Assembly (NCBI GenBank): GCA_029262295.1
Contig: JAJCZR010000004.1
Location: 14,313-78,312 of the forward strand
DNA: 64,000 nucleotides
DNA from: Deltaproteobacteria bacterium
Lineage (GTDB): Bacteria; Desulfobacterota_D; UBA1144; Nemesobacterales; Nemesobacteraceae
Direction of reading: 5' to 3'
Shown here: positions 1-64,000 of the stretch, in pieces
How positions within the stretch are numbered: the stretch's first letter is position 1
Layout: each line of letters opens with the position of its first letter
The notes under the pieces: generated by a model
Databases searched by the model: none
Told to the model about the DNA's origin: nothing
The model's input: the letters and a program-made list of their open reading frames with translations, nothing else
Program-made: the position numbers and the translations under genes

Positions 1-369
1 AACAAAAAAACAGCAAAAGACTTTATAAATGAACTTCAAAATGCTAAAAACATTGATATTATTGATGAACTTTTAGTGGATGAGTGCCTTATTCATGTAA
101 GGTCGAAGTATGTTGAAAAAGATAAATATAAAAGAATTGTTGAATCAAACCATAAATATTTCCCCGATATGCATGTGGAAGTTATAAACCAAATTGCCGA
201 AGGAGATAGGGTTGCAAGCCAATGGAAGAACAATTTTACCCATACTCAAGAAGTATTTGGTGTAAAACCAACTTATGAAAGTATGACTATAAACGGGGTT
301 TCAATATACGAATTTGTTGGACAAAAAATCTCACAAATCTGGATCTATTTTGATAGGCCTCTTGGGTGA
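1..369 (+). CDS. SnoaL-like/ester-cyclase family protein, 5' truncated by the window edge (frame is open from base 1)
   Basis: ORF 76..369 translation resembles SnoaL-like polyketide cyclase or ester cyclase folds. The same frame has no stop back to position 1, so the true start lies upstream of the window. Confidence 0.45.
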   Translation, partial: NKKTAKDFINELQNAKNIDIIDELLVDECLIHVRSKYVEKDKYKRIVESNHKYFPDMHVEVINQIAEGDRVASQWKNNFTHTQEVFGVKPTYESMTINGVSIYEFVGQKISQIWIYFDRPLG

Positions 370-418
370 CTTATTTGTATTTCAAAATGGTATTAAGAAG
401 CACCGAAAAACCACAGAA

Positions 419-1447
419 TCATTTTTCTAACTCACTATAATCAATCACAAATTTGAAATAAGCAATGTAGAATATTACTGCAAAAAACAACTCTATGATT
501 AAATGAAGATTATTTATTATGAATCTTAAGTAATCAAAATAACCAGTATTGTAAATTAAACTGGAATTTACTAAATTTGGTATAACAAACAAGGTTAGAC
601 CTATAATTAAAAAAATAAGATTTCTAAATAAATTCTTGTAAATAAACCTAAAGTTTTCAGATAACAACTTTTTGATACTGAAGCTTTCATTTAGCAATAG
701 CACAAAGATTGCGGGCCAAAAAGTTATTGTAAACAAAATATTTAAATAAAATAAAAAATAGGTTTGTGCTTTAATTGCAATACTACTTGTACCAATAAAG
801 CCAAAGTGCAATAAATACTGATAAAAAATATCGTAAAATAAAGGAATCAAAATAATAACATTAATGACAAATATTTTGTTTATAATTCTTAGCGTATTAT
901 TAAATACTTTGTTAAAACCAACTCTTTTTTTGTGAAACAAGAATAGTACAAAAAGCAATAATGAAGCTTTGATAAAAGAAGTTATTAATATGTTTAAAGG
1001 TAAAAAGGAATAACTTAAAAATACAAAAATAAGAGTAATTAGATAATCTGAATTATCCCCTTTACTTGTTACAATCAAAGCAAATAACAAAGAAACAAAT
1101 ATTAGATAAATAGTAATTTTTAATACAGCTCTAAAGAACTCTAAATTTTTGTAATTATTTTCATCAGAGATTTTGCTTATTTTTTTAATATAAACTCTAT
1201 AGAAAAGGAGAATTAAAAAAGAAATAATGACTGTTGAGTAAAAATTTTTGGCTAGTAAAAAACTTCCAATATTAAGATCAGAGATTGATGTGAGATACAA
1301 AGTTTTATTGAAAACCAATTCAAGAAAATCAAAGTTAGGATTAGTTAAGTCTTGTGATAAATGTGAAAATTTAATTTTTTGATATAAAAATGCCGGAAGA
1401 CTAATTAGTATAAAACACAGCAAATACAAGAATGGAAGAAAAAACAA
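419..1447 (-). CDS. polytopic integral membrane protein (~10 predicted TM helices), function unknown
   Basis: 342-aa ORF that is extremely hydrophobic, with repeated 20-residue apolar segments. No recognisable catalytic motif. Confidence 0.5.
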   Translation of the reverse strand: MFFLPFLYLLCFILISLPAFLYQKIKFSHLSQDLTNPNFDFLELVFNKTLYLTSISDLNIGSFLLAKNFYSTVIISFLILLFYRVYIKKISKISDENNYKNLEFFRAVLKITIYLIFVSLLFALIVTSKGDNSDYLITLIFVFLSYSFLPLNILITSFIKASLLLFVLFLFHKKRVGFNKVFNNTLRIINKIFVINVIILIPLFYDIFYQYLLHFGFIGTSSIAIKAQTYFLFYLNILFTITFWPAIFVLLLNESFSIKKLLSENFRFIYKNLFRNLIFLIIGLTLFVIPNLVNSSLIYNTGYFDYLRFIINNLHLIIELFFAVIFYIAYFKFVIDYSELEK

Positions 1448-1719
1448 CCATCTATGTTTATCTAATATAGTGATGCTTGTCTTAAAATAATTTATAAACT
1501 CATCTTTCGACTTAAATCCTGAAAGTGAGCTTTTCGGAAGATAAGATTTTTTTACTAAAAAAGCTAAAATTAGGAAAACAACAAAACCAAAAGTAATAAT
1601 CTTTAGTAAGAGCTGTTCTGTTAAAAATGCAGATTACATTTGTTAATTTATAATCAACAAATAGAAATTTTACAAATTAAAAAAACTTGATGCGGTTAGG
1701 GGGTTAAAATTTAAAAAAA

Positions 1720-1869
1720 TCATGCTACAATTTTCCCTCTATTCTTTCTGACATCTTCAAGACCATTTTCTAGACTTTCCAATAGCTCATCATTATTTAA
1801 GATTTCTTCCATCTCGTGGTCATCAATATATTCAATTTTTTTAACGTAATCCTTTTTATTATTTTTCAC
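1720..1869 (-). CDS. candidate small ORF (49 aa, GTG start) missed by the ORF track
   Basis: GAGGAG Shine-Dalgarno 8 nt upstream of GTG at 1869 (minus). Translation is VKNNKKDYVKKIEYIDDHEMEEILNNDELLESLENGLEDVRKNRGKIVA, acidic and helical. Sits just downstream of fumC. Confidence 0.25.
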   Translation of the reverse strand: MKNNKKDYVKKIEYIDDHEMEEILNNDELLESLENGLEDVRKNRGKIVA

Positions 1870-1892
1870 AATTAAAACTCCTCAATAATTTA

Positions 1893-3293
1893 TCATGAAC
1901 TGGGCTCTGTCATACTCCACGGATCAAGAGCCTTTGAAAGTTCATCTTCCGGAAGAACTTTTTTCTCAAGTGCAATTTCTCTTACAGTCTTTCCTGTTTT
2001 ATGGGCCTCTTTCGCAATTGCTGCTGCTTCATCATAACCTATAATCGGGGCAAGGCTTGTGCACATCGCAAGACTCTTTTCGATCATTTCCCCGCAGCGT
2101 TGTTTATCAGCTTTTATGCCATTAATACACTTATCAACAAAAACAACTGACACTTTTGATAAAAGCCTGATAGATTCAAGAATATTATTTGCCATCATTG
2201 GCATCATTACATTTAGCTCAAAGTTACCGGCTTGCCCGCCAATTGTAATTGCAGCATCATTACCAATTACTTGGGCAGAAACCTGGGTAACAGATTCACC
2301 TATTACCGGGTTTACCTTTCCTGGCATAATTGAAGATCCTGGCTGAATTGCTGGAAGGATTATTTCACCTATGCCGCATCTGGGGCCACTTCCAAGCCAA
2401 CGAATATCATTTGCAATTTTCATAAGGCTTACCGCGATAGTTTTTAGCACTCCACTTGTTTCCACAATTGCATCTTTTGAAGCCTGGGCTTCAAAATGGT
2501 TTTCCGCTTCTTTAAATTTTACTTTTGTAAGCTTGCTTATCTTTTTTGCAACATTCATTCCAAATTTTCTGTGTGTGTTTATTCCTGTTCCAACTGCGGT
2601 GCCACCAATTGCAAGTTCTGAGAGACTTTCCTTTGCATTCTCAAGCCTTTTGATTCCATGCAAGACCATACTCGCATAACCACTAAATTCCTGACCCAGC
2701 CGGATTGGAGTTGCATCCATCAGGTGTGTTCTTCCAATTTTAACAATGTTATCGAATAGCCTGGCTTTCTTTGAAAGTGCTTTTTCCAGATGTTTTAACG
2801 AAGGAATAAGCTCTTCATGAATAGATACAAGTGTGGAGACATGCATAGCTGTGGGAATTGTGTCATTACTTGATTGTCCATAATTCACATGGTCATTTGG
2901 ATGCACAAGCGACTTATCACCAATTTTGCCGCCAAGTATCTCATTTGCCCTATTTGCAACAACTTCATTTGTATTCATGTTTGTGGAAGTTCCAGAACCT
3001 GTCTGAAAGATATCAACGACAAAATGTTCATCCAGTTTTCCATCAATCACTTCTTTTGCAGCTTTAACTATTGCATTGCCTACCTTCTTTGTAATATTTC
3101 CAAGTTCCATATTTGTTTCAGCAGCAGAGAGTTTTATCATTCCCATCGCCTTAATAAATTCTCTTGGAAGTGTCTCACCGCTGATTGGGAAGTTTTCCAC
3201 TGCCCTTGCAGTCTGAGCTCCGTAATATGCACTTGATGGAACTTCCATTTTCCCCATTGAATCGGATTCTGTTCTAAAACCTTTCTTGGCCAT
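1893..3293 (-). CDS. fumC: class II fumarate hydratase
   Basis: 466 aa with the SDSMG...VP..AYYGAQT N-terminus and GSSxMPGKVNP signature. QTGSGTSTNMNTNEV matches fumarase (GSGT) rather than aspartase (GGAGT). Confidence 0.9.
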   Translation of the reverse strand: MAKKGFRTESDSMGKMEVPSSAYYGAQTARAVENFPISGETLPREFIKAMGMIKLSAAETNMELGNITKKVGNAIVKAAKEVIDGKLDEHFVVDIFQTGSGTSTNMNTNEVVANRANEILGGKIGDKSLVHPNDHVNYGQSSNDTIPTAMHVSTLVSIHEELIPSLKHLEKALSKKARLFDNIVKIGRTHLMDATPIRLGQEFSGYASMVLHGIKRLENAKESLSELAIGGTAVGTGINTHRKFGMNVAKKISKLTKVKFKEAENHFEAQASKDAIVETSGVLKTIAVSLMKIANDIRWLGSGPRCGIGEIILPAIQPGSSIMPGKVNPVIGESVTQVSAQVIGNDAAITIGGQAGNFELNVMMPMMANNILESIRLLSKVSVVFVDKCINGIKADKQRCGEMIEKSLAMCTSLAPIIGYDEAAAIAKEAHKTGKTVREIALEKKVLPEDELSKALDPWSMTEPSS

Positions 3294-3551
3294 TTTGAAT
3301 ACTCCTTTGAAATTATTGTTGAAGTTTTATTTTATCTAAAGATAAGTGAAACTTATAGATTGTTTGGAAAATTATGACGTACATTGTCATGCTGAACACA
3401 TTCGACAAGCTCAGTGCTGGCTCGTTTCAGCATCTTTTTTTCTGTCATCCTCGAATGCTTAAATCGGGGATCCACATTTTTTAATAAATTAGATCCTGAA
3501 ATAAATTCAGGATGACGAAACGCCAACACTCTCGGTTCCCAAACACAGGAT

Positions 3552-6500
3552 TTATGATTCGTTTTCTATCTGCTGTAAACCCCTATTTAATATTTTGCTT
3601 TTTATGTCTAGAACAAGACTAAATACGGATGGCACTAAAATAAGTGTAAATATAGTTGAAACAAGAAGGCCCCCTACGACAACGCTTCCAAGCCCTCTGT
3701 AAAGTTCGGAACCTGAACCAGGAAATAAAACAAGTGGAAGCATACCGCAAATACTTGTAGTGGTGCTCATAAAGATCGGCCGGATCCTTGAACTTACAGA
3801 TTCAACTATTGCATCTTTTGATGCCATACCTTCATCTCTCATATTATTAAGCGCCTGGTGCACAATAAGAATTGCATTGTTTACAACAATTCCAATAAGG
3901 ATAATGAACCCAAGCATGGTAAGGATATCGAGAGCCTGAAAGGTAAAACGGTTTAGAACAAAAAGCCCAAGAAAACCACCGAATGATGCAAGTGGCACAC
4001 TAAACATAATTACAAATGGATACAAAAAACTTTCAAACAGTGATGCCATTAAAAGAAATGCTATCACAGCTGCAAGTATAAAATTCCATTGAAGCGCCTG
4101 CCTTGTAACAGTTAAGTCATCTGCTGTGCCAGTTAAAAGTGCATCATATGAACCTCCAAGATCACCGCTTTGACGAAGTGGGGATAAAATCTCGTTTTGT
4201 ATAGTAGTAATTGCAGCCTCTAAAGCCATTTGCTCTGGTGGCACAATCTGTATTGCAATTGTTCTTTGACGTTCAAAATGGTTTATCTGCTCAGGGCCAG
4301 TTGTAACTACCACATCCGCAATCGAACCAACAGTCAACGTATTACCGTTACCGGTATTAACCATAAGGTTTTCAATTTCATGAGTCTGATTTGAATATTT
4401 ATCTTCACCACGAAGCACAAGATCTACCTCATCACCTTCAATCTGATACTCACTCACTATTGCCCCATCCACAAGTGAGTTCACCATAAAGCCCAGTTCC
4501 TGATTAGTTATGCCCACATCAGATGCCCTTGCCCTGTCTGTTACAACCTGCACTTCAGGATTTCCAAGATCGAGGCTTGGGATTGGGCGCACCTGAGCTC
4601 CAGGGATTTTTTCAAGTGCAGTGAAGAAAACCTTTTGTCCAAGTCCAATTAAATTTGGAAGATCAGGCCCTGTAATCTGAATATTTATAGACCTACCCTC
4701 TGCAAGGCCACGCTCAAAAATACTCGATTGATTCACAATGGAGATCATTCCCGGAATCTTGCCAAGAGTTTTTTGCATTACAGGAATTAAACCTCGTACT
4801 TCGCTGGTTTCCCTTGAACGTATTCCCATAAATACCTGACGGCCCCTAGCAACATAAAACATATGTTCAATAAGCGGCCCTTCAAGATTTTTCGCTGCTT
4901 CTGATCCTGGTTCAGCATTCCAATATGGGGAGAGATCAGCCTCTATCTGTTTACCAATAGTCGTAAACTCATCAATATTGTAGCCGGGAGGAGGGATCAA
5001 AATTCCAAATATCAGGTTGCGGTTACCGGATGGTAGGTATTCCGTTTCAGGAAGCATTACCCAGCTTAGAAATACGGATCCAAGAGTAAATGCTAAAATC
5101 ACAATCAACTGAAGTGCGGTGTTTTTAATTATTTTTCCAACAAAGCCTGATATTAAATCATTTACTTTTTTTCCTAAGGTATTTAATCCCCAAAGGTTTG
5201 AAGATGAATTGCCTTCTTTCTTTTTAGCTATTTTTAGAATTTTTGCTGATACAGTAGGTATTACGGTTATGGAAACTATAAGGCTCAGTATCACTGAAAC
5301 GCTTATCGCAATTGCAATATCCCTGAAAAGCTGACCTGCCTGTTCTTCAACAAATATAATTGGTAAAAAAACAGCTGCTGTTGTTAAAGTGCTTGCAAAA
5401 ACAGCTCCCCATACTTCCACAGCACCATCATATGCAGCATTTAGGCGTGACTTTCCCATCTGCATGTGCCTGTAAATGTTTTCAAGAACAACAATGGAGT
5501 TATCTATTACCATTCCCACTGCAAATGCCATACCAGCAAGGCTTATAACATTTATAGTTCTGCCAAGAAACGACATAACTACAAACGTGCCGATTATGCT
5601 TACTGGAATTGCCGTGGCGACAATCAAAGTACTGCTTGCGCTTCGTAAAAAAAGAAGCAGCACAATGATAGCAAGAATACCACCCACAATCAGATTTTGA
5701 TTTACTAGGCTTATTGCACTTTTTATGTAGACCGTCTCATCATAAACATTAAAAAGTGTGAGATTCTTTTCCTTAAGTATTCCATTATTAAGCTCAGCCG
5801 CAGCCTCCATCAAACCATCCATAACTTCAATGGTATTTGCTCCGCTTTCCTTCACTGCATTTACAGCTATTGCAGGGCTGCCATTTTGCCTCACAGCAAA
5901 ATCAGGGTCTTTATATCCAAGTTTTACATTAGCTACATCTCTTACATATATCGGTGCCCCGTTTCTCCGGGCAATAATTACACTTTCAACATCATCAGGT
6001 GATTTGTACTCACCTATTGTTCTGACAAGGTATCTCCTTTTGCCTTCATCAAAACTTCCAGCACTGTAGTTATCATTCTCTGAGTTAATGGCATCTGCAA
6101 CCTGCATGAGAGTAACATTTCTTGCAGCAAGTGCATCGGGATCAAAAATCACCTGCATTTCCCGTTCTCTGCCACCAAAGATGTTTGACGAACCTACACC
6201 AGAAACCCTCTCAAAACGGGGTTTTATAAAATCATCTGTAAAATCAAAGTATTCGCTTATATCACGTTCATTTCCGGGAAGAGGCTTTAGGATAAACCAG
6301 GCAATTGCACTTCCAGTTACATCCACGCTGCTAATAACAGGCCTGTCAGCATCATCCGGATACTCCCTAACCTGATTGAGCTTATTGGAAACATCAACAA
6401 GTGCTGCGTTAATATCTGTGCCAACTGTAAATTCAAGCACAATTGAGCCACTTCCATCTGCACTCTCACTTGTCATTTCCACAAGACCCTGAACGGTTTT

Positions 6501-6713
6501 CAGCTCATCTTCTTGTTCCCTGATTATTTCAGTTTCAACTTCCTGGGGGCTCGCACCCTGCCAGGTTGTTCTTACAGTAATTCTCGGCTTTTCTACATCG
6601 GGTGTAAGCTGCACAGGTATTTTAAAAAGGGAAATTGTTCCGAAGAGAACAACAAACAAGACTCCCACTGCCACACTTACTGGTTTATTTATTGCTGTGT
6701 TTACAAGTTTCAT
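3552..6713 (-). CDS. RND multidrug efflux transporter, AcrB/HAE1 family
   Basis: 1053 aa, 12-TM architecture with two large periplasmic loops. N-terminus and conserved TM4/TM10 regions are typical of AcrB. Confidence 0.9.
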   Translation of the reverse strand: MKLVNTAINKPVSVAVGVLFVVLFGTISLFKIPVQLTPDVEKPRITVRTTWQGASPQEVETEIIREQEDELKTVQGLVEMTSESADGSGSIVLEFTVGTDINAALVDVSNKLNQVREYPDDADRPVISSVDVTGSAIAWFILKPLPGNERDISEYFDFTDDFIKPRFERVSGVGSSNIFGGREREMQVIFDPDALAARNVTLMQVADAINSENDNYSAGSFDEGKRRYLVRTIGEYKSPDDVESVIIARRNGAPIYVRDVANVKLGYKDPDFAVRQNGSPAIAVNAVKESGANTIEVMDGLMEAAAELNNGILKEKNLTLFNVYDETVYIKSAISLVNQNLIVGGILAIIVLLLFLRSASSTLIVATAIPVSIIGTFVVMSFLGRTINVISLAGMAFAVGMVIDNSIVVLENIYRHMQMGKSRLNAAYDGAVEVWGAVFASTLTTAAVFLPIIFVEEQAGQLFRDIAIAISVSVILSLIVSITVIPTVSAKILKIAKKKEGNSSSNLWGLNTLGKKVNDLISGFVGKIIKNTALQLIVILAFTLGSVFLSWVMLPETEYLPSGNRNLIFGILIPPPGYNIDEFTTIGKQIEADLSPYWNAEPGSEAAKNLEGPLIEHMFYVARGRQVFMGIRSRETSEVRGLIPVMQKTLGKIPGMISIVNQSSIFERGLAEGRSINIQITGPDLPNLIGLGQKVFFTALEKIPGAQVRPIPSLDLGNPEVQVVTDRARASDVGITNQELGFMVNSLVDGAIVSEYQIEGDEVDLVLRGEDKYSNQTHEIENLMVNTGNGNTLTVGSIADVVVTTGPEQINHFERQRTIAIQIVPPEQMALEAAITTIQNEILSPLRQSGDLGGSYDALLTGTADDLTVTRQALQWNFILAAVIAFLLMASLFESFLYPFVIMFSVPLASFGGFLGLFVLNRFTFQALDILTMLGFIILIGIVVNNAILIVHQALNNMRDEGMASKDAIVESVSSRIRPIFMSTTTSICGMLPLVLFPGSGSELYRGLGSVVVGGLLVSTIFTLILVPSVFSLVLDIKSKILNRGLQQIENES

Positions 6714-6752
6714 AATTCAAGATACAGGATGCAGGATAGTCCAATACTAATT

Positions 6753-6790
6753 TTCTCTCCCTTGATGGGAGAGAATTAAAGTGAGGGTGA
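6753..6790 (-). repeat. module-d hairpin TCTCTCCC-ttgat-GGGAGAGA plus GTGAGGGTG, reverse orientation relative to the copy at 26501
   Basis: Perfect 8-bp stem. Reading the reverse complement gives the same CCTCACCC..CCCTCTCC..GGAGAGGG order as at 26501-26548. Confidence 0.5.
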
Positions 6791-6917
6791 TAAAAGATTT
6801 TTTAACAACATCATTATAACTTTTTATACATTTACTCTCACTACTTATTTAGGAGAAAAAAAAATTAATTTCACCTTATCAAATAACTGCACCTAATAAT
6901 CATTATCAACTTCTTTT

Positions 6918-6953
6918 CATCATCCTGGATACCGCATCAAGTGCGGTATGACA
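6918..6953 (+). repeat. TGTCAT-hairpin repeat family, copy 1
   Basis: CATCATCCTGGATACCGCAtcaagTGCGGTATGACA. Perfect 8-bp stem ATACCGCA/TGCGGTAT. Confidence 0.6.
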
Positions 6954-7015
6954 GAATATTCTTTTATTATTCTTTAAAACCAACATCTAAGTTCTAACAT
7001 CTAACACCTATAATA

Positions 7016-8095
7016 TCATTTCTCCACTATCCTTACCGGCTGCTGGGGCCTAAGCCTTTCATTTCCCCTTGTTACAACAAGCTGACCTTTCTCAATAGGT
7101 CCAATTACTTCAATCAAACTTTTATATGCTTTACCTGTTGTAACAGGCACCAAGTTAACCACTCCGTCTGTAACAACAAACAATAAACTGGCATTATTTC
7201 TATCTACAATTGCATCTTTTGGAACAAGTTTGGTTGTAGTTGCATCTCCAATTGAAAATGAGATTCTTGCAACCATACCACTTTTTAGTTTAAAATCGGC
7301 ATTATCAACCCTAACTTCCACAGGGAAAGTTCTGGTCTCCATATTAGCCTGAGGCACAATAGAGCTAACCTCACCATTTATCTTGAGATCAGGGATAGAG
7401 TCAATATTAATTTCAACTTTATCTCCAACATTTATTTTAGTAATATGTCTTTCAGGAATTTCCGCTTTTACTTTTGCAATGCTTATGTCAATAATTTCTG
7501 CCACAGGCCCGCCTTCTGTGATCCACTGCCCTACTTCAGATTTTTCACTAGTAATAAATCCATCAAAAGGGGCTTTTATTTTAGATCTTGATAAATCATA
7601 TATATGGCTATCAATTTGTGAGTCGAGCTGTACTGTTCTTGCAAGCTGTGCTTCCCTTTCCGACTCCGCATCCTGAAGCTCCTGCAAGGAAGCAATCCCT
7701 TTCTCATATAGTTCCTGAAAACGTCTAAGATTTGCATTTGCAAGATCAAATCTTGCCTTTGCTTCTCTTTTTGCAGCTCTTGCTTCAGTTAGATCAATTT
7801 CGAGATTTTTAGTCTGAAACTTTGCAAGCAGCTCGCCTTTTTTTACATACTTTCCTTCTTTTGCAGAATAAACATTTACAAGACCTTCAATCTCGCTTGC
7901 TATTAAACTTCTTTTTGCTGGCTCAACTGCACCTACAAAAGTAAGTGGGGTACTAAGATTGGTTTCAGTTACCTCTTCAACCACAACGGGAGCCGCAGCG
8001 GGTGGCTGTGAGCTAGCATAATTAAAATTTATAAGTGTGAATACAATTAATACAGAGCAAAAAAATTTATACATATTTTTGATTATTTCCCTCAA
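7016..8095 (-). CDS. RND efflux membrane-fusion (periplasmic adaptor) protein, HlyD/AcrA family
   Basis: 359 aa with signal/anchor, coiled-coil hairpin (QELQDAESEREAQLARTVQL) and beta-barrel/lipoyl-like domains. Lies upstream of the RND pump on the same strand. Confidence 0.85.
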   Translation of the reverse strand: MREIIKNMYKFFCSVLIVFTLINFNYASSQPPAAAPVVVEEVTETNLSTPLTFVGAVEPAKRSLIASEIEGLVNVYSAKEGKYVKKGELLAKFQTKNLEIDLTEARAAKREAKARFDLANANLRRFQELYEKGIASLQELQDAESEREAQLARTVQLDSQIDSHIYDLSRSKIKAPFDGFITSEKSEVGQWITEGGPVAEIIDISIAKVKAEIPERHITKINVGDKVEINIDSIPDLKINGEVSSIVPQANMETRTFPVEVRVDNADFKLKSGMVARISFSIGDATTTKLVPKDAIVDRNNASLLFVVTDGVVNLVPVTTGKAYKSLIEVIGPIEKGQLVVTRGNERLRPQQPVRIVEK

Positions 8096-8260
8096 ATTTA
8101 TAATTTGAATAATTGTAACTATGAAAGATAATATATGAAACTAAATTTGAATCTCTTTTTTAAAATAGTGCATCTACTCAGGTAACATCTGATTTTTTCA
8201 TTGTGAGAATTTGGAAGGTTCGGATATAATAAATTTTATAAATTAATCGAGGAGAAAATT

Positions 8261-8590
8261 ATGGCCGCCGAAGGAATTTTGGAACTAAATGATTCAGTTT
8301 TTGAATCTGAAGTTATTAACAGCGACAAACCTGTGCTTGTAGACTTTTGGGCCCCATGGTGTGGCCCGTGTAAAGCCCTTGGCCCTGTTATTGATGAAAT
8401 ATCCAAGGATTATGAAGGCAAAGTAAAAGTTGGCAAAGTGAATGTTGATGAAAATCCGGAAATCTCAATGAAATTTGGGATAAGAAGCATTCCAACTTTG
8501 ATTGTCTTTAAAGATGGGGATGTTTTAGAACAGGTAATTGGTGCAGTGCCAAAAAGCGAAATTAAAAAAGCTATAGATAAAGCTTTATAA
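8261..8590 (+). CDS. trxA: thioredoxin
   Basis: 109 aa with the WCGPC active site. GGAG Shine-Dalgarno upstream. Confidence 0.9.
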   Translation: MAAEGILELNDSVFESEVINSDKPVLVDFWAPWCGPCKALGPVIDEISKDYEGKVKVGKVNVDENPEISMKFGIRSIPTLIVFKDGDVLEQVIGAVPKSEIKKAIDKAL

Positions 8591-8615
8591 ATACTAAATC
8601 AATAAGGTTGCGAGT

Positions 8616-8645
8616 TTACCCGCAGCCTTTCCTTTCATTACAACT
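8616..8645 (+). terminator. rho-independent terminator after trxA
   Basis: Stem GGTTGCG/CGCAGCC with an 8-nt loop, followed by TTTCCTTT. Confidence 0.5.
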
Positions 8646-8713
8646 TTAATTAATCTTTACAGGCAGTTAAATTTTTCAGGCTTATTTCATTCTTTTATTT
8701 AAGGAGATAAATA

Positions 8714-9010
8714 TTGGGCAAGTACATTATGCTAAGCAACCTCACAGATGAAGGTCGAAAAACTATAAAGATGAGGCCTGAGAGAATAAAAGAGGTTAAT
8801 AAAGAGATGGAAAAGATGGGTGTTACGGTTAAAGCCCAGTATGCCGTGCTTGGCCCTTATGATTTTGTTAATATTATTGAAGCCCCTGATAATGAAACTG
8901 TCACACGGGTTGTAATAGAACTAGGTTCAAGAGGCACAGTTCAGATAGAAACATTAATAGCTATACCTATGGAAAGTTTTCAGGACCAGTTTAAAGAGAT
9001 CGAAAGTTAA
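8714..9010 (+). CDS. GYD-domain protein
   Basis: 98 aa, small alpha/beta protein matching the GYD family pattern (GVTVKAQYAVLGPYDFVNIIEAPDNETV). Confidence 0.55.
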   Translation: MGKYIMLSNLTDEGRKTIKMRPERIKEVNKEMEKMGVTVKAQYAVLGPYDFVNIIEAPDNETVTRVVIELGSRGTVQIETLIAIPMESFQDQFKEIES

Positions 9011-9021
9011 TCTCTAAATAC

Positions 9022-10473
9022 CTAGAACCTAACCCTTACATCAAACACATAACTTGCATCAGATATACTCGCAGTCTCACCGCTGATTGGGATAGAAACA
9101 GCAAATCCAGGAGAAACCCTGTTACCAAACCTGAACCCGGGGGTAATAAAAAGATCAGTTCCCTGCACACTGTTGGCAGTGGCAAGCGTAATCCCGTCAA
9201 ACTCCAGAAAAAAAGTTGGTTTGTATTGCACAGGAAGATTGTATCCAAGAGCCAACGAGTATTTGATCCTCCACTCGACAAAATCACCTTCAAACCTGTC
9301 TGCATTTAAAACAATGTCTGTCCCGAGGTTACCCTGAAAACTAAGATTTCCATTCCATCTGGCATAGGATACGTATGGAGATGTTGTAAAGGAGTTACGA
9401 AGATAGATAGGAAACTCCCTTGTATGCATCAGGAGAGTTTCTAGCCTGTCTATATTATCTTTAAATGCAGTGGGTATGACCATTTCAAAACCTGCTGTTA
9501 GAACAGAGTTCTTAGACTTTTTCACAACAAACTTGGAGCCAATTACAGCATTTGAAAACTCAAAACCATCACTCACTTCATCACCGTTAATAAATATTTC
9601 ATTCACCCCTGCCTGGGAGATTCTTAGATAAATGCTATACAAATTCGATTTTGAAGGAAACTCAGCTTTAATATGGTAAAAAATGAATTGTCCTCCAATA
9701 TCAGGATCAACATCTGCAACTTCTATAAAAGCGGAAACAAAACCCCTTGGGATTGCGGGTTCAAAGAATAATGGATAATCAAGGTTTAAAGATATATTTT
9801 TTGCAGGGGGCAAGTTTGTTTGAAAACTACTTGTGAATTGAAACGTACCTGAAACGGGATTAAAAACTGCCAATTTCCCGTCTTTTATAATATTTTTAAA
9901 TGGATTAACAATCCTTGATGCAACTTTTAATGGGAGGCTATCCTTCGACTCCAGCCAGTCTGAAACATTTTCAGCAACTATACCAACTGGGACACCAACA
10001 GCCGGGGTTACAACAAGATCAATTAATGAAGGCGTTTCAACAAGCCCCTCAACTGTATACTCAAAAAGTGTACTTAAAAGTAGTGAACCTGCAGCGGATT
10101 GCCAAAAATCGTAACCATTTTCCCTGTAGTAAAGATAGTAAAAAGAACCTATAGCAGGATGCACTATATAATTAGTAAAAATGGAGTCTCCATCATTCGC
10201 AACAGGCAATTGCGTTATATTATCAATCCAATCTGAGAAAGAAGTATCAAATATCCTGCTGTTTTTATTTCTGACATAGAAAAACCTTGTAAACCAGATT
10301 GAGCCATAAGCTACAGCTGTATCTTCAAGATAATCATTAAGATCAAGATCTTCACTCTTCACACCATTGGGAGAAGAACCTTTGTCAGGAATTCTTTCAT
10401 TTGCATAAACACTGCTATCAAATGAAAGAAACAATAACAGTGCAAAAAATAGAATAAAAAATTTATTGCGCAT
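9022..10473 (-). CDS. secreted outer-membrane-like protein (signal peptide, beta-rich, C-terminal aromatic residue), function unknown; not TolC-like
   Basis: 483 aa with an N-terminal signal peptide. Alternating hydrophobic beta-strand patterns and a ...RVRF C-terminus are typical of OM beta-barrels. It lacks the TolC coiled-coil composition. Confidence 0.45.
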   Translation of the reverse strand: MRNKFFILFFALLLFLSFDSSVYANERIPDKGSSPNGVKSEDLDLNDYLEDTAVAYGSIWFTRFFYVRNKNSRIFDTSFSDWIDNITQLPVANDGDSIFTNYIVHPAIGSFYYLYYRENGYDFWQSAAGSLLLSTLFEYTVEGLVETPSLIDLVVTPAVGVPVGIVAENVSDWLESKDSLPLKVASRIVNPFKNIIKDGKLAVFNPVSGTFQFTSSFQTNLPPAKNISLNLDYPLFFEPAIPRGFVSAFIEVADVDPDIGGQFIFYHIKAEFPSKSNLYSIYLRISQAGVNEIFINGDEVSDGFEFSNAVIGSKFVVKKSKNSVLTAGFEMVIPTAFKDNIDRLETLLMHTREFPIYLRNSFTTSPYVSYARWNGNLSFQGNLGTDIVLNADRFEGDFVEWRIKYSLALGYNLPVQYKPTFFLEFDGITLATANSVQGTDLFITPGFRFGNRVSPGFAVSIPISGETASISDASYVFDVRVRF

Positions 10474-10551
10474 TTAATTTTACTTAGGAGTTTTTATTTT
10501 AGTGCCTAAATACTAAAGGTGAATAAAATAATATCAAATACTTTTAGTTTT

Positions 10552-11715
10552 TTAACCCAATTTTTCTACAACATTAAGACCTTCAATAATCTTTTCCACC
10601 CTTTTTTCCCAGGTGTAATCAACTATCTGCCTTCGTGCATTTTTAGCTATAAACATAGATACATTTTTGTCTTTAATAATAGCTCTTATAGCCTTTTCCA
10701 GTTCTCTGGCACTATCTGGTTTAATAATTACTGCGGTCATCCCATCACGCAATATCTCCATCACTGGCGGGATTGATGTTGCAATTATTGGCCGCTCAGC
10801 TGCCATATATTCAAAAAGTTTAATGGGAGAAGTAAATTTCGCCGCATCCTTACCGCCTTTAATAGTCACTTTTTTGGAGTAAGGCATAACCAGGATATCT
10901 GATGCGAGCAGATATTGAGAAACTTTTTTTTGCTCCACATAGCCCGTAAATTTTATATTGTTCATACCTATTTGCCTCACAAATTGCTTATATATACTGT
11001 TGTCATCTTCTGTGCCGCCAACCACTAAAAACTCAATATCCCGCATATTATTTGCAACATCAATTAAATACTCAATTCCCCTTCCCTCATATGTATTCCC
11101 ACTATAAGTAACAATTATAGAGTTACGTGGAAGGATCAGCTTCTCTCGAAGTTCATTTTTATCAAGGCTTGTATCAAATTTATCCACTTCCACACCATTA
11201 TGTGCAACAACTGATTTCTCTGGTTCAATTCTACTACGTGCATATATCTTTTTTAGTCCGTTCGAGTTAAATGACATTCCAAGAAAATGTTTTGAGCCGG
11301 AGAAATCTCTTATCATATTTGCTGCCCTTTTGCTTATAGGCGGATGGTGTGCATCATAAATTGTGGGGATTCCAAAATAAATTGTGGAGATGTAGGCAAA
11401 CATAAGGTTTCTTGTAAGAACAAAATCATATTTTTTTCTATTTGACCGGGCATAGAAAGCACTTGCAATTCCATGCACAATCTGCCTTGCAAATTTATAT
11501 GTGAAACGTATTGTCTTTACATCAAAACTTGGCGTAACGTCATAGTAGGTAAACAAGCTTTCTTTTGGAAAATTACCAGGTAATACTAATTCAACTTGAA
11601 TGCCAAGGTTTGACATTGCCTGGCACATCTTCATCATGTGAATAGAACTGGCACCTTTTCCAAAAAGTGGAGGGCTACCAACATAAAGAACTTTTAAACC
11701 TTTATAGTTTTGCAT
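10552..11715 (-). CDS. glycosyltransferase family 4 (GT1 fold)
   Basis: 387 aa. The C-terminal half has the EX7E-like region and nucleotide-sugar binding motifs of GT4 enzymes. Confidence 0.8.
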   Translation of the reverse strand: MQNYKGLKVLYVGSPPLFGKGASSIHMMKMCQAMSNLGIQVELVLPGNFPKESLFTYYDVTPSFDVKTIRFTYKFARQIVHGIASAFYARSNRKKYDFVLTRNLMFAYISTIYFGIPTIYDAHHPPISKRAANMIRDFSGSKHFLGMSFNSNGLKKIYARSRIEPEKSVVAHNGVEVDKFDTSLDKNELREKLILPRNSIIVTYSGNTYEGRGIEYLIDVANNMRDIEFLVVGGTEDDNSIYKQFVRQIGMNNIKFTGYVEQKKVSQYLLASDILVMPYSKKVTIKGGKDAAKFTSPIKLFEYMAAERPIIATSIPPVMEILRDGMTAVIIKPDSARELEKAIRAIIKDKNVSMFIAKNARRQIVDYTWEKRVEKIIEGLNVVEKLG

Positions 11716-11780
11716 TGTTTTTTGGCTTAATTATATTGAATCTAATTGAAGGAATTAATTCTATACAAAAAACGACCAAC

Positions 11781-13040
11781 ATGAAAGTAAAATCGATAAG
11801 AGGTTTCAGGGATATACTGCCGGAAGAGATAAAAAGGTGGCACTTTATTGAAGAAAAGTGCCGAAAAATCTTTGAAAAATATGGTTTTAGCGAGATCAGA
11901 ATACCCATATTGGAGCAAACAGACATTTATACAAGCGGCCTTGGCGACACATCTGATATTGTGTCAAAAGAGATGTACACTTTCGAAGACCGAGATGGGA
12001 CATCCATAACTCTCAGACCTGAAGGCACAGCCGGAGTGGTAAGGTCATTTATTGAAAACTCCATGGGCAAAAAATCCCCAGTTAATAAGCTTTATTATTC
12101 CGGGATGATGTTTCGCCATGAGCGTCCACAAAAAGGACGTTACAGAGGATTTAACCAAATGGGAGCTGAGTGCTTCGGCTCTGAAAGTGCGTACTGTGAT
12201 GCCGATATTATCTCTATGCTCTGGAGTATATTTTCTGAACTTGAGCTTAATAATCATGTAAAACTCGAAATTAACTCAATTGGTACAAGCGAAGACAGGG
12301 CTAAATTCAGAGAGGAGCTGGTTAATTATTTTGAACCACAAAAAGATAACCTTTGTGATGACTGTAAGAGAAAACTTGATACCAATCCATTAAGAATTCT
12401 TGACTGCAAGGTCGAAACTTGTTTAACAACTATCGGTAAAGCTCCGTCAATACTTGATTTTTTATCAATTGATAGCAAAAATCACTTTGAAAAAATCAAG
12501 TTTTTATTAGAAAAGATTGATATACCTTTTACTGTGAATCCAAAGATTGTGCGTGGCCTTGACTACTATACAGACACCGTTTTTGAACTGACAACTGACA
12601 AGCTTGGATCTCAAAATGCAGTGGGTGCAGGTGGAAGATACGATGTGTTGGTTAAACAACTTGGTGGGCCTGATACTCCGGCAGTGGGTTTTGCCATCGG
12701 ACTTGAAAGATTAATTCTTTTACATGAACAGGTTTTTCCTGAAGAATACAGACAAAATGTGGATATTTATGTCGCCTCCCTCGGAGAAAAAGCCCTTAAC
12801 GAAGGAATTTATATTTCAAACATTTTAAGGAAACAAGGCCTCAATGTTGAGTATGGATTTGATAAAAAGAGCTTTAAAAGCCAGCTTAAAAGGGCAAATA
12901 AGATAAATGCCAAATATACTATTATTATTGGTGAAGATGAACTTGACAGAAATGTATTTAAGCTAAGGAATATGAAGCTCAGTGAAGAGAAAGAGTATTC
13001 ACTTGATGAGATTGAGAATTTTATAAATCTTATAAGCTAA
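11781..13040 (+). CDS. hisS: histidine--tRNA ligase
   Basis: Class II aaRS motifs (MYTFEDRDG..LRPEGTAG; FRHERPQKGRYR). ATG at 11781 (MKVKSIRGFRDILP) matches the HisRS N-terminus. The ORF-track start at 11667 is a GTG overlapping the divergent GT gene and was not used. Confidence 0.9.
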   Translation: MKVKSIRGFRDILPEEIKRWHFIEEKCRKIFEKYGFSEIRIPILEQTDIYTSGLGDTSDIVSKEMYTFEDRDGTSITLRPEGTAGVVRSFIENSMGKKSPVNKLYYSGMMFRHERPQKGRYRGFNQMGAECFGSESAYCDADIISMLWSIFSELELNNHVKLEINSIGTSEDRAKFREELVNYFEPQKDNLCDDCKRKLDTNPLRILDCKVETCLTTIGKAPSILDFLSIDSKNHFEKIKFLLEKIDIPFTVNPKIVRGLDYYTDTVFELTTDKLGSQNAVGAGGRYDVLVKQLGGPDTPAVGFAIGLERLILLHEQVFPEEYRQNVDIYVASLGEKALNEGIYISNILRKQGLNVEYGFDKKSFKSQLKRANKINAKYTIIIGEDELDRNVFKLRNMKLSEEKEYSLDEIENFINLIS

Positions 13041-13043
13041 ATT

Positions 13044-13856
13044 ATGAGAACGATCTTCAACTTTGCTATAATATATTTACTTTTAACTATCCAATCACAT
13101 AGCTTTACTATCACTCCTACTGATATACTAAAAAACAACACTGCGAAGAACCATTTAACTCACACAGTAAAAAAAGGTGAAGCTTTATCTACAATTGCAG
13201 AAAAATATTATTATAGCACTTACTCATCAGTAGAAATGATTAAAACGGTTAATGGGGTCTCAGATAAAAACAAAATATTTATAGATCAGAAACTTATTAT
13301 TCCAACAAGTAACCACTTTTTGGAGAAAAATGGCTTTAAAGATGTTCTAAACAACACAAGATTAATAGCCAAAAGACACAAAAGGACTAAAGATTTGTTT
13401 TTAGGGATTTATTTTTGTACTGAAGAACATCCTGAATATAAAGAGTCATGCCTAAATATTACAAAGTTTATTGTTATACAGTTCACAGAAAGCGGAAAAC
13501 AAAAAAACATTTTTGACTTTTCATATCTAAATGAAAAATATTGGCCTTATGCATCATGGCAATTTGTTGATCTTGATGGAGATGGTGGAGTTGGCGTTTT
13601 GGGTGAATGGATGCAGGGAAGTGATAATTATACAATGCACATTGCAATGCATTTTAATGGAGAAAAATACTTAGAATGTGAAGTTGCTGGAGAAATTGCT
13701 TTGGGAAGATTTGATTTAGAAAGGGATAAAACAGGTGCCACTCTTTTTGAATATCAACACAGAAGTTATACAGATGACCTCTATTTACACCAAGAATCAA
13801 CTGTAGTTAAGTGGAGTGAGATAAAAAACAAATGTAAAACTGGAAATATAAAATAG
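13044..13856 (+). CDS. secreted LysM-domain protein
   Basis: Signal peptide followed by a LysM motif (HTVKKGEALSTIAEKYY...IFIDQKLIIP). Confidence 0.55.
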   Translation: MRTIFNFAIIYLLLTIQSHSFTITPTDILKNNTAKNHLTHTVKKGEALSTIAEKYYYSTYSSVEMIKTVNGVSDKNKIFIDQKLIIPTSNHFLEKNGFKDVLNNTRLIAKRHKRTKDLFLGIYFCTEEHPEYKESCLNITKFIVIQFTESGKQKNIFDFSYLNEKYWPYASWQFVDLDGDGGVGVLGEWMQGSDNYTMHIAMHFNGEKYLECEVAGEIALGRFDLERDKTGATLFEYQHRSYTDDLYLHQESTVVKWSEIKNKCKTGNIK

Positions 13857-13859
13857 TTT

Positions 13860-14420
13860 TTAGTTATCTTTTTTCTTCTTCTTTTTCTTGTCAATATCGA
13901 ATTTTATTTCATTTACAGCCAAATACTCTTCAATAAAAATATCTGCAAGTTCAGATGAATTTTTGTAAATACAGCTTGGGATATTTTTTTTGGGGCACGA
14001 CATAAGTTTTCCGGTCGACCAGGTTGCAGCTGTTGAGAGTTTACTTTGGCCCAGGATATTGGCCATTAATGTCACAGGCCTGTAAAATTCAAAGTTAAGA
14101 TAAAATGTATAACTTTCCCTGTCAGCATTTTCTGAGGAGATTATTCTGATCTTAATAAAACCTCCGCCTGCACGGTTCATCCACTGAGATCTTTTATAGA
14201 CATCAACTTCAGAGACATCAATTTTTTCATGAAGTGTTTCCTGGAGTTGCTCGAGATATATTTGCCTGTCGCTTAAGTGGTTAGAGTGATTTTCAACAAA
14301 AACCGCCACCCCTGATATACCTCTAAGCGAATGGTTTCCATAACCAAAAGAGTCAGACAAAGTGAAATATGACAAAAAGAAAATAGAAACAAAGAAAGAA
14401 ATTAAAAAGTTTTTCAACAT
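13860..14420 (-). CDS. secreted hypothetical protein with C-terminal poly-lysine tail
   Basis: 186 aa with signal peptide. Ends ...DKKKKKKKDN. Lies 94 bp downstream of the giant TPR gene. Confidence 0.45.
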   Translation of the reverse strand: MLKNFLISFFVSIFFLSYFTLSDSFGYGNHSLRGISGVAVFVENHSNHLSDRQIYLEQLQETLHEKIDVSEVDVYKRSQWMNRAGGGFIKIRIISSENADRESYTFYLNFEFYRPVTLMANILGQSKLSTAATWSTGKLMSCPKKNIPSCIYKNSSELADIFIEEYLAVNEIKFDIDKKKKKKKDN

Positions 14421-14440
14421 CCGGATAATTATAACACTAG

Positions 14441-14514
14441 ATGAAAACGCTCAACAATAAGTATTGTTTTTACTAGCTACTAACCACTAGCCCCTAACTA
14501 CTAAAATCCAACCC
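14441..14514 (+). repeat. G-depleted CTAA-rich tract immediately 3' of the giant TPR gene
   Basis: tactagctactaaccactagcccctaactactaaaatccaacccctaatcc. Same composition as the tracts at 6961-7012 and 26571-26720. Confidence 0.4.
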
Positions 14515-17500
14515 CTAATCCACATTATTCTGAAGATAAACGATATTCTCTTCAATCATATTATAGATATCGGGAAACTGGTTTTGGCTAAATACTTTTT
14601 GAGCTTCCCTGTAAGACTTAATTGAGTTTGAGTAGTTTTGTTTTTTATCCTCACTTTCAGCAAGAGTTGAGTATGCACCTGCAAGATTATTCCTCGTAGT
14701 GGCATACTGTATTGGAAACTTCTCAAAGCTGTAAACAATCAATGCAGATTCGTAAGAGGAGATTGCATTTTTACAATTATTACTTTTAGACTCAACCTCG
14801 CTTAATGTCCTGTAAGCAACACCAAGATTATTTTGAGTGGCAGCAAACTGAATTGGCATATTTTCAATAGTCCTTACTTTCAGAGCACGTTTATAGCTTG
14901 ATATGGCTTTTTTACAGTTATCAATTTTGTTTTCTTCTTCAGCAAGGGTCCTGTAGGCAGTGCCAAGATTGTTCTGGGTATTACTGTATTGAATAGGAAA
15001 ATCCTTGAGCGAGTAAGCCTTAAGCGACTTCTCATAGAAACTTATAGCTTTAGTTGAGTTCACAGCTTTATTGTTAACCTCTGCAAGGTTTCTGTGTACA
15101 ATACCAAGATTATTATTAGCGGCAGCAAACTCCATAGGATTGTCATTAATATCATATACTTTCAGCACTTTAGAATACGAATCGATTGCCTTTTCACAGT
15201 TTTCTACTTTGTCTTCAAGATCAGACAATGCACTGTAAATTGACCCTATGTTGTTATATATGCTTGCATAAACAAAAGGTGTTTTGCTAAAACTATAATA
15301 TTCAAGCGCACTTTCATAGGCTTTTATTCCCTTCTTGCAAAACTCGGGATCATTATTTGTCTCAATTAGCTTTAAGTAATTATTTCCAAGATTTCTGTTA
15401 ATAAGACCATAATCGTTGGTATTATCATCAATAGAAAAGTAGTTAAGTGAATCTTCATAACAGACAACTGATTTCTCAAGATAGCCGCTGTCATTATTTC
15501 TCTCGCCATAAGTACCGTATGCAATTCCAAGATATTTATTTACTAATGCATATTCACCTGGGGACTTTTCCTTATCAAAACTTTCCAAAGCATGCTCGTA
15601 GGATTTAATTGAGTTCATAAATGCTTTATTATCAAACTCTATTTCAGAGATAACTCCATAAGCAATTCCAAGGTTCATATTAATTATTGCATAATCCTGG
15701 GGATTACTTTGTTTTGTAATGATTTTAAGGGCTTTATCATAAAAAGGGATGGAATCTTTATAGTACTTGAGTTGCCCTTCCCTTTCTGCAAGTGAAGTAT
15801 TTACAATCCCAATATTTTTATTTATTGCAGCATGATCTTCGGGAAAATCTTTTGAATTAAAATAGTTAAGTGCATTCTCTGCAATTGTTAACATATTTTT
15901 ATATTCCCTTAAATCAATTTCTCTTACATTTTCAGGATAAATTCCAATAAGATCCCGGCTTATTTCAGCATAAAAAGAAGGTTGTTCTTTTTCATCAATT
16001 TCATTAATTGCGTTTTTATAATTTTTAATAGCTTCAGAGTAACCTAAAAGATTGACACCATTTTCTGCATCTGCCACATAAGACTCAGAAAGTTTTCTGG
16101 ATACTTCTATAAATTCCGAAGGAGAATCTTTTTTATTTATATTTTCAAGCCTGGCTTTATACTCCTTAGTCATTGAGGGAGCTTTTTGCTCATCTTCACT
16201 TGCAACTACTTCGGGGGCTTCCTGTTCGGGGGCAAACTCTTCTTTTTGTTCTTCTTCTACTTTTGCTTCCAGGCTTTCTTCAGTTATTTCATCTTCACTA
16301 AGTGTATTATCAGCTAAAATCTCAGATGGTTCCCCTTCAATTTGTCTATCTTCACTCATTTTTAATGAAGAACTTTCTTCTATCATTTCATCAACAAGTT
16401 CAAGCACATCATCACTCTCAGAATCTTCTTTTGCTTCCAGTAGTTCAGAAGGGTTAGTGCTGTGAGTTGCAGCCTCTACTTCAATTTCTTTTTCCTCATC
16501 AACTTTTTCTTCCTCAGCAGATGCCAGTAAAACTTCTGTTTCAACTGGTTCTTCATCTACAGGCTCAACCGTATCAAAAGAAGCAAGTATTTCTTTTACT
16601 TCATCAATTTTCGGTTTGATTTCAGTAATCTTCTCACCGTTTTTTTCATTTTCATAAAAATCCATTGCACTATTATATAAGGCTAGTGCATAGTCGAGCT
16701 TTACCCTTTCCTCATTAATTGCAAAAAGGCTATGGTTAATAAAAGCAAAATTGAGGTTTATTTCAGCCGTATCCTCTTTAGTACCAAGTTTTTCAACTGA
16801 TTGTAAGACTTCATTCAATATTTTTTCAGCACTATAAATATCTTCTGCATTACTATCCGAATCGTAAAGTTCGACAAGGCTAAAACCTTTTAATTTTTGA
16901 AGCTGAAAATTTCTTTCTGGATAATCTTGCTCCGGATATTTTGCGAGAAGGACATCAACTGTAGATATCTTTTCCCTTACATTCTCTTTTGACTTTAAGA
17001 ATTCAAAATTAAGATTAAATATTTCATTCATTCTTTCATTTATATGAGAATAAATAGATGAATTTTCTTTCTCAGTGAAATAACTTTCGGCAATTCTATA
17101 GTGATTCTCACTATCAATTAATAAGGATTCGTCTTTTTTATCTTCAAATAAACTAAAACATATGTCTGCAAGATTAAGATTGATTTCAAAATACTTCTCT
17201 TGTGATTTTTCTTCACTGAAACCCTGCAAAACTTCTTTATATTTTTCAATTGCAAGAGTGAGTTCACCATTTTCTCTATATGATTTAGCCTCAAGTAAAC
17301 CAGCTTCATCTATAATTTCTTTTACTTCACTTAACCTTGGATCAGCAGCATCAATATTTGAATTATTTACAAATTTGTCAAAATATTCAAGGGCTTTCGA
17401 AGCATATTCAGTGTTATCTGATTCTACCGAAATTCGGTTATAAAGCCGTGCAATAAAGTATTGTAACTCTCCTGCATTTTTTGGATCTTCATTTTCAGCA

Positions 17501-20500
17501 AAACCCGCACTTTGTTTTAATGAAGACATAAACTCATCAAAATCATTTTTATCAAGAGCTTCAGTTGGTTCATCCAAATAACTTTTAGCAAGAATAAGAT
17601 TGTATTTTGCAATCTCACCACTATTCCCAGCATTTGAAGCTATTTCTTTAAGCTTGGTTATATAACCTTCTCTTTCTTTAAAACTAAAGGGGCCGTTTTC
17701 AAGAAGTGATTCATAGATAGATTTTATATTTAGTTCAGCATTCTCAAACTGAGTAGGAGAATCTTCTTTTTTATAAACAAGTAAAGATGCATTTGAATAA
17801 TTAATAGTATTATCTGCATCAGCCTTGTTTGCTGATTCCTGAAATTTTTCTTTGAAATGGTTTGCGAGTTTAAGATTTATCTCAGCATATTTCGCAGGTT
17901 CTTTCTCAAGTGTAAAATGTGTTAGTAAGTCAATATATTTATCTTCAGAAAGCTTTCCGCTCTTGGTAAAATCTGCTTCTGCACTTTCATGCATTAGCCT
18001 TGCTATTTTATCATTTACTTCATTTAAAAGCTTCTGATCACCTGATGGGATATAACTTAGTGAATTTTTGTAAAACTCGAGTGCTTTGCCAGGTTTTGAG
18101 TTATCGTTATTTATTGAGTAAAGCTTTTCAAAAAGCTCACCGAGCTTGATTGCCACATCTGCTTTTTTCTCATTTTCACTGATGCTGCTGAAAGAAATAC
18201 GATAACATTCAACAGCTTTTGTATACGTATCGTAGTCATTATTAGCATCAGCGAGTGTTGAAAAAAGCCCCGCATTTTTTAATTTTTGTTCATAAAACAA
18301 TTGATCTCTTTTCTCTTCATCTATGAGTTGGGTTGCTTTTTCATAAAAGAAAAGTGCAGTTTCAAGTTCCTCTTTGTTTTCATAAATATTTCCATAAAGA
18401 CGATAATTATCGAACAATTTAGAGCTAATAACTGCAACTTCTTCATCCTCTTTGTTGAACATGTAGAGTTCCCTTGCTTTTTCATAATGCTCAATAGCAT
18501 CTGACAGGGGTTCCTTTTCTTCTGACAACCCATATATTTCATTACTTATATTTCCCATCATAGTCTGGATTGCAGCGAGCTCAGTGAAATCATTTACCTC
18601 GTCAAGATAACTCATATAATTTTTAAAATTGATTATTGAAGTTTTATAAAGATCAATATCATTTTTCGTTTCACCAAGGGAAAAATAAGTCTTCGCAATA
18701 TCTTTATAAGCAGAAGGAAGTGCTTCGTATCTTTCATTTTCTTTATAAAGGGAAATAAGGCTGCCTAGATACTCAACTTTCTTTTCATTATCATAATGTC
18801 CATCTTCCTCAACTAACTTTTCATAAACTTTCTCAAGATAAGAGTTGATATCACCCACTTCATCAGAAGAGCTAGAATCGCTATTTAAAAAGATATTCTT
18901 TGCTTCATTAAAACAGGTAATAGAATTATGCAAATCTTCTATTTGGTTCTCAGAATCACTGTTTTCGAAATAGCAGCGGCCCATTAGTTTTTGGATAGAA
19001 GCATATTTATCAGGATAATTTTCAGCATCATAATATTGAAGGCTTTGCTGAGATAACAAGATTGCCTGTTTTGAATTACCACTATTAAATTCATTCTCAC
19101 TATTAATAAACAAAAGCCCCGCTTTTTCTGCACTATAATCTTTGGCTTCATCTAAAAGATTATTATCGTTGCAAAAATGTATTAAATCATCAACAGTTGA
19201 TATTGAATTATTGAGGTAATTAGTGTCTGCTTCATTTTCGAACAGGAGCTTTGAGCTTTGGTAAATATTTTTTTGTATTGAAAAATATTTGTCTGAAAAA
19301 TTTTCTTTACTAAAGTATTCCAAAGACATGCAATAATTCTCAATAGACCTTGTTAGACTATCTTTGTTATATTCTTTTTGGGCTAGTTTTTGGTATGAAT
19401 CCCCAAGGGTAATAAAAGAAGTAGCTGAATACTCTGTGTTTGGTTCTGAATCTATAAAATCAATATCTTTTTCAATAAGATCAATCACTTTACCAAAATC
19501 TTCATTTTCATAAAAACTATCAACAAGCGTTTGCTTATTAGCAAGATAGATCTTAGAAATATCACTATACTGCTGCGATCCTGATTCAATAGAATTAAGC
19601 GCTTGTTTAAAATAATGATTGGAATCAAAAAGCTTTGATTCTTCACCAGTTATTGAATAAAGTGTTGCATAAGTTTCAGCAATATCACTATTAAGAGCTA
19701 CATATCTATTTTGATCTTTTTCCTTATTAAAAAAGCTTAAACCCTCTTCGATTTTGGATATTTTATTATTAAGCAGGTCAGCATCTTTCGAGGTTACTCC
19801 CAGTTTTCCATCAATATCAGCACTGGATAAAAGGGTGCTATAATATTTTTCAGGCTCACCTTGCCTATCAATTGATTTAAGTGCATTTTTAAAAGCAGTG
19901 TTAGCTTTGTTTAAAAATTCGTTATTTTCATTTACTTCATAGGATTTAAGGTAAAGTTCCCCAAGATTAATCTCGATACCTGAGGTATTCATTCCCGTAT
20001 CTTTAGACTCGAATATACCTAGAAGTTTATTGTAATATTCAACACCATCCTGAGTATTATCAAAACTCTTATTTTCTGCCAACAATAGCTCATGTGCAGC
20101 TTTAAGTTTGCTCCTTATCTCACTATTCTCATTAGGATAATCTTTTTCGTTAAAAAACCCTGAAATGTTTTCATAATTTTCAATTGAGTCAAACATTAAG
20201 CCCAAATCATTTTTAGTGCTACCCAACTCAAACTTGGCTGTGGCTAATTGAAGATTTATATGGGCATTTTTATTTGGAAACTCTTCACTATCAAAAATAT
20301 TAAGTGAACTTTCTAAATGAGCTGCCGACTTATTTAAATGGTTGTCATCTTTTTCTTGCTGATAAAGAGATAAGCTCATAGAACCAATCTCATAATCAAC
20401 AACACCATTTTCATAAATATGTTTTTCACCTTTAAACCCAAGCTGACTTTCCTCTAAACAAGAAAGGCATTCCTTGTATGGTACCATTTCATTGTTTATC

Positions 20501-23500
20501 AATGCATTTTCTTTATTGAGCATTGCAATATGATAATTTGTTGCTGCGTATATGAGGGGATAATTTTCAAGGTTAAATTCATCGAGTGATTCCTTATAAG
20601 TATTTATAAGGTTTTCATAAGACTCAGGTGTATTTACCTTATTATGGAAAAGCCTGTAGGCATTGGCAAGATTGATACTTGCCCTTTGTCTTACCACCTC
20701 CCCCACCTGTCCAGTATCATCCTGCGACATCTGGGCAACTGACCTCAAAATATCAATTGCCTTTTCACACTCGTCATTTTCTGCTGAGCAAGTCGAGTTA
20801 TAGATATGGGCAACACCGAGGTTGTTTTTAAGTGCTGATTCAAGATAATCAGTCCCAAAGCTGTTTAGAATTTCCTTTGAAGATTCAATATCCACGATCG
20901 CAGCATTAATATAAGAATCTTTTTCCCTGTGTGAGAAAAGAAACAGATTACAGCATGCACTATTATTTTTTATTGCAGCATAAACGCCTGGATTCCTTTC
21001 GGAATTTATTTCCTTCAAGGATAGTTCAAAATTATCAAATATAGTGGATATATCTTCATTTGAATGTGAACCATCAAATTCCGACAAAAAAAGCTTGGCA
21101 TTTGAATAGTTGTTTCTACAAATAGATAGTTCAGTGTTAGCGCCAATACTTTCAAAATATTCAATTGCACTTGAATAATCAGTGAGCGCCGGATCTAGTA
21201 AACCTTTATCATTATTGATCTCATAAAGCGTACATTTGGAATTAGAAAGATTGTTTTTTACAGTTAATAGTAGCTCAAGGTTATCTTCAGGTATCAACTC
21301 AATCGATTCATTAAAAATTTCAGACGCTTTGCTTAGATTTGCCTCAGCCTCCATAACCTCAGATAACACGCAGTAACTTGCACCAAGGTTGTTTAATACA
21401 AGGGCATGATCGATTTCATGTGACTGTGATTCAATATAGTCTGCTGAACTACTTAGTTGCCTTACAGACTCAAGGGCATTTTCTTTTTTATTTTCAATAA
21501 ATGCGAGTTTTCTATGTAAATTACCGAGATTGTTGGATATTTTTGCATATTGTATTGGATAAACATCAGATTTAAAATATCTTGAAGCATTTTTATATGC
21601 CTCAATAGCCTTATAGATATTGCTAACATTAAGACCATCTTTAAGGTCATTTGAAAACAGGCCTCCAAGTTCAATTTGAATAAGGCTGTATTCTTCAGGA
21701 AAAAACTCATGTTTAAAATAGCCCAGTGATTCAAGATTTGCTCTTATTGAAGATTGAAGCACTTCTGGATCTTTTTCATAGACATAAAGCTCTTTATAAG
21801 ATCTTGCTATTTTTCTCATGATAAAGCCATATTTACTTGGGTTACTTTCTCCCTCGAAGACTCTTTTAGATTCTTCAAATGAAGAAATGGCTTTCTTTAT
21901 CAAATCAGGGCTTCCATCAAAAAAGGCTACATCAAGATAGGAATCACCAAGGTTATTCTGGATCATTGCATAGTTGTCTGGATACTCATCAAAGGAGTAA
22001 ACCTTTAGCGATTCATTAAACGAGTTAATGGCATTTTCAAGATAGGTTTTGTTATCTGTTTCCTCTGCAAGAGAAGTGTATGCAACCCCGATATTATTTT
22101 GTGTCATTGCATAATCAATTGGGGATCTTTCATAAGTTATAAATTCTGAAGAAACTTTATAACACTCAATTGCCTTATTGCAGTTCGCTTCCTTGTTTTC
22201 AAACTCAGAGAGGGCACTATAGGCATTTCCAAGATTATTTACCGTGGAGTAATATGTTTCAGGAAAATCATCTTTATTGTATATCTCAAGGGCCTGTGTA
22301 TATGAATCAATTGCTTTTGTGCAATAATCGCTTTCAAACTCAAGCTGCGAGAGCATCTCGAAAGTGGCCCCTGCATTTCTTTTAATTTCAGCAAAATCCT
22401 CAGGTTTATGATCACTACTAAAAAACTGCAAACTTTGTTCGTATGAATCTATAGCCCTATGGCAACTTTCAACATTTCTTTCAAATTCACCTTCAAGCCT
22501 GTAAGAAGTGCCAAGGTTTCTGTTTAATGTTCCATAATATTCAGGCTGTTCTTTGGGGTCAACAAGTCTGAGTGCATCTTCATAACATTTAATCGCTTCT
22601 TTTATTCTATCTTTATGTTCATCCTCATGAGAAATTTTTAGATGAGAGTCGCCCATCTTTGTTTTAATATCAAGATACTGCTCAGTTTGCGTATCGCTAT
22701 CAATAAAATTAAGTGCTTCTTCAAGGTGTTCAGTTGCTTTTATACAGTTTTCAATTTTGTCTTCAGATTTTGATAATAGAAGATAAGCCTCACTCAGCCC
22801 TAAAAGGGCCTCAGGATATCTTTCATCATCTTTTTTATCCTCAAGCATTAAAATAACCCTTTCGTAACTTTCTACTGAGGATTTAATTATTGTATTATCT
22901 TCACTAATATCACCAGCTTTTCCCAAAGCATGGGAAAGTTTAGTCTCAATATCCAAATCATCGTATTCTATCGCAACTTCTTCAAAAGAAGCCTTTGAAG
23001 CCGAAAAGCTTTCAATTGCTTTATTGTAGATATCAAGTTCTGCGCTCTCTTTAGCTTTATTCAGATAAGAAATTCCAAGATTATAGTTGATATTTGCATT
23101 TTTGATTAGGCTTTCTTTATTGGCCGGAAGTGAAATTATCTCTTCAAAAAGTCCTATCGCTTTTTGATTTTCACCAAGCTTAATACATGAAACTGCAAGG
23201 TTGTTTTTAATATCCAGGATTAATGCCGACTCGTCCTCAGAGGAGAGAAGTTCTAAAGCTTTGATATAAAAGAAGCTTGCCTTTGTAGCAAGCGAGTTAT
23301 CTTTGTCATCTGAGAGCAAACATGCATCTGCAAGATTCTTTAAATTTTCAATACTAACTTCAATATCGCTATCAGCATTAACAATATTTTCTGTAAAGGT
23401 TTTTAAAACTTCACTAAACCGGGCCTTGTCATTTTCATCTGCATCACAAATTCTTTTGGTCAAAATTGAAATGGCAAGATAATTAATATTTAAAAGAAGG

Positions 23501-24228
23501 GCTTTATTTTCATCATCAAGATTTGAGTATTCAGCACTTGCTGCTTCAAAATCTTTTATACTCAGATTTTCATGATCTTCAGCTTTATTTAGAAACTCAG
23601 AAATTGCACTTGATTCTGATAATGATTTTATTTCGTTTCGTATTTGCTCAAGCAGTTTATTATCCAGGGAGTTGTTTTTAATTCCTGAATTTACAAGCTC
23701 AATAAACTGCTCTTTACTTTCCTCAAAATTGGAAAAATCAAGTTCTACAAGATTAAGGTTGTTATCAAGAAAATTTTCTGAAATGGATTTAATATTAGAG
23801 AAAAAAGCTTCATCATCTTTTATAAAATCTGCTTCATGCCCCGAGAGTGTTTCAGAAAGGTTAGTCAGTTTTTCAAAAAAAGCTTTGTTAGAGGAGCTTA
23901 GTAAAGCAATTGATGGAGTATTTGATTTTTGTAGTTGGCCATAAACAAGCACTGTCTTTGGGCTAAAACCATCCAGGATAAAAATATTAAGTGCCGAGCT
24001 TTTATTTATTTTAGAAATGTTATCAATATCTACATCTTTTTCGTTGATTGTATTTATTCTTATGGATTTTGAACTGAGATATGACTTAACCTTATTAATA
24101 GCTTCAGGGCTATTTAAAGTATTAAAAACAGAAGGATAGATAAGGTTACAGGGGACCGGTGTACCAAGAAATAAACTTGTTGATTGAGATTTTGTGAGAT
24201 CAATTTTATAAATTCTGTTTTTAGACAT
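14515..24228 (-). CDS. giant TPR-repeat protein (3237 aa) with an internal acidic low-complexity linker
   Basis: Single uninterrupted ORF. A TPR-like motif of 40-42 aa (..NNLGxAY..L.....KAI..Y..AL..Y....P..YA.) recurs along the length. An E/D-rich segment lies roughly at DNA 16080-16560. The C-terminal ~500 aa form a near-consensus TPR array, visible at DNA level as ~126-nt periodicity in 14515-15900. Confidence 0.85.
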   Translation of the reverse strand: MSKNRIYKIDLTKSQSTSLFLGTPVPCNLIYPSVFNTLNSPEAINKVKSYLSSKSIRINTINEKDVDIDNISKINKSSALNIFILDGFSPKTVLVYGQLQKSNTPSIALLSSSNKAFFEKLTNLSETLSGHEADFIKDDEAFFSNIKSISENFLDNNLNLVELDFSNFEESKEQFIELVNSGIKNNSLDNKLLEQIRNEIKSLSESSAISEFLNKAEDHENLSIKDFEAASAEYSNLDDENKALLLNINYLAISILTKRICDADENDKARFSEVLKTFTENIVNADSDIEVSIENLKNLADACLLSDDKDNSLATKASFFYIKALELLSSEDESALILDIKNNLAVSCIKLGENQKAIGLFEEIISLPANKESLIKNANINYNLGISYLNKAKESAELDIYNKAIESFSASKASFEEVAIEYDDLDIETKLSHALGKAGDISEDNTIIKSSVESYERVILMLEDKKDDERYPEALLGLSEAYLLLSKSEDKIENCIKATEHLEEALNFIDSDTQTEQYLDIKTKMGDSHLKISHEDEHKDRIKEAIKCYEDALRLVDPKEQPEYYGTLNRNLGTSYRLEGEFERNVESCHRAIDSYEQSLQFFSSDHKPEDFAEIKRNAGATFEMLSQLEFESDYCTKAIDSYTQALEIYNKDDFPETYYSTVNNLGNAYSALSEFENKEANCNKAIECYKVSSEFITYERSPIDYAMTQNNIGVAYTSLAEETDNKTYLENAINSFNESLKVYSFDEYPDNYAMIQNNLGDSYLDVAFFDGSPDLIKKAISSFEESKRVFEGESNPSKYGFIMRKIARSYKELYVYEKDPEVLQSSIRANLESLGYFKHEFFPEEYSLIQIELGGLFSNDLKDGLNVSNIYKAIEAYKNASRYFKSDVYPIQYAKISNNLGNLHRKLAFIENKKENALESVRQLSSSADYIESQSHEIDHALVLNNLGASYCVLSEVMEAEANLSKASEIFNESIELIPEDNLELLLTVKNNLSNSKCTLYEINNDKGLLDPALTDYSSAIEYFESIGANTELSICRNNYSNAKLFLSEFDGSHSNEDISTIFDNFELSLKEINSERNPGVYAAIKNNSACCNLFLFSHREKDSYINAAIVDIESSKEILNSFGTDYLESALKNNLGVAHIYNSTCSAENDECEKAIDILRSVAQMSQDDTGQVGEVVRQRASINLANAYRLFHNKVNTPESYENLINTYKESLDEFNLENYPLIYAATNYHIAMLNKENALINNEMVPYKECLSCLEESQLGFKGEKHIYENGVVDYEIGSMSLSLYQQEKDDNHLNKSAAHLESSLNIFDSEEFPNKNAHINLQLATAKFELGSTKNDLGLMFDSIENYENISGFFNEKDYPNENSEIRSKLKAAHELLLAENKSFDNTQDGVEYYNKLLGIFESKDTGMNTSGIEINLGELYLKSYEVNENNEFLNKANTAFKNALKSIDRQGEPEKYYSTLLSSADIDGKLGVTSKDADLLNNKISKIEEGLSFFNKEKDQNRYVALNSDIAETYATLYSITGEESKLFDSNHYFKQALNSIESGSQQYSDISKIYLANKQTLVDSFYENEDFGKVIDLIEKDIDFIDSEPNTEYSATSFITLGDSYQKLAQKEYNKDSLTRSIENYCMSLEYFSKENFSDKYFSIQKNIYQSSKLLFENEADTNYLNNSISTVDDLIHFCNDNNLLDEAKDYSAEKAGLLFINSENEFNSGNSKQAILLSQQSLQYYDAENYPDKYASIQKLMGRCYFENSDSENQIEDLHNSITCFNEAKNIFLNSDSSSSDEVGDINSYLEKVYEKLVEEDGHYDNEKKVEYLGSLISLYKENERYEALPSAYKDIAKTYFSLGETKNDIDLYKTSIINFKNYMSYLDEVNDFTELAAIQTMMGNISNEIYGLSEEKEPLSDAIEHYEKARELYMFNKEDEEVAVISSKLFDNYRLYGNIYENKEELETALFFYEKATQLIDEEKRDQLFYEQKLKNAGLFSTLADANNDYDTYTKAVECYRISFSSISENEKKADVAIKLGELFEKLYSINNDNSKPGKALEFYKNSLSYIPSGDQKLLNEVNDKIARLMHESAEADFTKSGKLSEDKYIDLLTHFTLEKEPAKYAEINLKLANHFKEKFQESANKADADNTINYSNASLLVYKKEDSPTQFENAELNIKSIYESLLENGPFSFKEREGYITKLKEIASNAGNSGEIAKYNLILAKSYLDEPTEALDKNDFDEFMSSLKQSAGFAENEDPKNAGELQYFIARLYNRISVESDNTEYASKALEYFDKFVNNSNIDAADPRLSEVKEIIDEAGLLEAKSYRENGELTLAIEKYKEVLQGFSEEKSQEKYFEINLNLADICFSLFEDKKDESLLIDSENHYRIAESYFTEKENSSIYSHINERMNEIFNLNFEFLKSKENVREKISTVDVLLAKYPEQDYPERNFQLQKLKGFSLVELYDSDSNAEDIYSAEKILNEVLQSVEKLGTKEDTAEINLNFAFINHSLFAINEERVKLDYALALYNSAMDFYENEKNGEKITEIKPKIDEVKEILASFDTVEPVDEEPVETEVLLASAEEEKVDEEKEIEVEAATHSTNPSELLEAKEDSESDDVLELVDEMIEESSSLKMSEDRQIEGEPSEILADNTLSEDEITEESLEAKVEEEQKEEFAPEQEAPEVVASEDEQKAPSMTKEYKARLENINKKDSPSEFIEVSRKLSESYVADAENGVNLLGYSEAIKNYKNAINEIDEKEQPSFYAEISRDLIGIYPENVREIDLREYKNMLTIAENALNYFNSKDFPEDHAAINKNIGIVNTSLAEREGQLKYYKDSIPFYDKALKIITKQSNPQDYAIINMNLGIAYGVISEIEFDNKAFMNSIKSYEHALESFDKEKSPGEYALVNKYLGIAYGTYGERNNDSGYLEKSVVCYEDSLNYFSIDDNTNDYGLINRNLGNNYLKLIETNNDPEFCKKGIKAYESALEYYSFSKTPFVYASIYNNIGSIYSALSDLEDKVENCEKAIDSYSKVLKVYDINDNPMEFAAANNNLGIVHRNLAEVNNKAVNSTKAISFYEKSLKAYSLKDFPIQYSNTQNNLGTAYRTLAEEENKIDNCKKAISSYKRALKVRTIENMPIQFAATQNNLGVAYRTLSEVESKSNNCKNAISSYESALIVYSFEKFPIQYATTRNNLAGAYSTLAESEDKKQNYSNSIKSYREAQKVFSQNQFPDIYNMIEENIVYLQNNVD

Positions 24229-24553
24229 CTTAATTCCCCAAAATCACTTTAGCAAAAAAACCTTTTAATTTCAAACTGTTAGAATCGAAATTTAAAGCCA
24301 TTGCTTAATTTTAAATCAACAATTGATCTTTGAAAAAATGGGTTGACCTTGCAGGGATTAAGATGATTAATCAGAACTAATGATGATTTATAAAAAGTTC
24401 TTAAAATAACCTTTCTCCTTTAAAGGTGGTTCAGCAGCCATATTAAAATCCAACTTAGGCCTGACACTTTGCGCCCTATTCTTTCAAATAGTTTGCCTTT
24501 ATCTATTAAAGGTAAACTTTATGCAACAAATCAATTATATAGCATTTTAAAAA

Positions 24554-24904
24554 TTATTCATCTGGTTTTGTAATTGCCTTTAATTTACCGAGTTCCTTTC
24601 TTGCATTTTCATGAACTAAACGGAGCTCTTCTTCAAGATCAGATACCTCCTGTTCAACCTTTGCCACTTCTATGCACCTTGCTTTTATGCTCTCAGAATC
24701 AAATTCGTCTTTAGTCTTAAACTGTTTAAAAACAAACTCACCTACCTCTTTTATCTCTTTACCTTTCTTACGCTTATGGGCTTGTAATTTATTTTTAAGC
24801 TTCACAGTATCATAAGCCTCTTTCGACCTTATATTTACGACTCTTAACCCTTTATTAAGCCCCGATTTTATCTTTGAAAGAATATCATCATTGTATGGAT
24901 CCAT
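24554..24904 (-). CDS. small charged coiled-coil protein, function unknown
   Basis: 116 aa, K/E-rich and predicted helical. Same strand as the giant TPR gene and 325 bp upstream of it. Confidence 0.45.
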   Translation of the reverse strand: MDPYNDDILSKIKSGLNKGLRVVNIRSKEAYDTVKLKNKLQAHKRKKGKEIKEVGEFVFKQFKTKDEFDSESIKARCIEVAKVEQEVSDLEEELRLVHENARKELGKLKAITKPDE

Positions 24905-25080
24905 ATTCGACTCCTTTTAATTATTATTAATATAAAGTTAATAGTAATCTAACCGTTCTGGATTTTGAATAAACATTAATTTACTGAATAAGTTGTAATA
25001 TTGAGTGAATTTTCAGTATCATTAAACTTTAAAATCTCTGGAAACTTCAAAACTTTCTGTTTTCGTTCGACTTTGCTTAA

Positions 25081-26307
25081 ATGAAAATCTTTTATGGTTG
25101 GTATATAGTAGCTGCAGGGCTTTTTTTGATTATTCTGGATGGGCTTCTTCTTTATTCATTCGGCATATTTCTTCCCTACATTCTGGAAAACTTCTCCATC
25201 TCAACTGCCACAGGAGCGTCCCTATTTTCCGTTAGATGTTTTGTGCTTGCATTCTCAATAGTATTTGCAGGAAGAATGATTGATAAACACAATCCAAGAT
25301 ACGTGACTTTTATTGGTGGATTGATTGCAGCTCTGGGATTATTTCTTTCCGCTTATGCTACTGAACTTTGGCAACTTTACATTACTTATAGTGTAATGAT
25401 AGGAATAGGTGATGGGTTTTTATATATTGTGCCCGTTACGGTAATAAGCAGATGGTTTAGCAATAAAAGGGCCCTTGCAATTGGAATTGCTACTACAGGC
25501 GTGCCAATAAGCGGCCTTTTTGTAAACCCTCTCTCTGCATGGTTAATTGAATCTTTTGGATACCAAAGTGCTTTTATATACCTCTCATTACTATTTGTGA
25601 TTATTCTCTGCGCATCTTTTGTAATCAGATCTAGCCCCAAGGAAATGAGCCTTGAAGCTTACGGCGATAAAAAAAGCGATACAAAAGATAAGACGAAACC
25701 AATGAGTGAAGAGTGGACTGCAAAAGAAGCGTTTTCAGGAAAATCTTTCTGGCTCTTATACTTTATATTCTTTACAGGCTTTAACGCTTTTTTGATAATT
25801 ATCATCAACCTTTACAATTTTTGCATAGACTCTGGCATCTCGGCAATTACAGCTGCAGGAGCCCCCGCAGCAATAGGACTTGGAAGTATAATCGGAAGGA
25901 CTTTCTTTTCTGGAATTGTCACCAGATACCTTGAAAATACAAAAATACTTTTTGTCTGTTACTTCTTTCAGGCGTGTTCAATCCTGCTCCTGCTTGTATT
26001 AAAAGAAGTATGGACTTTATATCTGTTTGGTTTTCTTTTTGGTTTTTTCTATAGCGGATGGGTACCAATGTTCCCAACTATACTTGGAAGTTTTTACGGG
26101 CTTGGGTCACTCGGTACAATATTTGGACTTTTTGGAACAGGGTTTTCTGTTGCTGCCTTAACTGGCCCACTTGTGGCTGGAAGCCTTTTTGATCATACAA
26201 ACAGCTACTTTCTGCCGTTTGCACTTGCAGCAGCATTCTGCTTTCTTACTGCTTTTTTAACATTTTTAATAAAACCGCCTGAGAAAGTTAAAACAAAATC
26301 AGTTTAG
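25081..26307 (+). CDS. MFS transporter (OFA-like)
   Basis: 408 aa with 12 predicted TM helices and a central charged loop. Confidence 0.8.
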   Translation: MKIFYGWYIVAAGLFLIILDGLLLYSFGIFLPYILENFSISTATGASLFSVRCFVLAFSIVFAGRMIDKHNPRYVTFIGGLIAALGLFLSAYATELWQLYITYSVMIGIGDGFLYIVPVTVISRWFSNKRALAIGIATTGVPISGLFVNPLSAWLIESFGYQSAFIYLSLLFVIILCASFVIRSSPKEMSLEAYGDKKSDTKDKTKPMSEEWTAKEAFSGKSFWLLYFIFFTGFNAFLIIIINLYNFCIDSGISAITAAGAPAAIGLGSIIGRTFFSGIVTRYLENTKILFVCYFFQACSILLLLVLKEVWTLYLFGFLFGFFYSGWVPMFPTILGSFYGLGSLGTIFGLFGTGFSVAALTGPLVAGSLFDHTNSYFLPFALAAAFCFLTAFLTFLIKPPEKVKTKSV

Positions 26308-26444
26308 TAAAAATTTTATATACGTTTTATATGTCATCTCAAACTAGATTTAGCATCCAGGATTTTCACCAGGATTATAAATACATCTCAGGCTTCACCA
26401 GATTGCTGCAATACTATTATTCAACTGATAGTTTTTCTTTACTT

Positions 26445-26480
26445 CTATTCTGGATACCGGATCGGGGTCCGGTATGACAA
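26445..26480 (+). repeat. TGTCAT-hairpin repeat family, copy 2
   Basis: ctattCTGGATACCGGAtcggggTCCGGTATGACAa. Same flanks as copies at 6918 and 40494; stem carries compensatory changes (GGA/TCC where copy 1 has GCA/TGC). Confidence 0.6.
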
Positions 26481-26500
26481 TGTGGTATCTTTCGTTTAAT

Positions 26501-26548
26501 CCCCCTCACCCTAACCCTCTCCCACGGAGTGGAGAGGGGATATTGAGG
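26501..26548 (+). repeat. nested hairpin CCTCA..CCCTCTCC-loop-GGAGAGGG..TGAGG (module d)
   Basis: Perfect 8-9 bp inner stem. A related copy in opposite orientation lies at 6753-6790. Confidence 0.5.
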
Positions 26549-26570
26549 TGCATCCTGCATCATGCATCCC

Positions 26571-26720
26571 TTATTTTCCCTGACACCTAATCCCTAAAAC
26601 CTAACACCTATCTTTTCCTAACCACTACCTACTATCCACTAATACCTAAAACCTAACACCTGCATCATGTATCCTGCATCTTGCCTTTTACTAACACCTA
26701 AAACCTAATCCAGTTATATT
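26571..26720 (+). repeat. G-depleted CTAA/CCTAA-rich tract bounded by ATCCTGCATC-type motifs
   Basis: About 150 nt with almost no G on the + strand. cctaaaacctaacacct occurs three times. catcctgcatcatgcatcc lies at 26549-26570 and ctgcatcatgtatcctgcatc at 26660-26690. Confidence 0.5.
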
Positions 26721-26729
26721 AAACATCTA

Positions 26730-26966
26730 ATGTTTGGACTCGGAGCATCTGAATTAATAATAATTCTCGTTATTGCACTTATTGTGCTTGGGCCTAAGGA
26801 GATACCAAAGGTTGCAAGGACTCTTGGACGAGGGATGAGAGAACTTGAGCGTGCAAAAAATGATCTCAAAAAGAATATTGAGTTTAATGAAGATGATATT
26901 GATTTAGATAAAGTAATTGATGCAAAAGACGACAATAAAAGCAGTGAAAATGAAGCTAAAACTTAA
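26730..26966 (+). CDS. tatA: twin-arginine translocase subunit TatA/E
   Basis: MFGLGASELIIILVIALIVLGPKEIPKVARTLGRG is the canonical TatA N-terminal TM plus amphipathic helix. Confidence 0.85.
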   Translation: MFGLGASELIIILVIALIVLGPKEIPKVARTLGRGMRELERAKNDLKKNIEFNEDDIDLDKVIDAKDDNKSSENEAKT

Positions 26967-27042
26967 TATTTTAAGCAATATTTGCTTAATTTAACCTCTC
27001 AGATACTATTTACACAACTTGTTTAAAGCCGGATAAATCTTT

Positions 27043-28638
27043 ATGCCTAAAGTTATAATCGATGGAAACGAAATTGAAGTAGAAGAAGGGCTCAATCTCA
27101 TACAGGCCGCTTCAAAATTGGGCATTGAAATACCTCATTTTTGTTATCATCCTTCCCTTAGTATTGTAGCTCAGTGCAGGCAATGTTTGGTCGAAGTTGA
27201 AGGAGTGCCGAAAGTCTTACCTGCCTGCAACACATTTGTAAGAGATGGGCTTGAAGTTAAAACCAATACAGAAAAAGCACTAAAAGCCAGAGAAGCAACA
27301 CTTGAGTTTACACTTATAAATCATCCACTCGACTGCCCTATTTGTGATAAAGGAGGGGAATGCCCTCTTCAAATAACCACATTTAACCATGGCCCGGGTG
27401 GAAGTAGATTTGGTGGCCCTGAAAATAAAAAAGTCAGACAAAAATATTATCTGAGTGACAAGATAATGTACGATCCCAACAGGTGCATTATGTGTACAAG
27501 ATGCGTGCGTTTTACTGATGAAGTTACCAAAACTTCTGAACTGGGAACAAGTGGTAGGGGATTTAGAAAGAAAATATCTGTATTTCCCGGAAAAGAACTT
27601 AACAACGAACTCGCAGGAAATGTAATTGATATATGCCCTGTGGGAGCTTTATTAAATAAAGACACTCTTCACGAAGAGCGTGTTTGGTATTGGGAATTCA
27701 CGGATTCAGTTTGCTCACTTTGCAGTAATGGCTGTAATATCACCGTGGGTGTTGATCCCAGGAAAGGAAAAGTATCGAGAATAAGGCCAAGGGCAAATGA
27801 TGAAGTAAATGATTTCTGGATATGTGATAGAGGCAGATACGACTTTAAAGAAGTTCAGGAAGATAAAAGACTTAATGATCCAATTTATAAAAACGGGAAT
27901 GGATATGAAATCACCACCTGGGAAAATGCAGTAAGTGAGTTTCATACTAAATTTTCTGAAATCAGTAATGAATTTTCAGCTAATGTGGCAATAATCGGTT
28001 CAGCAAAACTAACAAATGAAGAAATCTTTCTTTTAACCAAACTCACTTCCAAAATTAAAAGCGCAAGATTAGTTTCAACAGTTGGAACTAAACATATAGA
28101 GAAGAAATTCAATATTCTAAGCAACGACCCTTATCCAAATAGTGAGGGGATAAGAAATTTTGAGATTGCAGAAAATCCAAGTGACATTGAAGAAACTATA
28201 GATTCAATAATCGATGGAAAGATCAATATGTTATTTGTTGTAAATGAAGATCTTTTTCAAATAGTTGATGAAAGTAAGGCACAGAAACTTAAAAGTGCCC
28301 TTGAGAACCAAAGGTACCTTGTTGTGCTTGATTCAAAACTCACTGAGACAGGAAGACTTGCAGACCTTATTCTTGCAGGTGCAACACCCTATGAAAAAGA
28401 TGGGACTTTCACAAACGATCAGGGAAGAATTCAAAAGATTAAAAAAGCGATAAATCCTCCAGGTAACGCCAAGCCCGACTGGCAAGTGCTGACTATGCTT
28501 GGGAAAAAATTCGAAAATGCGCTTTTTGATTACTCATCCCCATCTGAAATTATGGATGATATTAGCGAGAACTATGAAAGTTTTGAACAAATAAACTACG
28601 ATAGAATTGGTACTCTGGGAAGAGCAAAACTAAACTAA
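27043..28638 (+). CDS. nuoG: NADH-quinone oxidoreductase subunit G-like Fe-S protein (short form, 531 aa)
   Basis: N-terminal 2Fe-2S ferredoxin fold (CYHPSLSIVAQCRQCLVEV), a His-ligated 4Fe-4S motif (HPLDCPICDKGGECPLQ), and CxxCxxC...CP motifs. Confidence 0.75.
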   Translation: MPKVIIDGNEIEVEEGLNLIQAASKLGIEIPHFCYHPSLSIVAQCRQCLVEVEGVPKVLPACNTFVRDGLEVKTNTEKALKAREATLEFTLINHPLDCPICDKGGECPLQITTFNHGPGGSRFGGPENKKVRQKYYLSDKIMYDPNRCIMCTRCVRFTDEVTKTSELGTSGRGFRKKISVFPGKELNNELAGNVIDICPVGALLNKDTLHEERVWYWEFTDSVCSLCSNGCNITVGVDPRKGKVSRIRPRANDEVNDFWICDRGRYDFKEVQEDKRLNDPIYKNGNGYEITTWENAVSEFHTKFSEISNEFSANVAIIGSAKLTNEEIFLLTKLTSKIKSARLVSTVGTKHIEKKFNILSNDPYPNSEGIRNFEIAENPSDIEETIDSIIDGKINMLFVVNEDLFQIVDESKAQKLKSALENQRYLVVLDSKLTETGRLADLILAGATPYEKDGTFTNDQGRIQKIKKAINPPGNAKPDWQVLTMLGKKFENALFDYSSPSEIMDDISENYESFEQINYDRIGTLGRAKLN

Positions 28639-28639
28639 A

Positions 28640-29692
28640 ATGTCCACATCTCTAATAATCGGAATAGCAATAGTTCAAATTTCACTTGTTTTGTTTGTAG
28701 TGCTTACTGCAGTTGCATATCTCACTTTTGCAGAAAGGCGTATTAGTGCCTTTATACAGGACCGTTATGGCCCAAATAGAGTTGGCCCATTTGGTTTACT
28801 CCAACCCCTGGCAGACGGGATAAAGTTTATTTTCAAAGAAGATATTATTCCAAACAAGGCTAATAAAGCCATGTATATATTAGCCCCTGCTTTTGCTCTT
28901 GTTACGGCTTTGTCTGCTCTCGCAGTTGTACCGATTGGAAGAGGATTTAATACAGATCTATTTGGACTCTTAAATGAATCAATTTTCATAAAACTTCAGA
29001 TAGCTGATCTAAATATCGGAATTTTATACATAATGGCTATAAGTTCTCTTAGCGTTTACGGAATAGTATTGGGAGGATGGTCATCCAACAGCAAATACTC
29101 ACTTCTCGGAGGACTCCGTGGAGCTGCTCAAATGATAAGCTATGAACTATCGCTGGGGCTTTCACTCATTGGAGTAATAGCTATTACCGGTTCATTAAGA
29201 CTTGGTGACATTATTGAGGCCCAGGAAAGAGTTTGGTTTATGATACCTTCTTTCATTGGGTTTGTTGTATTTGTAATATCCTCATTTGCTGAAACAAACA
29301 GGCTTCCTTTTGACACTCCTGAGGCCGAACCAGAAATTGTTGCAGGTTATCACACTGAATATAGCAGTATGAAATTTGCAATGTTTTTCATGGCAGAATA
29401 CACTCACATGATACTGGCATCATGCTTGATAACCAGCTTGTTTTTGGGTGGGTGGTATCCACTACCGATTGGTGGATGGTTTGGAATTGATATAGATACT
29501 CATTGGTACTTACCACCAATGGTGTTTATCAGTAAAGTTGTATTTCTACTCTTTTTCTTCATATGGGTAAGATGGACTTTACCAAGATTCAGGTTTGATC
29601 AGGTTATGCACCTTGGCTGGAAAAAACTTTTTCCGCTTGCTATACTCAACATACTGGTTGTAAGTGTTTTAATAATTCTTGGTATTGTTTAA
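28640..29692 (+). CDS. nuoH: NADH-quinone oxidoreductase subunit H
   Basis: 350 aa with NuoH/ND1 signatures (LLQPLADGIKF, GWSSNSKYSLLGGLRGAAQMISYE, ETNRLPFD). Starts 2 nt after the nuoG-like gene. Confidence 0.9.
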   Translation: MSTSLIIGIAIVQISLVLFVVLTAVAYLTFAERRISAFIQDRYGPNRVGPFGLLQPLADGIKFIFKEDIIPNKANKAMYILAPAFALVTALSALAVVPIGRGFNTDLFGLLNESIFIKLQIADLNIGILYIMAISSLSVYGIVLGGWSSNSKYSLLGGLRGAAQMISYELSLGLSLIGVIAITGSLRLGDIIEAQERVWFMIPSFIGFVVFVISSFAETNRLPFDTPEAEPEIVAGYHTEYSSMKFAMFFMAEYTHMILASCLITSLFLGGWYPLPIGGWFGIDIDTHWYLPPMVFISKVVFLLFFFIWVRWTLPRFRFDQVMHLGWKKLFPLAILNILVVSVLIILGIV

Positions 29693-29699
29693 AAACATT

Positions 29700-29950
29700 T
29701 GTCATTCCAAACTTGATTTGGAATCCAGGTTTTAGAGAAGTTTTTCAAGCAAATATCTCCACTAACTATTTTTATTCCAAAATGGGTCAATCTCCAAATT
29801 TCTTTTCCAAGTTTTAAAAGCTTTTCTAAATAAATTATCAGCAATCTTTATGAGTAAATTATCATTTTTTACTCTCCATAATATAAATACAGGGGTGTTT
29901 CTTTTACTTTATTCCGTAATTCTGGATTCCAAATCAAGTTTGGAATGACA
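29700..29950. mobile_element. MITE-like element: two perfect 29-bp inverted copies of a hairpin repeat flanking ~190 bp of AT-rich DNA
   Basis: Left TGTCATTCCAAACTTGATTTGGAATCCAG at 29700-29728 is the exact reverse complement of 29922-29950. Each arm is itself a hairpin (ATTCCAAA/TTTGGAAT) with the same TGTCAT...CTyGA...ATCCAGG architecture as the dispersed repeat family. Starts 8 bp after the nuoH stop. Confidence 0.45.
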
Positions 29951-30038
29951 GAAAGAATAGAATATGTAACATATGTCTTCAATCTATAAAACTCCTCTGT
30001 CCAATTTCATTGGTGGAGAGGGGATTTCTTATATCATT

Positions 30039-31142
30039 ATGACAAAATACGAACTTGCTATAATCGGTGGAAGCTTTGCAGGACTTAGCTGCGCAGGAGC
30101 TGCTGCAGCAAGGGGTCTAAAAACAGTTGTATTCGATAAGAAAAAAAGACCTGGTTCATACACCCAGAGCACCGGTATATTTGTAAAAGAAATTGCTGAT
30201 CAAATAGACCTACCATCTCATCTTACAAACAAAATTCATGGTGTAAGGCTATACTCCCCTAACTTGGAGTATGTTGACCTTATCTCACCAGGATACTATT
30301 TCCTTGCAACTGACACATGCAGAGTATTGGAATGGTTTTCAAAAGAAGCAGAGAATAAAGGTACGAAGCTGGTTTACAACGAGAATATAAATAATATTGA
30401 AACCAGAGAATCAGATATCTATTTCCCAGATCAGGATATAAGCAGTAAATATCTTGTGGCAGCAGATGGTGCTAGGTCAAGAACTGCTAAAGAACTAAAC
30501 CTTGGAGTAAACAAATCCTTTCTACTTGGTGCTGAATTTGAAGTGAGTGGAATCAAAGGAATTGAGAGCGACTTTCTTCATGTTTTTTTAGACTCAAAAC
30601 TTGCGCCCGGCTATATAGGTTGGATCGTACCGGGAGTCTCACATTTTCAGATAGGTATTGCAGTTAAATATCCGAAAAAACCTAAAGTGAAAGAACTAAT
30701 TGAAAAAGTAAGTGGAATTTTTGATACAAGTGGAATGAAAATCACTGGCAGCAGAGGAGGCTTTATTCCATGTGGTGGAGTAGTCAAACCATACTACAAA
30801 GATAATGTTTGTCTTGTGGGTGATGCCGGTGGAATGGTCTCTCCTCTAACAGCAGGCGGAATTCATCCTGCAATTGAAATTGGAAGACTTTTAGGAATCG
30901 CAGTGAGTGATTACATTCAAGACGGTGGAATTAATCCGGGACTATATATCAAAAAACACCTACCCTCTTTCACTATCAAAAACCAACTCAGGAATATCTT
31001 TGATATATTAAGCCCACCAGATTTTCTTTACAACTTTTTAATTGGAAATAGTTTATTTAAAAAAAGTGCACAACTTATATTTTTTCATCACAGAGGGCTT
31101 CTTACTAAAAAAGCCTGGGAAGAAATTCTAAGAAAAAAATAA
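30039..31142 (+). CDS. FAD-dependent oxidoreductase, geranylgeranyl reductase family
   Basis: GxGxxG dinucleotide-binding motif (IIGGSFAGLSCAGAAAARG) and a GDAGG-like FAD motif (VGDAGGMVSPLTAGG). Start chosen at the ATG 30039, preceded by GGAGAGGGGA. The ORF track gives an alternative start at 29973. Confidence 0.7.
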   Translation: MTKYELAIIGGSFAGLSCAGAAAARGLKTVVFDKKKRPGSYTQSTGIFVKEIADQIDLPSHLTNKIHGVRLYSPNLEYVDLISPGYYFLATDTCRVLEWFSKEAENKGTKLVYNENINNIETRESDIYFPDQDISSKYLVAADGARSRTAKELNLGVNKSFLLGAEFEVSGIKGIESDFLHVFLDSKLAPGYIGWIVPGVSHFQIGIAVKYPKKPKVKELIEKVSGIFDTSGMKITGSRGGFIPCGGVVKPYYKDNVCLVGDAGGMVSPLTAGGIHPAIEIGRLLGIAVSDYIQDGGINPGLYIKKHLPSFTIKNQLRNIFDILSPPDFLYNFLIGNSLFKKSAQLIFFHHRGLLTKKAWEEILRKK

Positions 31143-31145
31143 GAC

Positions 31146-31529
31146 CTATAAAATATAGCTAATGATCAAACTAACTGAGGCAATAATTATTGTAGTAAAA
31201 GTAATAACCATTCCAGCAACTCTGAATTTAAGGTTTTCATTTACCTGCCTCACTCCATAGAAGTGAATAACTCTTCCAATGATAAGTGCAATTAATAATA
31301 AATGAATGACAATTTTTGAACTGATTTGTGTTTCGAGAAAAAATATCAAGATAAGTGCAATTGGAACATACTCAGCAAAATTTCCATGTACACGAATTGC
31401 CCGTTGAAGTAATTGATTATCGCCGTCTCCAATCAACACTTTGGCATTTCTTCTGATACCAATTGTTCTGAAACTCAGAAATATAAAAAACAATCCCAAA
31501 ATTGCTGCATAAATTGGTGTTATAAGCAT
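31146..31529 (-). CDS. MAPEG-family membrane protein (glutathione-S-transferase-like)
   Basis: 127 aa with 3-4 TM helices. Matches the MAPEG pattern (..RVHGNFAEYVPIALILI..). Confidence 0.65.
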   Translation of the reverse strand: MLITPIYAAILGLFFIFLSFRTIGIRRNAKVLIGDGDNQLLQRAIRVHGNFAEYVPIALILIFFLETQISSKIVIHLLLIALIIGRVIHFYGVRQVNENLKFRVAGMVITFTTIIIASVSLIISYIL

Positions 31530-31544
31530 TATTATCCTCTTTAG

Positions 31545-31955
31545 TTATTCTTCTGAAAACATAGCAAACACTTCTTCGCCCGTCATATTTTTTGTTTCAT
31601 TAGCAAAATCGTAGTAAGGTGGTTTTTCTTCAATAAATACTTGGTGATCAAATACAAAATTACTTTCATCAAATAAGGTAGGCGACATAATATATTGTCC
31701 TGTCTGTTTCAACTTATAAAAAAGATTACTTCCACATGTTTTACAAAAACCCCGCTGCGCCCAATCAGATGAATCATAAATCTCAACATTTTCTTCACCT
31801 TCAAATGAGACATCTGTGCCAGCATCAACTGCCAAAAATGGCCCACCAGACCATTTCCTACACATATTACAATGACATGCACCTAAACTATCACTTAAAC
31901 TCGGAGCTGAAACCTTGACTGCACCACATAAACAACTTCCTTTTTTATCTGACAT
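31545..31955 (-). CDS. GFA-family protein (glutathione-dependent formaldehyde-activating enzyme/CENP-V-like zinc domain)
   Basis: Cys-rich motifs CLCGAV...CHCNMCRKWSGGPF...CKTCGSNLF are typical of the GFA domain. Confidence 0.75.
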   Translation of the reverse strand: MSDKKGSCLCGAVKVSAPSLSDSLGACHCNMCRKWSGGPFLAVDAGTDVSFEGEENVEIYDSSDWAQRGFCKTCGSNLFYKLKQTGQYIMSPTLFDESNFVFDHQVFIEEKPPYYDFANETKNMTGEEVFAMFSEE

Positions 31956-31980
31956 AGCTTTTCTCCTTTTAAAAATTTAG

Positions 31981-32319
31981 TTATTCGTATAAACAGGCAT
32001 CAATAACTGCCAACACTTCATCTAAGAATTCCGAGGAAGCTCTTTCAATAAATTTAGCTTTGCGATACTTGAAATCAAGAGATTTAACTTGATCTACCAT
32101 AACAAAGCCTGAGATATTTTTTGAATCAAAGATTTTTATATGAAACGGAAATTTTCTTTCAGTATTGGTTATTGGGCAAACAATGGCAAGCCCTGTTTTT
32201 TTGTTGAATAAAGTATTGCTGACAACAATTGCAGGTCGGCGACCTTTCTGCTCATGACCTGATTGTGGATCAAAGGTTAATGCAATAAAGTCGCCTTTTT
32301 GTGGAACAAATTGAGCCAT
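31981..32319 (-). CDS. mazF: type II toxin, MazF/PemK endoribonuclease family
   Basis: GDFIALTFDPQSGHEQKGRRPAIVVS...AIVCPITN matches the PemK/MazF fold signature. Start codon abuts the antitoxin stop. Confidence 0.85.
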   Translation of the reverse strand: MAQFVPQKGDFIALTFDPQSGHEQKGRRPAIVVSNTLFNKKTGLAIVCPITNTERKFPFHIKIFDSKNISGFVMVDQVKSLDFKYRKAKFIERASSEFLDEVLAVIDACLYE

Positions 32320-32568
32320 CTACCATACTTCCTTTCCTTGAGGTTTTCCCCAGTCAACTTCTTTTGGTTCATAATCTTTTGGAATTTTAGATACAAGGTC
32401 TTTCAACTTATACTTTCCTCGAACTTTTCTAACAAGTTTTATTACTATCGAACCTTTTTCAATTGTAACATTAACTTCATCACCAACATTTATCTTTGCT
32501 TCTTCTAAAAGTTCTTTTGAGAAACGAAGACCCTGACTGTTACCCCATTTTTTAATTTTGGTTACCAT
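32320..32568 (-). CDS. mazE: type II antitoxin, MazE/AbrB (SpoVT-AbrB) family
   Basis: MVTKIKKWGNSQGLRFSKELLEEAKINVGDEV is the swapped-hairpin AbrB/MazE motif. Lies directly upstream of mazF. Confidence 0.8.
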   Translation of the reverse strand: MVTKIKKWGNSQGLRFSKELLEEAKINVGDEVNVTIEKGSIVIKLVRKVRGKYKLKDLVSKIPKDYEPKEVDWGKPQGKEVW

Positions 32569-32616
32569 ATTTAATCTCCTAACAATGTATATACAAAGTT
32601 TATACTACTACTGTTA

Positions 32617-33261
32617 TCAATTCAATCTATTAATTGGATCATCAATTGGCTTTTTAAAATCCGTTCTGTACTGATTAACTTTTATTAAACCTTCGATTAA
32701 CTTTTCAACTCTTTTAACTTCACCCTCATTCAACTCTTTGAATTCCACAATTATAGAGTTCGAGACAATAGGTTTAATCCACATTCCTTTATAAGGCTTA
32801 ACCTGATCTTTAATGTAGAGAATTGGAAACTTTTCCGATCGTGATTCAATGTGTCTTTTATAAACAATTTCAGAATGTTCCTGAATTGCAAAAATTCTCC
32901 ATTTACCTGAGTTAGGTGGCCTTGGAAGTGTTATTGATCTACCTGATTTTGAATAAGGTCTTGATATCCCTCCACCGCTAGTTTCAATCTCTCTTAGTTT
33001 ATAGAACTCACCATTCTGTTCTGCATAATATGTTACTCTTGGAAACTTCCATATAGGAATTGAGAGGTTATTTAGATTATAAAGTTTAACATTACACAAA
33101 GTCTTGTAAGAGGCACCAAACTTACCTCTTCTTGGTTCGGCCTCAAGATAAAGCCCAACACTTTCAGATGGAACTGGGAGAGCACTTACTATAACATTAT
33201 CCTTCTTTACACACCCAGAAAGAGTAATTGTTATTAAAATCAGTATTATGAGTTTTTTCAT
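32617..33261 (-). CDS. lipoprotein, function unknown
   Basis: Lipobox LSGC after the signal peptide. 4-bp ATGA overlap with the upstream methyltransferase gene. Confidence 0.5.
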   Translation of the reverse strand: MKKLIILILITITLSGCVKKDNVIVSALPVPSESVGLYLEAEPRRGKFGASYKTLCNVKLYNLNNLSIPIWKFPRVTYYAEQNGEFYKLREIETSGGGISRPYSKSGRSITLPRPPNSGKWRIFAIQEHSEIVYKRHIESRSEKFPILYIKDQVKPYKGMWIKPIVSNSIIVEFKELNEGEVKRVEKLIEGLIKVNQYRTDFKKPIDDPINRLN

Positions 33262-33893
33262 TTTTTGAATATTACAACATCTTTATCAACAAATTCTAGT
33301 TTACTATTTATATGTTCTCCAATCCATTCAAAGGTTTCCACTGAAAAAAAACTTATGTGAGTCATATCAGTTATATAGTGCCATTTTGAAAAAGCTTGCT
33401 GATCTAAAACCATCTTTGTCATTATTCCCAAAAACCCTTCAGGTTTTAAACAAACCCACAGCTTTTCCAAAACTTCAAATGGTTCTTTAAGATGTTCTAC
33501 TACTTCGCTTGCTGTTATAAAGTCATATTGTTTTTCAAAAACTGATTTATCCACCGAGTAATAAATATCATAAAGATTCATTTTATGCCCTGCTTCTTCA
33601 AACATCAAACTTAGAGTTGGACCTGGCCCTGAACCAAAATCAAGTCCAAAACTTTTGGGTTTGATTCTTGAATTCATGGGTTCAAAAATACGGCTAAGAA
33701 ATTGCCTGTAGCCAGGATCATTATGATAATTTTCGTGTAAATCGTACCTCTTTTTTTCTTCTTCTTTTGAAAGATGGAATTCTTTTGAAACAAATACTAG
33801 ATAACAATTATTACATCTTAAATATTTCCTTTGATTATCTTTATGAAAGTCAAAAATATTGTGGGACTGGCAAAGTGGGCAATAGTTACTCAT
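33258..33893 (-). CDS. class I SAM-dependent methyltransferase with N-terminal CxxC...CxxC zinc ribbon
   Basis: CPLCQS...CNNC ribbon followed by the LDFGSGPG motif I and an acidic motif II. Confidence 0.7.
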   Translation of the reverse strand: MSNYCPLCQSHNIFDFHKDNQRKYLRCNNCYLVFVSKEFHLSKEEEKKRYDLHENYHNDPGYRQFLSRIFEPMNSRIKPKSFGLDFGSGPGPTLSLMFEEAGHKMNLYDIYYSVDKSVFEKQYDFITASEVVEHLKEPFEVLEKLWVCLKPEGFLGIMTKMVLDQQAFSKWHYITDMTHISFFSVETFEWIGEHINSKLEFVDKDVVIFKK

Positions 33894-33896
33894 TTC

Positions 33897-34448
33897 TTAA
33901 ATTTTTTCCAAAATATATAAAACAAGTGTTGTATCATCAGGAGATTCAGAGAGATATTCAGTTGTAGAGAACTGTTTTTTATCTAGACCCCCAATATACT
34001 TTTTTATTTCATTGGTTTCTTCCTTTCCTTCTTTATGTCCAGGATAGCAAATAATTGTTATCAACCCACGATCGGAAAGAAGAATTATTGCAGAGTCTAA
34101 TGCAATAATTGTTGTCACAGTTTTTGTACTAATATTTTTATCTGATTTTGGAAGGTAACCAAGATTGAACATTACTACATCAGCTTTATCTTTAATATAT
34201 TCAGACATATTTTCATGTCCGTCATGGATAAATTCAACATTTTCTAAGAAACCCGTTTTATCTATTTTGTTTTTTGCAATTTCCAATGCTTCTTCTTGAA
34301 TATCAAAGCTCAAAACTTTCCCGGATTCTGAACATAGTCTGGCAAGAAAAAGTGTATCAAAACCATTACCACAAGTGGCATCAATCCCCAGATTTATTGA
34401 GTTGAATTTTTGAGAGATTATTTGATGAGCTTTATCAGTGAGAGACAA
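33897..34448 (-). CDS. YtqB-like putative RNA methyltransferase (class I SAM MTase)
   Basis: GIDATCGNGFDTLFLA motif characteristic of the rRNA_methylase/YtqB family. Confidence 0.65.
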   Translation of the reverse strand: MSLTDKAHQIISQKFNSINLGIDATCGNGFDTLFLARLCSESGKVLSFDIQEEALEIAKNKIDKTGFLENVEFIHDGHENMSEYIKDKADVVMFNLGYLPKSDKNISTKTVTTIIALDSAIILLSDRGLITIICYPGHKEGKEETNEIKKYIGGLDKKQFSTTEYLSESPDDTTLVLYILEKI

Positions 34449-34483
34449 TTATTAGTTCCAGAAATAGCTTTAATTTCTAAGGG

Positions 34484-35245
34484 TTATTCTTTATCTTTAG
34501 ATTTACCTTTTGAAACTGGCACAACTTTGGAATCTCCTGAAACTCCAAGAACTAAAGTATTTCCGGAGGATTCACCAAGAGTCTGAAGCATTCTGAGTTG
34601 CAATAAGTTCGGATTATCTTCGATCAGTTTTGCAGCATTTGTAAGATTTCTTAGAGCAGCTGTCTCACCCCTGGCTTTTTCAAGTGCAGCAAGGCCTTCT
34701 TTTTTTGCATTTACAACTTGAGCGAAAATCTCTTTAAGTTTTCCTGGGAACATTATGTCTTTAATGCTTACAGATATTAGTTTAAGTCCAATATCACTGG
34801 CTTTCGGTTCAATCATCTCAATCAGTTTTTTAGACAACTCATCACGGCTATCAAGCACAGTATCAATATCAGTGGCCCCGATTATTTCCCTTAGTGCAAG
34901 CTGAAGTTCAAGATAAAGTGTGTTGTAATAACTTTGAACTTTGTTAATCGCAGTTTCGGGATTGGTAATTTCATAATTAGCTGCCATGCTTACCCTCAAC
35001 GTGACGCCATCCGAACTTAGAACTTCCTGTCCCGTAATTGAAATAAACATGGGACGAATATCTACTTTGTGAATTATAGTATGAAACGGAATATGCCAGT
35101 ATTGACCAGGTTCCAGAACTGACTCAAACTTACCTTTGTTATATTTAAGCCCTCGTTGGTACTCAAGTATTGTTGTATATTTCACCCCGTATCTTAGAGC
35201 TAGAACAATAATTACGACAACAGTTACAGGTAAAATAAATTCCAT
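34484..35245 (-). CDS. SPFH/band-7 (stomatin/HflC-like) membrane protein
   Basis: N-terminal TM helix followed by an SPFH domain and a C-terminal coiled coil. Confidence 0.8.
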   Translation of the reverse strand: MEFILPVTVVVIIVLALRYGVKYTTILEYQRGLKYNKGKFESVLEPGQYWHIPFHTIIHKVDIRPMFISITGQEVLSSDGVTLRVSMAANYEITNPETAINKVQSYYNTLYLELQLALREIIGATDIDTVLDSRDELSKKLIEMIEPKASDIGLKLISVSIKDIMFPGKLKEIFAQVVNAKKEGLAALEKARGETAALRNLTNAAKLIEDNPNLLQLRMLQTLGESSGNTLVLGVSGDSKVVPVSKGKSKDKE

Positions 35246-35669
35246 TTTTATCTCCTTTATTAAACCCTAACCCAAGAAAACACAAGATCCTAACGGAGGT
35301 CTAAACCTGCAAAGCTAAAAGCTTGCTGCATTTCTGCTGTTCCCTCAGGATAGGGCATGTGGGATTTGAACCCGTGTGTTTCCACACAACGATGGAAGCT
35401 TTAATCGCAGGACTAATACAGCGATGCTGTTGTAGCTGCTTACATCTCCCAGAAATTTTCACGTTTTGATCAGACATTAATTGTAAATCCAGAATCTTAA
35501 TATAATGGTCTTTGAGATTATACAGGATTTTTATTTTCTCAAGTGATAATTTAAAGTAAAACATGAAAATTTCATTTTAAACTATTGTTACAATTAAATA
35601 ATTTCCAAGTCTACAATCAACTTGTTTCTTTCCATCAAAAGACTTAGGAGACAAACAGAAAAAATATTA

Positions 35670-35716
35670 ATAGATAACAAAAAAGGGCAGCCGAATAGAA
35701 ATTACTGGCTGCCCTT
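35670..35716 (-). terminator. rho-independent terminator downstream of the beta-helix paralog 1 gene
   Basis: 10-bp perfect stem AAGGGCAGCC/GGCTGCCCTT with a 14-nt loop, followed on the minus strand by TTTTTTGTT. Confidence 0.6.
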
Positions 35717-35741
35717 AAAACGATTTAAAGTAAGTTTAAAT

Positions 35742-36758
35742 TCAGGAAACTAATTTTTTTCTTCTGATCCCAAAAAATAAAACCGTTATAAGTGGGACTA
35801 TTAAAACCAGAATATTTGCAAATGCAGACCCGCTGTTAACATTCCCATTGACTAATGAACATCCGCCACCATCATCATCGTCGGCATCTACAACTGCTTC
35901 ACCATTATTATTATCAAACAGTGTAACATTAATTAGGTCAACAGGATTATCTGAATTACCTGATACTCCTGGTCCAAAACTGCCACTAACTTTTGAATTT
36001 GCAACCACACCTGATGAACTACCATCAAATGAAATCCCTATTCCAGGATTCGGAATAAAGTCATCAGATGGAAAATCACCAGTTGCAGGATTAAGCCTGT
36101 AACCAGTAGCAGTTATGTGACTATCTTTTATCGATACAACTGCATTATCCGATACTAGAATTCCAAAATTAATATTATTTTCTATACGGGAATTTGAGAT
36201 AGTAACATGCGAAGCATTACGTATATCAATCCCATTTGTCCAGTTTCTAGTAACTATATTCTTTATTATTACCCTTCTGTTTGCAGGTGCATCCACAATT
36301 ATTCCAGGGGCTCCCTGCCGGGCACCACTTCCTGCATCTCCCTGAAGCACTGCATCAATATTTGCAGTTACTCCCGGTGCTGCTTCCAATACTACATTTC
36401 CTGCTAGTGTAACAACTTCAGGAAAAGTACCAGAAGTCACTATAGTAATTCGTCCATTGTTATTAACCCCGAGCCCGCTATTTGCTCCATTTATTGTGCC
36501 AAAAACTCTATCACCGTCATTATCTTCATCATCACCAATAATAGAATCACCATCATAATCACCACAAGTTCCAATTGCCTGCGCAGAGTTTGAACCTGTA
36601 GGTGGTACGTTGCAATTGCCTTCAACCAATACTGGATGATTCGCAAACGCATCAGTCACATTGACCAGAACAATTCCAGTAAATAAAGCCAGTCCGATCA
36701 AAAAGAATAGCGTTGAATTTAAAAATTTTATTTTAGGAACTGTTTTAATGTTTTTCAT
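35742..36758 (-). CDS. secreted right-handed beta-helix (pectate-lyase/NosD-like) protein with MYXO-CTERM-like C-terminal sorting tail
   Basis: Signal peptide with cleavage ...AFA|NHPV. A Gly/Asn/Ile-rich repeat core (NNGRITIVTSGTF...NIVTRNWTNGIDIRN...) indicates a parallel beta-helix. C-terminus DDDDGGGCSLVNG...ILVLIVPLITVLFFGIRRKKLVS is a GC motif, TM helix and basic tail. Confidence 0.7.
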   Translation of the reverse strand: MKNIKTVPKIKFLNSTLFFLIGLALFTGIVLVNVTDAFANHPVLVEGNCNVPPTGSNSAQAIGTCGDYDGDSIIGDDEDNDGDRVFGTINGANSGLGVNNNGRITIVTSGTFPEVVTLAGNVVLEAAPGVTANIDAVLQGDAGSGARQGAPGIIVDAPANRRVIIKNIVTRNWTNGIDIRNASHVTISNSRIENNINFGILVSDNAVVSIKDSHITATGYRLNPATGDFPSDDFIPNPGIGISFDGSSSGVVANSKVSGSFGPGVSGNSDNPVDLINVTLFDNNNGEAVVDADDDDGGGCSLVNGNVNSGSAFANILVLIVPLITVLFFGIRRKKLVS

Positions 36759-36811
36759 TTATACGTTCTCCCAATTAGATTTAGTGTTTACATTAACCAC
36801 TACCAACAAGA

Positions 36812-37663
36812 TCAGAATGAGTCGATATCACCATCAGAATTTGGGTTATTATCAAAAAGTATAAGTGAACGTGTTAAAACAGAACCACTACCTTCGTTTG
36901 AAATACCAGTTGCAAAACTTCCTGTAATAGCAGTATTTACAACAGCCCCTGTGGAACTGTCTTCAAAAGAGATACCAATACCAGGATCTGGCGTGAAGTC
37001 ATCAGATGGAAAATCACCTGTGCCGGGATTTAATCTGTAACCAGTGGCAGTAACATGACTATCTTTTATTGTTACTACTGCACTGTCTGATACCAAGATT
37101 CCATAATTAATATTATTTTCTACACTGCAACCTGAAATTGTTACATGTGAGTCTCCACGCACATCAATTCCATTAGTCCAGTTTCTTGTAACTATATTTT
37201 TGATTGTTACCCTTCTGTTTTCAGGTGCATCCACAATTATTCCGGGGGCTCCCTGCCTGGCACCGCTTCCATCATCACCCTGCAGCACAGCATCTATACT
37301 TGCTGAAACCCCAGGTGCAGCTTCTAAAACCACATTGCCTGCAAGTGTTACAACTTCAGGAAAAGTGCCGGAAGTAACAATAGTTATACGACCATTGTTG
37401 TTAACACCATCCGAGCTGTTAGCTCCGTTGATTGTGCCGAAGACCCTGTCGCCATCTGTATCTTCAGCAGTACCGATAACTCCATCGCCGTCGTAGTCAC
37501 CGCAAGTGCCGGCTACCGGTGCAGAGTCTGAACCAGCAGGTGGTACATTACAGTTACCTTCAACCAATACTGGGTGATTGGCAAATGCATTGGAACTCCA
37601 GGATATTGCAAAAAACATTGCTACTATAAAAGCTGCAAATTTAATTTTTTTAAAAATGTGCAT
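36812..37663 (-). CDS. secreted right-handed beta-helix protein, tandem paralog (~85% identical core) lacking the C-terminal sorting tail
   Basis: Same AFA|NHPVLVEGNCNVPP N-terminus and beta-helix core as 35742..36758. Ends ...DNNPNSDGDIDSF with no TM or basic tail. Confidence 0.7.
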   Translation of the reverse strand: MHIFKKIKFAAFIVAMFFAISWSSNAFANHPVLVEGNCNVPPAGSDSAPVAGTCGDYDGDGVIGTAEDTDGDRVFGTINGANSSDGVNNNGRITIVTSGTFPEVVTLAGNVVLEAAPGVSASIDAVLQGDDGSGARQGAPGIIVDAPENRRVTIKNIVTRNWTNGIDVRGDSHVTISGCSVENNINYGILVSDSAVVTIKDSHVTATGYRLNPGTGDFPSDDFTPDPGIGISFEDSSTGAVVNTAITGSFATGISNEGSGSVLTRSLILFDNNPNSDGDIDSF

Positions 37664-37900
37664 ATTATTCCTCCTTTATTATGAAAAGTTTTTATATTTA
37701 TTTAAGATAACTAATAGTAGTTACGTAACAAATATGATTATCGGATAAATTGAAAAAAGAATATAAAAATAATGCTTGACATGTTAAGTAGGCCGCTTTA
37801 TCTTATACTTGCAACTTAAGTTAATCACTTAATTTGCAATCATCCTCCATCCTCCTTTAGATTTGCGGGAAAGTCTTAAAAAACTTTTCCGCATTTCTTT

Positions 37901-38506
37901 TTAATAGTTGGCCCTTTCTTTAAATACCCCTGCTTTAAAAAGTGAAACTAAAAGAAGAATATGTAAGACAAGAGTTATTTGAGCATAAGGTTTAATAGAG
38001 AAATCATAAATCCTTGTCCAGTCGCCAAAAGAAACTATTGAAAACATTGGATAGACAATCAAAGAATAAATAAGTTCAATTTTCACAAAACTAATTGCCA
38101 GCTCTTTAAATATAGGCTTTTTAATAAACCTTATAAAAGGTATTGGAATGAGTCCGATAACTATTGAAACAAGATTTCCACAAAATGAAATCCACCATCT
38201 TTCTGGCTGAGTAAATTCGCCACTTGGAAGTACATATCCCCAAAATATTCTCCATTGAAATTCTTCAACTTCGCCTCCAAAGTGCCAGACTGGAATTGCA
38301 TGACCAAGTTCATGAAGAAGTACACCTATAGGGATCAAAAAGAAAAAGGCAGCCTGCGTTATAAGCGCCCTATCCTGCCTTGATACATTATCATCAAGCA
38401 AAGATTCTCTACTTTTATATAGATCTATCCCGACTTTTATGCTAATAAGAACATAGAAAATGGAAATAAGATCGAATGATATGAATGAAAAGCCCATTGG
38501 TTGCAA
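37901..38506 (-). CDS. membrane-embedded putative zinc metalloprotease (HExxH; DUF3267-like)
   Basis: 201 aa with 4-5 TM helices. HELGH motif immediately after a TM helix. Confidence 0.5.
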   Translation of the reverse strand: MQPMGFSFISFDLISIFYVLISIKVGIDLYKSRESLLDDNVSRQDRALITQAAFFFLIPIGVLLHELGHAIPVWHFGGEVEEFQWRIFWGYVLPSGEFTQPERWWISFCGNLVSIVIGLIPIPFIRFIKKPIFKELAISFVKIELIYSLIVYPMFSIVSFGDWTRIYDFSIKPYAQITLVLHILLLVSLFKAGVFKERANY

Positions 38507-38609
38507 ATATTTTACTGTTAAACAGCTATATTAAAATGAAAAATTATATAATCACTAAAAATCATGGCCTTAAAGAATAAAGCTTGACTTTATAAAGCTA
38601 AGATTTATA

Positions 38610-38924
38610 TTGAATTATGTGATTAAAAGTTTCTGGGATAAAAGAACAAAAGACATTTTTGACGGGAATGAGATAAAAAATTTAAATAATAATCTGCAAA
38701 ATAAAGCGAGAAGAAAACTAATATTACTGAATAGTGCAGAAAATTTATTAGCAATCAAAGTTTTTAGAAGCAATAGACTTGAAAAGAAAGAAGGGAAAAT
38801 TCGTGGCATGAAAGGTTACCCAAACAAATGGTTTTCAATTTGGGTTGATGGGGCAAACAGAATTATTTTTACTTGGCATGAAAATAATGCACATAATGTT
38901 TTATTTCATGACTATCATAAGTAG
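38610..38924 (+). CDS. higB: type II toxin, HigB-like (RelE/ParE superfamily killer protein)
   Basis: Resembles HigB-like killer proteins (...KIRGMKGYPNKWFSIWVDGANRIIFTWHENNAHNVLFHDYH). Non-ATG start (TTG at 38610 or GTG at 38619). Toxin-first gene order is typical of higBA. Confidence 0.75.
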   Translation: MNYVIKSFWDKRTKDIFDGNEIKNLNNNLQNKARRKLILLNSAENLLAIKVFRSNRLEKKEGKIRGMKGYPNKWFSIWVDGANRIIFTWHENNAHNVLFHDYHK

Positions 38925-38935
38925 GAGGTTTAACT

Positions 38936-39277
38936 ATGTCTGAATATGAATTAACGGGAAAAAAATTAGATGCGGTCCATGTTGGTTCTGTATTAAAAGA
39001 ATTGTTAGACGATTACGAAATCTCGCAAAGTTCACTGGCATTACAGATTGGAGTTACATATCCAACGTTAAATGATCTTTGTAATGAAAAGAAAAATCTT
39101 TCAACTGAAATGGCTTTAAGATTAGCAAGGGTATTTGAAGAATGGGGGCTCAATTTTAATTTTTGGATGAATATACAAAAACAGTATGAGCAAGATGTAA
39201 AAGAAACTGAATTATCTGAAGTCTTGAATAAGATAGAACCTTATAGAGCTGAAATCAATGAAGAACTTAAAGTATAG
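38936..39277 (+). CDS. higA: type II antitoxin HigA, XRE-family HTH
   Basis: AGGAGG Shine-Dalgarno upstream. HTH_3 motif (ISQSSLALQIGVTYPTLNDLCNEKKNLSTEMALRLARVF). Lies 11 nt after higB. Confidence 0.8.
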   Translation: MSEYELTGKKLDAVHVGSVLKELLDDYEISQSSLALQIGVTYPTLNDLCNEKKNLSTEMALRLARVFEEWGLNFNFWMNIQKQYEQDVKETELSEVLNKIEPYRAEINEELKV

Positions 39278-39291
39278 TTTTTATGTAAATG

Positions 39292-40056
39292 CTAATTACT
39301 ATCTATATGGTCTTTGATTGCTCTATAAACTATGCCCTGAAATTGAGAAATGTTTTCATCAATTTTTGCAAAAGGAAAATCGGCAGTTTTAGCATGAACA
39401 TTATCTCTTAAAAAAGTATATATTGATATTTCTTCCCCGTGATAACCAGTCTCTTTTTCTACATGAGGATATTTATCTTTTATCCACTCATCTGCATTTG
39501 CTCTGTTCTCTCCATTTAATTTCTCCAAAATTCTGAATAACAAGAAATGTTTTAGTCCATCAGACTCTTGACTTGTGGCTTCACGCCACATTAAGAGAAT
39601 TTCATTTATTTCATCATCATAATTATTATTAAGTTTTCTTTTTATCTCTCCACCCTCAACTTCTTTTAATATATTTATCGCCTCAGAGATACAGATATTT
39701 TCAGTAGCAGATATCTGAGTATCACTACCTATTTCTTTAACATGAATGTCAGAGAAGTTGTATTTAGATATATATAAACTGTATTCCCAAGACAGTATAT
39801 TTAATATTCTGGATACTTCGTTTTTTGCCAAATGCTCAAAGGGTAATTTATCGTCAGATTTAGCCTCAATTATAATTTCCAAAGAATCACTTGAATTAGA
39901 ATTTAAAAAAACATTTAAGACTGAAGATTTGTATTCAATTTCCTCTTTGAATTTTAATTGATTGTTTTTAGACAGTGTTACTGTTGCTATTACCTTATAC
40001 TCATTTTTCATGCTCATACTTACATCTGGTTTGTGATAAGAATTAACGCCTTTCAA
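39292..40056 (-). CDS. hypothetical cytoplasmic protein (254 aa), acidic, no recognisable domain
   Basis: Long ORF with no signal peptide. Overlaps the upstream lipocalin-like gene by 14 bp, which suggests co-transcription. Confidence 0.45.
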   Translation of the reverse strand: MKGVNSYHKPDVSMSMKNEYKVIATVTLSKNNQLKFKEEIEYKSSVLNVFLNSNSSDSLEIIIEAKSDDKLPFEHLAKNEVSRILNILSWEYSLYISKYNFSDIHVKEIGSDTQISATENICISEAINILKEVEGGEIKRKLNNNYDDEINEILLMWREATSQESDGLKHFLLFRILEKLNGENRANADEWIKDKYPHVEKETGYHGEEISIYTFLRDNVHAKTADFPFAKIDENISQFQGIVYRAIKDHIDSN

Positions 40057-40399
40057 AAAACATTACAGCGCCTTTGTGATTTACTTTGAGAGTTTTATTT
40101 GGTTCAAATGAAACGACTTCCCAGATTTGTTGACCTCGTTGATCGAAATAAATAATAGTACTTGCGTCATTTACTTTATAGTTTGCTTTTGCACTGCTTC
40201 CACCCTTACTGCTTATAACTTCACCATTATCTTTAAATTCCATGATCATATTAATAGAACGTTTACTGTTTTCATCACCTTCTTCCATCCAGTGTGTAAA
40301 CTCCCATTTACCAACTAAATTGTCTTTTGTAACTGAACCACTCCAGGCAAAAGAAACAAACAAGAATAAAATTAGTTGAGAAAAAATAAGTTTTTTCAT
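40043..40399 (-). CDS. secreted lipocalin-like small beta-barrel protein
   Basis: Signal peptide followed by a ~95-aa domain. The GKWEF...W motif is typical of lipocalin-like/YceI-like domains. Confidence 0.45.
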   Translation of the reverse strand: MKKLIFSQLILFLFVSFAWSGSVTKDNLVGKWEFTHWMEEGDENSKRSINMIMEFKDNGEVISSKGGSSAKANYKVNDASTIIYFDQRGQQIWEVVSFEPNKTLKVNHKGAVMFFERR

Positions 40400-40493
40400 A
40401 TTTCACCTTCCGAGTGAGTATTTTGATTCTATTTTTTAAGCAATGTTCAGCAATTACTCATAAACAAAAAGGTAACTACTTACAGCAACATTC

Positions 40494-40530
40494 CATCATC
40501 CTGGATGCCGCATCGAGTGCGGCATGACAA
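40494..40530 (+). repeat. TGTCAT-hairpin repeat family, copy 3
   Basis: CATCATCCTGGATGCCGCAtcgagTGCGGCATGACAA. Stem ATGCCGCA/TGCGGCAT differs from copy 1 by a compensated pair (A-T to G-C). Confidence 0.6.
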
Positions 40531-40541
40531 TAAATGTATTA

Positions 40542-43097
<2,556 letters not shown>

Positions 43098-43207
43098 TTA
43101 AAACATTTGGAAATAATTTTATTTGCCCATTTTAGCTATTTTCAGACGACTATTTTCAACTGATTTAATCCAATTATTTTAACAAGAAAATAAACAAATT
43201 TTGGCTA

Positions 43208-44479
43208 TCAACTTTTATATTTAAGATTGTAATACTGAATCATGGCACTTATTGCATGCTGCACATAATCTATTCTTATATCATGGTTAATTTTATAGTT
43301 TTTTTGTGAACTTAGATAAGAAACCCTTCCCGGAAAACCCCCCTTAAATTCACCTGAGATAATCTGGGAACGTAAAAGAAACTTCGTTCCTTGCTCAGCA
43401 TATTGCATTATCTTCACTTTTAGTGCCTGGTTTTCATCCGGAAGGATTTCATAAGCTGCAAGTAGCCCTTCAAGCGTGGTTGAGATTGGGGCGATTCGGT
43501 CTGATTTTATATCTTTTATCTGGTACACACCCGTCTTCTTATTTAATTTTGACTTCGATCTTATTATATTTTCACAAATTTGCAGGGCATGATCTATAAA
43601 AAGCTGTTTTGGAAAATCAAATTTATTTTTTTCTGACAGTTTAAATATCTTGTTTGTAGCAAGAAGTGCCCAGTGATCGTCTGGCACCTTACTCTTCCCT
43701 TTTCTAGATTCAGCAAGGTAGTTTAATATCTTCACAGAAGTGTTAATCCACTTCGGATCAGGATCAACCTCATAAAGCATCGCAAGGCCAAGAGCGGCCT
43801 CACCTGGATAATATAAAGAGGTCCAGTCATCAAGCCTTCCACCTTTAAGAAAGTTATATTTTGAGTAGTAATTGCCATCCTCTTTGAGCATAAACTGAAT
43901 AAATTTTGCCAGTTTTCTCAATGTCTCAATATCAACAGAATCACTATCAATGCTTTTTAACCCTGAAAGGGCAACAAGTGCAAGACCAGCACCTCCAAGT
44001 TTTGCTTGCCTGAAATATGGAGAACTCAAAGTATAAGGATCGGACCACACGGCAAGCATATCTTGCTGACGAGGAACACTAGCAATGCAGCAACCTTGAA
44101 GATAAGAAGAAGCTTTTTTTATTGTCTTGAGCGTTTCTGGGTCTTTATTAAAATTATAAGAAAGCCAAAGAGAGTAGACTGTGCCGGAATGTCTTAACTC
44201 ATTATATGAGTCTTTATTTCTATGGTTGTCATTCAGGTAGTTATTGTAGACGAACTTTCCACTTTCAAAATTATATCTTTGAAGATATTGAGCCCCGTTT
44301 TTTATAGCCTCTTTAAGATATTTGGGAAAATTACTTTCGGGTATATCTATATCGCCTGAAATAAGTTTGGTAGAAACATCACTTTGCTGAATTACATACT
44401 CATTCTTTTCAGAGAAAGAACTGACTGTGAGAAATAATGAAAGAACAAAAGAGGCAAAAAATATCTTTGCTAAATTCAT
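43208..44479 (-). CDS. secreted hypothetical protein (~424 aa)
   Basis: Start chosen at the internal Met (MNLAKIFFASFVLSLFLTVSSF, a signal peptide) 13 nt downstream of the dcd stop. The ORF-track start at 44587 would overlap dcd by 95 nt. Confidence 0.5.
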   Translation of the reverse strand: MNLAKIFFASFVLSLFLTVSSFSEKNEYVIQQSDVSTKLISGDIDIPESNFPKYLKEAIKNGAQYLQRYNFESGKFVYNNYLNDNHRNKDSYNELRHSGTVYSLWLSYNFNKDPETLKTIKKASSYLQGCCIASVPRQQDMLAVWSDPYTLSSPYFRQAKLGGAGLALVALSGLKSIDSDSVDIETLRKLAKFIQFMLKEDGNYYSKYNFLKGGRLDDWTSLYYPGEAALGLAMLYEVDPDPKWINTSVKILNYLAESRKGKSKVPDDHWALLATNKIFKLSEKNKFDFPKQLFIDHALQICENIIRSKSKLNKKTGVYQIKDIKSDRIAPISTTLEGLLAAYEILPDENQALKVKIMQYAEQGTKFLLRSQIISGEFKGGFPGRVSYLSSQKNYKINHDIRIDYVQHAISAMIQYYNLKYKS

Positions 44480-44492
44480 ATTGAAATTTATC

Positions 44493-45053
44493 TTATTTGG
44501 AAATTCTGGGCGTGGTAATTCCAACCTGTCTTTGATACTTACCTTTTTTGTCTTCATAAGAAGTTTCACATTCTTCATCGCCTTCAAAGAAAAGCACCTG
44601 GGCTATTCCCTCGTTAGCATATATTTTAGCAGGAATTGGAGTGGTGTTTGATATTTCAAGCGTCACGTAACCTTCCCATTCCGGTTCAAACGGTGTTACG
44701 TTCACTATAATACCGCATCTTGCATAAGTGGATTTTCCAAGACAAATTGTGAGGGTACTTCGCGGGATTTTAAAATATTCCATTGTTCTTGCAAGTGCAA
44801 AAGAATTGGGAGGGATAATACACTCATCTGCCTTTATTTCCACAAAGGATTTATCATCAAAATTTTTGGGGTCGACCAAGCTGTTGTGGACATTTGTAAA
44901 CACTTTAAACTCATCGGTAACCCTTATGTCATAACCATAAGAGGAAAGGCCATAGGAGATTACACCTTTGCTAATCTGTCCTTCCACAAATGGTTCGATC
45001 ATATTGTGTTCAAGCGCCATTTTTCTTATCCAGTGATCTGGTTTAATTCCCAT
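44493..45053 (-). CDS. dcd: dCTP deaminase
   Basis: [13 protein letters not shown]...SSYGYDIR...GKSTYARCG matches the Dcd/dUTPase superfamily. Confidence 0.9.
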
Positions 45054-45143
45054 TTTAAGCTCCCGTTATTAAATTCAAATTGGAATGCATAATACCATAT
45101 ATTGAGCCTGTAAACAAAAAAATAGTCTATTTTGTGGTTTCAA

Positions 45144-45506
45144 CTAATAATTAATATTTAGAAGTGAAAGCAATTTTACCATCACAAAGTAGCAAAAAAC
45201 CATAATTGCAAGTGAGAAAAGAAGGCTCAGATAAAAATTCACCTGATATTTCAAAAATAATGGAAGGGCAATAAAAAAGACAAGTGAAGGAATAACAAGC
45301 CAAAAGATACTCTTTGATAACGATGATATTTGTTCAATATCTTTTGTGTCAATATATATCCATGTAATTGCTAAAACCGACACCAACGGCACTGATGCCA
45401 AAATAGCCCCAAAAAGTGAACTTCTCTTGGATATTTCTGAGATTAATACGATTAAAAGAGCCGAGATAAAAAGTTTTACTATGTAAAAGACCATACTTTT
45501 AGACAA
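45144..45506 (-). CDS. small membrane protein (DUF3147-like)
   Basis: 120 aa with 4 TM helices. 8-bp overlap with pheS. Confidence 0.45.
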   Translation of the reverse strand: MSKSMVFYIVKLFISALLIVLISEISKRSSLFGAILASVPLVSVLAITWIYIDTKDIEQISSLSKSIFWLVIPSLVFFIALPLFLKYQVNFYLSLLFSLAIMVFCYFVMVKLLSLLNINY

Positions 45507-46518
45507 ACTGTCTTAGAAACCTGATATCGTTTTCAAAAAATAACCTTATATCATTAACACCATATTTTAACATAGTTATTCGCTCCACACCCATACCAAA
45601 TGCAAAACCCGAATAAACTTCAGTATCGTACCCCACACTTTTAAAGACTTCGGGATCAACCATGCCACAACCTAAAACTTCAAGCCAACCTGTATCTTTA
45701 CAAACACGGCAGCCTTTTCCAGAACATATTTCACATTCAATATCCACTTCCGCGCTTGGCTCAGTGAACGGAAAGAAACTGGGCCTGAACCTGATATTGG
45801 TATTTTCTCCAAAGGTAAGGTTTATGAACTGAGTTATAATTGATTTAAGATTTCCAAAAGTAATATTCTTGTCCACCAAAAGCCCTTCTATCTGATGAAA
45901 CATTGGGGTATGTGAGACATCACTATCACATCTGTATACTTTTCCAGGTGCAATTATCTTTACCGGGGGAAGCTGGTTTTGCATTACACGTACCTGCACT
46001 GGTGAGGTGTGAGTACGCAGAACTATATCATCAGAAATATAAAAAGTGTCTTGCATATCACGGGCAGGATGATCTTTAGGAATATTAAGCGCTTCAAAAT
46101 TGTAATAATCCATTTCAATTTCAGGCCCTTCTGCCACTTCAAAACCCATTCTCTCAAAATTATAAACAATCTCTTCCATTACCTGAGTTATTGGATGTTT
46201 AGCACCGATGGGCATACCCCTTCCCGGGAGGGTAAAGTCTGTTGCTTCTTCAAGAAGTGTTTTTTCTCTTAATACCTTCTTTATCTCATCTGATTTTTGA
46301 TCAAGGAGTATTTCAATATGGTTTTTGGCTTCATTTATTTTTTTCCCAAGCTCACGCCGTTCTTCTGCGGCCACATCTCTCATTGATTTCAAAAGATCGG
46401 TAATCAAGCCTTTTTTCCCAACATATTTGGCCTTTACCTGCTGAAGTGTATTCTCGTCCATAATATTTTTGAGATCTTCAGCAATCTTATCTTTTGCTTC
46501 TTTTATCTTATCATTCAT
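45499..46518 (-). CDS. pheS: phenylalanine--tRNA ligase alpha subunit
   Basis: Class II motifs (FRPSFFPFTEPSAEVD; GWLEVLGCGMVDP..AFGMGVERI). Confidence 0.9.
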   Translation of the reverse strand: MNDKIKEAKDKIAEDLKNIMDENTLQQVKAKYVGKKGLITDLLKSMRDVAAEERRELGKKINEAKNHIEILLDQKSDEIKKVLREKTLLEEATDFTLPGRGMPIGAKHPITQVMEEIVYNFERMGFEVAEGPEIEMDYYNFEALNIPKDHPARDMQDTFYISDDIVLRTHTSPVQVRVMQNQLPPVKIIAPGKVYRCDSDVSHTPMFHQIEGLLVDKNITFGNLKSIITQFINLTFGENTNIRFRPSFFPFTEPSAEVDIECEICSGKGCRVCKDTGWLEVLGCGMVDPEVFKSVGYDTEVYSGFAFGMGVERITMLKYGVNDIRLFFENDIRFLRQFV

Positions 46519-46545
46519 AACAAATTCCCGATTTGATTTTTGTAA

Positions 46546-47070
46546 TTAGAAAAAAGATTTTACCGTGATAAACACCATTATCAATCCCATTGCAACTTTT
46601 GAGAACACTCCGCCAAGTTTCCCCAAGAATACTCCCCATGCAGATCTAAGCGACTCCTTCATATTCCTGCCATTAATTAACTCAAAAAAAAGAGCACCTA
46701 TATAAGCACCGGTAAAAGCTCCTATTAAAGCTCCAAAACCAAAAAAAAGTGGTGCCAGCCATATACCACCAATAATTCCAAATATTATTGATACAAGTAT
46801 TGCTTTGTTGCTCGACTGATATCTTTTTGCACCAATAATACCTATCAAAAAATCAACGAGCTCTGCAAGAAGTGCAATAACAACAAGAATAATTACAATT
46901 TTTATATTTATCTGTTGAAAGCCTTCATACCATGCCAAAAGAAGTGATAGGCCTAAGATTATAAAATTACCGGGAAGGTTAAAAATGTGGGAAGCCAGTG
47001 CAGCAAAAGAAAATAAAATATATAAAACTAAGACCAGAATTGGAACTACATCATTCGAAAGAAACTCCAT
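46546..47070 (-). CDS. DUF456-family membrane protein
   Basis: 174 aa with 4 TM helices and Gly-rich helices typical of DUF456. Confidence 0.45.
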   Translation of the reverse strand: MEFLSNDVVPILVLVLYILFSFAALASHIFNLPGNFIILGLSLLLAWYEGFQQINIKIVIILVVIALLAELVDFLIGIIGAKRYQSSNKAILVSIIFGIIGGIWLAPLFFGFGALIGAFTGAYIGALFFELINGRNMKESLRSAWGVFLGKLGGVFSKVAMGLIMVFITVKSFF

Positions 47071-47074
47071 CTAT

Positions 47075-47995
47075 TTATGAGGTTGTTGCCTTTTTCCTGT
47101 TTGTAAAGTAAATCACAAAAGAACTTGCAACAAATATAGAAGAGTAAGTTCCCAGAATAACACCTATAATTAGAGTAAATGCAAAATCATGTATTATTGA
47201 CCCACCCAGTAAAAACAGTGGCACAAGCACAATAAAAACTGTGATAGTTGTAAGAATTGTCCTTGAAAGTGTCTGGTTAATACCTTCATTTACAATCTGG
47301 ATAAAGCTCTTTTGGGGATTATTCCCCATGTTTTCCCTTATCCTGTCGAATATTACAATTGTGTCATTAACGGAGTAACCCACAACAGTTAAAAGCGCCG
47401 CAACAAGGGCAAGGGTGAATTCTTTATCTAAAAGCGAAATCGCACCGAGAGCAATTGTAAAATCGTGAAGAAGGGCTATTACAGCTCCCATTGCAAAAGC
47501 AAATTGAAAGCGAAATATAAGATAAATAAGAATACCTACACAACCAAAGAGTATTGCAAGGATAGCTTTTGTGATAAGCTCCTTTCCCACTTTTGGACCG
47601 ATATAATCAATTCTGAGAATAGATGCCCCTTCAAAATCAGGTGTTTCTTTAATAATTTTTTGAAGTTGATTCTGAAAATCCTGAACTTTTTCAAAATCCG
47701 CAAGTTCAGGGGCAAAACTTATCAGGTACTCATTATCAACGGAAAGACCAAATTGCTGGACTGTTTCAGCCGGGAAACCACTTGAACTAAATTCATCTTT
47801 TAAAACATCTATATCCACATGTTTTGGTAGTTTTAAGTGCATCTCTGTCCCACCTGTAAACTCAACGCCCCAGTTTGGTCCACCATGGATTAATAGCGAA
47901 ACAAGTGTGATTACCACAAGGGCAACGGAAATCTTGAAAGTTATTCCTCTTTTTGAAATAAAATCATAATTTGAGTTGGGTTTAATTAGATCCAA
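47075..47995 (-). CDS. secF: protein translocase subunit SecF
   Basis: Six TM helices with a periplasmic loop. Follows secD on the same strand. Confidence 0.85.
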   Translation of the reverse strand: MDLIKPNSNYDFISKRGITFKISVALVVITLVSLLIHGGPNWGVEFTGGTEMHLKLPKHVDIDVLKDEFSSSGFPAETVQQFGLSVDNEYLISFAPELADFEKVQDFQNQLQKIIKETPDFEGASILRIDYIGPKVGKELITKAILAILFGCVGILIYLIFRFQFAFAMGAVIALLHDFTIALGAISLLDKEFTLALVAALLTVVGYSVNDTIVIFDRIRENMGNNPQKSFIQIVNEGINQTLSRTILTTITVFIVLVPLFLLGGSIIHDFAFTLIIGVILGTYSSIFVASSFVIYFTNRKKATTS

Positions 47996-48019
47996 AGTAA
48001 ATATCCTCCGAAGATGAGC

Positions 48020-49621
48020 TTAAATACTAACAGCTTCCACTTCCTTATTTCTATATAATAGTGATGTAAATGCCCTTGCAACTATAACGTTTGAGAACAC
48101 TGTAGATATAATTCCGATCGAAAGCGTTGCAGCAAAACCTTTAATCGGCCCTGTGCCAAACCAAAAAAGTATCAGTGCCGTTACAAGTGTTGTAATGTTG
48201 GCATCAAGTATTGTCCAAAGCGATCTTGCATAACCTGCATTCACAGAGTTAAAGGGAGACTTCCCAAGACGAAGCTCTTCTTTAATTCTCTCAAAAATAA
48301 TGATGTTTCCATCTACCGCCATACCAAGCGTCAGCACAAGCCCCGCAATACCGGGAAGGGTGAGGGTAACACCAAAGGCAGATAAAAATCCCATAATAAA
48401 AAGCATGTTTAACAAAAGCGCGAGGTTTGCAACAACACCCTGCAACTTATAGAAAACGGCCATAAAAATAATCACAAGTATGCCGCCAACAATCATTGAA
48501 AGCCTTCCTTTTGCAATAGAGTCTTTACCAAGTGACGGGCCAACTGTCCTTTCCTGCTCAACCATAACCGGAACTGGAAGCGCACCTGATCTTAAAATCA
48601 AGGCAAGGTCTTTAGCTTCTTCAGGAGTAAAAGTGCCGGTAATTGTTCCTTCATAAGTGATTTTGTCGTTTATTGTTGGTGCTGATTTTATTCTTCCATC
48701 AAGTACAATTGCAAGCCTTTTTCCTATATTTGCACTTGTAAGATCACCAAATTTGCTTGCACCTTCCCCTCGAAACCTAAAGCCAACTGCAGGCCTGCTG
48801 AATTCATCAAAAGCAATCCTAGCATCTGCAATAAACTCACCGGTTACCTGGGCTATATTTTCTGTAACAAAAAATGCTTCATTCTCATTTCCTGTATCAC
48901 CTTCATGAATGGTAAAACCTTTCTCAGTTAGTTCTTCTTCACTATTCACTTCATAAGCCGCTATTAAATTTTCTTTTGCCAATCCGGTCGCTTCAACAAT
49001 TTTAAATTCAAGAACTGCAGCTTTTTTTATAAGCCCCACAATTCTTTCCCTGTCCTTGTTGGAAGCCCCGGGTATCTGTACCAGGATTCTGTCTTTACCG
49101 GATTGTTGTATTGATGGTTCAACAAGTCCAAAATCCTTAACCCTGTTTTCAATAACCTGCCTTACCTGGGTAACTGAGTTTTCTTCGAGCTCTGCAATAT
49201 AGGAACTTTTCACATTTGCTTTAAGTGAGAGGTTTTCTGAACTTACATCTGCAATAGTATCAAAATTTTCTTCTACATAGCTAACTGCTTTATCAAGGTC
49301 TTCTTTTGAGAAGAAATTCATTATGAGCTCGCCGGATTCCACTCTGGCGCTCTTAGTTAAAACCCTTTCATCTTTAAGCTCCTTTTCAACCACCACTTTC
49401 ATTGAGCTTAGTTCCTGATCAAGTGCTTTATCGGTTTGCACCCCGAGTAAAAGAAATATTCCCCCTTTAAGGTCAAGGCCAAGCCTTATTCCCTGGCTCG
49501 GGAATATTTTCCCCCACCACGAAGGAAGTTTATCACCCGCAAATGTAGGTACGAGAAGTAACCCGCACATAATTGTCATAAAGATAATAAATGCTATCCA
49601 GCCTCTTGAAACTCTGTTCAT
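48020..49621 (-). CDS. secD: protein translocase subunit SecD
   Basis: 533 aa with a large periplasmic domain and a C-terminal 6-TM bundle. Confidence 0.85.
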   Translation of the reverse strand: MNRVSRGWIAFIIFMTIMCGLLLVPTFAGDKLPSWWGKIFPSQGIRLGLDLKGGIFLLLGVQTDKALDQELSSMKVVVEKELKDERVLTKSARVESGELIMNFFSKEDLDKAVSYVEENFDTIADVSSENLSLKANVKSSYIAELEENSVTQVRQVIENRVKDFGLVEPSIQQSGKDRILVQIPGASNKDRERIVGLIKKAAVLEFKIVEATGLAKENLIAAYEVNSEEELTEKGFTIHEGDTGNENEAFFVTENIAQVTGEFIADARIAFDEFSRPAVGFRFRGEGASKFGDLTSANIGKRLAIVLDGRIKSAPTINDKITYEGTITGTFTPEEAKDLALILRSGALPVPVMVEQERTVGPSLGKDSIAKGRLSMIVGGILVIIFMAVFYKLQGVVANLALLLNMLFIMGFLSAFGVTLTLPGIAGLVLTLGMAVDGNIIIFERIKEELRLGKSPFNSVNAGYARSLWTILDANITTLVTALILFWFGTGPIKGFAATLSIGIISTVFSNVIVARAFTSLLYRNKEVEAVSI

Positions 49622-49626
49622 CTAAG

Positions 49627-50001
49627 TCAACTACTCCCCTTTGGTTTTGAAACTTCTTTTTCGGTGTTTACAACTGCAGAGATCCCGGATCTTGTCATCT
49701 GCACATTAATTCCCTTGGCTATTTCCACAGTAATATCATTATCACTCACATTTATAACCTTTCCATAAATTCCACCGGATGTGAGGACTTTATCCCCTCT
49801 TTTCACATTCTTAAGCATATCCTGGCGATTGCGATTTTGTTTTTGTTGTGGCCTTAAAATTAACAGGTAAAAAAGCACAAAGATTAATATGAATGGTGCA
49901 AATGAAGTTATGGCAGATCCTGTAGACTCACCACCGCTGCCTGGAGGTGCACAGGAAGATATAAAAAGAAGTGAAATCACTGCTATTAATATAGTTTTCA
50001 A
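49627..50001 (-). CDS. yajC: preprotein translocase subunit YajC
   Basis: Single TM helix plus conserved region (MLKNVKRGDKVLTSGGIYGKV). Upstream of secD. 4-bp overlap with tgt. Confidence 0.7.
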   Translation of the reverse strand: MKTILIAVISLLFISSCAPPGSGGESTGSAITSFAPFILIFVLFYLLILRPQQKQNRNRQDMLKNVKRGDKVLTSGGIYGKVINVSDNDITVEIAKGINVQMTRSGISAVVNTEKEVSKPKGSS

Positions 50002-51110
50002 TTTAGTATTTCCTCCGAACCGATCATCTCCAGATAAAAAGCGTTAAAATCTTCTGCATTGATTGAAGTTCTTATTCTTTTCATAAGTTTTGAGTAGTAG
50101 TTTAGATTATGTAGTGTAAGAAGCCTTAGAGCAAGAATTTCCCCTGCCATGAATATATGCCTTATATATGCCCTTGAAAAATTTCTGCAACAATAGCATT
50201 CACAACTATCATCGAGAGGATTTTCATCATTGGCATATTGGGCATTTTTTATAACTACTTTTCCCCTGGATGTAAAGAGAGTGCCATTTCTTGCATTACG
50301 TGTTGGGATAACACAATCAAATAAATCAACACCTCTTTTAACACTTTCAAGAATATCAATTGGTTTGCCAATTCCCATCATATATCTTACTTTTCCTACA
50401 GGGATTTCACCGACACAGACTGAGGCAAGTTCATAAGTTAATTCACTTTTCTCACCGATACCTAATCCACCTATTGAGTAGCCATCAAAATCAAGTTCAA
50501 TAAGCTCCTCGGCAGATCTTTTCCGTAAATCAGAAAAAGCCCCACCCTGTATTATTCCAAAAAGGGCATTATTTTTACTAGCTTTTGCCTCTTTACAAAG
50601 CTTTGCCCACTTTGTTGTGAGTGCAACAGACTTTTCAGCATAGTCGTATGAGGAATCATGGGGAGGGCATTCATCTAAACACATCATTATATCAGAATTA
50701 AGGTCAGTTTGTATTTGTATCGATTTTTCAGGAGAAAGAAAATGTTCACTGCCATCAAGATGCGACTGAAAGATAACTCCGTCATCCTTTATTTTTCTTT
50801 TTTTTGAAAGGCTAAACACCTGAAAACCACCGCTGTCAGTCGCAACAGGTTTATTCCACGCCATATACTGCTGAAGCCCGCCTAACTTTCTAATCGTTTC
50901 AGTGCCTGGTCTTAAATAAAGGTGGTATGCATTGGAAATTACCATCTGGAAACCAAGTTCATTTAGATCAGAAGGTGTTAAGCCTTTTACAGTTGCCTGC
51001 GTTGCAACAGGCATAAATGCCGGTGTTTCCACAGTTCCGTGTGCAGTATTAATTTTTCCAAAACGTGCAGAACTTTCTTTATCTTTTTGAATAATTTCAA
51101 ATTTATACAT
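49998..51110 (-). CDS. tgt: queuine tRNA-ribosyltransferase
   Basis: TIM-barrel Tgt motifs and a zinc site (CxCxxC...H). Confidence 0.9.
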   Translation of the reverse strand: MYKFEIIQKDKESSARFGKINTAHGTVETPAFMPVATQATVKGLTPSDLNELGFQMVISNAYHLYLRPGTETIRKLGGLQQYMAWNKPVATDSGGFQVFSLSKKRKIKDDGVIFQSHLDGSEHFLSPEKSIQIQTDLNSDIMMCLDECPPHDSSYDYAEKSVALTTKWAKLCKEAKASKNNALFGIIQGGAFSDLRKRSAEELIELDFDGYSIGGLGIGEKSELTYELASVCVGEIPVGKVRYMMGIGKPIDILESVKRGVDLFDCVIPTRNARNGTLFTSRGKVVIKNAQYANDENPLDDSCECYCCRNFSRAYIRHIFMAGEILALRLLTLHNLNYYSKLMKRIRTSINAEDFNAFYLEMIGSEEILN

Positions 51111-51135
51111 TTAGAATTTAATTGGAAGAAATATC

Positions 51136-51936
51136 TTATAGACCTAATACATCTTTCATTGAATAAATGCCAGGATTTTTTTGAGGAAGCCACTTCACTG
51201 CCAAAAGCACTCCTTTAGAGAAGTTGTCCCTGCTTGAAGCTTTATGAGTAAGCTCAACTCTTTCACCATCACCAAGAAACATAACCGTGTGATCTCCAAC
51301 CACATCCCCTCCCCTGATTGTCTGTATACCTATCTCACCTTTTTTTCTCTCTCCTATCTTTCCATAACGCTCATATCTGGCCACATCTTCGAGATTGACT
51401 TTTAGACCTTCCGCAACAGATCTGGCTAAACCAAGGGCAGTGCCACTTGGGGCATCCACTTTGTTTTTATGGTGTGCCTCAACAATTTCAATATCATACG
51501 AATCACCGATTAAGGAAGCCACTTTTTTAGAAATCTCAAAAAGAATATTAACTCCTACACTCATATTTGGAGAGATTACACAAGGGATGTTTGATGCAAG
51601 CTTTTCAAGCCTGGCTTGTTCATTCTCATCAAACCCAGTTGTGCCAATAACCATGGACTTACCGTTATCTTTGGCAAACTTTAAATTTCTTAGAGTAGAC
51701 TCTGGCGAAGTGAAATCTATCAGAATATCTGCATTACTACATGCTTCTTCCAAGTCTCCTTTTATCTCAACATGAATATTTTCATTTCCAATGATTTCAC
51801 CAAGTTTCTTACCAATGAAAGTATGTCCGGGGATCTCAAGTGCACCAGTGATTTCAATTGCTGTATCACTCGCAAGGATTGAAGCAATGCTACGCCCCAT
51901 TCTCCCTGAGGCACCAATGATCGCAGTTTTTATCAT
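51136..51936 (-). CDS. dapB: 4-hydroxy-tetrahydrodipicolinate reductase
   Basis: N-terminal GxxGxxG (IIGASGRMG) and the ...VEAHHKNKVDAPSGTA motif. Confidence 0.9.
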   Translation of the reverse strand: MIKTAIIGASGRMGRSIASILASDTAIEITGALEIPGHTFIGKKLGEIIGNENIHVEIKGDLEEACSNADILIDFTSPESTLRNLKFAKDNGKSMVIGTTGFDENEQARLEKLASNIPCVISPNMSVGVNILFEISKKVASLIGDSYDIEIVEAHHKNKVDAPSGTALGLARSVAEGLKVNLEDVARYERYGKIGERKKGEIGIQTIRGGDVVGDHTVMFLGDGERVELTHKASSRDNFSKGVLLAVKWLPQKNPGIYSMKDVLGL

Positions 51937-51945
51937 ATTAATTTC

Positions 51946-52422
51946 CTAAAATGAATCGGTGCAGTTTTCTATGCACTCATCTTTCGTAATTCTCCACTCA
52001 CTACCAATTATAGAGAGATCATACTTATTTCTATATGTTTTCTTCACTCTTTCAGTGCTTTGAGGAGATTTATAGTCAACTTCAATCTCGGCAACAACTA
52101 TGGCCGCAACTTTATACAACTGGGTGGCCAAAAGCTTATAGTTAATAATTCGTATATCATAATCAGTGTAAATAGATTCAAGACGGTTTATGTAACCTTC
52201 CCGATCAGAACTGATAACATGCACCCTTTCATAAGCTGACGAAATATCTCTTTGCTTAAGTGCACTTAGAAACTGCTCTACTACAACTGTTGCAGAAACT
52301 TTTGGCTTAGGTCTTTCTACAATCTTTTTTTGCCTCTGCCTCGGGGCACAGGAAACAAGCAAAATCAGTATTAAAATATTTATTACAATGTATGGTCTCA
52401 TATAATAAGGTGGTTGGAACAA
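51946..52422 (-). CDS. hypothetical lipoprotein
   Basis: Signal peptide with LVSC lipobox. 158 aa. Confidence 0.4.
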   Translation of the reverse strand: MFQPPYYMRPYIVINILILILLVSCAPRQRQKKIVERPKPKVSATVVVEQFLSALKQRDISSAYERVHVISSDREGYINRLESIYTDYDIRIINYKLLATQLYKVAAIVVAEIEVDYKSPQSTERVKKTYRNKYDLSIIGSEWRITKDECIENCTDSF

Positions 52423-52497
52423 CTAATTAACAAACTTTGGATTTTCAAATAGAATAAGGACTTAACAAACAAATTTCAAGACAATGTTACGCATGCT

Positions 52498-53034
52498 ATG
52501 AGTAAACTAAAAGAACCACCTCCGGCAAGATTTTTTATTGGGCTGATATTTAACCCTGATGCTAATCTAAAAAAGTGTATAGATAGACTGAAAAAGCAAT
52601 TCGGTGAAATAATATTCGAAAGCGGTTCATTTGATTTTAGCGAGACAAACTATTATGAGAATGAAATGGGAAAGAGCCTTAAAAGAAAGTTTATAGCTTT
52701 TAGCAATCTGATAGAAAGAACCGGGATAATTGAGAAAAAAATAATTTCTAATGAAATTGAAAATGATTTTTCACTTAATGGGCAAAGGACAATAAACATT
52801 GACCCCGGGTATATAGCCCCTGAGCATCTTATTCTTGCCACAGGAAAAGGTTATGCCCACAGATCATATCTTGGCAAAGGCGTGTATGCTGAACTAACAC
52901 TTATTTTCGAGAGAAATGTAATTAGAACTTTAGATTGGACATATCCCGACTATAAATTTAAAAATATTCAGGATATGTTTTTAGGTATAAGAAATAACTA
53001 CTTACAACAACTTAGAGAAGGAAATTTAATATGA
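52498..53034 (+). CDS. DUF4416-family protein
   Basis: 178 aa. 4-bp overlap with the downstream yicC-like gene. Confidence 0.45.
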   Translation: MSKLKEPPPARFFIGLIFNPDANLKKCIDRLKKQFGEIIFESGSFDFSETNYYENEMGKSLKRKFIAFSNLIERTGIIEKKIISNEIENDFSLNGQRTINIDPGYIAPEHLILATGKGYAHRSYLGKGVYAELTLIFERNVIRTLDWTYPDYKFKNIQDMFLGIRNNYLQQLREGNLI

Positions 53035-53900
53035 AAAGCATGACCGGGTTTGGAGAATCATATATTGAAACAACAATTGGGAAGGTAATGATTGAGATAA
53101 AATCTGAAAATCATAGATTTTTGGATATTAAAGTACAATCGCCCGAATACTTTAATGGAGTTGAAAACCTTGTAGCAAATGAAGTTAAAAAAAATATTAA
53201 AAGAGGAAAACTCAGAATTAAAATATCTGTCGAAGAAAATCAAAAAGAAAAAGAACAGATTTTAACTAAAAACCTCAAGGGAACTTTTGAAAATTTAAAA
53301 AAAGTAAGAAAAGAACTCAATATTAAAGATGAAGTAAAAATTGAACATCTTCTTATGTTAAAAGAAATATTTGATGAAAATATTTCTTTTGAACTTTCAG
53401 GTGCAACCATCAAGAAAATTACCCAGGCAGTTAATAACGCATTAGACAAGTTTGATAAATCAAGGTCTTCGGAAGGGAAAAAACTTAGAAAAGACATTTT
53501 AGGCCGTTTGAAAAATTTGAAATCCATTATCAGGAATATAAAAAGCAAAAGAAAAAACTTTTCTAAAGAATCAAGAAAAAAACTAAAAGAGAGGGTCGGT
53601 TCAATCTTAAAAGACAAGGAGATCGATGAATCAAGGCTTATTCAGGAAATATCTTTTCTTACGGAAAGAACAGAGATTACTGAGGAGCTTGTCAGGTTAG
53701 ATGCACACATTTCCAAGTTTCAACAAAACACTAATAAAATTCATTCAATTGGGAAGGAACTCGACTTTTTGATCCAGGAAATGAATAGGGAATCTGGCAC
53801 TATTTCTGCCAAGTGTAAAGATGCAGAAATTTCTCATCTAACAATTGAACTTCGCTCTGAACTTGAAAAAATAAGAGAACAAATTCAAAACATTGAATAA
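53031..53900 (+). CDS. yicC: YicC-family (DUF1732) stress-induced protein
   Basis: MKSMTGFG N-terminus and C-terminal ELVRL..H...F motif typical of YicC. Confidence 0.7.
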   Translation: MKSMTGFGESYIETTIGKVMIEIKSENHRFLDIKVQSPEYFNGVENLVANEVKKNIKRGKLRIKISVEENQKEKEQILTKNLKGTFENLKKVRKELNIKDEVKIEHLLMLKEIFDENISFELSGATIKKITQAVNNALDKFDKSRSSEGKKLRKDILGRLKNLKSIIRNIKSKRKNFSKESRKKLKERVGSILKDKEIDESRLIQEISFLTERTEITEELVRLDAHISKFQQNTNKIHSIGKELDFLIQEMNRESGTISAKCKDAEISHLTIELRSELEKIREQIQNIE

Positions 53901-53996
53901 TTAGCCCAAAGTTTGAAACTAATTTTTTACTGTGTTATCATTTCCAGACTTTCACTTTCGGTATATTCAGTTCACAAGGAGTTAATATAAAAGGTT

Positions 53997-54866
53997 ATGA
54001 GCATTCTGGTTAATAAAGATTCTAAAGTAATTGTGCAAGGCATTACAGGAAGCGCTGGTCTTTTTCATGCACAGCAATGCAGGGATTATGGCACTCAGGT
54101 AGTTGGAGGCGTAACTCCCGGCAAAGGTGGGAGTGAAGTGGATGGATTTACGGTCTACAACAGCGTTAGTGAAGCTACGAAGGAAACAAGTGCGAATGTT
54201 TCCTTAATTTTTGTTCCTGCACCTTTTGCAATGGACTCAATCCTTGAAGCTGTGGATGCAGAAATTGAGACAATAATTTGTATAACTGAAGGCGTTCCAA
54301 CACTTGATATTGTGAGAGTGAAAGAATTTATGAATGGTTCCCAATCAAGGCTTGTTGGCCCTAACTGCCCTGGTGTTATAACCCCGGGAGAAGCGAAAGT
54401 AGGAATTATGCCGGGTTATATTCATAAACCTGGAAAAGTCGGGATCATATCAAGAAGCGGAACACTCACTTATGAAGCTGTCTGGCAGACAACTAATATT
54501 GATATCGGACAATCCACATGCCTCGGGATCGGCGGCGACCCTGTTATTGGCACTACATTTATCGATGCCCTCGAACTATTTCAAAACGACCCTGATACGG
54601 AAGCTGTAATAATGATTGGTGAGATTGGTGGCTCTGATGAAGAAGAAGCTGCCGAATATATAAAAGATAATTTCAAAAAACCAATTGCTGCATTTATTGC
54701 CGGTTCCACTGCTCCTAAAGGAAAAAGAATGGGACATGCAGGGGCTATTGTTTCGGGAAGCTCAGGTAGTGCAGAAGACAAATTTGCTGCACTTGAAAGA
54801 GCAGGTGTTGCAACCTGTAAAAGCCCTGCAGCCATGGGCGAAACCCTAAAAGAAGTAATGGGCTAA
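53997..54866 (+). CDS. sucD: succinate--CoA ligase alpha subunit
   Basis: CoA-binding motif and catalytic His region (GHAGAI). Confidence 0.9.
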
Positions 54867-54906
54867 AATTACTTTTTAGTTTTCTTTTCAGTATTATCTT
54901 TTCTTA

Positions 54907-56472
54907 ATGCAACTAAATCCATTTGAACTGGAAATATTCAAAAACCAGCTTAGTACCATTGCTGAGGAAATGGGAACTGTATTGATCCGCTCGGCATTTT
55001 CCCCAAATATAAAAGAAAGAAGGGATATTTCCTGTGCTTTATTTAACTCAAAAGGAGAGATGATAGCCCAGGCAGCACATATACCTGTGCACCTTGGATC
55101 AATGTCATTTTCAACAAAGTCTGTATTGGATGAAAAGTCAATTGAAAAAGGTGATATATTTATCCTGAATGATCCATTTAAAGGCGGCACACATCTCCCT
55201 GATATAACTTGCATAGCTCCTGTTTTTATTAATGAAAAACTTGAATATTTGGTTGCCTCGAGAGCTCATCATGCTGATGTGGGGGGGAAATCTCCTGGCT
55301 CAATGCCCCTTTCAACTTCCATTCATGACGAAGGCATTATTATTCCACCGACAAAAATTTATAAAAAGGGGAAGTTAGATAGTAAACTTTTCAAAGAAAT
55401 AATTGAAAAGACAAGAGATCCGCAAGAAAGAGAAGGAGATTTCAGGGCTCAAATATCTTCACTCGAAATTGGAAAACAAAGATTACTAAAAACCATTAAA
55501 AAACATTCACTCTCAAAAATCAATATTGCATCTGATGGTCTTATGGATTATAGCGAAAAGATTATGAGGAATGTCATAAGCAACATTCCAGATGGATTTT
55601 ATGATTTTACAGACTTTCTGGACGATGACGGGGCAGGCACAAAAGATATTTCAATTAAAACCAAAATTGAAGTTAATGGCAGCAATGTAACTGTAGATTT
55701 TAGAGGCAGTTCAAAAAAAGTAAAAGGCTGCCTAAACGCTCCGTTGAGTGTAACAACAGCTGCTGTAGTTTACTGTTTTCAATGCCTTGCCCCACCCGAA
55801 CTACCACTTAATTCAGGTCCTTTGCGGGCAATTAAAATTATTGTTGACGGTGATTCAATTCTAAATGCCAAATACCCAAGTGCAGTTGTAGGCGGAAATG
55901 TAGAAACATCTCAAAGGGTTGTGGATACGGTTTTTGGTGCACTTTCAAAAGCTATTCCTGAAAAAGTGCAGGCTGCCAGTGCCGGAACTATGAACAATAT
56001 TACATTTGGTGGAATTAATCCAGCAACTGGTAACGAATTTACATATTATGAAACAATAGGTGGCGGCATGGGTGGAAGATCAGGTTTTAATGGTGTAAAT
56101 GCAGTACAAACCCATATGACAAACACGCTTAACACACCAATAGAATCAATCGAAAGGGAACTTCCAATAATGATAGAATCCTATTCGATCAAACAAAGCT
56201 CAGGAGGCAGTGGAAAATACCGGGGAGGGAATGGAATTATAAGGGAATATAAATTCCTTGAGGATGCAGAAGTAAATCTTATAACTGAAAGAAGAACCCA
56301 CTTGCCCTGGGGAATAAATGGTGGCGAGAATGGCAGCGAAGGAAAGAATACCCTGGTAATAGATGGTAAAGAAAAAGAACTTCCGGCAAAATGTTCCCTG
56401 AATGTCAAAAAAAACAATATTATCAGAATTGAAACCCCTGGCGGTGGAGGCTGGGGAAAACCACTTTCATAG
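54907..56472 (+). CDS. hydantoinase B/5-oxoprolinase B-subunit family protein (orphan, no adjacent A subunit)
   Basis: 521 aa. The N-terminus (DPFELEIFKNQL...GSMS) matches the Hydantoinase_B fold. Confidence 0.7.
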   Translation: MQLNPFELEIFKNQLSTIAEEMGTVLIRSAFSPNIKERRDISCALFNSKGEMIAQAAHIPVHLGSMSFSTKSVLDEKSIEKGDIFILNDPFKGGTHLPDITCIAPVFINEKLEYLVASRAHHADVGGKSPGSMPLSTSIHDEGIIIPPTKIYKKGKLDSKLFKEIIEKTRDPQEREGDFRAQISSLEIGKQRLLKTIKKHSLSKINIASDGLMDYSEKIMRNVISNIPDGFYDFTDFLDDDGAGTKDISIKTKIEVNGSNVTVDFRGSSKKVKGCLNAPLSVTTAAVVYCFQCLAPPELPLNSGPLRAIKIIVDGDSILNAKYPSAVVGGNVETSQRVVDTVFGALSKAIPEKVQAASAGTMNNITFGGINPATGNEFTYYETIGGGMGGRSGFNGVNAVQTHMTNTLNTPIESIERELPIMIESYSIKQSSGGSGKYRGGNGIIREYKFLEDAEVNLITERRTHLPWGINGGENGSEGKNTLVIDGKEKELPAKCSLNVKKNNIIRIETPGGGGWGKPLS

Positions 56473-56552
56473 ATTTTCATACTTTTTTAAATTAACAAAT
56501 CCGCTGGTAAACTAACCCCTTCACTAAAATATCTGCAAACAGGTTTATTAAT

Positions 56553-57503
56553 ATGAGTAAATTTTTTATAGTCGATGCACATGAAGACATCGCTTTTCAT
56601 CTAAACTATTTTAAAAGGGATTTTGTTAATCCAGACACACCTTGCATGATCACCCTTCCCTGGATAAAAGAAGCGGGAATCAGAATTATTTTTAATACTG
56701 TATTTATTCATCCAAAACACAAACCTACCAAAACAGTTGAAAATGCAATGAAACAGCTAGACACGTACGACAAAATTTATAAAGAACATAAAAACGATGT
56801 TTTCCAGATCAAATCTAAAGATGATCTAAATAACCTTGCAGATGAAAACAGGATTGGATTTTTAACATTAATGGAAGGTGCTGATCCGCTAAGAAGCCCT
56901 GAAGACCTTGGCGAGTATTATCAAAGGGGAGTAAGGGTAGTGGGACCCACATGGAATAATAAAAATATTTTTGCTTCAGGCCCTGACACTCAAGATGGTC
57001 TATCAGATAAAGGCATTCAACTAATAAAAAAAATGAATGAACTTAATGTAACACTGGATTTATCTCATCTTAATGAAAAGTCATTTTGGGACTCAATTGA
57101 ACTTACCAAACTCATACCTGTGGCAACCCACTCTAATGCAAGGGCACTAACGGATCATCCAAGAAATCTTAAAGATGAACAATTAAAAGCGATCTCCAAG
57201 AGAAATGGAGTAATTGGAATTGTTTTTTATAATGAGTTTTTAAAAAGAAATGAAAAACCAACAAGCCTTGAAAATATTTACGAACATACCGATTATATTT
57301 TAAACCTCTGTGGTGAAGATCATGTTGGCATCGGCACAGACCTTGATGGGGCAAGAATTAAAGATTTTCCAAAAGAAGTAAGACAAATTTCTAAACTACC
57401 TTTAGTAGCAGAATATTTTCTGAGCAAAGGTTATAGCGAAGAACTTGTTTCAAAAATAATGGGGAAAAATTTTCTCAGGGTTATTGAAAATAATTTAAAC
57501 TAG
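56553..57503 (+). CDS. membrane dipeptidase, peptidase family M19
   Basis: DAHED.. N-terminal metal-binding motif and TIM-barrel dipeptidase pattern. Confidence 0.75.
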   Translation: MSKFFIVDAHEDIAFHLNYFKRDFVNPDTPCMITLPWIKEAGIRIIFNTVFIHPKHKPTKTVENAMKQLDTYDKIYKEHKNDVFQIKSKDDLNNLADENRIGFLTLMEGADPLRSPEDLGEYYQRGVRVVGPTWNNKNIFASGPDTQDGLSDKGIQLIKKMNELNVTLDLSHLNEKSFWDSIELTKLIPVATHSNARALTDHPRNLKDEQLKAISKRNGVIGIVFYNEFLKRNEKPTSLENIYEHTDYILNLCGEDHVGIGTDLDGARIKDFPKEVRQISKLPLVAEYFLSKGYSEELVSKIMGKNFLRVIENNLN

Positions 57504-57507
57504 ATAC

Positions 57508-58410
57508 ATGCCACATAACCATAATCATGAAGTACCGAGCTACAACAAAGCATTTGCAATTGGGATTATATTAAATGTTGCGTTTTCACTTATTGAGGCA
57601 ATTTATGGATTCCTATCCAACTCAATTGCACTTATAGCGGATGCGGGGCACAACTTTAGTGATGTAATTAGCCTGGTTATAGCCTGGGGAGCAATTTATC
57701 TGGCAGCAAAAAAACCTACACCCAGAAGAACTTATGGGTTTCGCCGCCTTACAATTCTTGCTTCACTTGCAAGTGCAATCCTTCTTTTGATAGCTATCGG
57801 GGCAATCTTATTAGAGGCTATAAAGAGATTTAATGAGCCTCAACCATTACAGGGCAAAACAATAATTATTGTAGCTGGAATTGGGATCATAATTAATTTA
57901 ATCACTGCATTTATGTTCATCAAAAACCAGGAAAATGATCTTAATATAAAAGGTGCATTTTTACACATGCTTGCTGATGCCGGGGTTTCATTTGGTGTAG
58001 TATTGGCAGGAATAGCAATAATAGCCACAGGCTGGCTCTGGCTTGATCCAGCAATCAGTATTTTAATTGTAGTGATAATTTTAATTGGAACCTGGGGTTT
58101 ATTAAAAGACTCATTAAATCTTGTTTTAGACTATGTGCCAAAAAATATTGATCCAGTTGAAGTAAAGAAATATTTTGAGGGTCTACCGCAAGTTAATGAA
58201 GTGCATGATCTTCATATCTGGGCAATGAGCACTACCGAAATAGCCCTTACAGCTCATCTGACAATTCCTGATAAAGATACTAATGATATTTTTTTGCAAA
58301 AGGTTTGCAGCGATCTTCATGAAAAATTTGGGATAGATCACCCAACTATACAAATTGAAAAAAATAACACAGATGAATTTTGCACGCAGTCATCACCAGA
58401 AAGTATATAG
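57508..58410 (+). CDS. cation diffusion facilitator family transporter
   Basis: Six TM helices with HxxxD motifs (LIADAGHNFSD; HMLADAG) and a C-terminal cytoplasmic domain. Confidence 0.85.
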   Translation: MPHNHNHEVPSYNKAFAIGIILNVAFSLIEAIYGFLSNSIALIADAGHNFSDVISLVIAWGAIYLAAKKPTPRRTYGFRRLTILASLASAILLLIAIGAILLEAIKRFNEPQPLQGKTIIIVAGIGIIINLITAFMFIKNQENDLNIKGAFLHMLADAGVSFGVVLAGIAIIATGWLWLDPAISILIVVIILIGTWGLLKDSLNLVLDYVPKNIDPVEVKKYFEGLPQVNEVHDLHIWAMSTTEIALTAHLTIPDKDTNDIFLQKVCSDLHEKFGIDHPTIQIEKNNTDEFCTQSSPESI

Positions 58411-58429
58411 AAGCTAAATTGCTATTATT

Positions 58430-58834
58430 TTAAAGAGTTTTTCGTTTTAAGTTTTTTAATAAAAACCTGTACTTACCTGGCCCCATAAATAAGAATAAAA
58501 CAAAGATAAGTAGTTGAAATAACAAACTGACTATTATCTTGTATGTTGGGTCTGAATCTTGAGAAACTAATACAAGGTTACTGAATATCGTAAAAAGTAC
58601 TGAAACTATCATATAAGAAACAGCAAACTTAAAATAAATACCTAAAACTATTAATATTGAAACAACGAATTGAGAAAATGATGCCAGAAGGATCCACTCA
58701 CTCGCATACTCAATCCCAAGGAACTTTAGATTCTCATTCATTTGATTCCATACGGAAAAACCTGAGTAAAAACTTGCAAACAAAGGTAACAAGGCCCCAA
58801 CAATAATTCTTAGAACTAAAAGAAAAATATTCAT
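58430..58834 (-). CDS. DoxX-like small membrane protein
   Basis: 134 aa with 4 TM helices. Confidence 0.45.
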   Translation of the reverse strand: MNIFLLVLRIIVGALLPLFASFYSGFSVWNQMNENLKFLGIEYASEWILLASFSQFVVSILIVLGIYFKFAVSYMIVSVLFTIFSNLVLVSQDSDPTYKIIVSLLFQLLIFVLFLFMGPGKYRFLLKNLKRKTL

Positions 58835-58851
58835 TAGTTATAAATTTTGGC

Positions 58852-59232
58852 TTACTCAACAGGCTCAATCACACTCAACATCGGACCCTTGCTTCTTTTA
58901 AGCCTCCAGTCTGCCCCGTAAAGCATAATCTCATTTGATTTTTCTTCAGCAATTTCTTTTGAGCCAGTAAATACTATTACCCTGCCCCTGAAATCAACTT
59001 CACAAGTCATCTCAAATGATTCTTTTCTCCCGTATCCGAAAATATCCATAAGCATTTCAACTACATATTCATAAGTGTGATCATTATCGTCAAGAAGAAC
59101 CAAATTATATTGCTCTGATTTTTTGGAATTTGTAATTCCCTCAAGCAATTCTTCATATATACCAGATGAAGATGACGATTTTCTTGATTCTGAGTCGTAA
59201 AATTGTCTTACTAGCTGCAAGTTGTTCATCAC
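58852..59232 (-). CDS. clpS: ATP-dependent Clp protease adaptor ClpS-like
   Basis: YNLVLLDDNDHTYEYVVEMLMDIFGY...EVDFRGRVIVFTGSKEIAEEK matches the ClpS core pattern. Confidence 0.65.
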   Translation of the reverse strand: MMNNLQLVRQFYDSESRKSSSSSGIYEELLEGITNSKKSEQYNLVLLDDNDHTYEYVVEMLMDIFGYGRKESFEMTCEVDFRGRVIVFTGSKEIAEEKSNEIMLYGADWRLKRSKGPMLSVIEPVE

Positions 59233-59235
59233 AAA

Positions 59236-59643
59236 CTATTTAAAAATCTTGTATTTCCCTGGCCCTGTTAAGAATAAAGCAACATATACGGTTAATAATT
59301 CTAAAGCATGAGACGCTCCCTTTAGTCCGGCATTTTCAGCACCTGCAGGAAGTGAAAGATGCACTATTGCAGCCACTATCATAGTGAATGCCAGGATTGC
59401 TGTTGCAGGTCTAAAGAAAAACCCAACTAAAATAAAGAAAGAGCCAAAAAACTCAGAAAACGATGCCATAAAACCCCAAAATACAGGAAAAAAGTCAATT
59501 CCAAGATTGGCCATGTTGCCCCCAATCTTTTCCCATGCCTCCGGGCCACCCTTTATTTTTCCGAGCCCATGAAATATCATCATGGAGAGTCCTATCCCAA
59601 TTCTCAAAACCAATAATCCTAAATCTTTTCTATTTCCAAACAT
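59236..59643 (-). CDS. DoxX-family membrane protein
   Basis: 135 aa with 4 TM helices and the DoxX-like N-terminal motif (LGLLVLRIGIGLSMMIFHGLGKI). Confidence 0.55.
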   Translation of the reverse strand: MFGNRKDLGLLVLRIGIGLSMMIFHGLGKIKGGPEAWEKIGGNMANLGIDFFPVFWGFMASFSEFFGSFFILVGFFFRPATAILAFTMIVAAIVHLSLPAGAENAGLKGASHALELLTVYVALFLTGPGKYKIFK

Positions 59644-59796
59644 TTGAATCCCCTTTAGTAATAACTTTTATTATAAATATTGAATAAATTCAAACAGTTA
59701 CAATATAAACCTAATACATTTTCTGAATTTCATCATAAAGAATTTTATCTTTATATTATAGCAAACAACGAAAATAGCCTAAAATATTTTTAAGAA

Positions 59797-60564
59797 ATGA
59801 CAAATAAAATCATCAACCACCTTATTTATTCAAGCATCTTTGTGTCGATAGTTTCATCATTTCTTTTTGCTGTTACTCTTTTTACTTTTGATAAGATAAT
59901 CCCAATCAATAAAGTTTTACTGGTATTTTTTGGAACACTTTTAATTTACAATATCGATCACCTAAAGGACATTAAGTCAGATAAAGTAACAAATCCGGAA
60001 AGAACGGATTTCATCGAAAAAAATAAATCCTTACTCAAAGCGATTGTAGTAGTTTCACTATTAGCCTCCACATATCTCCTTTTTCAAATCGGCATTTACA
60101 AGACCTTAATATTAATACCTGCCTTTTTTATTGGCATTTTTCACTGGAAATTAAAAAAGAATAAAGTTTTTAGCATTTTATATATAACTTTAAGTTGGAC
60201 AGTCGTAGTTACAATTTTCCCTTTAATGGGCGAGTTTTATTCAAGAAAGGATCTTGTTCTTTTAACAACTATATTTGGACTGGTATTTATGGCTAATGCT
60301 TCAGTGTTTGTTGCTAGTGAACATGGATCAAAAACTGTAGGCAGGGCAGTGATTAGTTCAAAAATAATAGTAGTAATTGCGTTAGTTATAGCTTTACTAT
60401 TATCAACTGAGATGAGGCCCCTTGCATTTATTCCGGCATTAACTCTAATTGCACTAATTTATTACAAACCAGATGAGAGATACAACTTATTTATTATGGA
60501 TGGAGCGCTTTTAGTCGGAGGATTATTATCTGTTTTATACAAACAGTTTTTTACTTTTCTTTAA
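59797..60564 (+). CDS. UbiA-family prenyltransferase-like membrane protein
   Basis: 8 TM helices. NIDHLKDIKSD fits the first Asp-rich NxxxDxxxD motif of UbiA prenyltransferases. Confidence 0.45.
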   Translation: MTNKIINHLIYSSIFVSIVSSFLFAVTLFTFDKIIPINKVLLVFFGTLLIYNIDHLKDIKSDKVTNPERTDFIEKNKSLLKAIVVVSLLASTYLLFQIGIYKTLILIPAFFIGIFHWKLKKNKVFSILYITLSWTVVVTIFPLMGEFYSRKDLVLLTTIFGLVFMANASVFVASEHGSKTVGRAVISSKIIVVIALVIALLLSTEMRPLAFIPALTLIALIYYKPDERYNLFIMDGALLVGGLLSVLYKQFFTFL

Positions 60565-62104
60565 TTTCCAAAGGTAGTGTATTTTCATCCATCAAGTCTG
60601 TTTCTTCAAGTCCATCTTCAAGCAGGGCCTTGTAGATCGACTTTTTTGCCTTTGCTCCTAATTTTTTCAGCTTTTCAACCTGACCGACTAAATTTCCCTG
60701 ACCTGTTGATAATGCTTTAAATGCACTTTGGTATGAATTACTTGCATCATCCAGTTTCGAACCTATATTCTCTAAATGACGAATAAAATCAGTAAACCTA
60801 TCATAGAGTTTTCCAGCCCTGTCTGAAATATCAATTGCATTCCTGCTCTGTTTTTCATATTGCCATATACTTTGAATTGTTCTAAGGGTGGCGAGAAGGG
60901 TTGAAGGGCAGACAAGGATAATGTCTTTATCAAAAGCATTTTTAAAAATTGATTTATCATTTTCAATTGCAAGCATAAAAGCAGACTCTATGGGAATAAA
61001 CATCAATACATAATTAAGGCTTCTAATCTCATTTATATCTTCGTAATTTTTAACACCCAGCTCCTTAATATGATTATTTATTGATTGAATGTGTTCCTTT
61101 AAAGCACCCTGCCGTTCAATATCATCTTCTGCAGAACTGAATTTTTCATAAGCATTAAGAGAAACTTTTGAATCAATTATTACATCCTTATCATCAGGAA
61201 GGTGCACTATCACATCTGGCCGGAGCTGTCTTCCTTCTGCAGAGCGAAAAGAACTTTGAGTTTCATACTCTTCTCCTTTTCGAAGACCAGACATCTCCAG
61301 CACTTTTTCGAGAATCACCTCACCCCATGCACCCTGGGTTTGAGATTGTCCTTTAAGTGCTTTTGTAAGGTTAATTGCATCCTGCCCTATTCTCTCGTTG
61401 AGGTTTTTTAGCTGGTTTATCTGCGCTGAAAGTGAAACCCTGTCTTTAGTATCTTTTTCATAAGTGTCAGAAACTTTTTTATCGAAGTCTTTTATTTGCT
61501 CACGAAGAGGATTTAGAAGTGTCTCTAAATTAGTTTTGTTTTGATCAACAAACTTCTTACTTTTATCTTCAAATATTTTGTTTCCCAGATTCTGAAACTC
61601 TAGAGTGAGTTTTTCTTTAGCTTCATTTAGCAAAGCCAGTTTTTCAAGAGAAGATTCCCTATCTTTTTCAATAGTGGTTTTTAGCTCAGAAATAAGGCCT
61701 TCATCACTAATTCTTTTCTGGTTTAAGCCCGAAAGTTCTTTTTTTGTTTCAGAAAGTTGTTCTGAAGAATAGGTTATGGTTTTTTCTTTTTCATCAAGCC
61801 GGGATTCAAGGGAACTTTTTTCAGCAGTGAGGTTTGTATTGATTTGCCTTAAATTACTAAGGTTTATTTCAACATCTTCCACACGTTTACCAAGTTGAAG
61901 TAGCTCTTTATCTTTTGCCTCTAAGCTGTATCTGTTATTAGATATTTCTTCATTTTTCGCAAACAGTTCTTCTTTTAATTTTTGTGCAAGGTTACTTCTT
62001 TTATATAGCAAAGATAACAACAGAACAATTATCCCAAGAAAGATAAGGAAAAGAATAGGAAATAAATATGGGCTATTTTGTTGAACTAATATTAGACTTT
62101 GCAA
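60551..62104 (-). CDS. rmuC: DNA recombination protein RmuC
   Basis: N-terminal TM helix, long coiled coil, and a C-terminal RmuC nuclease-like domain. Confidence 0.8.
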   Translation of the reverse strand: MQSLILVQQNSPYLFPILFLIFLGIIVLLLSLLYKRSNLAQKLKEELFAKNEEISNNRYSLEAKDKELLQLGKRVEDVEINLSNLRQINTNLTAEKSSLESRLDEKEKTITYSSEQLSETKKELSGLNQKRISDEGLISELKTTIEKDRESSLEKLALLNEAKEKLTLEFQNLGNKIFEDKSKKFVDQNKTNLETLLNPLREQIKDFDKKVSDTYEKDTKDRVSLSAQINQLKNLNERIGQDAINLTKALKGQSQTQGAWGEVILEKVLEMSGLRKGEEYETQSSFRSAEGRQLRPDVIVHLPDDKDVIIDSKVSLNAYEKFSSAEDDIERQGALKEHIQSINNHIKELGVKNYEDINEIRSLNYVLMFIPIESAFMLAIENDKSIFKNAFDKDIILVCPSTLLATLRTIQSIWQYEKQSRNAIDISDRAGKLYDRFTDFIRHLENIGSKLDDASNSYQSAFKALSTGQGNLVGQVEKLKKLGAKAKKSIYKALLEDGLEETDLMDENTLPLEIKEK

Positions 62105-62148
62105 AGCAGTCTTAAGTATATACGAATAGTCAGATGATATAAATAATA

Positions 62149-62550
62149 TCAGTCTAGATAAAACTCTCCATATAGAACAGGAGTATCATTATAAATTACC
62201 TCTGCCTTATCACCCACTTTTACAGACGGAACATTCATACCAGATTTAGTATTAATCTTTTCGTAAACCCTTCCGTCATTAACCTGATAATCTTTAACAA
62301 AATCGCCATTGATAAGTAGCTTGACCATAGAACCATCAGGAATATTTGTGCGAGAGAATGCAAGTTTTAACTCTGCATTACCATCTGAGTATAATTCTCT
62401 TTCCACTTCTCCCCTTCCAGCTCTGGCAAATTCATTAGCGTTTGTGGGAGCAAGTTTAGCTTCAAAATCTTCAGTAATTCTTTTTGTTTCTTTGAACATA
62501 AACGAGATTATTGCAATTGCTACCACAGCTATTATGATCCAGCTCATCAT
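62149..62550 (-). CDS. membrane-anchored hypothetical protein
   Basis: N-terminal TM anchor followed by a ~100-aa beta-rich domain. Confidence 0.4.
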   Translation of the reverse strand: MMSWIIIAVVAIAIISFMFKETKRITEDFEAKLAPTNANEFARAGRGEVERELYSDGNAELKLAFSRTNIPDGSMVKLLINGDFVKDYQVNDGRVYEKINTKSGMNVPSVKVGDKAEVIYNDTPVLYGEFYLD

Positions 62551-62691
62551 TATAAAACTCCTATGTGTTTATTATATTAAATGATAATACTTTTTTATTT
62601 AGGATGTGTTAATTTTTGTAATTTACTGTGTTCCCTGAGATGAGGGGAATATTTCTTTTATAGTCGGAAGTTAATTCAACAACTTTAATCA

Positions 62692-63351
62692 TTATATGGA
62701 GCCATAAACTATTAGATGCCTATCACTTACCTGTTTTACTTTAAGATCCAATTTTGCTATTTCTATTTGTTTTTCAACTTCACTAAGACTAAATGCAGAC
62801 AGTAAAGATCGATGGAAATCTCTTTTTAAAATATCCGGTTCATCTTTAGCATAAATTTCAACTAGCATTCTAACTTCATCAAGACTCTCAGGTCTTAATA
62901 AATCCATGATGAAAACTTTAGTTGTTTCAAATCCAAGATTATTTACTGAGTCCCAAAGTACCATAGGGTCAGGAAGATGGTGAAGTAGGCTATTACTGAT
63001 AATAAAATCATGATTTTTATCTGTTTCATATTCCTCAATTCTTGAACTTACAAACTGAATTCTTTTTTGATAGTTCGGTTTTTCTGAAAGGAATATATTT
63101 GCATAATTAATCATTTCTGATGAGCCATCAATTGCATGTATTTTGGTATTGGGAAATGCTTCAGCAAAACGAAAAGTAATATCACCTGGTCCACATCCTA
63201 AATCTAAAACCATGCCTTGGATATTTTGATCAGAAAATTTTTCTTTAAAAATTTTGATAAAATTTGAATGAGGTTCTTCAAAATCAGCTTTTGCATAAGC
63301 TTCTATCTGTTCTGGTTGAACCATTAATTCAGGCTCAGGAATTCTGTTCAT
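62692..63351 (-). CDS. class I SAM-dependent methyltransferase
   Basis: Motif I VLDLGCGPGD with downstream acidic motifs. Lies 8 bp downstream of the PemK toxin gene. Confidence 0.7.
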   Translation of the reverse strand: MNRIPEPELMVQPEQIEAYAKADFEEPHSNFIKIFKEKFSDQNIQGMVLDLGCGPGDITFRFAEAFPNTKIHAIDGSSEMINYANIFLSEKPNYQKRIQFVSSRIEEYETDKNHDFIISNSLLHHLPDPMVLWDSVNNLGFETTKVFIMDLLRPESLDEVRMLVEIYAKDEPDILKRDFHRSLLSAFSLSEVEKQIEIAKLDLKVKQVSDRHLIVYGSI

Positions 63352-63359
63352 AGAATCAA

Positions 63360-63695
63360 TCAGGATATAATTTCATTTAAGCCATCAATAATTTTCAGAA
63401 GTTCTTCTTTGGAAATTCTGCCAAGACTTTTTCCGATGCGTTCAGTTGAAAGAGTTCTTATCTGACTAATCTTTGCCCACGACTTCTTGGGAAGTTTTGT
63501 GCTTTCTATTGGCAATGTCAGTGGAAATCCTGCTCGTTGTGATTGGCTTGTCAAAGCAATTGCTATTACAGTCCCTGATCTTTCATTAAATATATTATGG
63601 CTTAGAATTACTACAGGTCTTAAGCCAGCTTGCTCACTTCCTCTGACAGGATTGAGATCAGCCCATCTAACTTCACCCCTTAATATTCTGGCCAA
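63360..63695 (-). CDS. type II toxin, PemK/MazF family
   Basis: RGEVRWADLNPVRGSEQAGLRPVVIL...AIALTSQ matches the PemK fold signature. Confidence 0.8.
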   Translation of the reverse strand: MARILRGEVRWADLNPVRGSEQAGLRPVVILSHNIFNERSGTVIAIALTSQSQRAGFPLTLPIESTKLPKKSWAKISQIRTLSTERIGKSLGRISKEELLKIIDGLNEIIS

Positions 63696-63922
63696 TCATC
63701 TAACTCCAAAGTTATACCTTCATCAGCAAATCTTTTTTCATAATCTGGGTCAAGTTTAGAGGATTCTTTCTCAAGTCTTAATTTAAGAAGTCTATCTAAC
63801 TTTTCTTCTACAGCATCCTCAATGGCTCTACTGCGATTTGAATAAACTTTTTCTTTAACCAGCTGATCTAAACTATGAAGAGTTTTTTCTTCTAAAGTAA
63901 TTGCAATCTTTGCCTTTGACAT
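63680..63922 (-). CDS. ribbon-helix-helix (CopG/RHH-like) antitoxin
   Basis: 80 aa. N-terminal KIAITLEEKTLHSLDQL is a beta-strand plus helix as in RHH proteins. 16-bp overlap with the toxin. Confidence 0.55.
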   Translation of the reverse strand: MSKAKIAITLEEKTLHSLDQLVKEKVYSNRSRAIEDAVEEKLDRLLKLRLEKESSKLDPDYEKRFADEGITLELDDWPEY

Positions 63923-64000
63923 AGGTATGACAATACATCATACCTCATCTATGTCAATAACAGAATTTGTATGCTTGATTTAACTTTTATTCTTTGGAGG

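Follow-up and report, generated by a model that had tools for sequence, protein, structure and literature searches.

Dispersed intergenic hairpins of an uncultured Thermodesulfobacteriota-like lineage as probable Ssn-related motifs, with a putative decayed nuclease cassette

Hairpin repeats in a housekeeping region

The 64,000-nt stretch analysed here (the window) is a housekeeping region of 35% G+C, with genes that include fumC, an acrB/membrane-fusion-protein pair, hisS, an MFS transporter gene, tatA, nuoG, nuoH, ribosomal protein genes, gyrB and secDF, and a gene for a 3237-aa protein located behind a c-di-GMP-I riboswitch. The best named relatives of its GyrB come from Thermodesulfobacteriota/Deltaproteobacteria MAGs. 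Pfam annotation of 30 window ORFs, the genes flanking the repeats included, returned housekeeping functions throughout, with no transposase, recombinase, reverse transcriptase or GIY-YIG domain, and a tRNA/tmRNA scan of the window found none.

Dispersed through this region is a family of short hairpins, every copy of which lies outside ORFs in a window that is ~92% ORF-covered. Their flank pattern, CTGGAT-N(14-30)-ATGACA, has seven matches against 0.14 expected (largest count in 100 shuffles, 1). Six of the seven are hairpins with the consensus TGTCAT-N6-CTNGA-N6-ATCCAG and an 8-bp stem that includes the AT/AT pair; the seventh (49574-49601) falls inside an ORF, lacks a stem and is probably a chance match. 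With a generic detector (GTCAT, six paired bases, a 3-9-nt loop, ATC), the window yields seven copies, compared with none in any of 200 shuffles. A covariance model, whose training set included four window copies, recovers the six clear copies at E <= 6e-7 and adds two looser relatives (3443-3475 and 3489-3517). With a long-loop relative at 3386-3433, the window contains six clear copies and three looser relatives, the latter all between fumC and acrB. The features are listed below, together with the probable remnant of an ssn gene, which encodes the small GIY-YIG ssDNA endonuclease Ssn.

3386-3433, plus strand: looser relative, GTCAT-GCTGAAC...GTTTCAGC-ATC, the loop of which contains an insertion of about 27 nt; weak fold, z -1.4
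3443-3475, plus strand: looser relative, TGTCAT-CCTCGA-(9-nt loop)-TCGGGG-ATCCAC; covariance model E 0.002
3489-3517, minus strand: looser relative, CGTCAT-CCTGAA-TTTAT-TTCAGG-ATC; fold z -5.2; covariance model E 0.04; 36 nt past the acrB stop and in a short head-out doublet with 3443-3475
6925-6953, minus strand: copy 1 of the sequence-only reading, TGTCAT-ACCGCA-CTTGA-TGCGGT-ATCCAGG; covariance model E 9e-11; DNA fold -9.2 kcal/mol, z -4.5; within the 302 nt that separate the membrane-fusion-protein gene from acrB
26332-26360, plus strand: degenerate copy, TGTCAT-CTCAAA-CTAGA-TTTAGC-ATCCAGG; covariance model E 1.5e-7; four of six variable pairs formed, without a stable fold; 25 nt past the MFS gene stop; left arm of a head-out pair with 26450
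26450-26479, minus strand: copy 2 of the sequence-only reading, TGTCAT-ACCGGA-CCCCGA-TCCGGT-ATCCAGA, with a 6-nt loop; paired head-out with 26332 as the right arm
29700-29728, plus strand: hairpin, TGTCAT-TCCAAA-CTTGA-TTTGGA-ATCCAGG; covariance model E 2e-11; 8 nt past the nuoH stop, on the 3' side of the minus-strand ssn remnant
29749-29901, minus strand: probable decayed, internally deleted ssn pseudogene between the inverted arms 29700/29922
29922-29950, minus strand: hairpin, exact inverted copy of 29700-29728; fold z -4.7; on the 5' side of the ssn remnant and 23 nt upstream of the FAD-monooxygenase gene
40501-40529, minus strand: copy 3 of the sequence-only reading, TGTCAT-GCCGCA-CTCGA-TGCGGC-ATCCAGG; fold -9.6 kcal/mol, z -3.8; 13 nt past the gyrB stop

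The copies at 6925-6953 and 40501-40529 have an additional 3' flank, GATGATG, in common. The 26332/26450 pair encloses 89 bp, in which no recognisable gene remnant was found. An earlier reading of this DNA, made from the sequence only, had numbered three copies, and all three are present where it placed them, with the compensatory stem changes that it described (ACCGCA/TGCGGT, ACCGGA/TCCGGT and GCCGCA/TGCGGC). Its coordinates are right, and two of its flank sequences need correction: the 5' flank of copy 2 is TCTATTCTGGAT, not CATCATCCTGGAT, and copy 1 ends in ATGACAGA, not ATGACAAT. Its 'MITE-like arms' at 29700/29950 are indeed family members. The constant strand that it had seen in its three copies does not hold once all copies are counted: TGTCAT occurs on both strands, on the plus strand for 26332, 29700, 3386 and 3443 and on the minus strand for the remaining copies.

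Conservation of the hairpin structure

All nine window copies contain GTC-AT...AT-C. The 8-bp stem is made up of AT plus six variable pairs; stems in the window are ATACCGCA, ATACCGGA, ATGCCGCA and ATTCCAAA, with loops of 5-6 nt. In DNA folding, eight of the nine copies form hairpins (26332 does not), with z of about -2.8 to -5.2 in five copies and weaker values, -1.4 to -1.9, in three.

Covariation was assessed on 33 distinct copies, some in the window and others in loci fetched elsewhere, with flanks and loop as the sole basis of selection. The GTC-AT...AT-C positions are invariant in this set, GTCAT and ATCC being fixed by the selection of copies. The stem cells are paired in 98.5% of cases, versus 77% in shuffles, and pairing falls to only 40-50% when the partner is shifted by one column. 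All six variable stem pairs change on both sides, and compensatory cells number 64 versus 15 expected, a value reached in none of 500 shuffles. The repeats are therefore structure-conserved intergenic hairpins under selection for pairing. The dispersed, stem-variable family that had been proposed is borne out by six clear and three looser copies in the window and by the 33-copy covariation.

Relation to the NTS and SRM repeats

A family of this kind was described by Chenal et al. (2025, Nat Commun), whose NTS repeat has the form CGTCATTCCCGCGMAVGCGGGAATCYRG and contains the Neisseria repeat dRS3, ATTCCC-N8-GGGAAT (PMC11893778). In many phyla, the broader class defined there, the Ssn-related motifs (SRM), flanks ssnA, a gene for a GIY-YIG protein with a single domain and 94 aa (PMC11893778). 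SsnA, with catalytic residues Y6, Y17 and E64, binds the motif as ssDNA only, on the GTC-palindrome-C strand only and folded into a hairpin, and cuts within the variable flank, a few nt to the 5' side of the motif (PMC11893778). GTC, the three bases preceding the palindrome, is most important for cleavage and the C right after the palindrome for binding, while the loop is dispensable and RNA is not a substrate (PMC11893778). Activity was shown for the N. meningitidis SsnA and three homologs, on four Ssn/motif pairs; the N. meningitidis enzyme was inactive on a palindrome of changed sequence with its structure preserved (PMC11893778).

The window copies share with NTS/SRM a 20-50-nt inverted repeat that can fold into an ssDNA hairpin, an oriented GTC, a palindrome that starts and ends with AT and is followed by C, and the flanks (T/C)GTCAT...ATCCAG, and both families are intergenic and multi-copy. 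Unlike published SRM, they combine an AT-richer, 8-bp stem with a conserved CTNGA pentaloop, and their host is an uncultured Thermodesulfobacteriota-like lineage; subclass and lineage lie outside the original SRM description. Like the window copies, dRS3 has an 8-bp stem starting with AT and bounds short mosaic intergenic units (NIMEs). Its stem is ATTCCC, whereas those of the window are ATACCGCA, ATGCCGCA and ATTCCAAA, and its loop has 4 nt, versus 5-6 nt. The strict dRS3/NTS pattern (ATTCCC-N8-GGGAAT, or CGTCATTCCCGCGMAVGCGGGAATCYRG with at most one mismatch) is absent from every window copy.

The published SRM search expression, HGTCWYN(0-2)YYVSBRHN(0-5)WNVSBRGN(0-2)RNCYNB, was built from 29 genomes and is a search tool, not a biochemical definition. 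It is matched by 0 of the 9 window copies and by only 5 of the 33 CTNGA-loop copies; because NTS controls match it, the expression was implemented correctly. The failure of the window copies points to an under-sampled subclass, and for the same reason the gene association of the hairpins was tested directly.

The sequence-only reading had not recognised the consensus from characterised families, and had named a match to a known family as a result that would count against it. The consensus belongs to NTS/SRM, dRS3 of Neisseria included (PMC11893778), and this match means that such a result has largely come about. It has not done so entirely: the family is unreported for this lineage, and the copies lie outside the published expression.

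Association of the hairpins with ssn genes

Two loci retrieved with the hairpin as seed, L095 and L056, each carry a 94-95-aa GIY-YIG ORF with PF01541 as its only substantial domain. In L095, the exact 29-mer of the window stands 22 nt upstream of the ATG of a 95-aa GIY-YIG ORF, and an inverted CTTGA-loop copy follows just past its stop. The layout of L056 is the same, with GAAA-type loops. On the TGTCAT strand, the CTTGA-type hairpin TGTCATTCCAAACTTGATTTGGAATCCAG is a predicted candidate substrate for the L095 Ssn. The ORFs have invariant Y7, Y18 and E65, which is the spacing of Y6, Y17 and E64 in SsnA, with which they also agree in size (94-95 aa). From domain, size, catalytic spacing and context, the hairpin-flanked ORFs are predicted to be Ssn nucleases. 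Matches in the PDB are confined to two structural-genomics UPF0213 GIY-YIG proteins, SsnA not being among them. A long-loop copy like 3386-3433 also occurs downstream of ssn in L095.

The same arrangement is recovered when the search starts from the protein. Among 80 ssn loci from metagenomes, retrieved by protein similarity alone, 51 have a head-out hairpin at most 120 nt upstream, and its usual distance to the ATG is 8-13 nt. An inverted downstream hairpin is present in 49 of 77, commonly 2-5 nt past the stop, and hairpins stand on both sides in 36 of 75. CTTGA-type and GAAA-type hairpins are found beside the same ssn genes, and the Ssn homologs of viral contigs are flanked likewise, by hairpins with CTTGA, GCTTGAC and GCTTGTC loops. 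The hairpin-ssn-hairpin layout of NTS/SRM is thus found in L056, L095, the 36 metagenome loci and viral contigs. Since CTNGA hairpins flank ssn in metagenome and viral loci, they are Ssn-associated motifs that the published expression under-samples. The Ssn-like protein family itself is very large, with 70-80% identity across phyla. One identical Ssn (P0097) occurs on many contigs; these represent one dnaK-dnaJ locus in many samples and are therefore uninformative on mobility.

The partner expected by the sequence-only reading was a RAYT, TnpB or transposase gene. None is encoded in the window, and elsewhere the gene encodes an Ssn-type nuclease of 94-95 aa with GIY-YIG as its single domain.

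A probable decayed ssn cassette

Unlike the NTS/SRM cassettes, the 64-kb window holds no intact ssn (regular-expression search, tblastn with E > 5, protein HMM), but it does hold one probable remnant. The 29700/29950 pair has a cassette-like head-out geometry with 193 bp inside. When a protein HMM built from 120 Ssn proteins was run on 2942 six-frame segments of the window, the best segment lay within this interior, on the minus strand (E 0.088). With a DNA profile (nhmmer) built from 80 ssn genes, two of the top five window matches fall in the same interior and are collinear (E 1.7 and 3): 29901-29867 corresponds to ssn nt 3-37 and 29826-29749 to nt 193-271. The gap between the two alignments implies that ~115 nt of ssn are missing. 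The chained DNA-profile score of the interior is reached by none of 1000 dinucleotide shuffles, and blastn of the interior matches the ssn genes of three loci (L145, L148 and L152) at the same gene positions. The distances to the arms also resemble those of intact cassettes: ~18 nt on the side of the implied start and ~3 nt on that of the implied end. Across the middle of 29749-29901, the protein HMM and the DNA profile give conflicting alignments. Taken as a whole, this evidence, which is statistical in nature, makes it probable that the interior is an internally deleted ssn pseudogene.

Gain of the copies in this lineage

The window was compared with its relatives L208-L211 (GyrB 86% identical) and L212 (GCA_012974925.1, GyrB 81%). 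No family copy was found in the ~20 kb of these genomes that are syntenic with the window. The MFS-tatA spacer measures ~75 bp in the relatives versus 453 bp in the window, and their spacer downstream of gyrB has no hairpin. From nuoH to the MAPEG gene there are 3 nt in L208 versus 1452 bp in the window, a segment that consists of the cassette remnant and the FAD-monooxygenase gene. As judged from these alignments, the copies have been gained lineage-specifically. Direct reading of either pair gave no evident target-site duplication, and the intergenic alignments with relatives, at 75% nucleotide identity, proved too diverged to fix the borders of the insertions.

Distribution and arrangement in other genomes

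The exact 29-mer of 29700/29922 occurs in 86 stretches of species-representative genomes. Its hosts include Patescibacteria, Saccharibacteria, Zixibacteria, Planctomycetota, Ignavibacteria, WOR-3, Dehalococcoidales, Cloacimonetes, Alphaproteobacteria, Methylotenera and Babeliales, and one Nomurabacteria MAG (Patescibacteria) has >20 loci with it. In the hairpin-seeded loci, copies with GAAA, GCAG and GAAG loops, the same flanks and TCCCGC stems (for example GTCATTCCCGCGAAAGCGGGAATCCAG) stand beside CTTGA copies. On viral contigs scanned by flanks and loop, with pairing not required, 33 of 53 matches are fully paired, as in TGTCAT-CCCGGA-CTTGA-TCCGGG-ATCCAG. A reverse transcriptase was seen by ORF clustering in four hairpin-seeded loci, not adjacent to the hairpins.

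Inverted arrangements predominate. Adjacent copies at most 400 nt apart are head-out in 57 cases, head-in in 16 and direct in 17 in the genome loci; the corresponding numbers are 13, 3 and 2 in the viral loci and 61, 23 and 20 in the ssn loci. Doublet spacers are bimodal, at 8-35 nt and at about 300-350 nt, the latter being the ssn gene, a pattern reminiscent of REPIN doublets alongside a single-copy RAYT. Singletons at most 60 nt past a stop codon in the fetched loci are more often sense (49) than antisense (23).

Alternative explanations

Several copies lie 8-36 nt past stop codons (nuoH, gyrB, MFS, acrB), as transcription terminators or mRNA 3'-end stabilisers would. The TGTCAT strand is also the sense strand in five of five window copies that come first after a gene, in line with the sense excess of post-stop singletons. 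An RNA-level role is nevertheless quite unlikely. No copy has a U-tail, the 3' flank being ATCCAGG/A rather than a T run, and none was called terminator-like in a scan of 25000-42000. No Rfam family matches the hairpins even at E <= 5, the only one in the window being the c-di-GMP-I riboswitch, and about one third of the post-stop copies are antisense, inverted pairs being the commonest arrangement. Furthermore, SsnA is inactive on RNA (PMC11893778), and a terminator role leaves the conserved single-stranded flanks and the gene association unexplained. The hairpins may have a secondary effect on transcripts. The preference of the sequence-only reading for a DNA-level, REP/BIME-like element over a cis-acting RNA therefore stands, on the lack of an Rfam match and of a terminator tail and on the occurrence of both orientations. 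A different DNA-level role, in which a site-specific recombinase, an IS110-family transposase or a filamentous-phage transposase would use the hairpins as attachment or target sites, has a precedent in dRS3, the core of NTS, which is described as a phage recombinase target in Neisseria (PMC11893778), and perfect family hairpins do occur on viral contigs. Such a role would be compatible with that of an Ssn substrate, but as an explanation for these copies it is unlikely: the window contains no recombinase, IS110-type gene or prophage, and none of its copies is split by an insertion.

The likeness to REP/REPIN elements mobilised by RAYT (a Y1 tyrosine transposase of the IS200/IS605 superfamily) is real, as both consist of imperfect palindromes that are short, intergenic and oriented by a head, and both form BIME-like clusters. 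In both systems one enzyme gene lies between inverted hairpins, gene-less copies are many, inverted doublets predominate and the hairpins are recognised in ssDNA. The enzyme and the head differ: RAYT is an HUH/Y1 transposase associated with a GTAG head, whereas Ssn is a GIY-YIG nuclease, for which a part in transposition is a candidate role. The GTAG-type head is absent here, its place being taken by (T/C)GTCAT; no Y1 transposase, TnpB or other transposase was detected by Pfam in the 30 window ORFs; no transposase family recurs when ORFs of >=100 aa from the 126 loci fetched first, which include 80 hairpin-seeded genome loci, are clustered; and the gene flanked by hairpins is the GIY-YIG nuclease. 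Mobilisation by RAYT is accordingly the least credible of the readings. IS200/IS605 elements share with Ssn/SRM the strand-specific recognition of imperfect ssDNA hairpins and cleavage a short distance from the hairpin foot. They carry both end hairpins on the same strand, whereas the window arms are inverted (head-out), without TnpA/TnpB, so that the cuts predicted for them are on opposite strands. Conventional MITE ends derived from a DDE-type IS, with the hairpin as terminal inverted repeat, are very improbable as well. The window does contain two pairs in inverted orientation, with interiors of 89 and 193 bp, and a short-read contig from another sample (L001) ends inside 29700-29728, as expected at a repeat. 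However, the individual arms are hairpins in their own right and are also found singly (6925 and 40501), neither pair shows a target-site duplication, the two interiors are unrelated to each other, and the one that resembles a gene resembles ssn, not a transposase.

Proposed explanation and implications

The reading that we favour, with a probability of roughly 0.82, is that the window repeats are SRM, that is, NTS-like hairpins that serve as DNA partners of the small GIY-YIG ssDNA endonucleases Ssn. As the repeat family was already described in 2025, this is a new example of SRM repeats rather than an element of a new type. GTC, the AT...AT stem ends and the 3' C are retained in all nine copies, which would therefore be substrates of a cognate Ssn; because SsnA activity is lost on a changed palindrome sequence, their cleavage is something we infer. 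In a head-out pair, both predicted nicks would fall at the outer borders, on opposite strands. The repeats would have arrived in the intergenic regions of this lineage as singletons, as short head-out doublets and as one whole hairpin-ssn-hairpin cassette (29700-29950), the nuclease gene of which would since have decayed.

Such repeats restrict the incoming single strand during transformation in Neisseria. The cassettes and the gene-less head-out doublets invite a further, tentative proposal: they might form a REPIN/RAYT-like self-propagating system that uses a GIY-YIG ssDNA nuclease and no transposase of a known class, and that spreads horizontally across distant phyla (Patescibacteria, Zixibacteria, Planctomycetota, Thermodesulfobacteriota) and phages. 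The window fits such a system without demonstrating it, and we regard the proposal as possible but doubtful. If it is true, the window would represent a recent invasion, with its lineage-specific insertions, short doublet and decayed-nuclease cassette, and the near-invariant CTNGA loop would reflect the spreading step rather than cleavage. The text of PMC11893778 does not mention short head-out doublets or pseudogenised cassettes, and the lineage-specific insertions, the head-out predominance and the decayed-nuclease cassette provide material on how the repeats multiply. The basic picture of 2025 is unchanged by the findings in the window.

In annotations, the label Ssn-related motif can replace that of unknown REP for these hairpins and for the numerous spurious small ORFs that they create. 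The published SRM expression misses a large subclass, marked by the CTNGA pentaloop and AT-richer stems; as this subclass is common in uncultured phyla, published SRM counts there are probably underestimates. Patescibacteria and other uncultured phyla, in which the exact 29-mer abounds, would be poorly represented in a RefSeq-based survey.

Conservation and arrangement of the family hairpins

Among all the fetched loci, which span about a dozen phylum-level groups, the sequence of the 29-nt hairpin does not vary, and Ssn proteins, small GIY-YIG nucleases, share 70-80% identity, a conservation far above that of the host genomes. This suggests either recent horizontal spread or very strong constraint. 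Taken together, loci L044 (190-304) and L061 (254-368), both from the MAG BP7.bin44, and L095 (2640-2860), which carries the exact window 29-mer upstream of ssn, show the identical 29-mer in tandem arrays with a 43-nt period, and two hairpin types alternating in BIME-like arrays upstream of the ssn gene. The phage-like contig IMGVR_UViG_3300037044_000272 (L018 and L020), whose genes include capsid and Mu gp36-like genes, holds six family hairpins, all on the same strand, four of them in L018 at a spacing of ~1.9-2 kb. In CPR2 bacterium GW2011_GWC1_39_9 and aquifer metagenomes (L213-L222), an ssn gene lies between dnaK and dnaJ, within the otherwise conserved hrcA-grpE-dnaK-dnaJ heat-shock cluster.

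A reverse-transcriptase ORF of ~340 aa (PF00078), which may be a diversity-generating retroelement or retron, recurs in L042, L066, L102 and L106, from three candidate-phyla-radiation (Patescibacteria-type) MAGs. It lies 0.3-1.7 kb from a family hairpin in three of the four loci and ~4 kb away in L066; no direct link between ORF and hairpins was found in these four loci.

Repeats, spacer segments and neighboring features of the window

Additional features of the window are as follows.

6993-7009, one CTAAnnCCTAAAACCTAACACCT repeat, close to hairpin copy 1
14515-24228, minus strand, 3237-aa ORF
24422-24507, minus strand, c-di-GMP-I riboswitch (64.7 bits)
26510-26549, G+C-rich hairpin CCCCCTCACCCTAACCCTCTCCCACGGAGTGGAGAGGGG, adjoining hairpin copy 2
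26573-26713, four CTAAnnCCTAAAACCTAACACCT repeats in the MFS-tatA spacer, spacing ~52 nt
29694-31145, 1452-bp segment containing the two paired hairpins, the probable remnant of ssn between them and the monooxygenase gene
29973-31142, FAD-binding monooxygenase gene

The convergent nuoH and MAPEG genes are set apart by the 1452-bp segment in the window, whereas 3 nt lie between them in the syntenic relative L208. The monooxygenase gene may have been gained together with the hairpin-ssn cassette, or lost with it in that relative.

The CTAAnnCCTAAAACCTAACACCT repeats form a second family, with 7 matches in all versus 0.23 expected; none occurs in the relatives' MFS-tatA spacer. The CCCCCTCACCCTAACCCTCTCCCACGGAGTGGAGAGGGG hairpin is a further inserted repeat of this spacer, which is expanded in the window.

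About 194 nt separate the riboswitch from the start of the 3237-aa ORF downstream of it, so c-di-GMP appears to control this giant protein. L208 has the same arrangement of riboswitch and giant ORF.

Follow-up and report, generated by a model that had tools for sequence, protein, structure and literature searches.

A giant TPR-repeat protein probably made in response to c-di-GMP in an uncultured deltaproteobacterial lineage

We conclude that an uncultured deltaproteobacterial lineage probably makes a giant scaffold protein in response to c-di-GMP. In the window (the whole stretch of 64,000 nt analysed here, from Deltaproteobacteria bacterium, GCA_029262295.1 JAJCZR010000004.1:14313-78312), a 3,237-aa protein composed largely of tetratricopeptide (TPR)-type repeats is encoded downstream of a conserved c-di-GMP-I riboswitch aptamer. 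On balance, and with moderate confidence, we read this protein as a soluble, non-enzymatic cytoplasmic mega-scaffold whose synthesis would be tuned by c-di-GMP through the riboswitch in its leader. The original prediction held that the function could not be deduced from sequence. This is broadly right yet overstated: function is partly predictable because the conserved riboswitch in the leader links expression to c-di-GMP.

Giant gene and repeat architecture

The giant gene was predicted to be a single ORF of about 9.7 kb, and this ORF is real, intact and conserved. Its parts are as follows.

14515..24228, minus strand: giant gene, 3,237 aa, 369 kDa, pI 4.55; uninterrupted ORF with orthologs
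23854..24228, minus strand: N-terminal alpha/beta domain (flavodoxin-like, putatively TIR/NDT-like), aa 1-125, pI 9.6; from an AF2 model and a weak sequence link
23344..23853, minus strand: helical connector, aa 126-295, poorly conserved; predicted all-helical at low confidence
16609..23343, minus strand: main repeat array, aa 296-2540, TPR-type with a 47-aa period; 41 units by repeat HMM, many degenerate
21148..22548, minus strand: repeat block A, conserved, aa 561-1027; nine of its ten units keep the exact 47-aa register
16129..16608, minus strand: acidic, indel-rich linker, aa 2541-2700; D+E 29-35%, pI 4.05, gaps in orthologs
14518..16128, minus strand: C-terminal repeat block B with terminal capping helix, aa 2701-3237; best-conserved part

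A search of 5.8 billion clustered proteins at E<=1e-5 returned just two full-length homologs besides the window protein, P0008 (3,237 aa, 61% identity) and P0009 (3,207 aa, 43%), both aligning nearly without gaps. Contig scans yielded two further relatives of 3,771 aa and 3,374 aa. Three full-length relatives are held by related uncultured bacteria, one of them labelled “Deltaproteobacteria bacterium”. With so few full-length homologs, the description of the protein as a giant, rare, tripartite TPR scaffold is broadly right. A word-index search with the N-terminal 330 aa gave zero matches, the query itself included; this is a limitation of the tool, because the full-length query recovered itself and the two orthologs.

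The tripartite layout that had been proposed also stands, with a non-TPR N-terminus, a repeat array, an acidic linker and a conserved C-terminal block, but its repeat length and its “near-identical” C-terminal repeats do not. The non-TPR region, put at ~280 aa, extends to ~295 aa, the first repeat-like unit lying at aa 296. The repeats themselves had been described as 40–42 aa long; their period is 47 aa (141 nt). BLOSUM autocorrelation gave a sole peak at a shift of 47, the spacings of DNA repeats were multiples of 141, and the 47-aa register is perfect at aa 561-983 and 2795-3217. Pfam matches above cut-off were TPR_12 (125.6 bits; cut-off 30.1) and TPR_10 (58.8 bits; cut-off 27.5), together with TPR_1, TPR_2 and TPR_7. 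The repeats are of an extended TPR_12-like subclass and not canonical 34-residue TPRs. About 52 units of 47 aa were found with a self-built repeat HMM, and the family matches suggest that about sixty such repeats of the TPR type stack into a solenoid.

Both the motif (P-x-x-Y-A-x-T-Q-N-N-L-G-x-A-Y) and the 47-aa period are shared with TPR_12/TPR_10-type proteins of cyanobacteria and other bacteria, and the shorter TPR proteins of our metagenome scan all peak at a shift of 47, as the giant protein does. Those proteins were matched over ~250–550 aa, whereas about 60 repeats lie here in one 3,237-aa chain. Unlike them, the giant protein also has an orphan alpha/beta N-terminus and an acidic hinge, is conserved block by block and is encoded behind a riboswitch leader.

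Block B contains nine exact-register units (aa 2795-3217) scoring 49–64 bits each, as well as the best Pfam TPR_12 and TPR_10 stretches. Identity between C-terminal units averages 35% at the protein level (maximum 62%) and 49% at the DNA level (maximum 59%), so they are far from near-identical and cannot stem from a recent duplication. Recent internal duplication, for which the original prediction had suggested a DNA-level check, was rejected: Tandem Repeats Finder reported no array, and repeat units were 40–59% identical in DNA. The C-terminal repeat units have a motif in common but are old.

Conservation of the giant protein is strongly block-wise. Identity to P0009 is 58–70% in block A, 22–42% over most of the remaining array and 60–90% from aa 2801 onward, the last being comparable with NuoH (88%; NuoG, 80%). 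Most of the array diverges fast (43% and 26% identity vs 88% and 77% for NuoH). The acidic linker had been correctly placed; it spans aa ~2541-2700. It is the sole indel-rich part of the ortholog alignment, with 40 of the 50 aligned positions at aa 2551-2600 gapped in an ortholog. An equivalent acidic stretch is present in the giant protein of locus L002 and absent from L003, which encodes a distant giant homolog.

Pfam and NCBIfam scans of the whole giant protein revealed no domain other than TPR above threshold, and no NTPase or P-loop domain (NB-ARC, NACHT); TPR-S and SesA matched weakly (E 0.01 and 0.004, respectively). No signal peptide or membrane segment was found (maximum Kyte-Doolittle mean over 19 residues 1.31; N-terminus not hydrophobic), nor any sorting motif, RTX or other adhesin domain.

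Riboswitch aptamer, leader and flanking genes

The 325-nt gap upstream of the giant gene contains an aptamer that the original prediction had missed. The leader and the flanking genes comprise the following features.

24554..24904, minus strand: upstream 116-aa gene, basic helical protein; syntenic, 5' of the riboswitch and its putative promoter
24534..24544, minus strand: candidate sigma-70 promoter -10 region TGCTATATAAT, with TATAAT at 24539-24534; directly 5' of the aptamer
24422..24507, minus strand: c-di-GMP-I (GEMM-I) riboswitch aptamer, Rfam RF01051
24229..24421, minus strand: expression platform or remaining 5' leader, 193 nt from aptamer to ATG
24343..24366, minus strand: putative anti-Shine-Dalgarno/anti-start segment UCAUCUUAAUCCCUGCAAGGUCAA, window only; predicted to pair with the SD/AUG region 24247-24225
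13860..14420, minus strand: downstream 186-aa gene with a hydrophobic signal-like N-terminal segment; 94 nt past the giant's stop

The window aptamer matched RF01051 at 64.7 bits (gathering score 35; E 2e-10) over model positions 1-87, which is full coverage. An aptamer was present in all six clade loci with DNA (window, L001, L002, L015, L016 and L017; RF01051 or RF03167, 60–75 bits), in every case oriented like the giant gene and placed in the interval that separates it from the 116-aa gene. The distance is 47–88 nt to the 116-aa gene's stop and 160–260 nt to the giant ATG. No riboswitch was found in L003. Across the six sequences, 95.4% of helix cells were paired (n=108) compared with 18–52% (<=51.5%) in slid controls, and two aptamer pairs showed compensatory changes (C-G/U-A and A-U/G-C swaps). 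Alignment columns G19, A46 and C90 and the GAAA tetraloop at 31-34 were invariant (6/6); we take these three columns to be Vc2 G20, A47 and C92, a mapping based on the Vc2 structure. Specificity of the cGAMP type (RF03167 “GGC”) was considered and rejected: three loci scored marginally better with RF03167, yet all six carry the canonical G, A and C, and the “GGC” variant position is A in 6/6 and not the RF03167 consensus G. The aptamer is thus present and conserved, and it is predicted to bind c-di-GMP.

Aptamer architecture, GAAA tetraloop and ligand contacts are shared with Vibrio cholerae Vc2 (tfoY), C. difficile Cdi-1 and Bacillus thuringiensis Bc1, and the long leader of Bc1 resembles that of the window (PMC11218506). 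Unlike in known c-di-GMP-I riboswitches, the downstream gene encodes a giant TPR protein and the expression platform is not recognisable; the sister subclade represented by L002 differs further by an interposed sigma-54-type promoter. Full-text literature searches found no paper linking a c-di-GMP-I riboswitch to a TPR protein.

Conserved boxes 5' of the aptamer point to a promoter. A 26-nt block right after the stop of the 116-aa gene is 100% identical between the window and L001, the rest of the intergenic region having diverged, and at the equivalent place the L002 clade carries an invariant TTGACA-16-TAACAT. The window -10 candidate was not listed by a consensus promoter scan, and promoter function is suggested by this conservation. 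Since these promoter-like boxes come after the 116-aa gene and ahead of the aptamer, a transcript would start with the aptamer and not end with it. Downstream of the aptamer, L002, L015, L016 and L017 share an invariant sigma-54-type promoter (TGGCA-N6-TTGCA) 25–35 nt before the ATG, through which much of the giant-gene transcription in this subclade could bypass the riboswitch. L003 has the same motif without a riboswitch. A sigma-54 promoter (TGGCA-N6-TTGCA; GG-N10-GC) was also sought in the window leader and was absent, even with one mismatch; neither this motif nor any other promoter was detected between aptamer and ATG in the window or L001.

No canonical intrinsic terminator was found in the leader, and the whole-leader fold was no more stable than shuffles (z = -0.97). 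The anti-Shine-Dalgarno duplex of the window reached a dG of -21.2 kcal/mol vs -13.2 +/- 2.1 in shuffles (0/200 as good); none of the five remaining loci conserves this helix. A conserved expression platform was sought by terminator scan, MFE folds, alifold of L002-clade leaders and an SD-sequestration test, none of which gave a solution common across loci. A conserved hairpin follows the aptamer on its 3' side in the L002 clade.

Both flanking ORFs lie on the same strand as the giant gene, as had been predicted. The 186-aa gene starts 94 nt past the giant's stop in the window and 29 nt in L002, with no terminator-like site found in between, and is possibly co-transcribed with the giant gene. 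Its product shares 32% of its residues with the L002 ortholog, conserved Cys and Trp among them, and matched nothing in family, PADLOC or PDB searches. It had been described as a secreted, poly-lysine-tailed protein; the window protein does have a signal-like N-terminus, but the tail is absent from the L002 ortholog. The 116-aa gene occurs in five further loci (the P0008 contig, L001, L002, L015 and L016), L017 containing just the end of an upstream ORF. A multiple alignment puts the identity of its product at 72% with the L001 ortholog and at 61% with that of L002; the product had no significant match in family or PDB searches and none among PADLOC models. L003 lacks both small genes. A synteny check confirmed that both are syntenic within the clade. 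As support for the proposed partnership with the giant protein this evidence is unspecific, because housekeeping neighbours (MFS, TatA, NuoG and NuoH) share the same synteny. In addition, the putative promoter and the riboswitch set the 116-aa gene apart from the giant gene.

N-terminal head domain and alternative readings

Structure prediction and family searches of the N-terminus, proposed with the original prediction as a check, returned no enzymatic family above threshold but a weak link to TIR/NDT-like alpha/beta domains. For aa 1-135, AF2 gave a moderate model (8-sequence alignment; pLDDT 66, pTM 0.62) with four strand-helix units; a model of the N-terminal 310 aa, built from 3 aligned sequences, was poor at pLDDT 56. 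Foldseek with the head model retrieved solely generic flavodoxin-like matches from PDB (E >= 9e-3), a TIR domain ranking 17. The window head itself had zero Pfam or NCBIfam matches even at E <= 10, none among PADLOC models and no significant one among PDB sequences; the connector (aa 126-295; 22–34% identity to P0009) likewise had no Pfam or NCBIfam family match. A head-domain profile search of 1.84 billion proteins found P0010 alone (E 7.5e-5), a stand-alone protein named “nucleoside 2-deoxyribosyltransferase” by JGI. Below threshold, P0010 matches CAP12-PCTIR_TIR (22.7 bits; cut-off 24.7) and Nuc_deoxyrib_tr (19.6; 28.8), and it shares with the giant's head the motif PC...LDG...Y/F-G. The predicted four-unit, flavodoxin-like fold may be common to the head, to TIR-like domains including CAP12-Pycsar TIR (PF10137) and to NDT-like domains (PF05014). 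Unlike these families, the window head has no direct profile match, its fold matches are generic and a Glu is replaced by V. A weak link of the head to TIR/nucleoside-deoxyribosyltransferase-like domains is thus suggested.

Residues P26, C27, L85, D86 and G87 are invariant in the head. In the motif ...N(V/L)L(F/Y)E(F/Y)G, the Glu, presumably the catalytic one of these families, is kept in L003, P0010 and P0012 and replaced in all four clade sequences: V in the window, I in P0008, I in P0009 and S in L002. This replacement suggests that catalysis was lost.

Such a head could also belong to a conflict or anti-phage sensor-effector, in which the TPR array would sense an invader (TPR-S/STAND-type) and the TIR/NDT-like head would degrade NAD+ or nucleotides or signal by oligomerisation. 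The weak link through P0010 to CAP12/Pycsar-type TIR and nucleoside deoxyribosyltransferase families, the Glu kept in the outgroup giant L003 and in stand-alone P0010 and P0012, a 47-aa TPR subclass common to many shorter TPR proteins of the metagenome scan and the weak TPR-S and SesA matches are all consistent with this. The same holds for the array, most of which evolves much faster than the genes around it, a pattern that would also suit an arms-race sensor. We nevertheless consider this function unlikely. The clade has lost the Glu in 4/4 sequences, the giant protein has no NB-ARC, NACHT or other P-loop domain, and PADLOC models match neither the head nor the flanking proteins, the three that were searched. 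Moreover, the locus sits in core-genome synteny (HisS, MFS, TatA, NuoG and NuoH) in genomes down to 77% NuoH identity, unlike a mobile defence island, and control by c-di-GMP, with sigma-54 in relatives, would be atypical for defence genes. An exported surface or extracellular adhesin is highly improbable. In its favour are the protein's great size, low pI (4.55) and repeats, the c-di-GMP riboswitch ahead of its gene and the signal-like N-terminus of the downstream product; giant, acidic repeat proteins frequently leave the cell by type I secretion, and many genes controlled by c-di-GMP riboswitches encode adhesins, among them those of Clostridioides difficile (PMC6200980). However, the giant protein has no export signal, membrane segment, sorting motif, RTX or adhesin domain, and the sole HlyD-like gene of the window is 7 kb away and forms a pair with an AcrB-type RND pump. 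TPR solenoids of this 47-aa subclass are typically intracellular.

The role of the riboswitch can likewise be read in another way: it might be a stand-alone RNA (a c-di-GMP sponge or sRNA) or a 3' stability element of the 116-aa gene mRNA, with the giant gene transcribed from its own promoter. We regard this as rather unlikely. It would account for the sigma-54-type promoter between aptamer and ATG in four loci and for the same motif without a riboswitch in L003, for an aptamer only 47–88 nt from the 116-aa gene stop, for the hairpin conserved after the aptamer in the L002 clade and for the lack of a recognisable expression platform. It has precedents in merRNA (PMC3627812) and in an effect of Vc2 on upstream RNA (bioRxiv 10.1101/617340). 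Against cis-regulation, too, are the aptamer's position nearer to the 116-aa gene stop than to the giant ATG and the lack of a terminator or conserved anti-SD element. On the other hand, conserved promoter-like boxes separate the 116-aa gene from the aptamer, scans of the window and L001 revealed no promoter between aptamer and ATG, and leaders of 160–260 nt are within the known range of c-di-GMP-I riboswitches with long expression platforms (PMC11218506). Bdellovibrio merRNA, massively expressed, is also a deltaproteobacterial c-di-GMP-I aptamer of uncertain classical cis-role, as here, but it has no conserved downstream ORF (PMC3627812), whereas the clade aptamers are followed by the giant ORF in 6/6 loci.

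Biological meaning

We infer cis-regulation by the aptamer together with a scaffold role for the protein. In this favoured reading, transcription would start at the conserved promoter directly upstream of the canonical c-di-GMP-I aptamer; since the transcript would begin before the aptamer, synthesis of the giant protein would follow the c-di-GMP level. Its synthesis, and probably also that of the small exported downstream protein, would thus be coupled to cellular c-di-GMP. The protein would begin with a small, basic, flavodoxin-like or TIR/NDT-like head (aa 1-125) that has lost the Glu of the outgroup. The two conserved repeat blocks (aa ~550–1000 and ~2800–3237) may be where partners bind, with the fast-evolving repeats in between serving as a length-preserving spacer, and the acidic linker may be a flexible hinge that separates off the highly conserved C-terminal block of about ten repeats.

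Two deltaproteobacterial proteins offer a comparison, Bdellovibrio Bd2492 and Myxococcus SgmX. Both are several-fold smaller than the giant protein, and we know of no riboswitch or TIR-like head in either. Bd2492 (with MglA, RomR and the c-di-GMP receptor CdgA) and SgmX are cytoplasmic TPR scaffolds linked to c-di-GMP or to the control of lifestyle and motility, and they are functional analogies only. In deltaproteobacteria, TPR proteins serve as polar hubs with ties to c-di-GMP receptors and to motility GTPases (PMC3983030, PMC7519303, PMC7668184). A more far-reaching picture, which we consider quite doubtful, would make the protein a TPR “ruler” or polar hub on the scale of the cytoskeleton, measuring tens of nanometres if ordinary TPR superhelix geometry applies. 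It would be a new class of c-di-GMP output with abundance set by the riboswitch. Its degenerate TIR/NDT-like head would serve as a nucleotide sensor or oligomerisation module, and it would position envelope or motility machinery in possibly predatory or gliding deltaproteobacteria, with the co-transcribed small exported protein as periplasmic counterpart.

The immediate impact is modest, since only few loci are known and the lineage remains uncultured. Still, giant TPR proteins are usually annotation dead ends, and here a conserved riboswitch gives a concrete regulatory handle. The family lends itself to a comparison of three regulatory states: L003 has sigma-54 only, the L002 clade combines it with the riboswitch, and the window and L001 have the riboswitch alone. 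If confirmed, a structural protein would be headed by a TIR/NDT-like domain whose conserved Glu has been lost, and c-di-GMP riboswitch regulons, which so far comprise mostly flagella, pili, adhesins and regulators, would gain a new kind of target in the giant gene. If cis-regulation is true, the riboswitch places a 369-kDa scaffold in a lifestyle-switch regulon and tells when the cell makes it.

Architecture, repeats and relatives of the giant protein

The gene at 14515–24228 (minus strand) is a single unbroken ORF, as the original prediction claimed, and encodes a protein of 3,237 aa with a predicted mass of 369 kDa and pI of 4.55. The proposed tripartite layout is also real: a non-TPR N-terminus extends to the first repeat-like unit at aa 296, an acidic stretch occupies aa ~2541–2700 (D+E 29–35%, pI 4.05), and the last ~500 aa form a well-formed repeat block. 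A Pfam scan returned TPR_12 (125.6 bits) and TPR_10 (58.8 bits), both far over their cut-offs, and no family other than TPR; an NCBIfam scan of the protein added nothing to this result.

Repeats recur every 47 aa (141 nt), and the 40–42 aa first proposed is incorrect. A shift of 47 gave the sole peak in BLOSUM autocorrelation, repeat spacings at the DNA level are multiples of 141, and units run in exact register over aa 561–983 and 2795–3217. The C-terminal units had been described as near-identical; their pairwise identity averages 35% for protein (maximum 62%) and 49% for DNA (maximum 59%). The original prediction had listed recent internal duplication at the DNA level among its checks; these identities speak of none, and Tandem Repeats Finder detected no array in the gene. 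An iterated repeat HMM placed ~52 units over aa 296–2529 and 2702–3217, or roughly sixty repeats once degenerate gaps are counted. Since every shorter TPR protein from our metagenome scan has the same 47-aa period, the repeat type itself is ordinary.

When the full-length protein was searched against 5.8 billion clustered proteins, it matched only itself and two full-length orthologs:

P0008: 3,237 aa, 61% identity to the giant
P0009: 3,207 aa, 43% identity to the giant

The three sequences align nearly without gaps except in the acidic linker. Conservation with P0009 is block-wise: aa ~550–1000 are 58–70% identical and aa ~2800–3237 are 60–90% identical, and most other residues fall to 22–42%. 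For this same genome pair, identity is 88% for NuoH, 80% for NuoG and 43% for the giant overall. Contig scans added two giants to the set of relatives. Locus L002, from a MAG labelled 'Deltaproteobacteria bacterium OFTM105', encodes a 3,771-aa homolog with a matching layout, acidic linker included. L003, a metagenome contig of 45% GC, encodes a distant 3,374-aa giant (best segment 24% identity) with very regular 47-aa repeats and no acidic linker. In two metagenome contigs of the window's clade the giant ortholog is broken: two in-frame TAA codons in L016 (1516–1518 and 1567–1569) replace Ser and Glu of L002, and the L015 reading frame shifts after aa 223 (~2944–2953). These could be assembly errors or real decay in those populations.

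The N-terminal head domain

Residues 1–125 are basic (pI 9.6) and are predicted to form four strand–helix units, which in the structural model is a flavodoxin-like alpha/beta domain (pLDDT 66, pTM 0.62); aa 126–295 are predicted helical and are poorly conserved. In 1.84 billion representative proteins, the head profile had a sole outside relative, P0010 (E 7.5e-5), a JGI metagenome protein named 'nucleoside 2-deoxyribosyltransferase' whose sub-threshold Pfam matches are CAP12-PCTIR_TIR (22.7 bits, cut-off 24.7) and Nuc_deoxyrib_tr. P0010 and P0012, the latter from an archaeal Methanothrix sp. MAG, are stand-alone 280-aa homologs, so the head domain also occurs apart from giant TPR proteins, and in more than one domain of life. 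The L003 giant carries it too.

Residues P26, C27, L85, D86 and G87 are invariant in the head alignment. L003, P0010 and P0012 keep the Glu of an N-x-L-x-E-x-G motif, where the sequences of the window's clade have V, I, I and S. A Foldseek search of the head against the PDB gave generic flavodoxin-like matches only (best E 9e-3; a TIR domain ranked 17th), and two of three tests for TIR/NDT-like membership were negative. Overall, we take the head to be a flavodoxin-like domain that is probably TIR/NDT-like and, in the window's clade, probably non-catalytic.

The riboswitch in the putative leader, and candidate promoters

The 325-nt gap 5' of the giant gene harbours a c-di-GMP-I riboswitch aptamer, the only Rfam match in the 64-kb window. 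Each of the five other clade loci with DNA has this aptamer in the corresponding position.

Leader features and aptamer scores (RF01051 gathering score, 35)
24422–24507, minus strand (that of the giant gene): c-di-GMP-I aptamer, RF01051, 64.7 bits, full model
24539–24534: TATAAT within TGCTATATAAT, directly 5' of the aptamer, in the block conserved between window and L001
L001 aptamer: 60.7 bits, best model RF03167
L002 aptamer: 68.1 bits, best model RF01051
L015 aptamer: 74.9 bits, best model RF01051
L016 aptamer: 65 bits, best model RF03167
L017 aptamer: 60 bits, best model RF03167
Sigma-54-type motif: L002 9024–9039; L015 2248–2263; L016 1050–1065; L017 488–503; L003 5969–5984

In the six-sequence alignment, P1 and P2 are 95.4% paired, against 18–52% with slid partners, and compensatory swaps occur at two pairs. 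All six sequences share the GAAA tetraloop and do not vary at the columns that we take to match Vc2 G20, A47 and C92. RF03167, the 'GGC' variant model, scores marginally above RF01051 in three loci. Because the A47 column holds A, not G, in all six aptamers, we read them all as canonical c-di-GMP sensors.

A 26-nt block that includes TGCTATATAAT, 100% conserved between the window and L001, lies directly 5' of the aptamer; in the L002 subclade, TTGACA-16-TAACAT is invariant at the equivalent position. Given these conserved putative promoter boxes, the aptamer appears to open a transcript that leads into the giant gene, rather than to end the mRNA of the 116-aa gene upstream. No expression platform conserved between loci was identified and no canonical terminator was found in the leader. 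In the L002 clade an A/U-rich hairpin is conserved 3' of the aptamer, but it has no U-tract and shows no covariation. The window leader has a strong predicted helix sequestering the SD and AUG (24366–24343 with 24247–24225, dG -21.2 kcal/mol; none of 200 shuffles was as good), which is absent from the other loci.

An invariant sigma-54-type TGGCA-N6-TTGCA lies 3' of the aptamer, 25–35 nt before the ATG, in L002, L015, L016 and L017. The riboswitch-less L003 giant has this motif ~60 nt before its ATG, and the window and L001 leaders lack it. Its position 3' of the riboswitch implies two promoters for the giant gene in the L002 clade. The distribution of both elements shows three putative regulatory states in the family: L003 has sigma-54 alone, the L002 clade combines riboswitch and sigma-54, and the window and L001 have the riboswitch alone. 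For the window's giant gene, a riboswitch-led transcript is the sole candidate route found. The variable L002-subclade leader also contains an invariant GAGGTTGGG block (L002 8895–8905 region; alignment A10 columns 117–125) that precedes the sigma-54 motif by ~130 nt; it may bind an enhancer-binding protein or belong to the expression platform. Elsewhere, in the metagenome contig L005 from the scan, a tandem glycine riboswitch (369–610) precedes an unrelated match to a short TPR protein by ~700 nt, probably by coincidence.

Neighbouring genes and interpretation

The original prediction suggested the flanking small genes as partners. The upstream gene, 5' of both promoter and riboswitch, encodes a basic, helical 116-aa protein that is 72% and 61% identical to its L001 and L002 orthologs in a multiple alignment (72% and 59% in pairwise global alignments). 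It recurs in five further clade loci (P0008 contig, L001, L002, L015 and L016; the L017 contig holds only the end of an ORF upstream and is not counted); L003 lacks it. The housekeeping neighbours MFS, TatA, NuoG and NuoH are syntenic to the same degree, so synteny alone is no proof of partnership. The downstream 186-aa protein is hydrophobic at its N-terminus and has conserved Cys and Trp residues; its identity to the L002 ortholog, in which the poly-lysine tail is not conserved, is 32%. Its gene may share the giant's transcript, since the two genes are separated by a spacer of 94 nt (29 nt in L002) in which no terminator-like site was found. Neither small protein matched a family, defence model or solved structure. 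The 94-nt spacer contains a 14-nt tandem repeat (ACTAGCCACTAACC, 2.3 copies; 14472–14503).

Other observations concern the rest of the window. GC falls to 26% over 1–2000 (~35% elsewhere), where a 342-aa ORF (419–1447, minus strand) has no Pfam match. A PemK/MazF-type toxin gene (31981–32319, minus strand; Pfam E 7e-26) sits amid housekeeping genes, and adjacent right-handed beta-helix (NosD-like) paralogs of 338 and 283 aa lie at 35742–37663 (minus strand). The HisRS ORF (11667–13040, plus strand), called from a GTG, overlaps a convergent glycosyltransferase ORF (10552–11715, minus strand) by 49 nt; its true start is probably further downstream, because the exact sequence from the called start is absent from the protein collection.

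On the best-supported reading, the giant is a mega-scaffold of the cytoplasm with no enzymatic role, and its synthesis depends on c-di-GMP. Binding would take place at the two conserved repeat blocks, and the rapidly diverging repeats that separate them would serve as a spacer; the near-gapless alignments show that its length is preserved. The acidic, indel-rich segment would be a flexible hinge. In deltaproteobacteria, some cytoplasmic TPR proteins serve as hubs linked to c-di-GMP receptors and to motility GTPases (Bd2492: PMC3983030; SgmX: PMC7519303, PMC7668184); the likeness is one of analogy, not homology.

A role as a TIR–TPR conflict sensor-effector would fit a TIR-like head, but this alternative is weakened by the lost Glu in the window's clade, by the lack of an NTPase or of any match in a PADLOC search with the head, and by a locus in core-genome synteny. 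A secreted adhesin is a further alternative, but no export signals are present: the giant has no signal-peptide or membrane-helix candidate (maximum 19-residue Kyte–Doolittle mean, 1.31). The coupling to c-di-GMP faces a serious alternative: with a sigma-54 promoter interposed in the sister subclade, the riboswitch may not regulate the giant gene in cis and may act as an sRNA or sponge, for which merRNA is a precedent (PMC3627812), or may target the mRNA of the gene upstream.

Taken singly, c-di-GMP-I riboswitches and this TPR subclass are well known; a full-text literature search found no paper tying the two together. What is novel is the combination: an array of ~3,200–3,800 aa in a single chain, an orphan domain at its head and a riboswitch leader, which a small uncultured lineage has conserved. 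The main value of the find lies in the experimental handle that the riboswitch offers on the function of an otherwise opaque giant.

Follow-up and report, generated by a model that had tools for sequence, protein, structure and literature searches.

Neither the 422-nt spacer between the MFS gene and tatA nor the spacer between the efflux adaptor and pump genes is likely to be one four-part element; each is probably an accumulation of small repeats from three independent classes, all of them already described. Both lie in the window, the whole stretch of 64,000 nucleotides of DNA that was analysed, and the MFS-tatA spacer holds REP hairpins, a BoxC element, and 7-base tandem repeats. An earlier note on this DNA had divided these sequences into four modules, a through d, placed in both spacers; the modules are indeed present there, far above chance, and in the orientations that it gave. 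Its comparison with bacterial interspersed mosaic elements was also apt: the spacers mix REP hairpins with other short repeats, as do the BIMEs of E. coli and the NIMEs of Neisseria. The suggestion that this BIME-like system is 'lineage-specific' is wrong, as no module is restricted to this lineage: module a falls in the published CGTC/TGTC REP superfamily (~20 phyla here), module d is the BoxC/TMECO motif that E. coli also carries, and metagenomes commonly contain (ATCYTGY)n arrays like those of module b. Each module adds new members to a known repeat family, the whole forming a mosaic of the BIME/NIME type, and the MFS-tatA island is genuine but of an ordinary kind.

Chance, or the local base composition of AT-rich intergenic DNA, is scarcely credible as the reason why the modules recur. 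The module a motif, CTGGAT-N6-TCNAG-N6-ATGACA, has five matches in the window versus 0 expected (100 shuffles), and a sixth copy with a longer loop is found at 26450-26479. For module d, CCCTCAC..AA..CTCTCCCA has two copies, at 26503-26524 (plus strand) and 6766-6787 (minus strand), versus 0 expected; for module b, ATCCTGCATC has three matches, at 26552, 26671, and 6728 (the last on the minus strand), versus 0.08 expected; and for module c, CTAACACCT has four (7001, 26601, 26653, and 26691) versus 0.33 expected. Each module exceeds all shuffles, modules a and d match families that are kept across phyla, the stems of module a covary, and TRF finds a true 7-nt periodicity. For modules a, b, and d the explanation by chance or composition is already refuted. 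Module c is of low complexity, having only 6 G in the 159 nt from 26571 to 26729 (versus a window mean of 24.4 +/- 6 per 150 nt), and the earlier note had allowed that it might simply reflect composition bias; it is instead the product of heptamer arrays and not just of background, although one other 150-nt stretch of the window is equally G-poor.

The REP hairpins

The CGTC superfamily of REPs is defined by a CGTC tag (or its TGTC/CCTC variants), an 8-9-bp stem, a 4-5-nt loop, and a CCA-like tail, and it takes in the dRS3 of Neisseria and the RPE-4 and RPE-6 of Rickettsia (Di Nocera, De Gregorio & Rocco 2013, BMC Genomics 14:522). Judged by its sequence, module a is a TGTC-tagged REP of this superfamily. 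The TGTC tag and the CCAG tail are present in 6/6 window copies, and the loop is CTNGA in 5/6 (CCCCGA in the copy at 26450). The first stem pairs are A-T and T-A, with AT...AT invariant in 55/55 distinct copies. The six window copies, all of them intergenic, occupy four sites as two tag-outward (HH) dimers and two singles:

6925-6953, minus strand: single REP, TGTCAT ACCGCA CTTGA TGCGGT ATCCAG on the transcribed strand; the adaptor gene stop lies 63 nt before it
26332-26360, plus strand: REP, left half of an HH heterodimer, TGTCAT CTCAAA CTAGA TTTAGC ATCCAG, with a degenerate stem; the MFS stop lies 25 nt before it
26450-26479, minus strand: REP (module a), right half of the HH dimer, TGTCAT ACCGGA CCCCGA TCCGGT ATCCAG on the minus strand; the dimer spacer is 89 nt
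29700-29950, no single strand: HH homodimer of REPs, its two 29-nt arms forming a perfect inverted repeat with 193 nt between them; the nuoH stop lies 8 nt before the first arm
40501-40529, minus strand: single REP in sense orientation, 13 nt past the gyrB stop codon

Read as CTGGAT...ATGACA, the motif is on the plus strand at 6925-6953, 26450-26479, 29922-29950, and 40501-40529, and on the minus strand at 26332-26360 and 29700-29728. (Of these, the earlier note recorded the copies at 26450 and 6925 but neither the inverted partner at 26332 nor the loci at 29.7-29.95 kb and 40.5 kb.)

The REP hairpins look constrained, and alignment of the copies has shown compensatory change keeping the stems paired: 96.4% of cells are paired, 83 cells have double changes, 0/500 shuffles match this, and 6/8 stem pairs covary. 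All four free pairs are complementary in 123/133 scan matches, which carry 35 different stems. The tag and tail can decay while the stem stays paired by compensatory substitution. Within the window, the stem at 26332 is weakened, with 4/6 variable positions paired, and the REP at 26450-26479 appears as a hairpin in the RNA fold of the island. In the related species L258, the ortholog of the gyrB REP has undergone a compensatory stem change (GCCGCA/TGCGGC to GCCACA/TGTGGC).

REPs sit preferentially just past stop codons, tag first on the mRNA strand, with 53 in sense and 23 in antisense orientation after stop codons (this statistic uses crude ORF calling, and 56/178 copies fell within open frames in GC-rich loci). 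Among dimers in the scanned loci HH predominates (59 HH, 12 TT, and 7 HT), and motif matches span ~20 phylum-level groups, including Patescibacteria. A dedicated (RAYT-type) transposase flanked by REPs was not found among 120 REP-bearing loci; all-against-all BLAST of the ORFs in these loci gave no recurrent neighbour, and no protein family was present in more than 5/120. The superfamily as a whole is not known to have a transposase of its own. REPs were not called as intrinsic terminators, and no T-run directly adjoins the hairpin.

The BoxC element and the heptamer arrays

BoxC/PIT/TMECO (Bergler 1992; Hoyne 2000; Holder et al. 2015, NAR 43:10126) has two direct C-blocks and one inverted G-block, which, by analogy with the elements studied, can form a very stable hairpin or a putative intrastrand triplex in single-stranded DNA. 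Triplex formation and polymerase arrest in TMECO have been studied by CD/NMR spectroscopy or primer extension (Holder 2015, NAR 43:10126), and the literature ties the motif to local genomic instability. By its sequence, module d is this motif. Its two copies and the arrays that make up modules b and c are as follows:

6721-6737, minus strand: module b array, ATCCTGC ATCCTGT ATC; the RND pump start codon lies 8 nt downstream
6753-6787, minus strand: AT-shifted BoxC-like element (module d), CCCTCAC TTTAATT CTCTCCC ATCAA GGGAGAG
6961-7012, plus strand: module c array, (AACATCT)x4, by TRF and local alignment to the MFS-tatA island
14472-14514, plus strand: further G-poor array (ACTAACC), module c-like, in the spacer after the giant ORF, by TRF and composition
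26503-26540, plus strand: BoxC/PIT/TMECO type-A motif (module d), CCCTCACCC-TAA-CCCTCTCCC-ACGGAGT loop-GGAGAGGGG, by the shared 21-mer, BLAST, and alignment
26549-26570, plus strand: first module b array, (TGCATCC)x3, abutting BoxC, by TRF and alignment
26577-26661, plus strand: G-poor module c arrays (ACCTAAA / CTAAAAC) with a 52-nt internal duplication, by TRF, repeat family, and composition
26660-26684, plus strand: second module b array, GCATCAT GTATCCT GCATCTT
26688-26729, plus strand: last CTAACACCT unit and tatA leader, the one stretch of the island that is conserved in L122, a related species

The hairpin cores of module d lie at 26517-26536 and 6755-6773. The three 9-nt G/C blocks that define BoxC (CCCTCTCCC, GGGAGAGGG, and GGGTGAGGG, with a first loop of 3-5 nt and TTA or CCG as the second) are found in type-A form at 26503-26540, though the first loop is longer; the copy at 6753-6787 matches the three blocks only partly. 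An exact 21-mer, CCCTCACCCTAACCCTCTCCC, is common to module d and E. coli TMECO type A (TMECO no. 2). When module d was used for blastn, matches were found in 5409/5426 E. coli genomes at 80-95% identity over no more than 45 nt; the E. coli BoxC matches occupy a median of 17 places per genome, and none is annotated. (One E. coli example is the nrdA-nrdB spacer.) Module d could also be aligned with copies from E. coli, Thermodesulfovibrionales, Nitrospirae, Proteobacteria, and Patescibacteria. BoxC is enriched ~3-fold near REPs, an enrichment that is confounded because both are intergenic. The AT-shifted element is weakly terminator-like at 6753-6775, and is the only such element.

Module b is a 7-nt tandem repeat of TGCATCC, and TRF places period-7 arrays at 6982-7010, 14479-14504, 26549-26569, 26585-26610, and 26639-26661. 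Seven is also the commonest TRF period in REP-bearing loci, and (ATCYTGY)n arrays are widespread in metagenomes. The sole AACTGAC run, at 12586-12601, appears within a coding ORF (11667-13040). Rfam, at gathering and E<=10 thresholds, has no family for any module; its sole match in the window is a c-di-GMP-I riboswitch, which lies outside the modules. Telomere-like CCCTAAA, parS, and dif sites were considered, and none was supported.

Another reading gives the arrays and hairpins a cis-regulatory function at the RNA or DNA level, either as an unstructured, G-poor 5' leader recruiting S1, Csp, or CsrA-type proteins or as an array of sites bound by a nucleoid or partition protein. Leader recruitment to start codons that lack a Shine-Dalgarno sequence has been proposed for the TAACTGA repeats of Beggiatoaceae, where heptamer repeats lie just before start codons and ribosome binding sites are rare (MacGregor 2015, PMC4679880). 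In the window, a b array lies 8 nt before the pump start, c and b arrays lie 20-70 nt before the tatA start, and neither start has a Shine-Dalgarno sequence; the last c unit and the leader are conserved in L122, and the array-free relative L254 has GAGGA before its tatA start. However, ~60% of the starts in the window also have no obvious Shine-Dalgarno sequence, so the pump and tatA genes are not special in this respect. In addition, the transcriptional orientation of module c is opposite at the two loci, orthologous sites have other arrays or none, and (ATCYTGY)n arrays in metagenome contigs show no clear bias in orientation or position relative to genes (again with crude ORF calls). None of the four spacers that bear REPs contains a match to the IHF consensus WATCAANNNNTTR. 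The RNA fold of the whole island is no better than that of shuffles (z = -0.67), so that a structured leader RNA was rejected; Rfam offers no match for the island either. A cis-regulatory role is unlikely. The binding sites for a nucleoid or partition protein that the earlier note had proposed found no support, and a conserved binding array is argued against because the island is absent from close relatives.

Order of the modules, related species, and a possible history

The d+b pair is collinear over ~75 nt at both loci, with a local score of 34 versus a shuffle maximum of 27, and the c-c match between the two loci extends over 29 nt (p about 0.005). Once d+b is removed in silico, a+c is also collinear. 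Within this genome d+b and a+c thus recur as collinear blocks, but a general a-b-c-d grammar does not exist: of 145 module b matches in metagenome contigs, none lies within 400 nt of this REP and virtually none has BoxC on its upstream side. Purely independent accumulation would predict less order than the repeated adjacency of d to b and of a to c in this genome shows.

Such order could be explained if the island were a composite non-autonomous mobile element, or a set of MITE-like units ([REP + c-array] and [BoxC + b-array]) copied as blocks with a genome-specific grammar. The collinear blocks could be read as an a-c unit into which d+b had been inserted, perfect 29-nt terminal inverted repeats bound the pair at 29700-29950, and the elements are absent from orthologous sites in relatives. 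Nevertheless, this explanation is rather doubtful. The blocks occur at two loci only, sequence conservation around the six window REPs ends ~31-33 nt out, the families occur independently in other genomes, and different heptamers lie beside the orthologous REP in relatives. REP dimers were rejected as MITEs: no target-site duplication is visible at either dimer, no direct repeat flanks the inverted repeats at 29700-29950, and the interiors are unique in the data searched. The 193-nt spacer of that pair contains no ORF; a gene within it was rejected, since stop codons break the translation, and Pfam gives no match for a 51-aa ORF that takes in part of the spacer and overlaps the first REP arm.

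Comparison with related species bears on when the repeats arrived. The MFS-tatA spacer of 422 nt corresponds to 180 nt in L122, 47 nt in L254, and 52 nt in L257. Because the relatives have 47-52-nt or 180-nt spacers there, the island is a recent expansion and not a conserved unit. The variable flanks typical of BoxC are likewise seen here, as evidence that is only qualitative because it comes from a single locus. REP, BoxC, and heptamer arrays are all absent from 22 kb each of L254 and L257, and homology to L122 at the tatA side begins, by BLAST, at window position 26691. These filled and empty sites show the elements as gained in this lineage after the split from relatives with a ~50-nt spacer. 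After gyrB, ~90 nt bearing the REP are likewise absent from L254. In favour of constraint, the nuoH stop codon and the first REP beyond it are 41/41 identical in L122, a species 82% identical overall, and past the adaptor gene, L127 and L129 have a REP at the same place and in the same orientation, of a different subtype and with other heptamers beside it.

If the spacers are a pile-up of independent repeat classes, as preferred here, they may have filled in the following way. REPs would spread through a trans-acting activity, and, by analogy with E. coli, inserted copies would be retained for the effect of their transcribed hairpin on the 3' end of the upstream mRNA: the hairpin might protect against exonucleases, cause partial termination, or stall ribosomes if it lies within ~15 nt of the stop, as has been reported for E. 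coli REPs. Structure-prone BoxC and REP DNA could stall replication and promote slippage, by which adjacent heptamer arrays and local duplications would be made and resized, so that the spacer would grow and come to vary between relatives. The d+b and a+c pairs were apparently copied within this genome as composite blocks of ~75-100 nt. Against BoxC-driven slippage as the source of the heptamers, arrays elsewhere usually lie away from BoxC and from this REP. A bolder proposal, and a very unlikely one, is that REP, BoxC, and heptamer arrays are all products or substrates of one very widespread trans-acting activity, possibly carried by phages or vectors, which seeds repeats after stop codons from E. 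coli to Patescibacteria and has here copied composite blocks (BoxC + ATCCTGC; REP + CTAACAY). If true, the filled and empty sites among close relatives would be a natural system for finding that activity.

In annotation, the spacers are best labelled with the three repeat types, REP (CGTC class), BoxC/TMECO, and heptamer, and not as a new system. The repeats also account for the breaks at these points in short-read assemblies of this lineage. Both the CGTC-class REP and BoxC reach far past the taxa of their first description, the BoxC 21-mer being identical in E. coli and a 35%-GC Thermodesulfobacteriota-like MAG. Species within one genus-level group have gained, lost, and swapped these elements, and the filled and empty orthologous sites are material suited to asking how transposase-less CGTC REPs and BoxC spread.

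Comparison with known repeat systems

The window REPs are CGTC-2-like. They share with the published CGTC REPs (Di Nocera 2013) an unpaired (C/T)GTC tag, an 8-bp stem that starts with A-T/T-A, a 5-nt loop, and a CCA tail, as well as an intergenic position near gene 3' ends, a predominance of HH dimers, the occurrence of both homo- and heterodimers, and no associated transposase. They differ in their host, an uncultured Thermodesulfobacteriota-like bacterium of low GC content (35%), in their AT-richer stems, and in their dimer spacers of 89 and 193 nt, whereas 9-50 nt is typical of the scanned loci. The host lineage was placed by GyrB homologs, with 88% identity to a Thermodesulfobacteriota MAG, and on this ground a Nitrospirota origin was dropped. 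The 2013 survey covered five phyla, as opposed to the ~20 phylum-level groups found here.

With BoxC/PIT/TMECO, module d shares the three blocks, TTA (type A) as the second loop, the exact 21-mer, a strictly intergenic location, and a spacer that varies between relatives. In contrast, the first loop here is 7-8 nt rather than 3-5 nt, the G-block is shifted by one base, and AT substitutions mark the outer block and spacer of the second copy (6753-6787). The 64 kb contain only two copies, and in this genome each is followed by an (ATCCTGC)n array.

The heptamer arrays recall the cyanobacterial STRR heptanucleotide repeats, which Mazel reportedly described in 1990. They also recall the TAACTGA repeats of Beggiatoaceae, Cyanobacteria, and Bacteroidetes (MacGregor 2015, PMC4679880). 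As in those systems, they are intergenic period-7 arrays of 3-4 units that vary between relatives and often precede starts without a Shine-Dalgarno sequence. They occur in another host phylum, however, and the units are TGCATCC, CCTAAMA (ACCTAAA/CTAAAAC), AACATCT, and ACTAACC; none of the window arrays found by TRF has an STRR1-3 or TAACTGA unit (CCCCAGT, TTGGTCA, CAACAGT, or TAACTGA).

Inverted REP-type hairpins interleaved with other short repeat families are a property that the window spacers have in common with both E. coli BIMEs and Neisseria NIMEs. E. coli BIMEs are built from GTAG-tagged Y and Z REPs of alternating orientation with defined linkers and bind IHF, gyrase, and Pol I; here the REPs are TGTC-tagged, the linkers are unique sequence, BoxC, or heptamers, and the IHF consensus is missing, so the BIME definition in the strict E. 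coli sense does not apply. In Neisseria NIMEs, dRS3 bounds RS units of 50-150 bp that form arrays, whereas the clusters here are small, with BoxC and heptamers as the intervening pieces; the two REP-bounded units, of 89 and 193 nt, enclose sequences that are unique and not repeated. The NIMEs nonetheless use dRS3, itself a member of the CGTC superfamily.

A REP hairpin in intergenic spacers

Reading of the sequence confirms that modules a to d occur as the earlier note described them, both in the MFS-tatA spacer (near 26308-26729) and in the spacer between the efflux adaptor and RND pump genes (6714-7015). The module a pattern, CTGGAT-N6-TCNAG-N6-ATGACA, has five matches in the 64-kb window and none expected (100 shuffles), a count that argues against the rival explanation that the recurrence of the modules is chance. 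A relaxed scan finds another copy, at 26450-26479, with a loop that is one base longer. The module a copies described earlier are real; an inverted partner at 26332 and two other loci had been overlooked.

Repeat features in the window (module a copies from pattern scans; HH, REP dimer with tags outward)
6753-6787, second copy of module d, an AT-shifted version of BoxC
6925-6953, module a
14472-14514, additional G-poor heptamer array
26332-26360, module a; HH heterodimer with the copy at 26450, 89-nt spacer
26450-26479, module a
29700-29728, module a; HH homodimer with the copy at 29922, 193-nt spacer, perfect 29-nt arms
29922-29950, module a
40501-40529, module a

All six copies are intergenic, and conservation around them stops about 31-33 nt out. 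Module a has an unpaired TGTC tag, an 8-bp stem starting A-T, T-A, a 5-nt CTNGA loop and a CCAG tail; judged by its sequence, this anatomy is the one by which Di Nocera (2013) defined the CGTC superfamily of REPs. Within this superfamily HH dimers predominate, no dedicated transposase is known, and one member, dRS3 of Neisseria, is found in mosaic intergenic clusters (Di Nocera 2013). The dimers in our scanned loci comprise 59 HH, 12 TT and 7 HT orientations, with spacers of mostly 9-50 nt.

When one genome per species was scanned, the module a pattern, which fixes only two stem pairs, matched no fewer than 120 loci, from an extraordinarily wide range of taxa. Among the matches listed are Alpha-, Beta-, Gamma- and 'Delta'-proteobacteria, Campylobacterota, Nitrospirota, Thermodesulfovibrionia, Planctomycetota, Chloroflexota, Patescibacteria/Saccharibacteria, Ignavibacteria, Elusimicrobia, Armatimonadota and Verrucomicrobiota. 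One Methanosarcinales MAG contributes a perfect CGTC-class copy (contig L028, 366-394), which could be a mis-binning or a true archaeal copy. An Azospirillaceae MAG carries nine alternating REPs arrayed at a 124-nt period (L061, 2519-3043), an array that resembles a NIME-type cluster. The four free stem pairs are all complementary in 123 of the 133 scan matches, which include 35 different stems. Across 55 distinct REP sequences, 96.4% of stem cells are paired, changes on both sides occur at 6 of the 8 stem pairs (83 such cells), and no shuffle or slid register comes near this level of pairing. A structural constraint on the predicted REP stems is demonstrated by such comparisons.

REPs are placed with a bias toward 3' ends and the sense orientation. 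In the window, the REP nearest each upstream stop codon presents TGTC first on the mRNA strand, at 8, 13, 25 or 63 nt from the stop; in the scanned loci, of the REPs lying no more than 150 nt from a stop, 53 are in sense and 23 in antisense orientation, by ORF calls that are crude. No intrinsic terminator is called at the REPs, which have no adjoining T-run. By analogy with E. coli REPs, the transcribed hairpin would act on the 3' end of the upstream mRNA, and ribosomes may stall at REPs lying about 15 nt or less past the stop; the E. coli work behind this analogy is reportedly that of Newbury in 1987 and Liang in 2015. Translation of 29689-29728 (-), through a REP, yields the peptide WIPNQVWND. 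Similar REP-derived strings often turn up in 'hypothetical protein' entries that are spurious, and annotation therefore calls for caution.

BoxC and the heptamer arrays

Module d (CCCTCAC..AA..CTCTCCCA with an inverted GGGAGAG arm) occurs exactly twice in the window, with zero expected. An exact 21-mer, CCCTCACCCTAACCCTCTCCC, which takes in the type-A 'TTA' second loop, is common to window 26503-26523 and the reverse complement of E. coli TMECO no. 2, CCCTCTCCCTTGAGGGAGAGGGTTAGGGTGAGGGT (Holder et al. 2015). BLAST of 26496-26550 gives matches of 80-95% identity in 5409 of 5426 complete E. coli genomes, at a median of 17 places each; one match sits in the nrdA-nrdB gap, and no annotated feature lies beneath the five matches listed. 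An alignment (A4) places the window BoxC in register with copies from E. coli, Nitrospirae, and Thermodesulfovibrionales, proteobacterial and Patescibacteria MAGs. By motif and alignment, module d is assigned to BoxC/PIT/TMECO. This motif, earlier named BoxC and PIT, is known in >260 genomes; its E. coli copies are without exception intergenic, and its loci are unusually rearranged among close strains (Holder et al. 2015). Predicted viral contigs of IMG/VR contain the BoxC 21-mer at at least 120 loci and the REP pattern at 21.

Tandem Repeats Finder (TRF) resolves modules b and c into tandem arrays of period 7, with units TGCATCC, ACCTAAA/CTAAAAC and AACATCT. Against expectations of 0.08 and 0.33, ATCCTGCATC is present three times in the window and CTAACACCT four times, each restricted to the two spacers, and 26571-26729 has only 6 G in 159 nt. 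Period 7 is the most frequent TRF period among the 120 REP-bearing loci listed. A metagenome scan with ATCCTGCATCNTGNATC (at least 120 loci, 145 matches listed) found clear (ATCYTGY)n arrays in at least 63 of the 145, often as inverted pairs, which around a short spacer could form long hairpins. These and related arrays are common in environmental contigs (L133-L252; examples are L219 ~700-760, L228 ~800-900 and L103 900-1000), and several heptamer families can lie side by side on a single metagenome contig. Among the matches listed, no TGTCAT..ATCCAG REP lies within 400 nt of an (ATCYTGY)n array and essentially no BoxC lies upstream of one; the four-module grammar is therefore not general.

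Intergenic heptamer repeats are known in cyanobacteria (STRR). In Beggiatoaceae, Cyanobacteria and Bacteroidetes, heptamer repeats lie directly upstream of starts without ribosome binding sites (MacGregor 2015), a setting relevant to the rival reading of the island as a translational leader or protein-binding array. The window units differ in sequence from both sets and so are not members of those families, and an obvious Shine-Dalgarno is found at only ~40% of window starts. The tatA and RND pump starts (26700-26729 and 6714-6740) have no Shine-Dalgarno and are preceded by heptamer-derived sequence; in L254, a relative's contig without arrays, GAGGA lies ahead of the tatA start (18645-18691).

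Within this genome, BoxC followed 1-14 nt on by (ATCCTGC)n is collinear over ~75 nt at both loci, with a local score of 34 vs a shuffle maximum of 27. When the d+b block is removed in silico, REP, linker and (CTAACAY)n align across the two loci, and the match between their c modules is 29 nt (p ~0.005). These two loci are suggestive of composite blocks seemingly copied within the genome. Their collinearity also speaks for a less likely rival reading, in which the MFS-tatA island is a composite mobile element. No recurrent protein family was found beside the REPs, the maximum being 5 of 120 scanned loci.

Filled and empty sites in relatives

The closest named GyrB homolog, from a Thermodesulfobacteriota MAG, is 88% identical; on relatives' contigs L258, L254 and L257 identity to the window GyrB is 95%, 86% and 81%. 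The MFS-tatA spacer is 422 nt in the window, 180 nt in L122 (82% nucleotide identity across tatA-nuoH), 47 nt in L254 and 52 nt in L257. Of the island, L122 retains only the last ~39 nt (CTAACACCTA...CAGTTATA) ahead of the tatA start. In L254 and L257, REPs, BoxC and heptamer arrays are all absent throughout the 22 kb of each, so repeat load is sharply different among close relatives, and L254 lacks the whole ~90-nt post-gyrB block. Such comparison shows that the elements were gained relative to sister species.

At occupied sites, the nuoH stop codon and first REP are identical in L122 (41/41), with neighbouring coding sequence that differs. The post-gyrB REP has an ortholog in L258 (6480-6560, aligned with window 40495-40541) in which GCCGCA/TGCGGC has become GCCACA/TGTGGC, a compensatory pair (G-C to A-T), while the tag has decayed from TGTC to TGTA and the tail from CCAG to ACAG; this suggests that stem and tag/tail are under different constraints. 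The post-adaptor REP of L127 and L129 has the same place and orientation and another subtype, TGTCAT TCCCGA atgtttgta TCGGGA ATCTG; between adaptor stop and REP, L129 has module-b-like heptamers where the window has module c. The short-read contigs of all these relatives terminate in or just past REPs (among L121-L132, from Logan, one stops 28 nt inside the post-nuoH REP), indicating that REPs fragment assemblies.

The distance from gyrB to the MFS-tatA-nuoG-nuoH block is 0.1-3 kb in L254/L257 vs ~11 kb in the window. A 3237-aa ORF (14515-24228, -), kept in relatives, has 141-nt (47-codon) internal periodicity in its DNA, and a c-di-GMP-I riboswitch (24422-24507, -; 64.7 bits) lies ~200 nt upstream. 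A 300-nt direct repeat (35961-36260 and 36899-37198, 75% identity) lies within adjacent ORFs 35742-36758 and 36812-37663, which are probably tandem paralogues.

Origin of the mosaic and known systems

The evidence best supports the view that repeats of three known classes have piled up in permissive spacers, recently and specifically in this lineage. Motif comparison shows the family assignments of the modules: each adds a new member to a family already described. The secondary structures of BoxC and REP would favour replication slippage, which may give rise to the heptamer arrays as well as the 52-nt duplication (D12) and alter their size; TMECO loci are reported to be unstable, in keeping with this proposal. 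Three points are notable: how widely the CGTC REP and BoxC are distributed among taxa, the clear filled and empty orthologous sites, and the REP ortholog with its compensatory change. They are incremental and alone do not open the question of element spread. The likeness to BIMEs suggested in the earlier note stands as a resemblance: the island falls outside the BIME definition, and as a mosaic it is similar to BIME/NIME clusters.

Follow-up and report, generated by a model that had tools for sequence, protein, structure and literature searches.

Short palindromic repeats that carry a CGTC tag were described as a superfamily of REP sequences that includes Neisseria dRS3, among the CGTC-1 repeats, as well as Rickettsia RPE-4 and RPE-6 (Di Nocera et al., BMC Genomics 2013, PMC3733652). 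The tag is often changed to TGTC in these repeats, and paired copies were called head-to-head when their tags face outward; dimers with DNA inserted between the partners were also described. The CGTC REPs had no dedicated transposase or enzyme and were not linked to RAYTs, and those close to the 3' ends of genes were thought to work at the RNA level (PMC3733652).

SsnA recognises a longer form of dRS3, the NTS (CGTCATTCCCGCGMAVGCGGGAATCYRG), as its target (Chenal et al., Nat Commun 2025, PMC11893778). This nuclease has 94 aa and a single GIY-YIG domain (cd10448), and it binds and cuts single-stranded DNA only. It nicks only the strand that bears the GTC tag, a few nucleotides 5' of that tag; cleavage needs the three bases ahead of the palindrome, and binding needs the C behind it. 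Across bacteria, 71% of ssn homologues have an Ssn-related motif (SRM) nearby and 42% have an SRM on both sides. The authors built their SRM search string by hand from 29 genomes, and they likened the NTS-ssnA-NTS arrangement to an insertion sequence (PMC11893778).

Here we compare these systems with a 251-bp element (29700-29950) located directly after nuoH in a 64,000-nt stretch of DNA from a Deltaproteobacteria bacterium (GCA_029262295.1, JAJCZR010000004.1:14313-78312), which we refer to as the window. A preliminary description had presented the element as MITE-like, with a non-coding, AT-rich interior. We find that both of its arms are CGTC/TGTC-tagged REP hairpins, which are the same thing as the NTS/SRM motifs recognised by Ssn, and that the 251 bp are probably the relic of an SRM-ssn-SRM unit in which a dead gene lies between head-to-head arms.

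Results

The element is bounded by two tagged hairpins

The element and its immediate surroundings comprise the following features:

28640-29692, + strand: nuoH, last gene of a conserved tatA-nuoG-nuoH unit (Pfam NADHdh, E 2e-125; synteny in L002, L003, L152 and L157)
29693-29699, + strand: linker AAACATT, 7 nt, from the nuoH stop codon to the left arm, kept with the arm in L152-L156
29700-29728, + strand: left arm, an SRM / CGTC-2-type REP hairpin with tag TGTC, 8-bp stem ATTCCAAA/TTTGGAAT, loop CTTGA and tail CCAG
29922-29950, - strand: right arm, a minus-strand copy of the 29-mer; the tags point outward, which makes the pair a head-to-head homodimer

The two 29-nt arms are 100% complementary (29/29) and stand 193 nt apart, and the 29-mer occurs exactly twice in the 64-kb window as against 0 times in 100 shuffles, which bears out the perfect 29-bp inverted repeat of the preliminary description. 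Its placement of the element directly after nuoH also stands, although the left arm begins 7 nt past the final base (29692) of the nuoH stop codon and not 8 bp from it. Folded alone as single-stranded DNA, each arm is predicted to form a hairpin whose stem has 8 bp and whose loop has 5 nt, and when the element folds as one strand the arms pair in a long stem (z -8.2 as RNA, -5.4 as DNA). In these predicted folds, an imperfect 15-bp inverted repeat inside the spacer (29731-29745 / 29815-29830; TTTAGAGAAGTTTTT / AAAAGCTTTTCTAAA) appeared as a second stem.

In each arm, GTC stands right before an AT-initiated palindrome and C right after it (TGTC-ATTCC...GGAAT-CCAG), as the determinants of SsnA require (PMC11893778). 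Of the features expected of a MITE, the element has the terminal inverted repeats and lacks the target-site duplication: its flanks are AAACATT and GAAAGAA, and none had been seen in the preliminary description either. At gathering thresholds, Rfam gave no match at the 251-bp element, and no tRNAs were found. Consensus scans for promoters and terminators stayed at chance level around the element, with no terminator-like site at the arms.

The hairpins belong to a family that recurs in the window and in many phyla

Seven matches to the pattern TGTCAT-stem-CTNGA-stem-ATCCAG were present in the window against 0.13 expected, and 6 of the 7 were hairpins; together with the single-arm folds, this upholds the earlier assignment of each arm to a TGTCAT...ATCCAGG family. 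The 6-7 copies in the 64 kb are all intergenic and include two head-to-head pairs, and a cluster of looser variant hairpins lies at ~3380-3530. The copies outside the element are:

6925-6953, - strand: single SRM, 62 nt downstream of an HlyD-like gene
26332-26479: second head-to-head pair, with unlike arms (26332-26360, +, degenerate; 26450-26479, -, intact) and 89 bp between them
40501-40529, - strand: single SRM, 12 nt downstream of gyrB, at the far edge of the variable nuoH-gyrB region

Stems differ among the window copies (ACCGCA, ACCGGA, TCCAAA, GCCGCA) but are still complementary, with the tag TGTC in every copy, constant flanks and a constant CTNGA loop. The two arms of the element have one stem variant in common, which no other window copy shares. 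In 4/4 SRM-bearing intergenic regions, 7-62 nt separate the 3' end of the preceding gene from the copy closest to it, and this copy reads in forward sense on the gene's coding strand. The second pair has no SRM counterpart in the corresponding intergenic region of two relatives (L152 and L002). That region, between the MFS gene and tatA (26308-26729), is 420 bp long in the window as compared to 43-180 bp, with no SRM, in relatives, and besides the SRM pair it contains short direct repeats (CCTAAAACCTAACACCT and CTGCATCATGCATCC-like) at ~26540-26720.

Outside the window, a perfect-stem version of the motif had ~27 copies in viral contigs, from many metagenomes, in which the stems vary yet stay complementary. 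Stems that vary while remaining complementary, across the window and the 27 viral-contig copies, reflect selection on structure. The exact arm, with any loop, was found in 108 stretches of the species-representative genome set, all from organisms other than the source of the window. Among the 80 of these that were listed, the arm occurred in ~30 MAGs of many phyla, including Nomurabacteria (>25 copies in one MAG), Saccharibacteria, Zixibacteria, Planctomycetota, Ignavibacteria, WOR-3, Dehalococcoidales, Babeliales and Proteobacteria. The CCA tail was present in 295/296 copies of the fetched loci, even though the search had demanded CC alone. Neighbouring repeats in these loci were arranged head-to-head in 67 cases, tail-to-tail in 26 and in tandem in 34, and the head-to-head spacers mostly measured 4-64 bp.

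Two other arrangements were noted. Tandem arrays of the 29-mer arm, repeating every 43 bp, are found in the MAG BP7.bin44 (L047 190-304, L068 254-368), with three same-strand copies placed 14 bp apart; this arrangement is unusual in the SRM/CGTC-REP family. In an IMG/VR contig classed as viral (3300037044_000272; L020/L022), SRM pairs lie between consecutive ~1.9-kb segments, with six same-strand matches.

The published SRM search string, HGTCWYN(0-2)YYVSBRHN(0-5)WNVSBRGN(0-2)RNCYNB, matched no copy in the window, while it did match the NTS consensus and one viral copy (CCCGGA/CTTGA). The window arms fall outside the string because of their stem composition (TCCAAA, ACCGCA and others, with a 5-nt CTTGA loop), even though the window hairpins have the tag, the type of loop and the tail of the string, and published SRM counts probably miss such stem variants.

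Intact SRM-ssn-SRM units occur in other genomes

Two head-to-head pairs with spacers of 322-323 bp each enclose an intact ORF of 94-95 aa (Pfam GIY-YIG, E 2e-15):

L061 5481-5857 (Nomurabacteria UBA11704), left arm +, right arm -: intact SRM-ssn-SRM unit
L111 2819-3196 (bacterium BP7.bin44), left arm +, right arm -: intact SRM-ssn-SRM unit

A profile search of all fetched loci placed Ssn genes in these two loci only, and one of the L111 arms (CGTCATTCCAAACTTGATTTGGAATCCA) is identical to the window arm save for its first base. The preliminary description had looked to a transposase with matching terminal repeats as the partner of the element; no such transposase was found among the window ORFs scanned, and it is instead the GIY-YIG protein Ssn that lies intact between arms of the same family in both units. 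Two other ssn genes, from one Deltaproteobacteria MAG (L159) and one Zixibacteria MAG (L160), have an SRM 6-8 nt upstream of their start codon. The Ssn family is very large: a threshold of E 0.001 admits 14,798 cluster representatives.

We also noted further repeat structures around ssn genes. The ssn gene of the Deltaproteobacteria MAG is situated between two direct copies of a ~200-bp block (397-600 and 905-1100), each composed of several SRMs. In Nomurabacteria UBA11704 (L061, L050, L052, L064, L071, L118), short head-to-head spacers start with GTGTC and finish with GACAC, and the same inner termini are found in the ssn-bearing unit at L061 5481-5857. Two readings would account for this: derivation of the short pairs from the gene-bearing unit, or a motif of more than 29 nt.

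The spacer contains a putative ssn remnant

A first Ssn profile, made from 107 homologues, was run on all stop-to-stop six-frame fragments of the window. The best of the 2942 fragments was 29765-29908 on the minus strand, which falls within the spacer (E 0.1). When stops were read through, minus frame 1 of the spacer scored 13.6 bits (E 0.009 at the search space of the whole window). The corresponding feature is:

29732-29893, - strand: putative ssn remnant (GIY-YIG, cd10448-type), matched by two Ssn profiles, with intact counterparts in L061 and L111

The match consists of two collinear pieces. Profile positions 5-29 align to 29819-29893 (PVFILWRVKNDNLLIKIADNLFRKA against yvyilaskrnGtlyiGvtsdlikrv), and positions 66-94 align to 29738-29824 (KAFKTWKRNLEIDPFWNKNSxWRYLLEKL against kqlkkwkrkwkleliekenpewkdlyedl). 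The match is flush with the arms, starting ~10 codons from the right arm and ending one codon short of a TAA; this terminal stop (29732-29734) sits 3 nt from the left arm, and the layout is that of the intact units.

The signal was reproducible. When the 64 kb were tiled with 193-bp windows, the 107-homologue profile gave its six highest scores among the 19,146 translations at the spacer, and 0/2000 dinucleotide shuffles of the spacer attained its score (mean 1.1, maximum 13.1). A second profile, made from 150 mutually diverse representatives, gave 13.1 bits for the same two pieces, again at first rank, and this score was likewise attained by 0/2000 shuffles (maximum 10.6). Other methods returned nothing: Pfam and NCBIfam had no matches in the three minus-strand translations of the spacer, tblastn searches of the window with two intact Ssn proteins missed the spacer, the spacer aligned at the DNA level to the two intact ssn units no better than its shuffles did (278/1000 attained the score), and a word-indexed homologue search with the remnant translation yielded no candidates. 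We set aside as probably due to chance a second Ssn-like signal at 59730-59810 on the plus strand (KEFYLYIIANNENSLKYF), which scored 7.9 bits and is intergenic, with no hairpin nearby.

The remnant has no start codon and contains one internal stop at 29762-29764. It lacks profile positions 30-65 (~36 central codons), the Glu region included, and at the positions of the catalytic tyrosines it reads P/F and L, so that the intact ORF of ~94 aa with Tyr, Tyr and Glu is absent. Pairwise alignment can put the N-terminal piece on a different part of Ssn, and therefore the identity of the deleted segment is uncertain. The simplest reading would be an in-frame loss of ~36 central codons, together with loss of the start codon, an internal stop and replacement of the tyrosines; the length of the spacer (193 bp as compared to 322 bp in intact units) fits a loss of central codons. 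From these profile matches, it is quite likely that the spacer is an ssn pseudogene on the minus strand. The interior that had been regarded as non-coding AT-rich DNA thus holds a weak yet reproducible ssn match within its 193 bp. An intact ssn is absent from the 64-kb window, as judged by tblastn and by running the Ssn profile on all six-frame fragments.

The spacer could instead be normal intergenic DNA, unrelated to ssn and unusually long, within an ordinary head-to-head REP dimer, with the Ssn signal arising by chance. We regard this as unlikely. Dimers with DNA inserted between the partners are indeed described (PMC3733652), other long-spacer pairs contain unrelated sequence (for example L111 5801-6049), and a match of ~13 bits that goes unseen by Pfam, tblastn and DNA alignment is compatible with chance. 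Against it, the spacer tops the entire window with two different profiles, and neither score was equalled in 2000 shuffles; the match lies on the expected strand, is collinear, and is placed relative to the arms as in intact units. Moreover, the two arms are a single stem variant from which all other window copies differ.

The interior of the element was found once

The 193-bp interior had no second significant match in the window, in the 150 fetched loci or, by a 20-mer scan, in the JGI metagenomes, where the spacer 20-mer had one match that was unrelated and due to chance. A metagenome scan for the junction of nuoH and the arm gave 0 matches. Pfam searches of most, not all, window ORFs of at least 110 aa identified no transposase, recombinase/invertase or RAYT (Y1_Tnp). 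The search for other copies of the interior that had been suggested in the preliminary description came back empty in the DNA covered here, and of its MITE-like label, the bounds of inverted dispersed hairpins and the likely character of a gene-less, non-autonomous derivative hold, while the implied multiple copies found no support in these searches.

An active, multi-copy MITE, whose 251-bp unit would be mobilised by a transposase acting on the 29-bp terminal inverted repeats, is on these results very unlikely. The repeats are perfect, head-to-head pairs with conserved spacers recur in other genomes (for example L048/L058/L142), and contigs from seven samples break inside the arm, implying more arm copies in those metagenomes. 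All of this would suit a MITE; the single copy of the interior in the DNA searched, the missing target-site duplication, the occurrence of arms as singletons and the lack of a transposase or recombinase in most window ORFs of at least 110 aa would not, and CGTC REPs have no associated transposase in the first place (PMC3733652).

Two further mobile or switchable arrangements were considered and rejected, given the wrong tag and the lack of any recombinase or transposase among the window ORFs scanned. REPINs are inverted REP doublets, as are the two arms here, and perfect inverted repeats around ~190 bp upstream of a gene could equally outline an invertible promoter switch (inverton). However, the window ORFs that were scanned include no invertase or RAYT gene, promoter-like sites are at chance level, and the tag is TGTC, not GTAG, in a family that is not linked to RAYTs (PMC3733652). 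Either an inverton or a RAYT-mobilised REPIN is extremely improbable.

The nuo operon also ends at nuoH in relatives that lack the element

NuoH homologues place the organism among Thermodesulfobacteriota/Dadabacteria-like MAGs. The gene order MFS-tatA-nuoG-nuoH, with nuoH last, was found in L152 (NuoH 95% identical), L002 (87%), L003 (83%, on a contig of 1.98 Mb) and L157 (82%). In L002, L003 and L157, no SRM was present in the 7-13 kb examined and no element-like DNA follows nuoH, so the operon end is ancestral and the element is not its cause. In the comparison of related loci that the preliminary description had proposed, the closer of these, L002, lacks the element. Its suggestion that the element marks an insertion or rearrangement point is borne out insofar as the element sits at the edge of a variable region, but the nuo operon was not cut there, given that relatives without the element also end at nuoH.

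In the window, ~10.5 kb (29951-40500) separate the element from gyrB, as compared to one gene in L157 and four genes in L003, and SRMs are found at both edges of this variable region. Its first gene is:

29973-31142, + strand: FAD-dependent oxidoreductase, opening the variable region; the ATG at 30039 is probably its true start

The protein collection held no member at least 90% identical to this oxidoreductase besides the genome's own. The region as a whole encodes, in addition to the FAD oxidoreductase, MAPEG, GFA and MazF proteins, methyltransferases, an SPFH protein, beta-helix proteins and an HTH protein; the one or four genes of the relatives are unrelated to these. The MazF/PemK-type toxin gene (31981-32568, -; Pfam E 7e-26) is preceded by a small ORF, a candidate for its antitoxin. 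On the other side of nuoH, a c-di-GMP-I riboswitch (24422-24507, -; Rfam, 64.7 bits) lies immediately upstream of a 3237-aa ORF (14515-24228, -), which suggests that a giant, probably surface, protein is under c-di-GMP control.

The left arm occurs at the same position in the closest relative, which is another species (L152-L156, six further samples). Window 29693-29727 and L152 7054-7088, which span the linker and 28 nt of the arm, agree at 35/35 positions, while nuoH is 82.8% identical overall and 56% identical at third codon positions; the chance of a 35/35 identity at neutral sites is ~2e-9. The element is seen in these closest relatives only up to a contig break in the left arm: the short-read contigs from seven sequencing runs (L001, which is the window's own, and L152-L156) all end at one base within it (...GGAATCCA). 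Since an assembly graph built at k=31 should be able to pass through a repeat of only 29 bp, longer shared copies must exist in those metagenomes.

Conservation of the arm across species reflects either selection, on an Ssn site or on an RNA 3'-end structure, or homogenisation among copies. In a further reading, the hairpin, or the 29-bp duplex of the two arms, would be a conserved cis-acting RNA or DNA structure for nuoGH that terminates transcription, stabilises the 3' end or is cut by RNase III, retained for such a function and not as a mobile-element relic; we judge this unlikely. The identity of linker and left arm next to nuoH third-codon positions that are only 56% identical argues for such a role, as do the long arm-arm stem (z -8.2 as RNA), the position and forward sense of the nearest repeat in 4/4 SRM-bearing intergenic regions and the proposal that REPs near 3' ends act on RNA (PMC3733652). 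Set against this are the absence of a terminator-like site at the arms, the three more distant relatives that have nothing of the kind after nuoH (L002, L003 and L157) and the presence of the same 29-mer in many unrelated phyla and contexts. A cis-acting role at nuoGH is compatible with a relic origin and would not exclude it.

Discussion

The anatomy of the arms, the pairing of such arms with intact ssn elsewhere and the profile match of the spacer together support the reading of the element as the relic of an SRM-ssn-SRM unit. The ssn gene between the arms would have died through a central deletion, loss of the start codon, an internal stop and replacement of the GIY and YIG tyrosines. With its ssn gene dead, the unit would therefore be non-autonomous. 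The intact arms may nevertheless still serve as substrates if another locus of the genome encodes an Ssn. If a working copy has been kept, then by analogy with SsnA (PMC11893778), it would nick the plus strand in the linker AAACATT after nuoH and the minus strand just beyond 29950. Each strand would thus receive a single cut at the unit's outer edge, and a target-site duplication would not be expected. Cleavage by Ssn, any present-day activity and the order of events are inferences.

Since descriptions of both the repeat family (2013) and the nuclease that goes with it (2025) have been published, the element alone matters little, and it is most likely an ordinary instance of the system described in 2025. 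As what is probably an ssn gene decaying within its own repeat pair, it supports the published idea of insertion-sequence-like NTS-ssn-NTS units (PMC11893778) as well as the idea that such units can leave gene-less repeat pairs behind. The published SRM string misses AT-rich stem variants that are widespread, including in candidate-phyla-radiation (CPR) bacteria. Furthermore, base-for-base conservation of the arm despite nearly saturated synonymous sites calls for function or concerted evolution. For annotation, "MITE-like" pairs are worth checking for ssn remnants, and the ends of adjoining operons need not be rearrangement scars.

More speculatively, head-to-head SRM/CGTC-REP dimers in general might be deletion products of SRM-ssn-SRM units, and Ssn might be, or once have been, a GIY-YIG selfish element that spawns MITE- or REPIN-like non-autonomous copies; we consider this possible but doubtful. 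If true, the identity of arms among species, and even among phyla, would be maintained by continuing Ssn-dependent copying or gene conversion, not by descent. The window element would then be an intermediate caught in the act, and the 35/35 identity of arm and linker, next to synonymous sites of nuoH that are saturated, would be a trace of homogenisation.

How does the element compare to known systems? Like MITEs that arise by internal deletion of insertion sequences, it has terminal inverted repeats, and it would have an internal gene that is lost or crippled and be non-autonomous. It differs from MITEs in having no target-site duplication and in that one copy of the unit was seen, and SRM-ssn-SRM units are without demonstrated transposition. 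REPIN/RAYT systems, built on GTAG-tagged REPs, share with SRM-ssn the inverted doublets of REP hairpins, the recognition of single-stranded DNA and an enzyme gene placed between its own repeats. They differ in the tag (GTAG, here TGTC) and in the enzyme (an HUH Y1 transposase, here GIY-YIG), and no RAYT is present in the window ORFs scanned.

Closer still are the CGTC-2 REPs (PMC3733652), which share with the arms the CGTC/TGTC tag, an 8-bp stem that begins with AT, a 5-nt loop and a CCA tail, and which are mostly head-to-head dimers close to the 3' ends of genes; head-to-head was the most frequent arrangement in the fetched loci, and in the window the copies nearest the preceding genes lie close to 3' ends. 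The spacer sets the element apart from them, at 193 bp with a putative gene remnant as compared to the 20-100 bp usual in CGTC-tagged REP dimers. In comparison to the NTS/SRM-Ssn systems (PMC11893778), the host is a Thermodesulfobacteriota/Dadabacteria-like MAG, the ssn gene appears as a decayed fragment, and stems and loop lie outside the published string. What the element shares with these systems is the hairpin of GTC, AT-palindrome and C, dispersed as intergenic repeats, and their arrangement of repeats on both sides of a single-domain GIY-YIG gene of ~95 aa, of which L111 carries intact examples.
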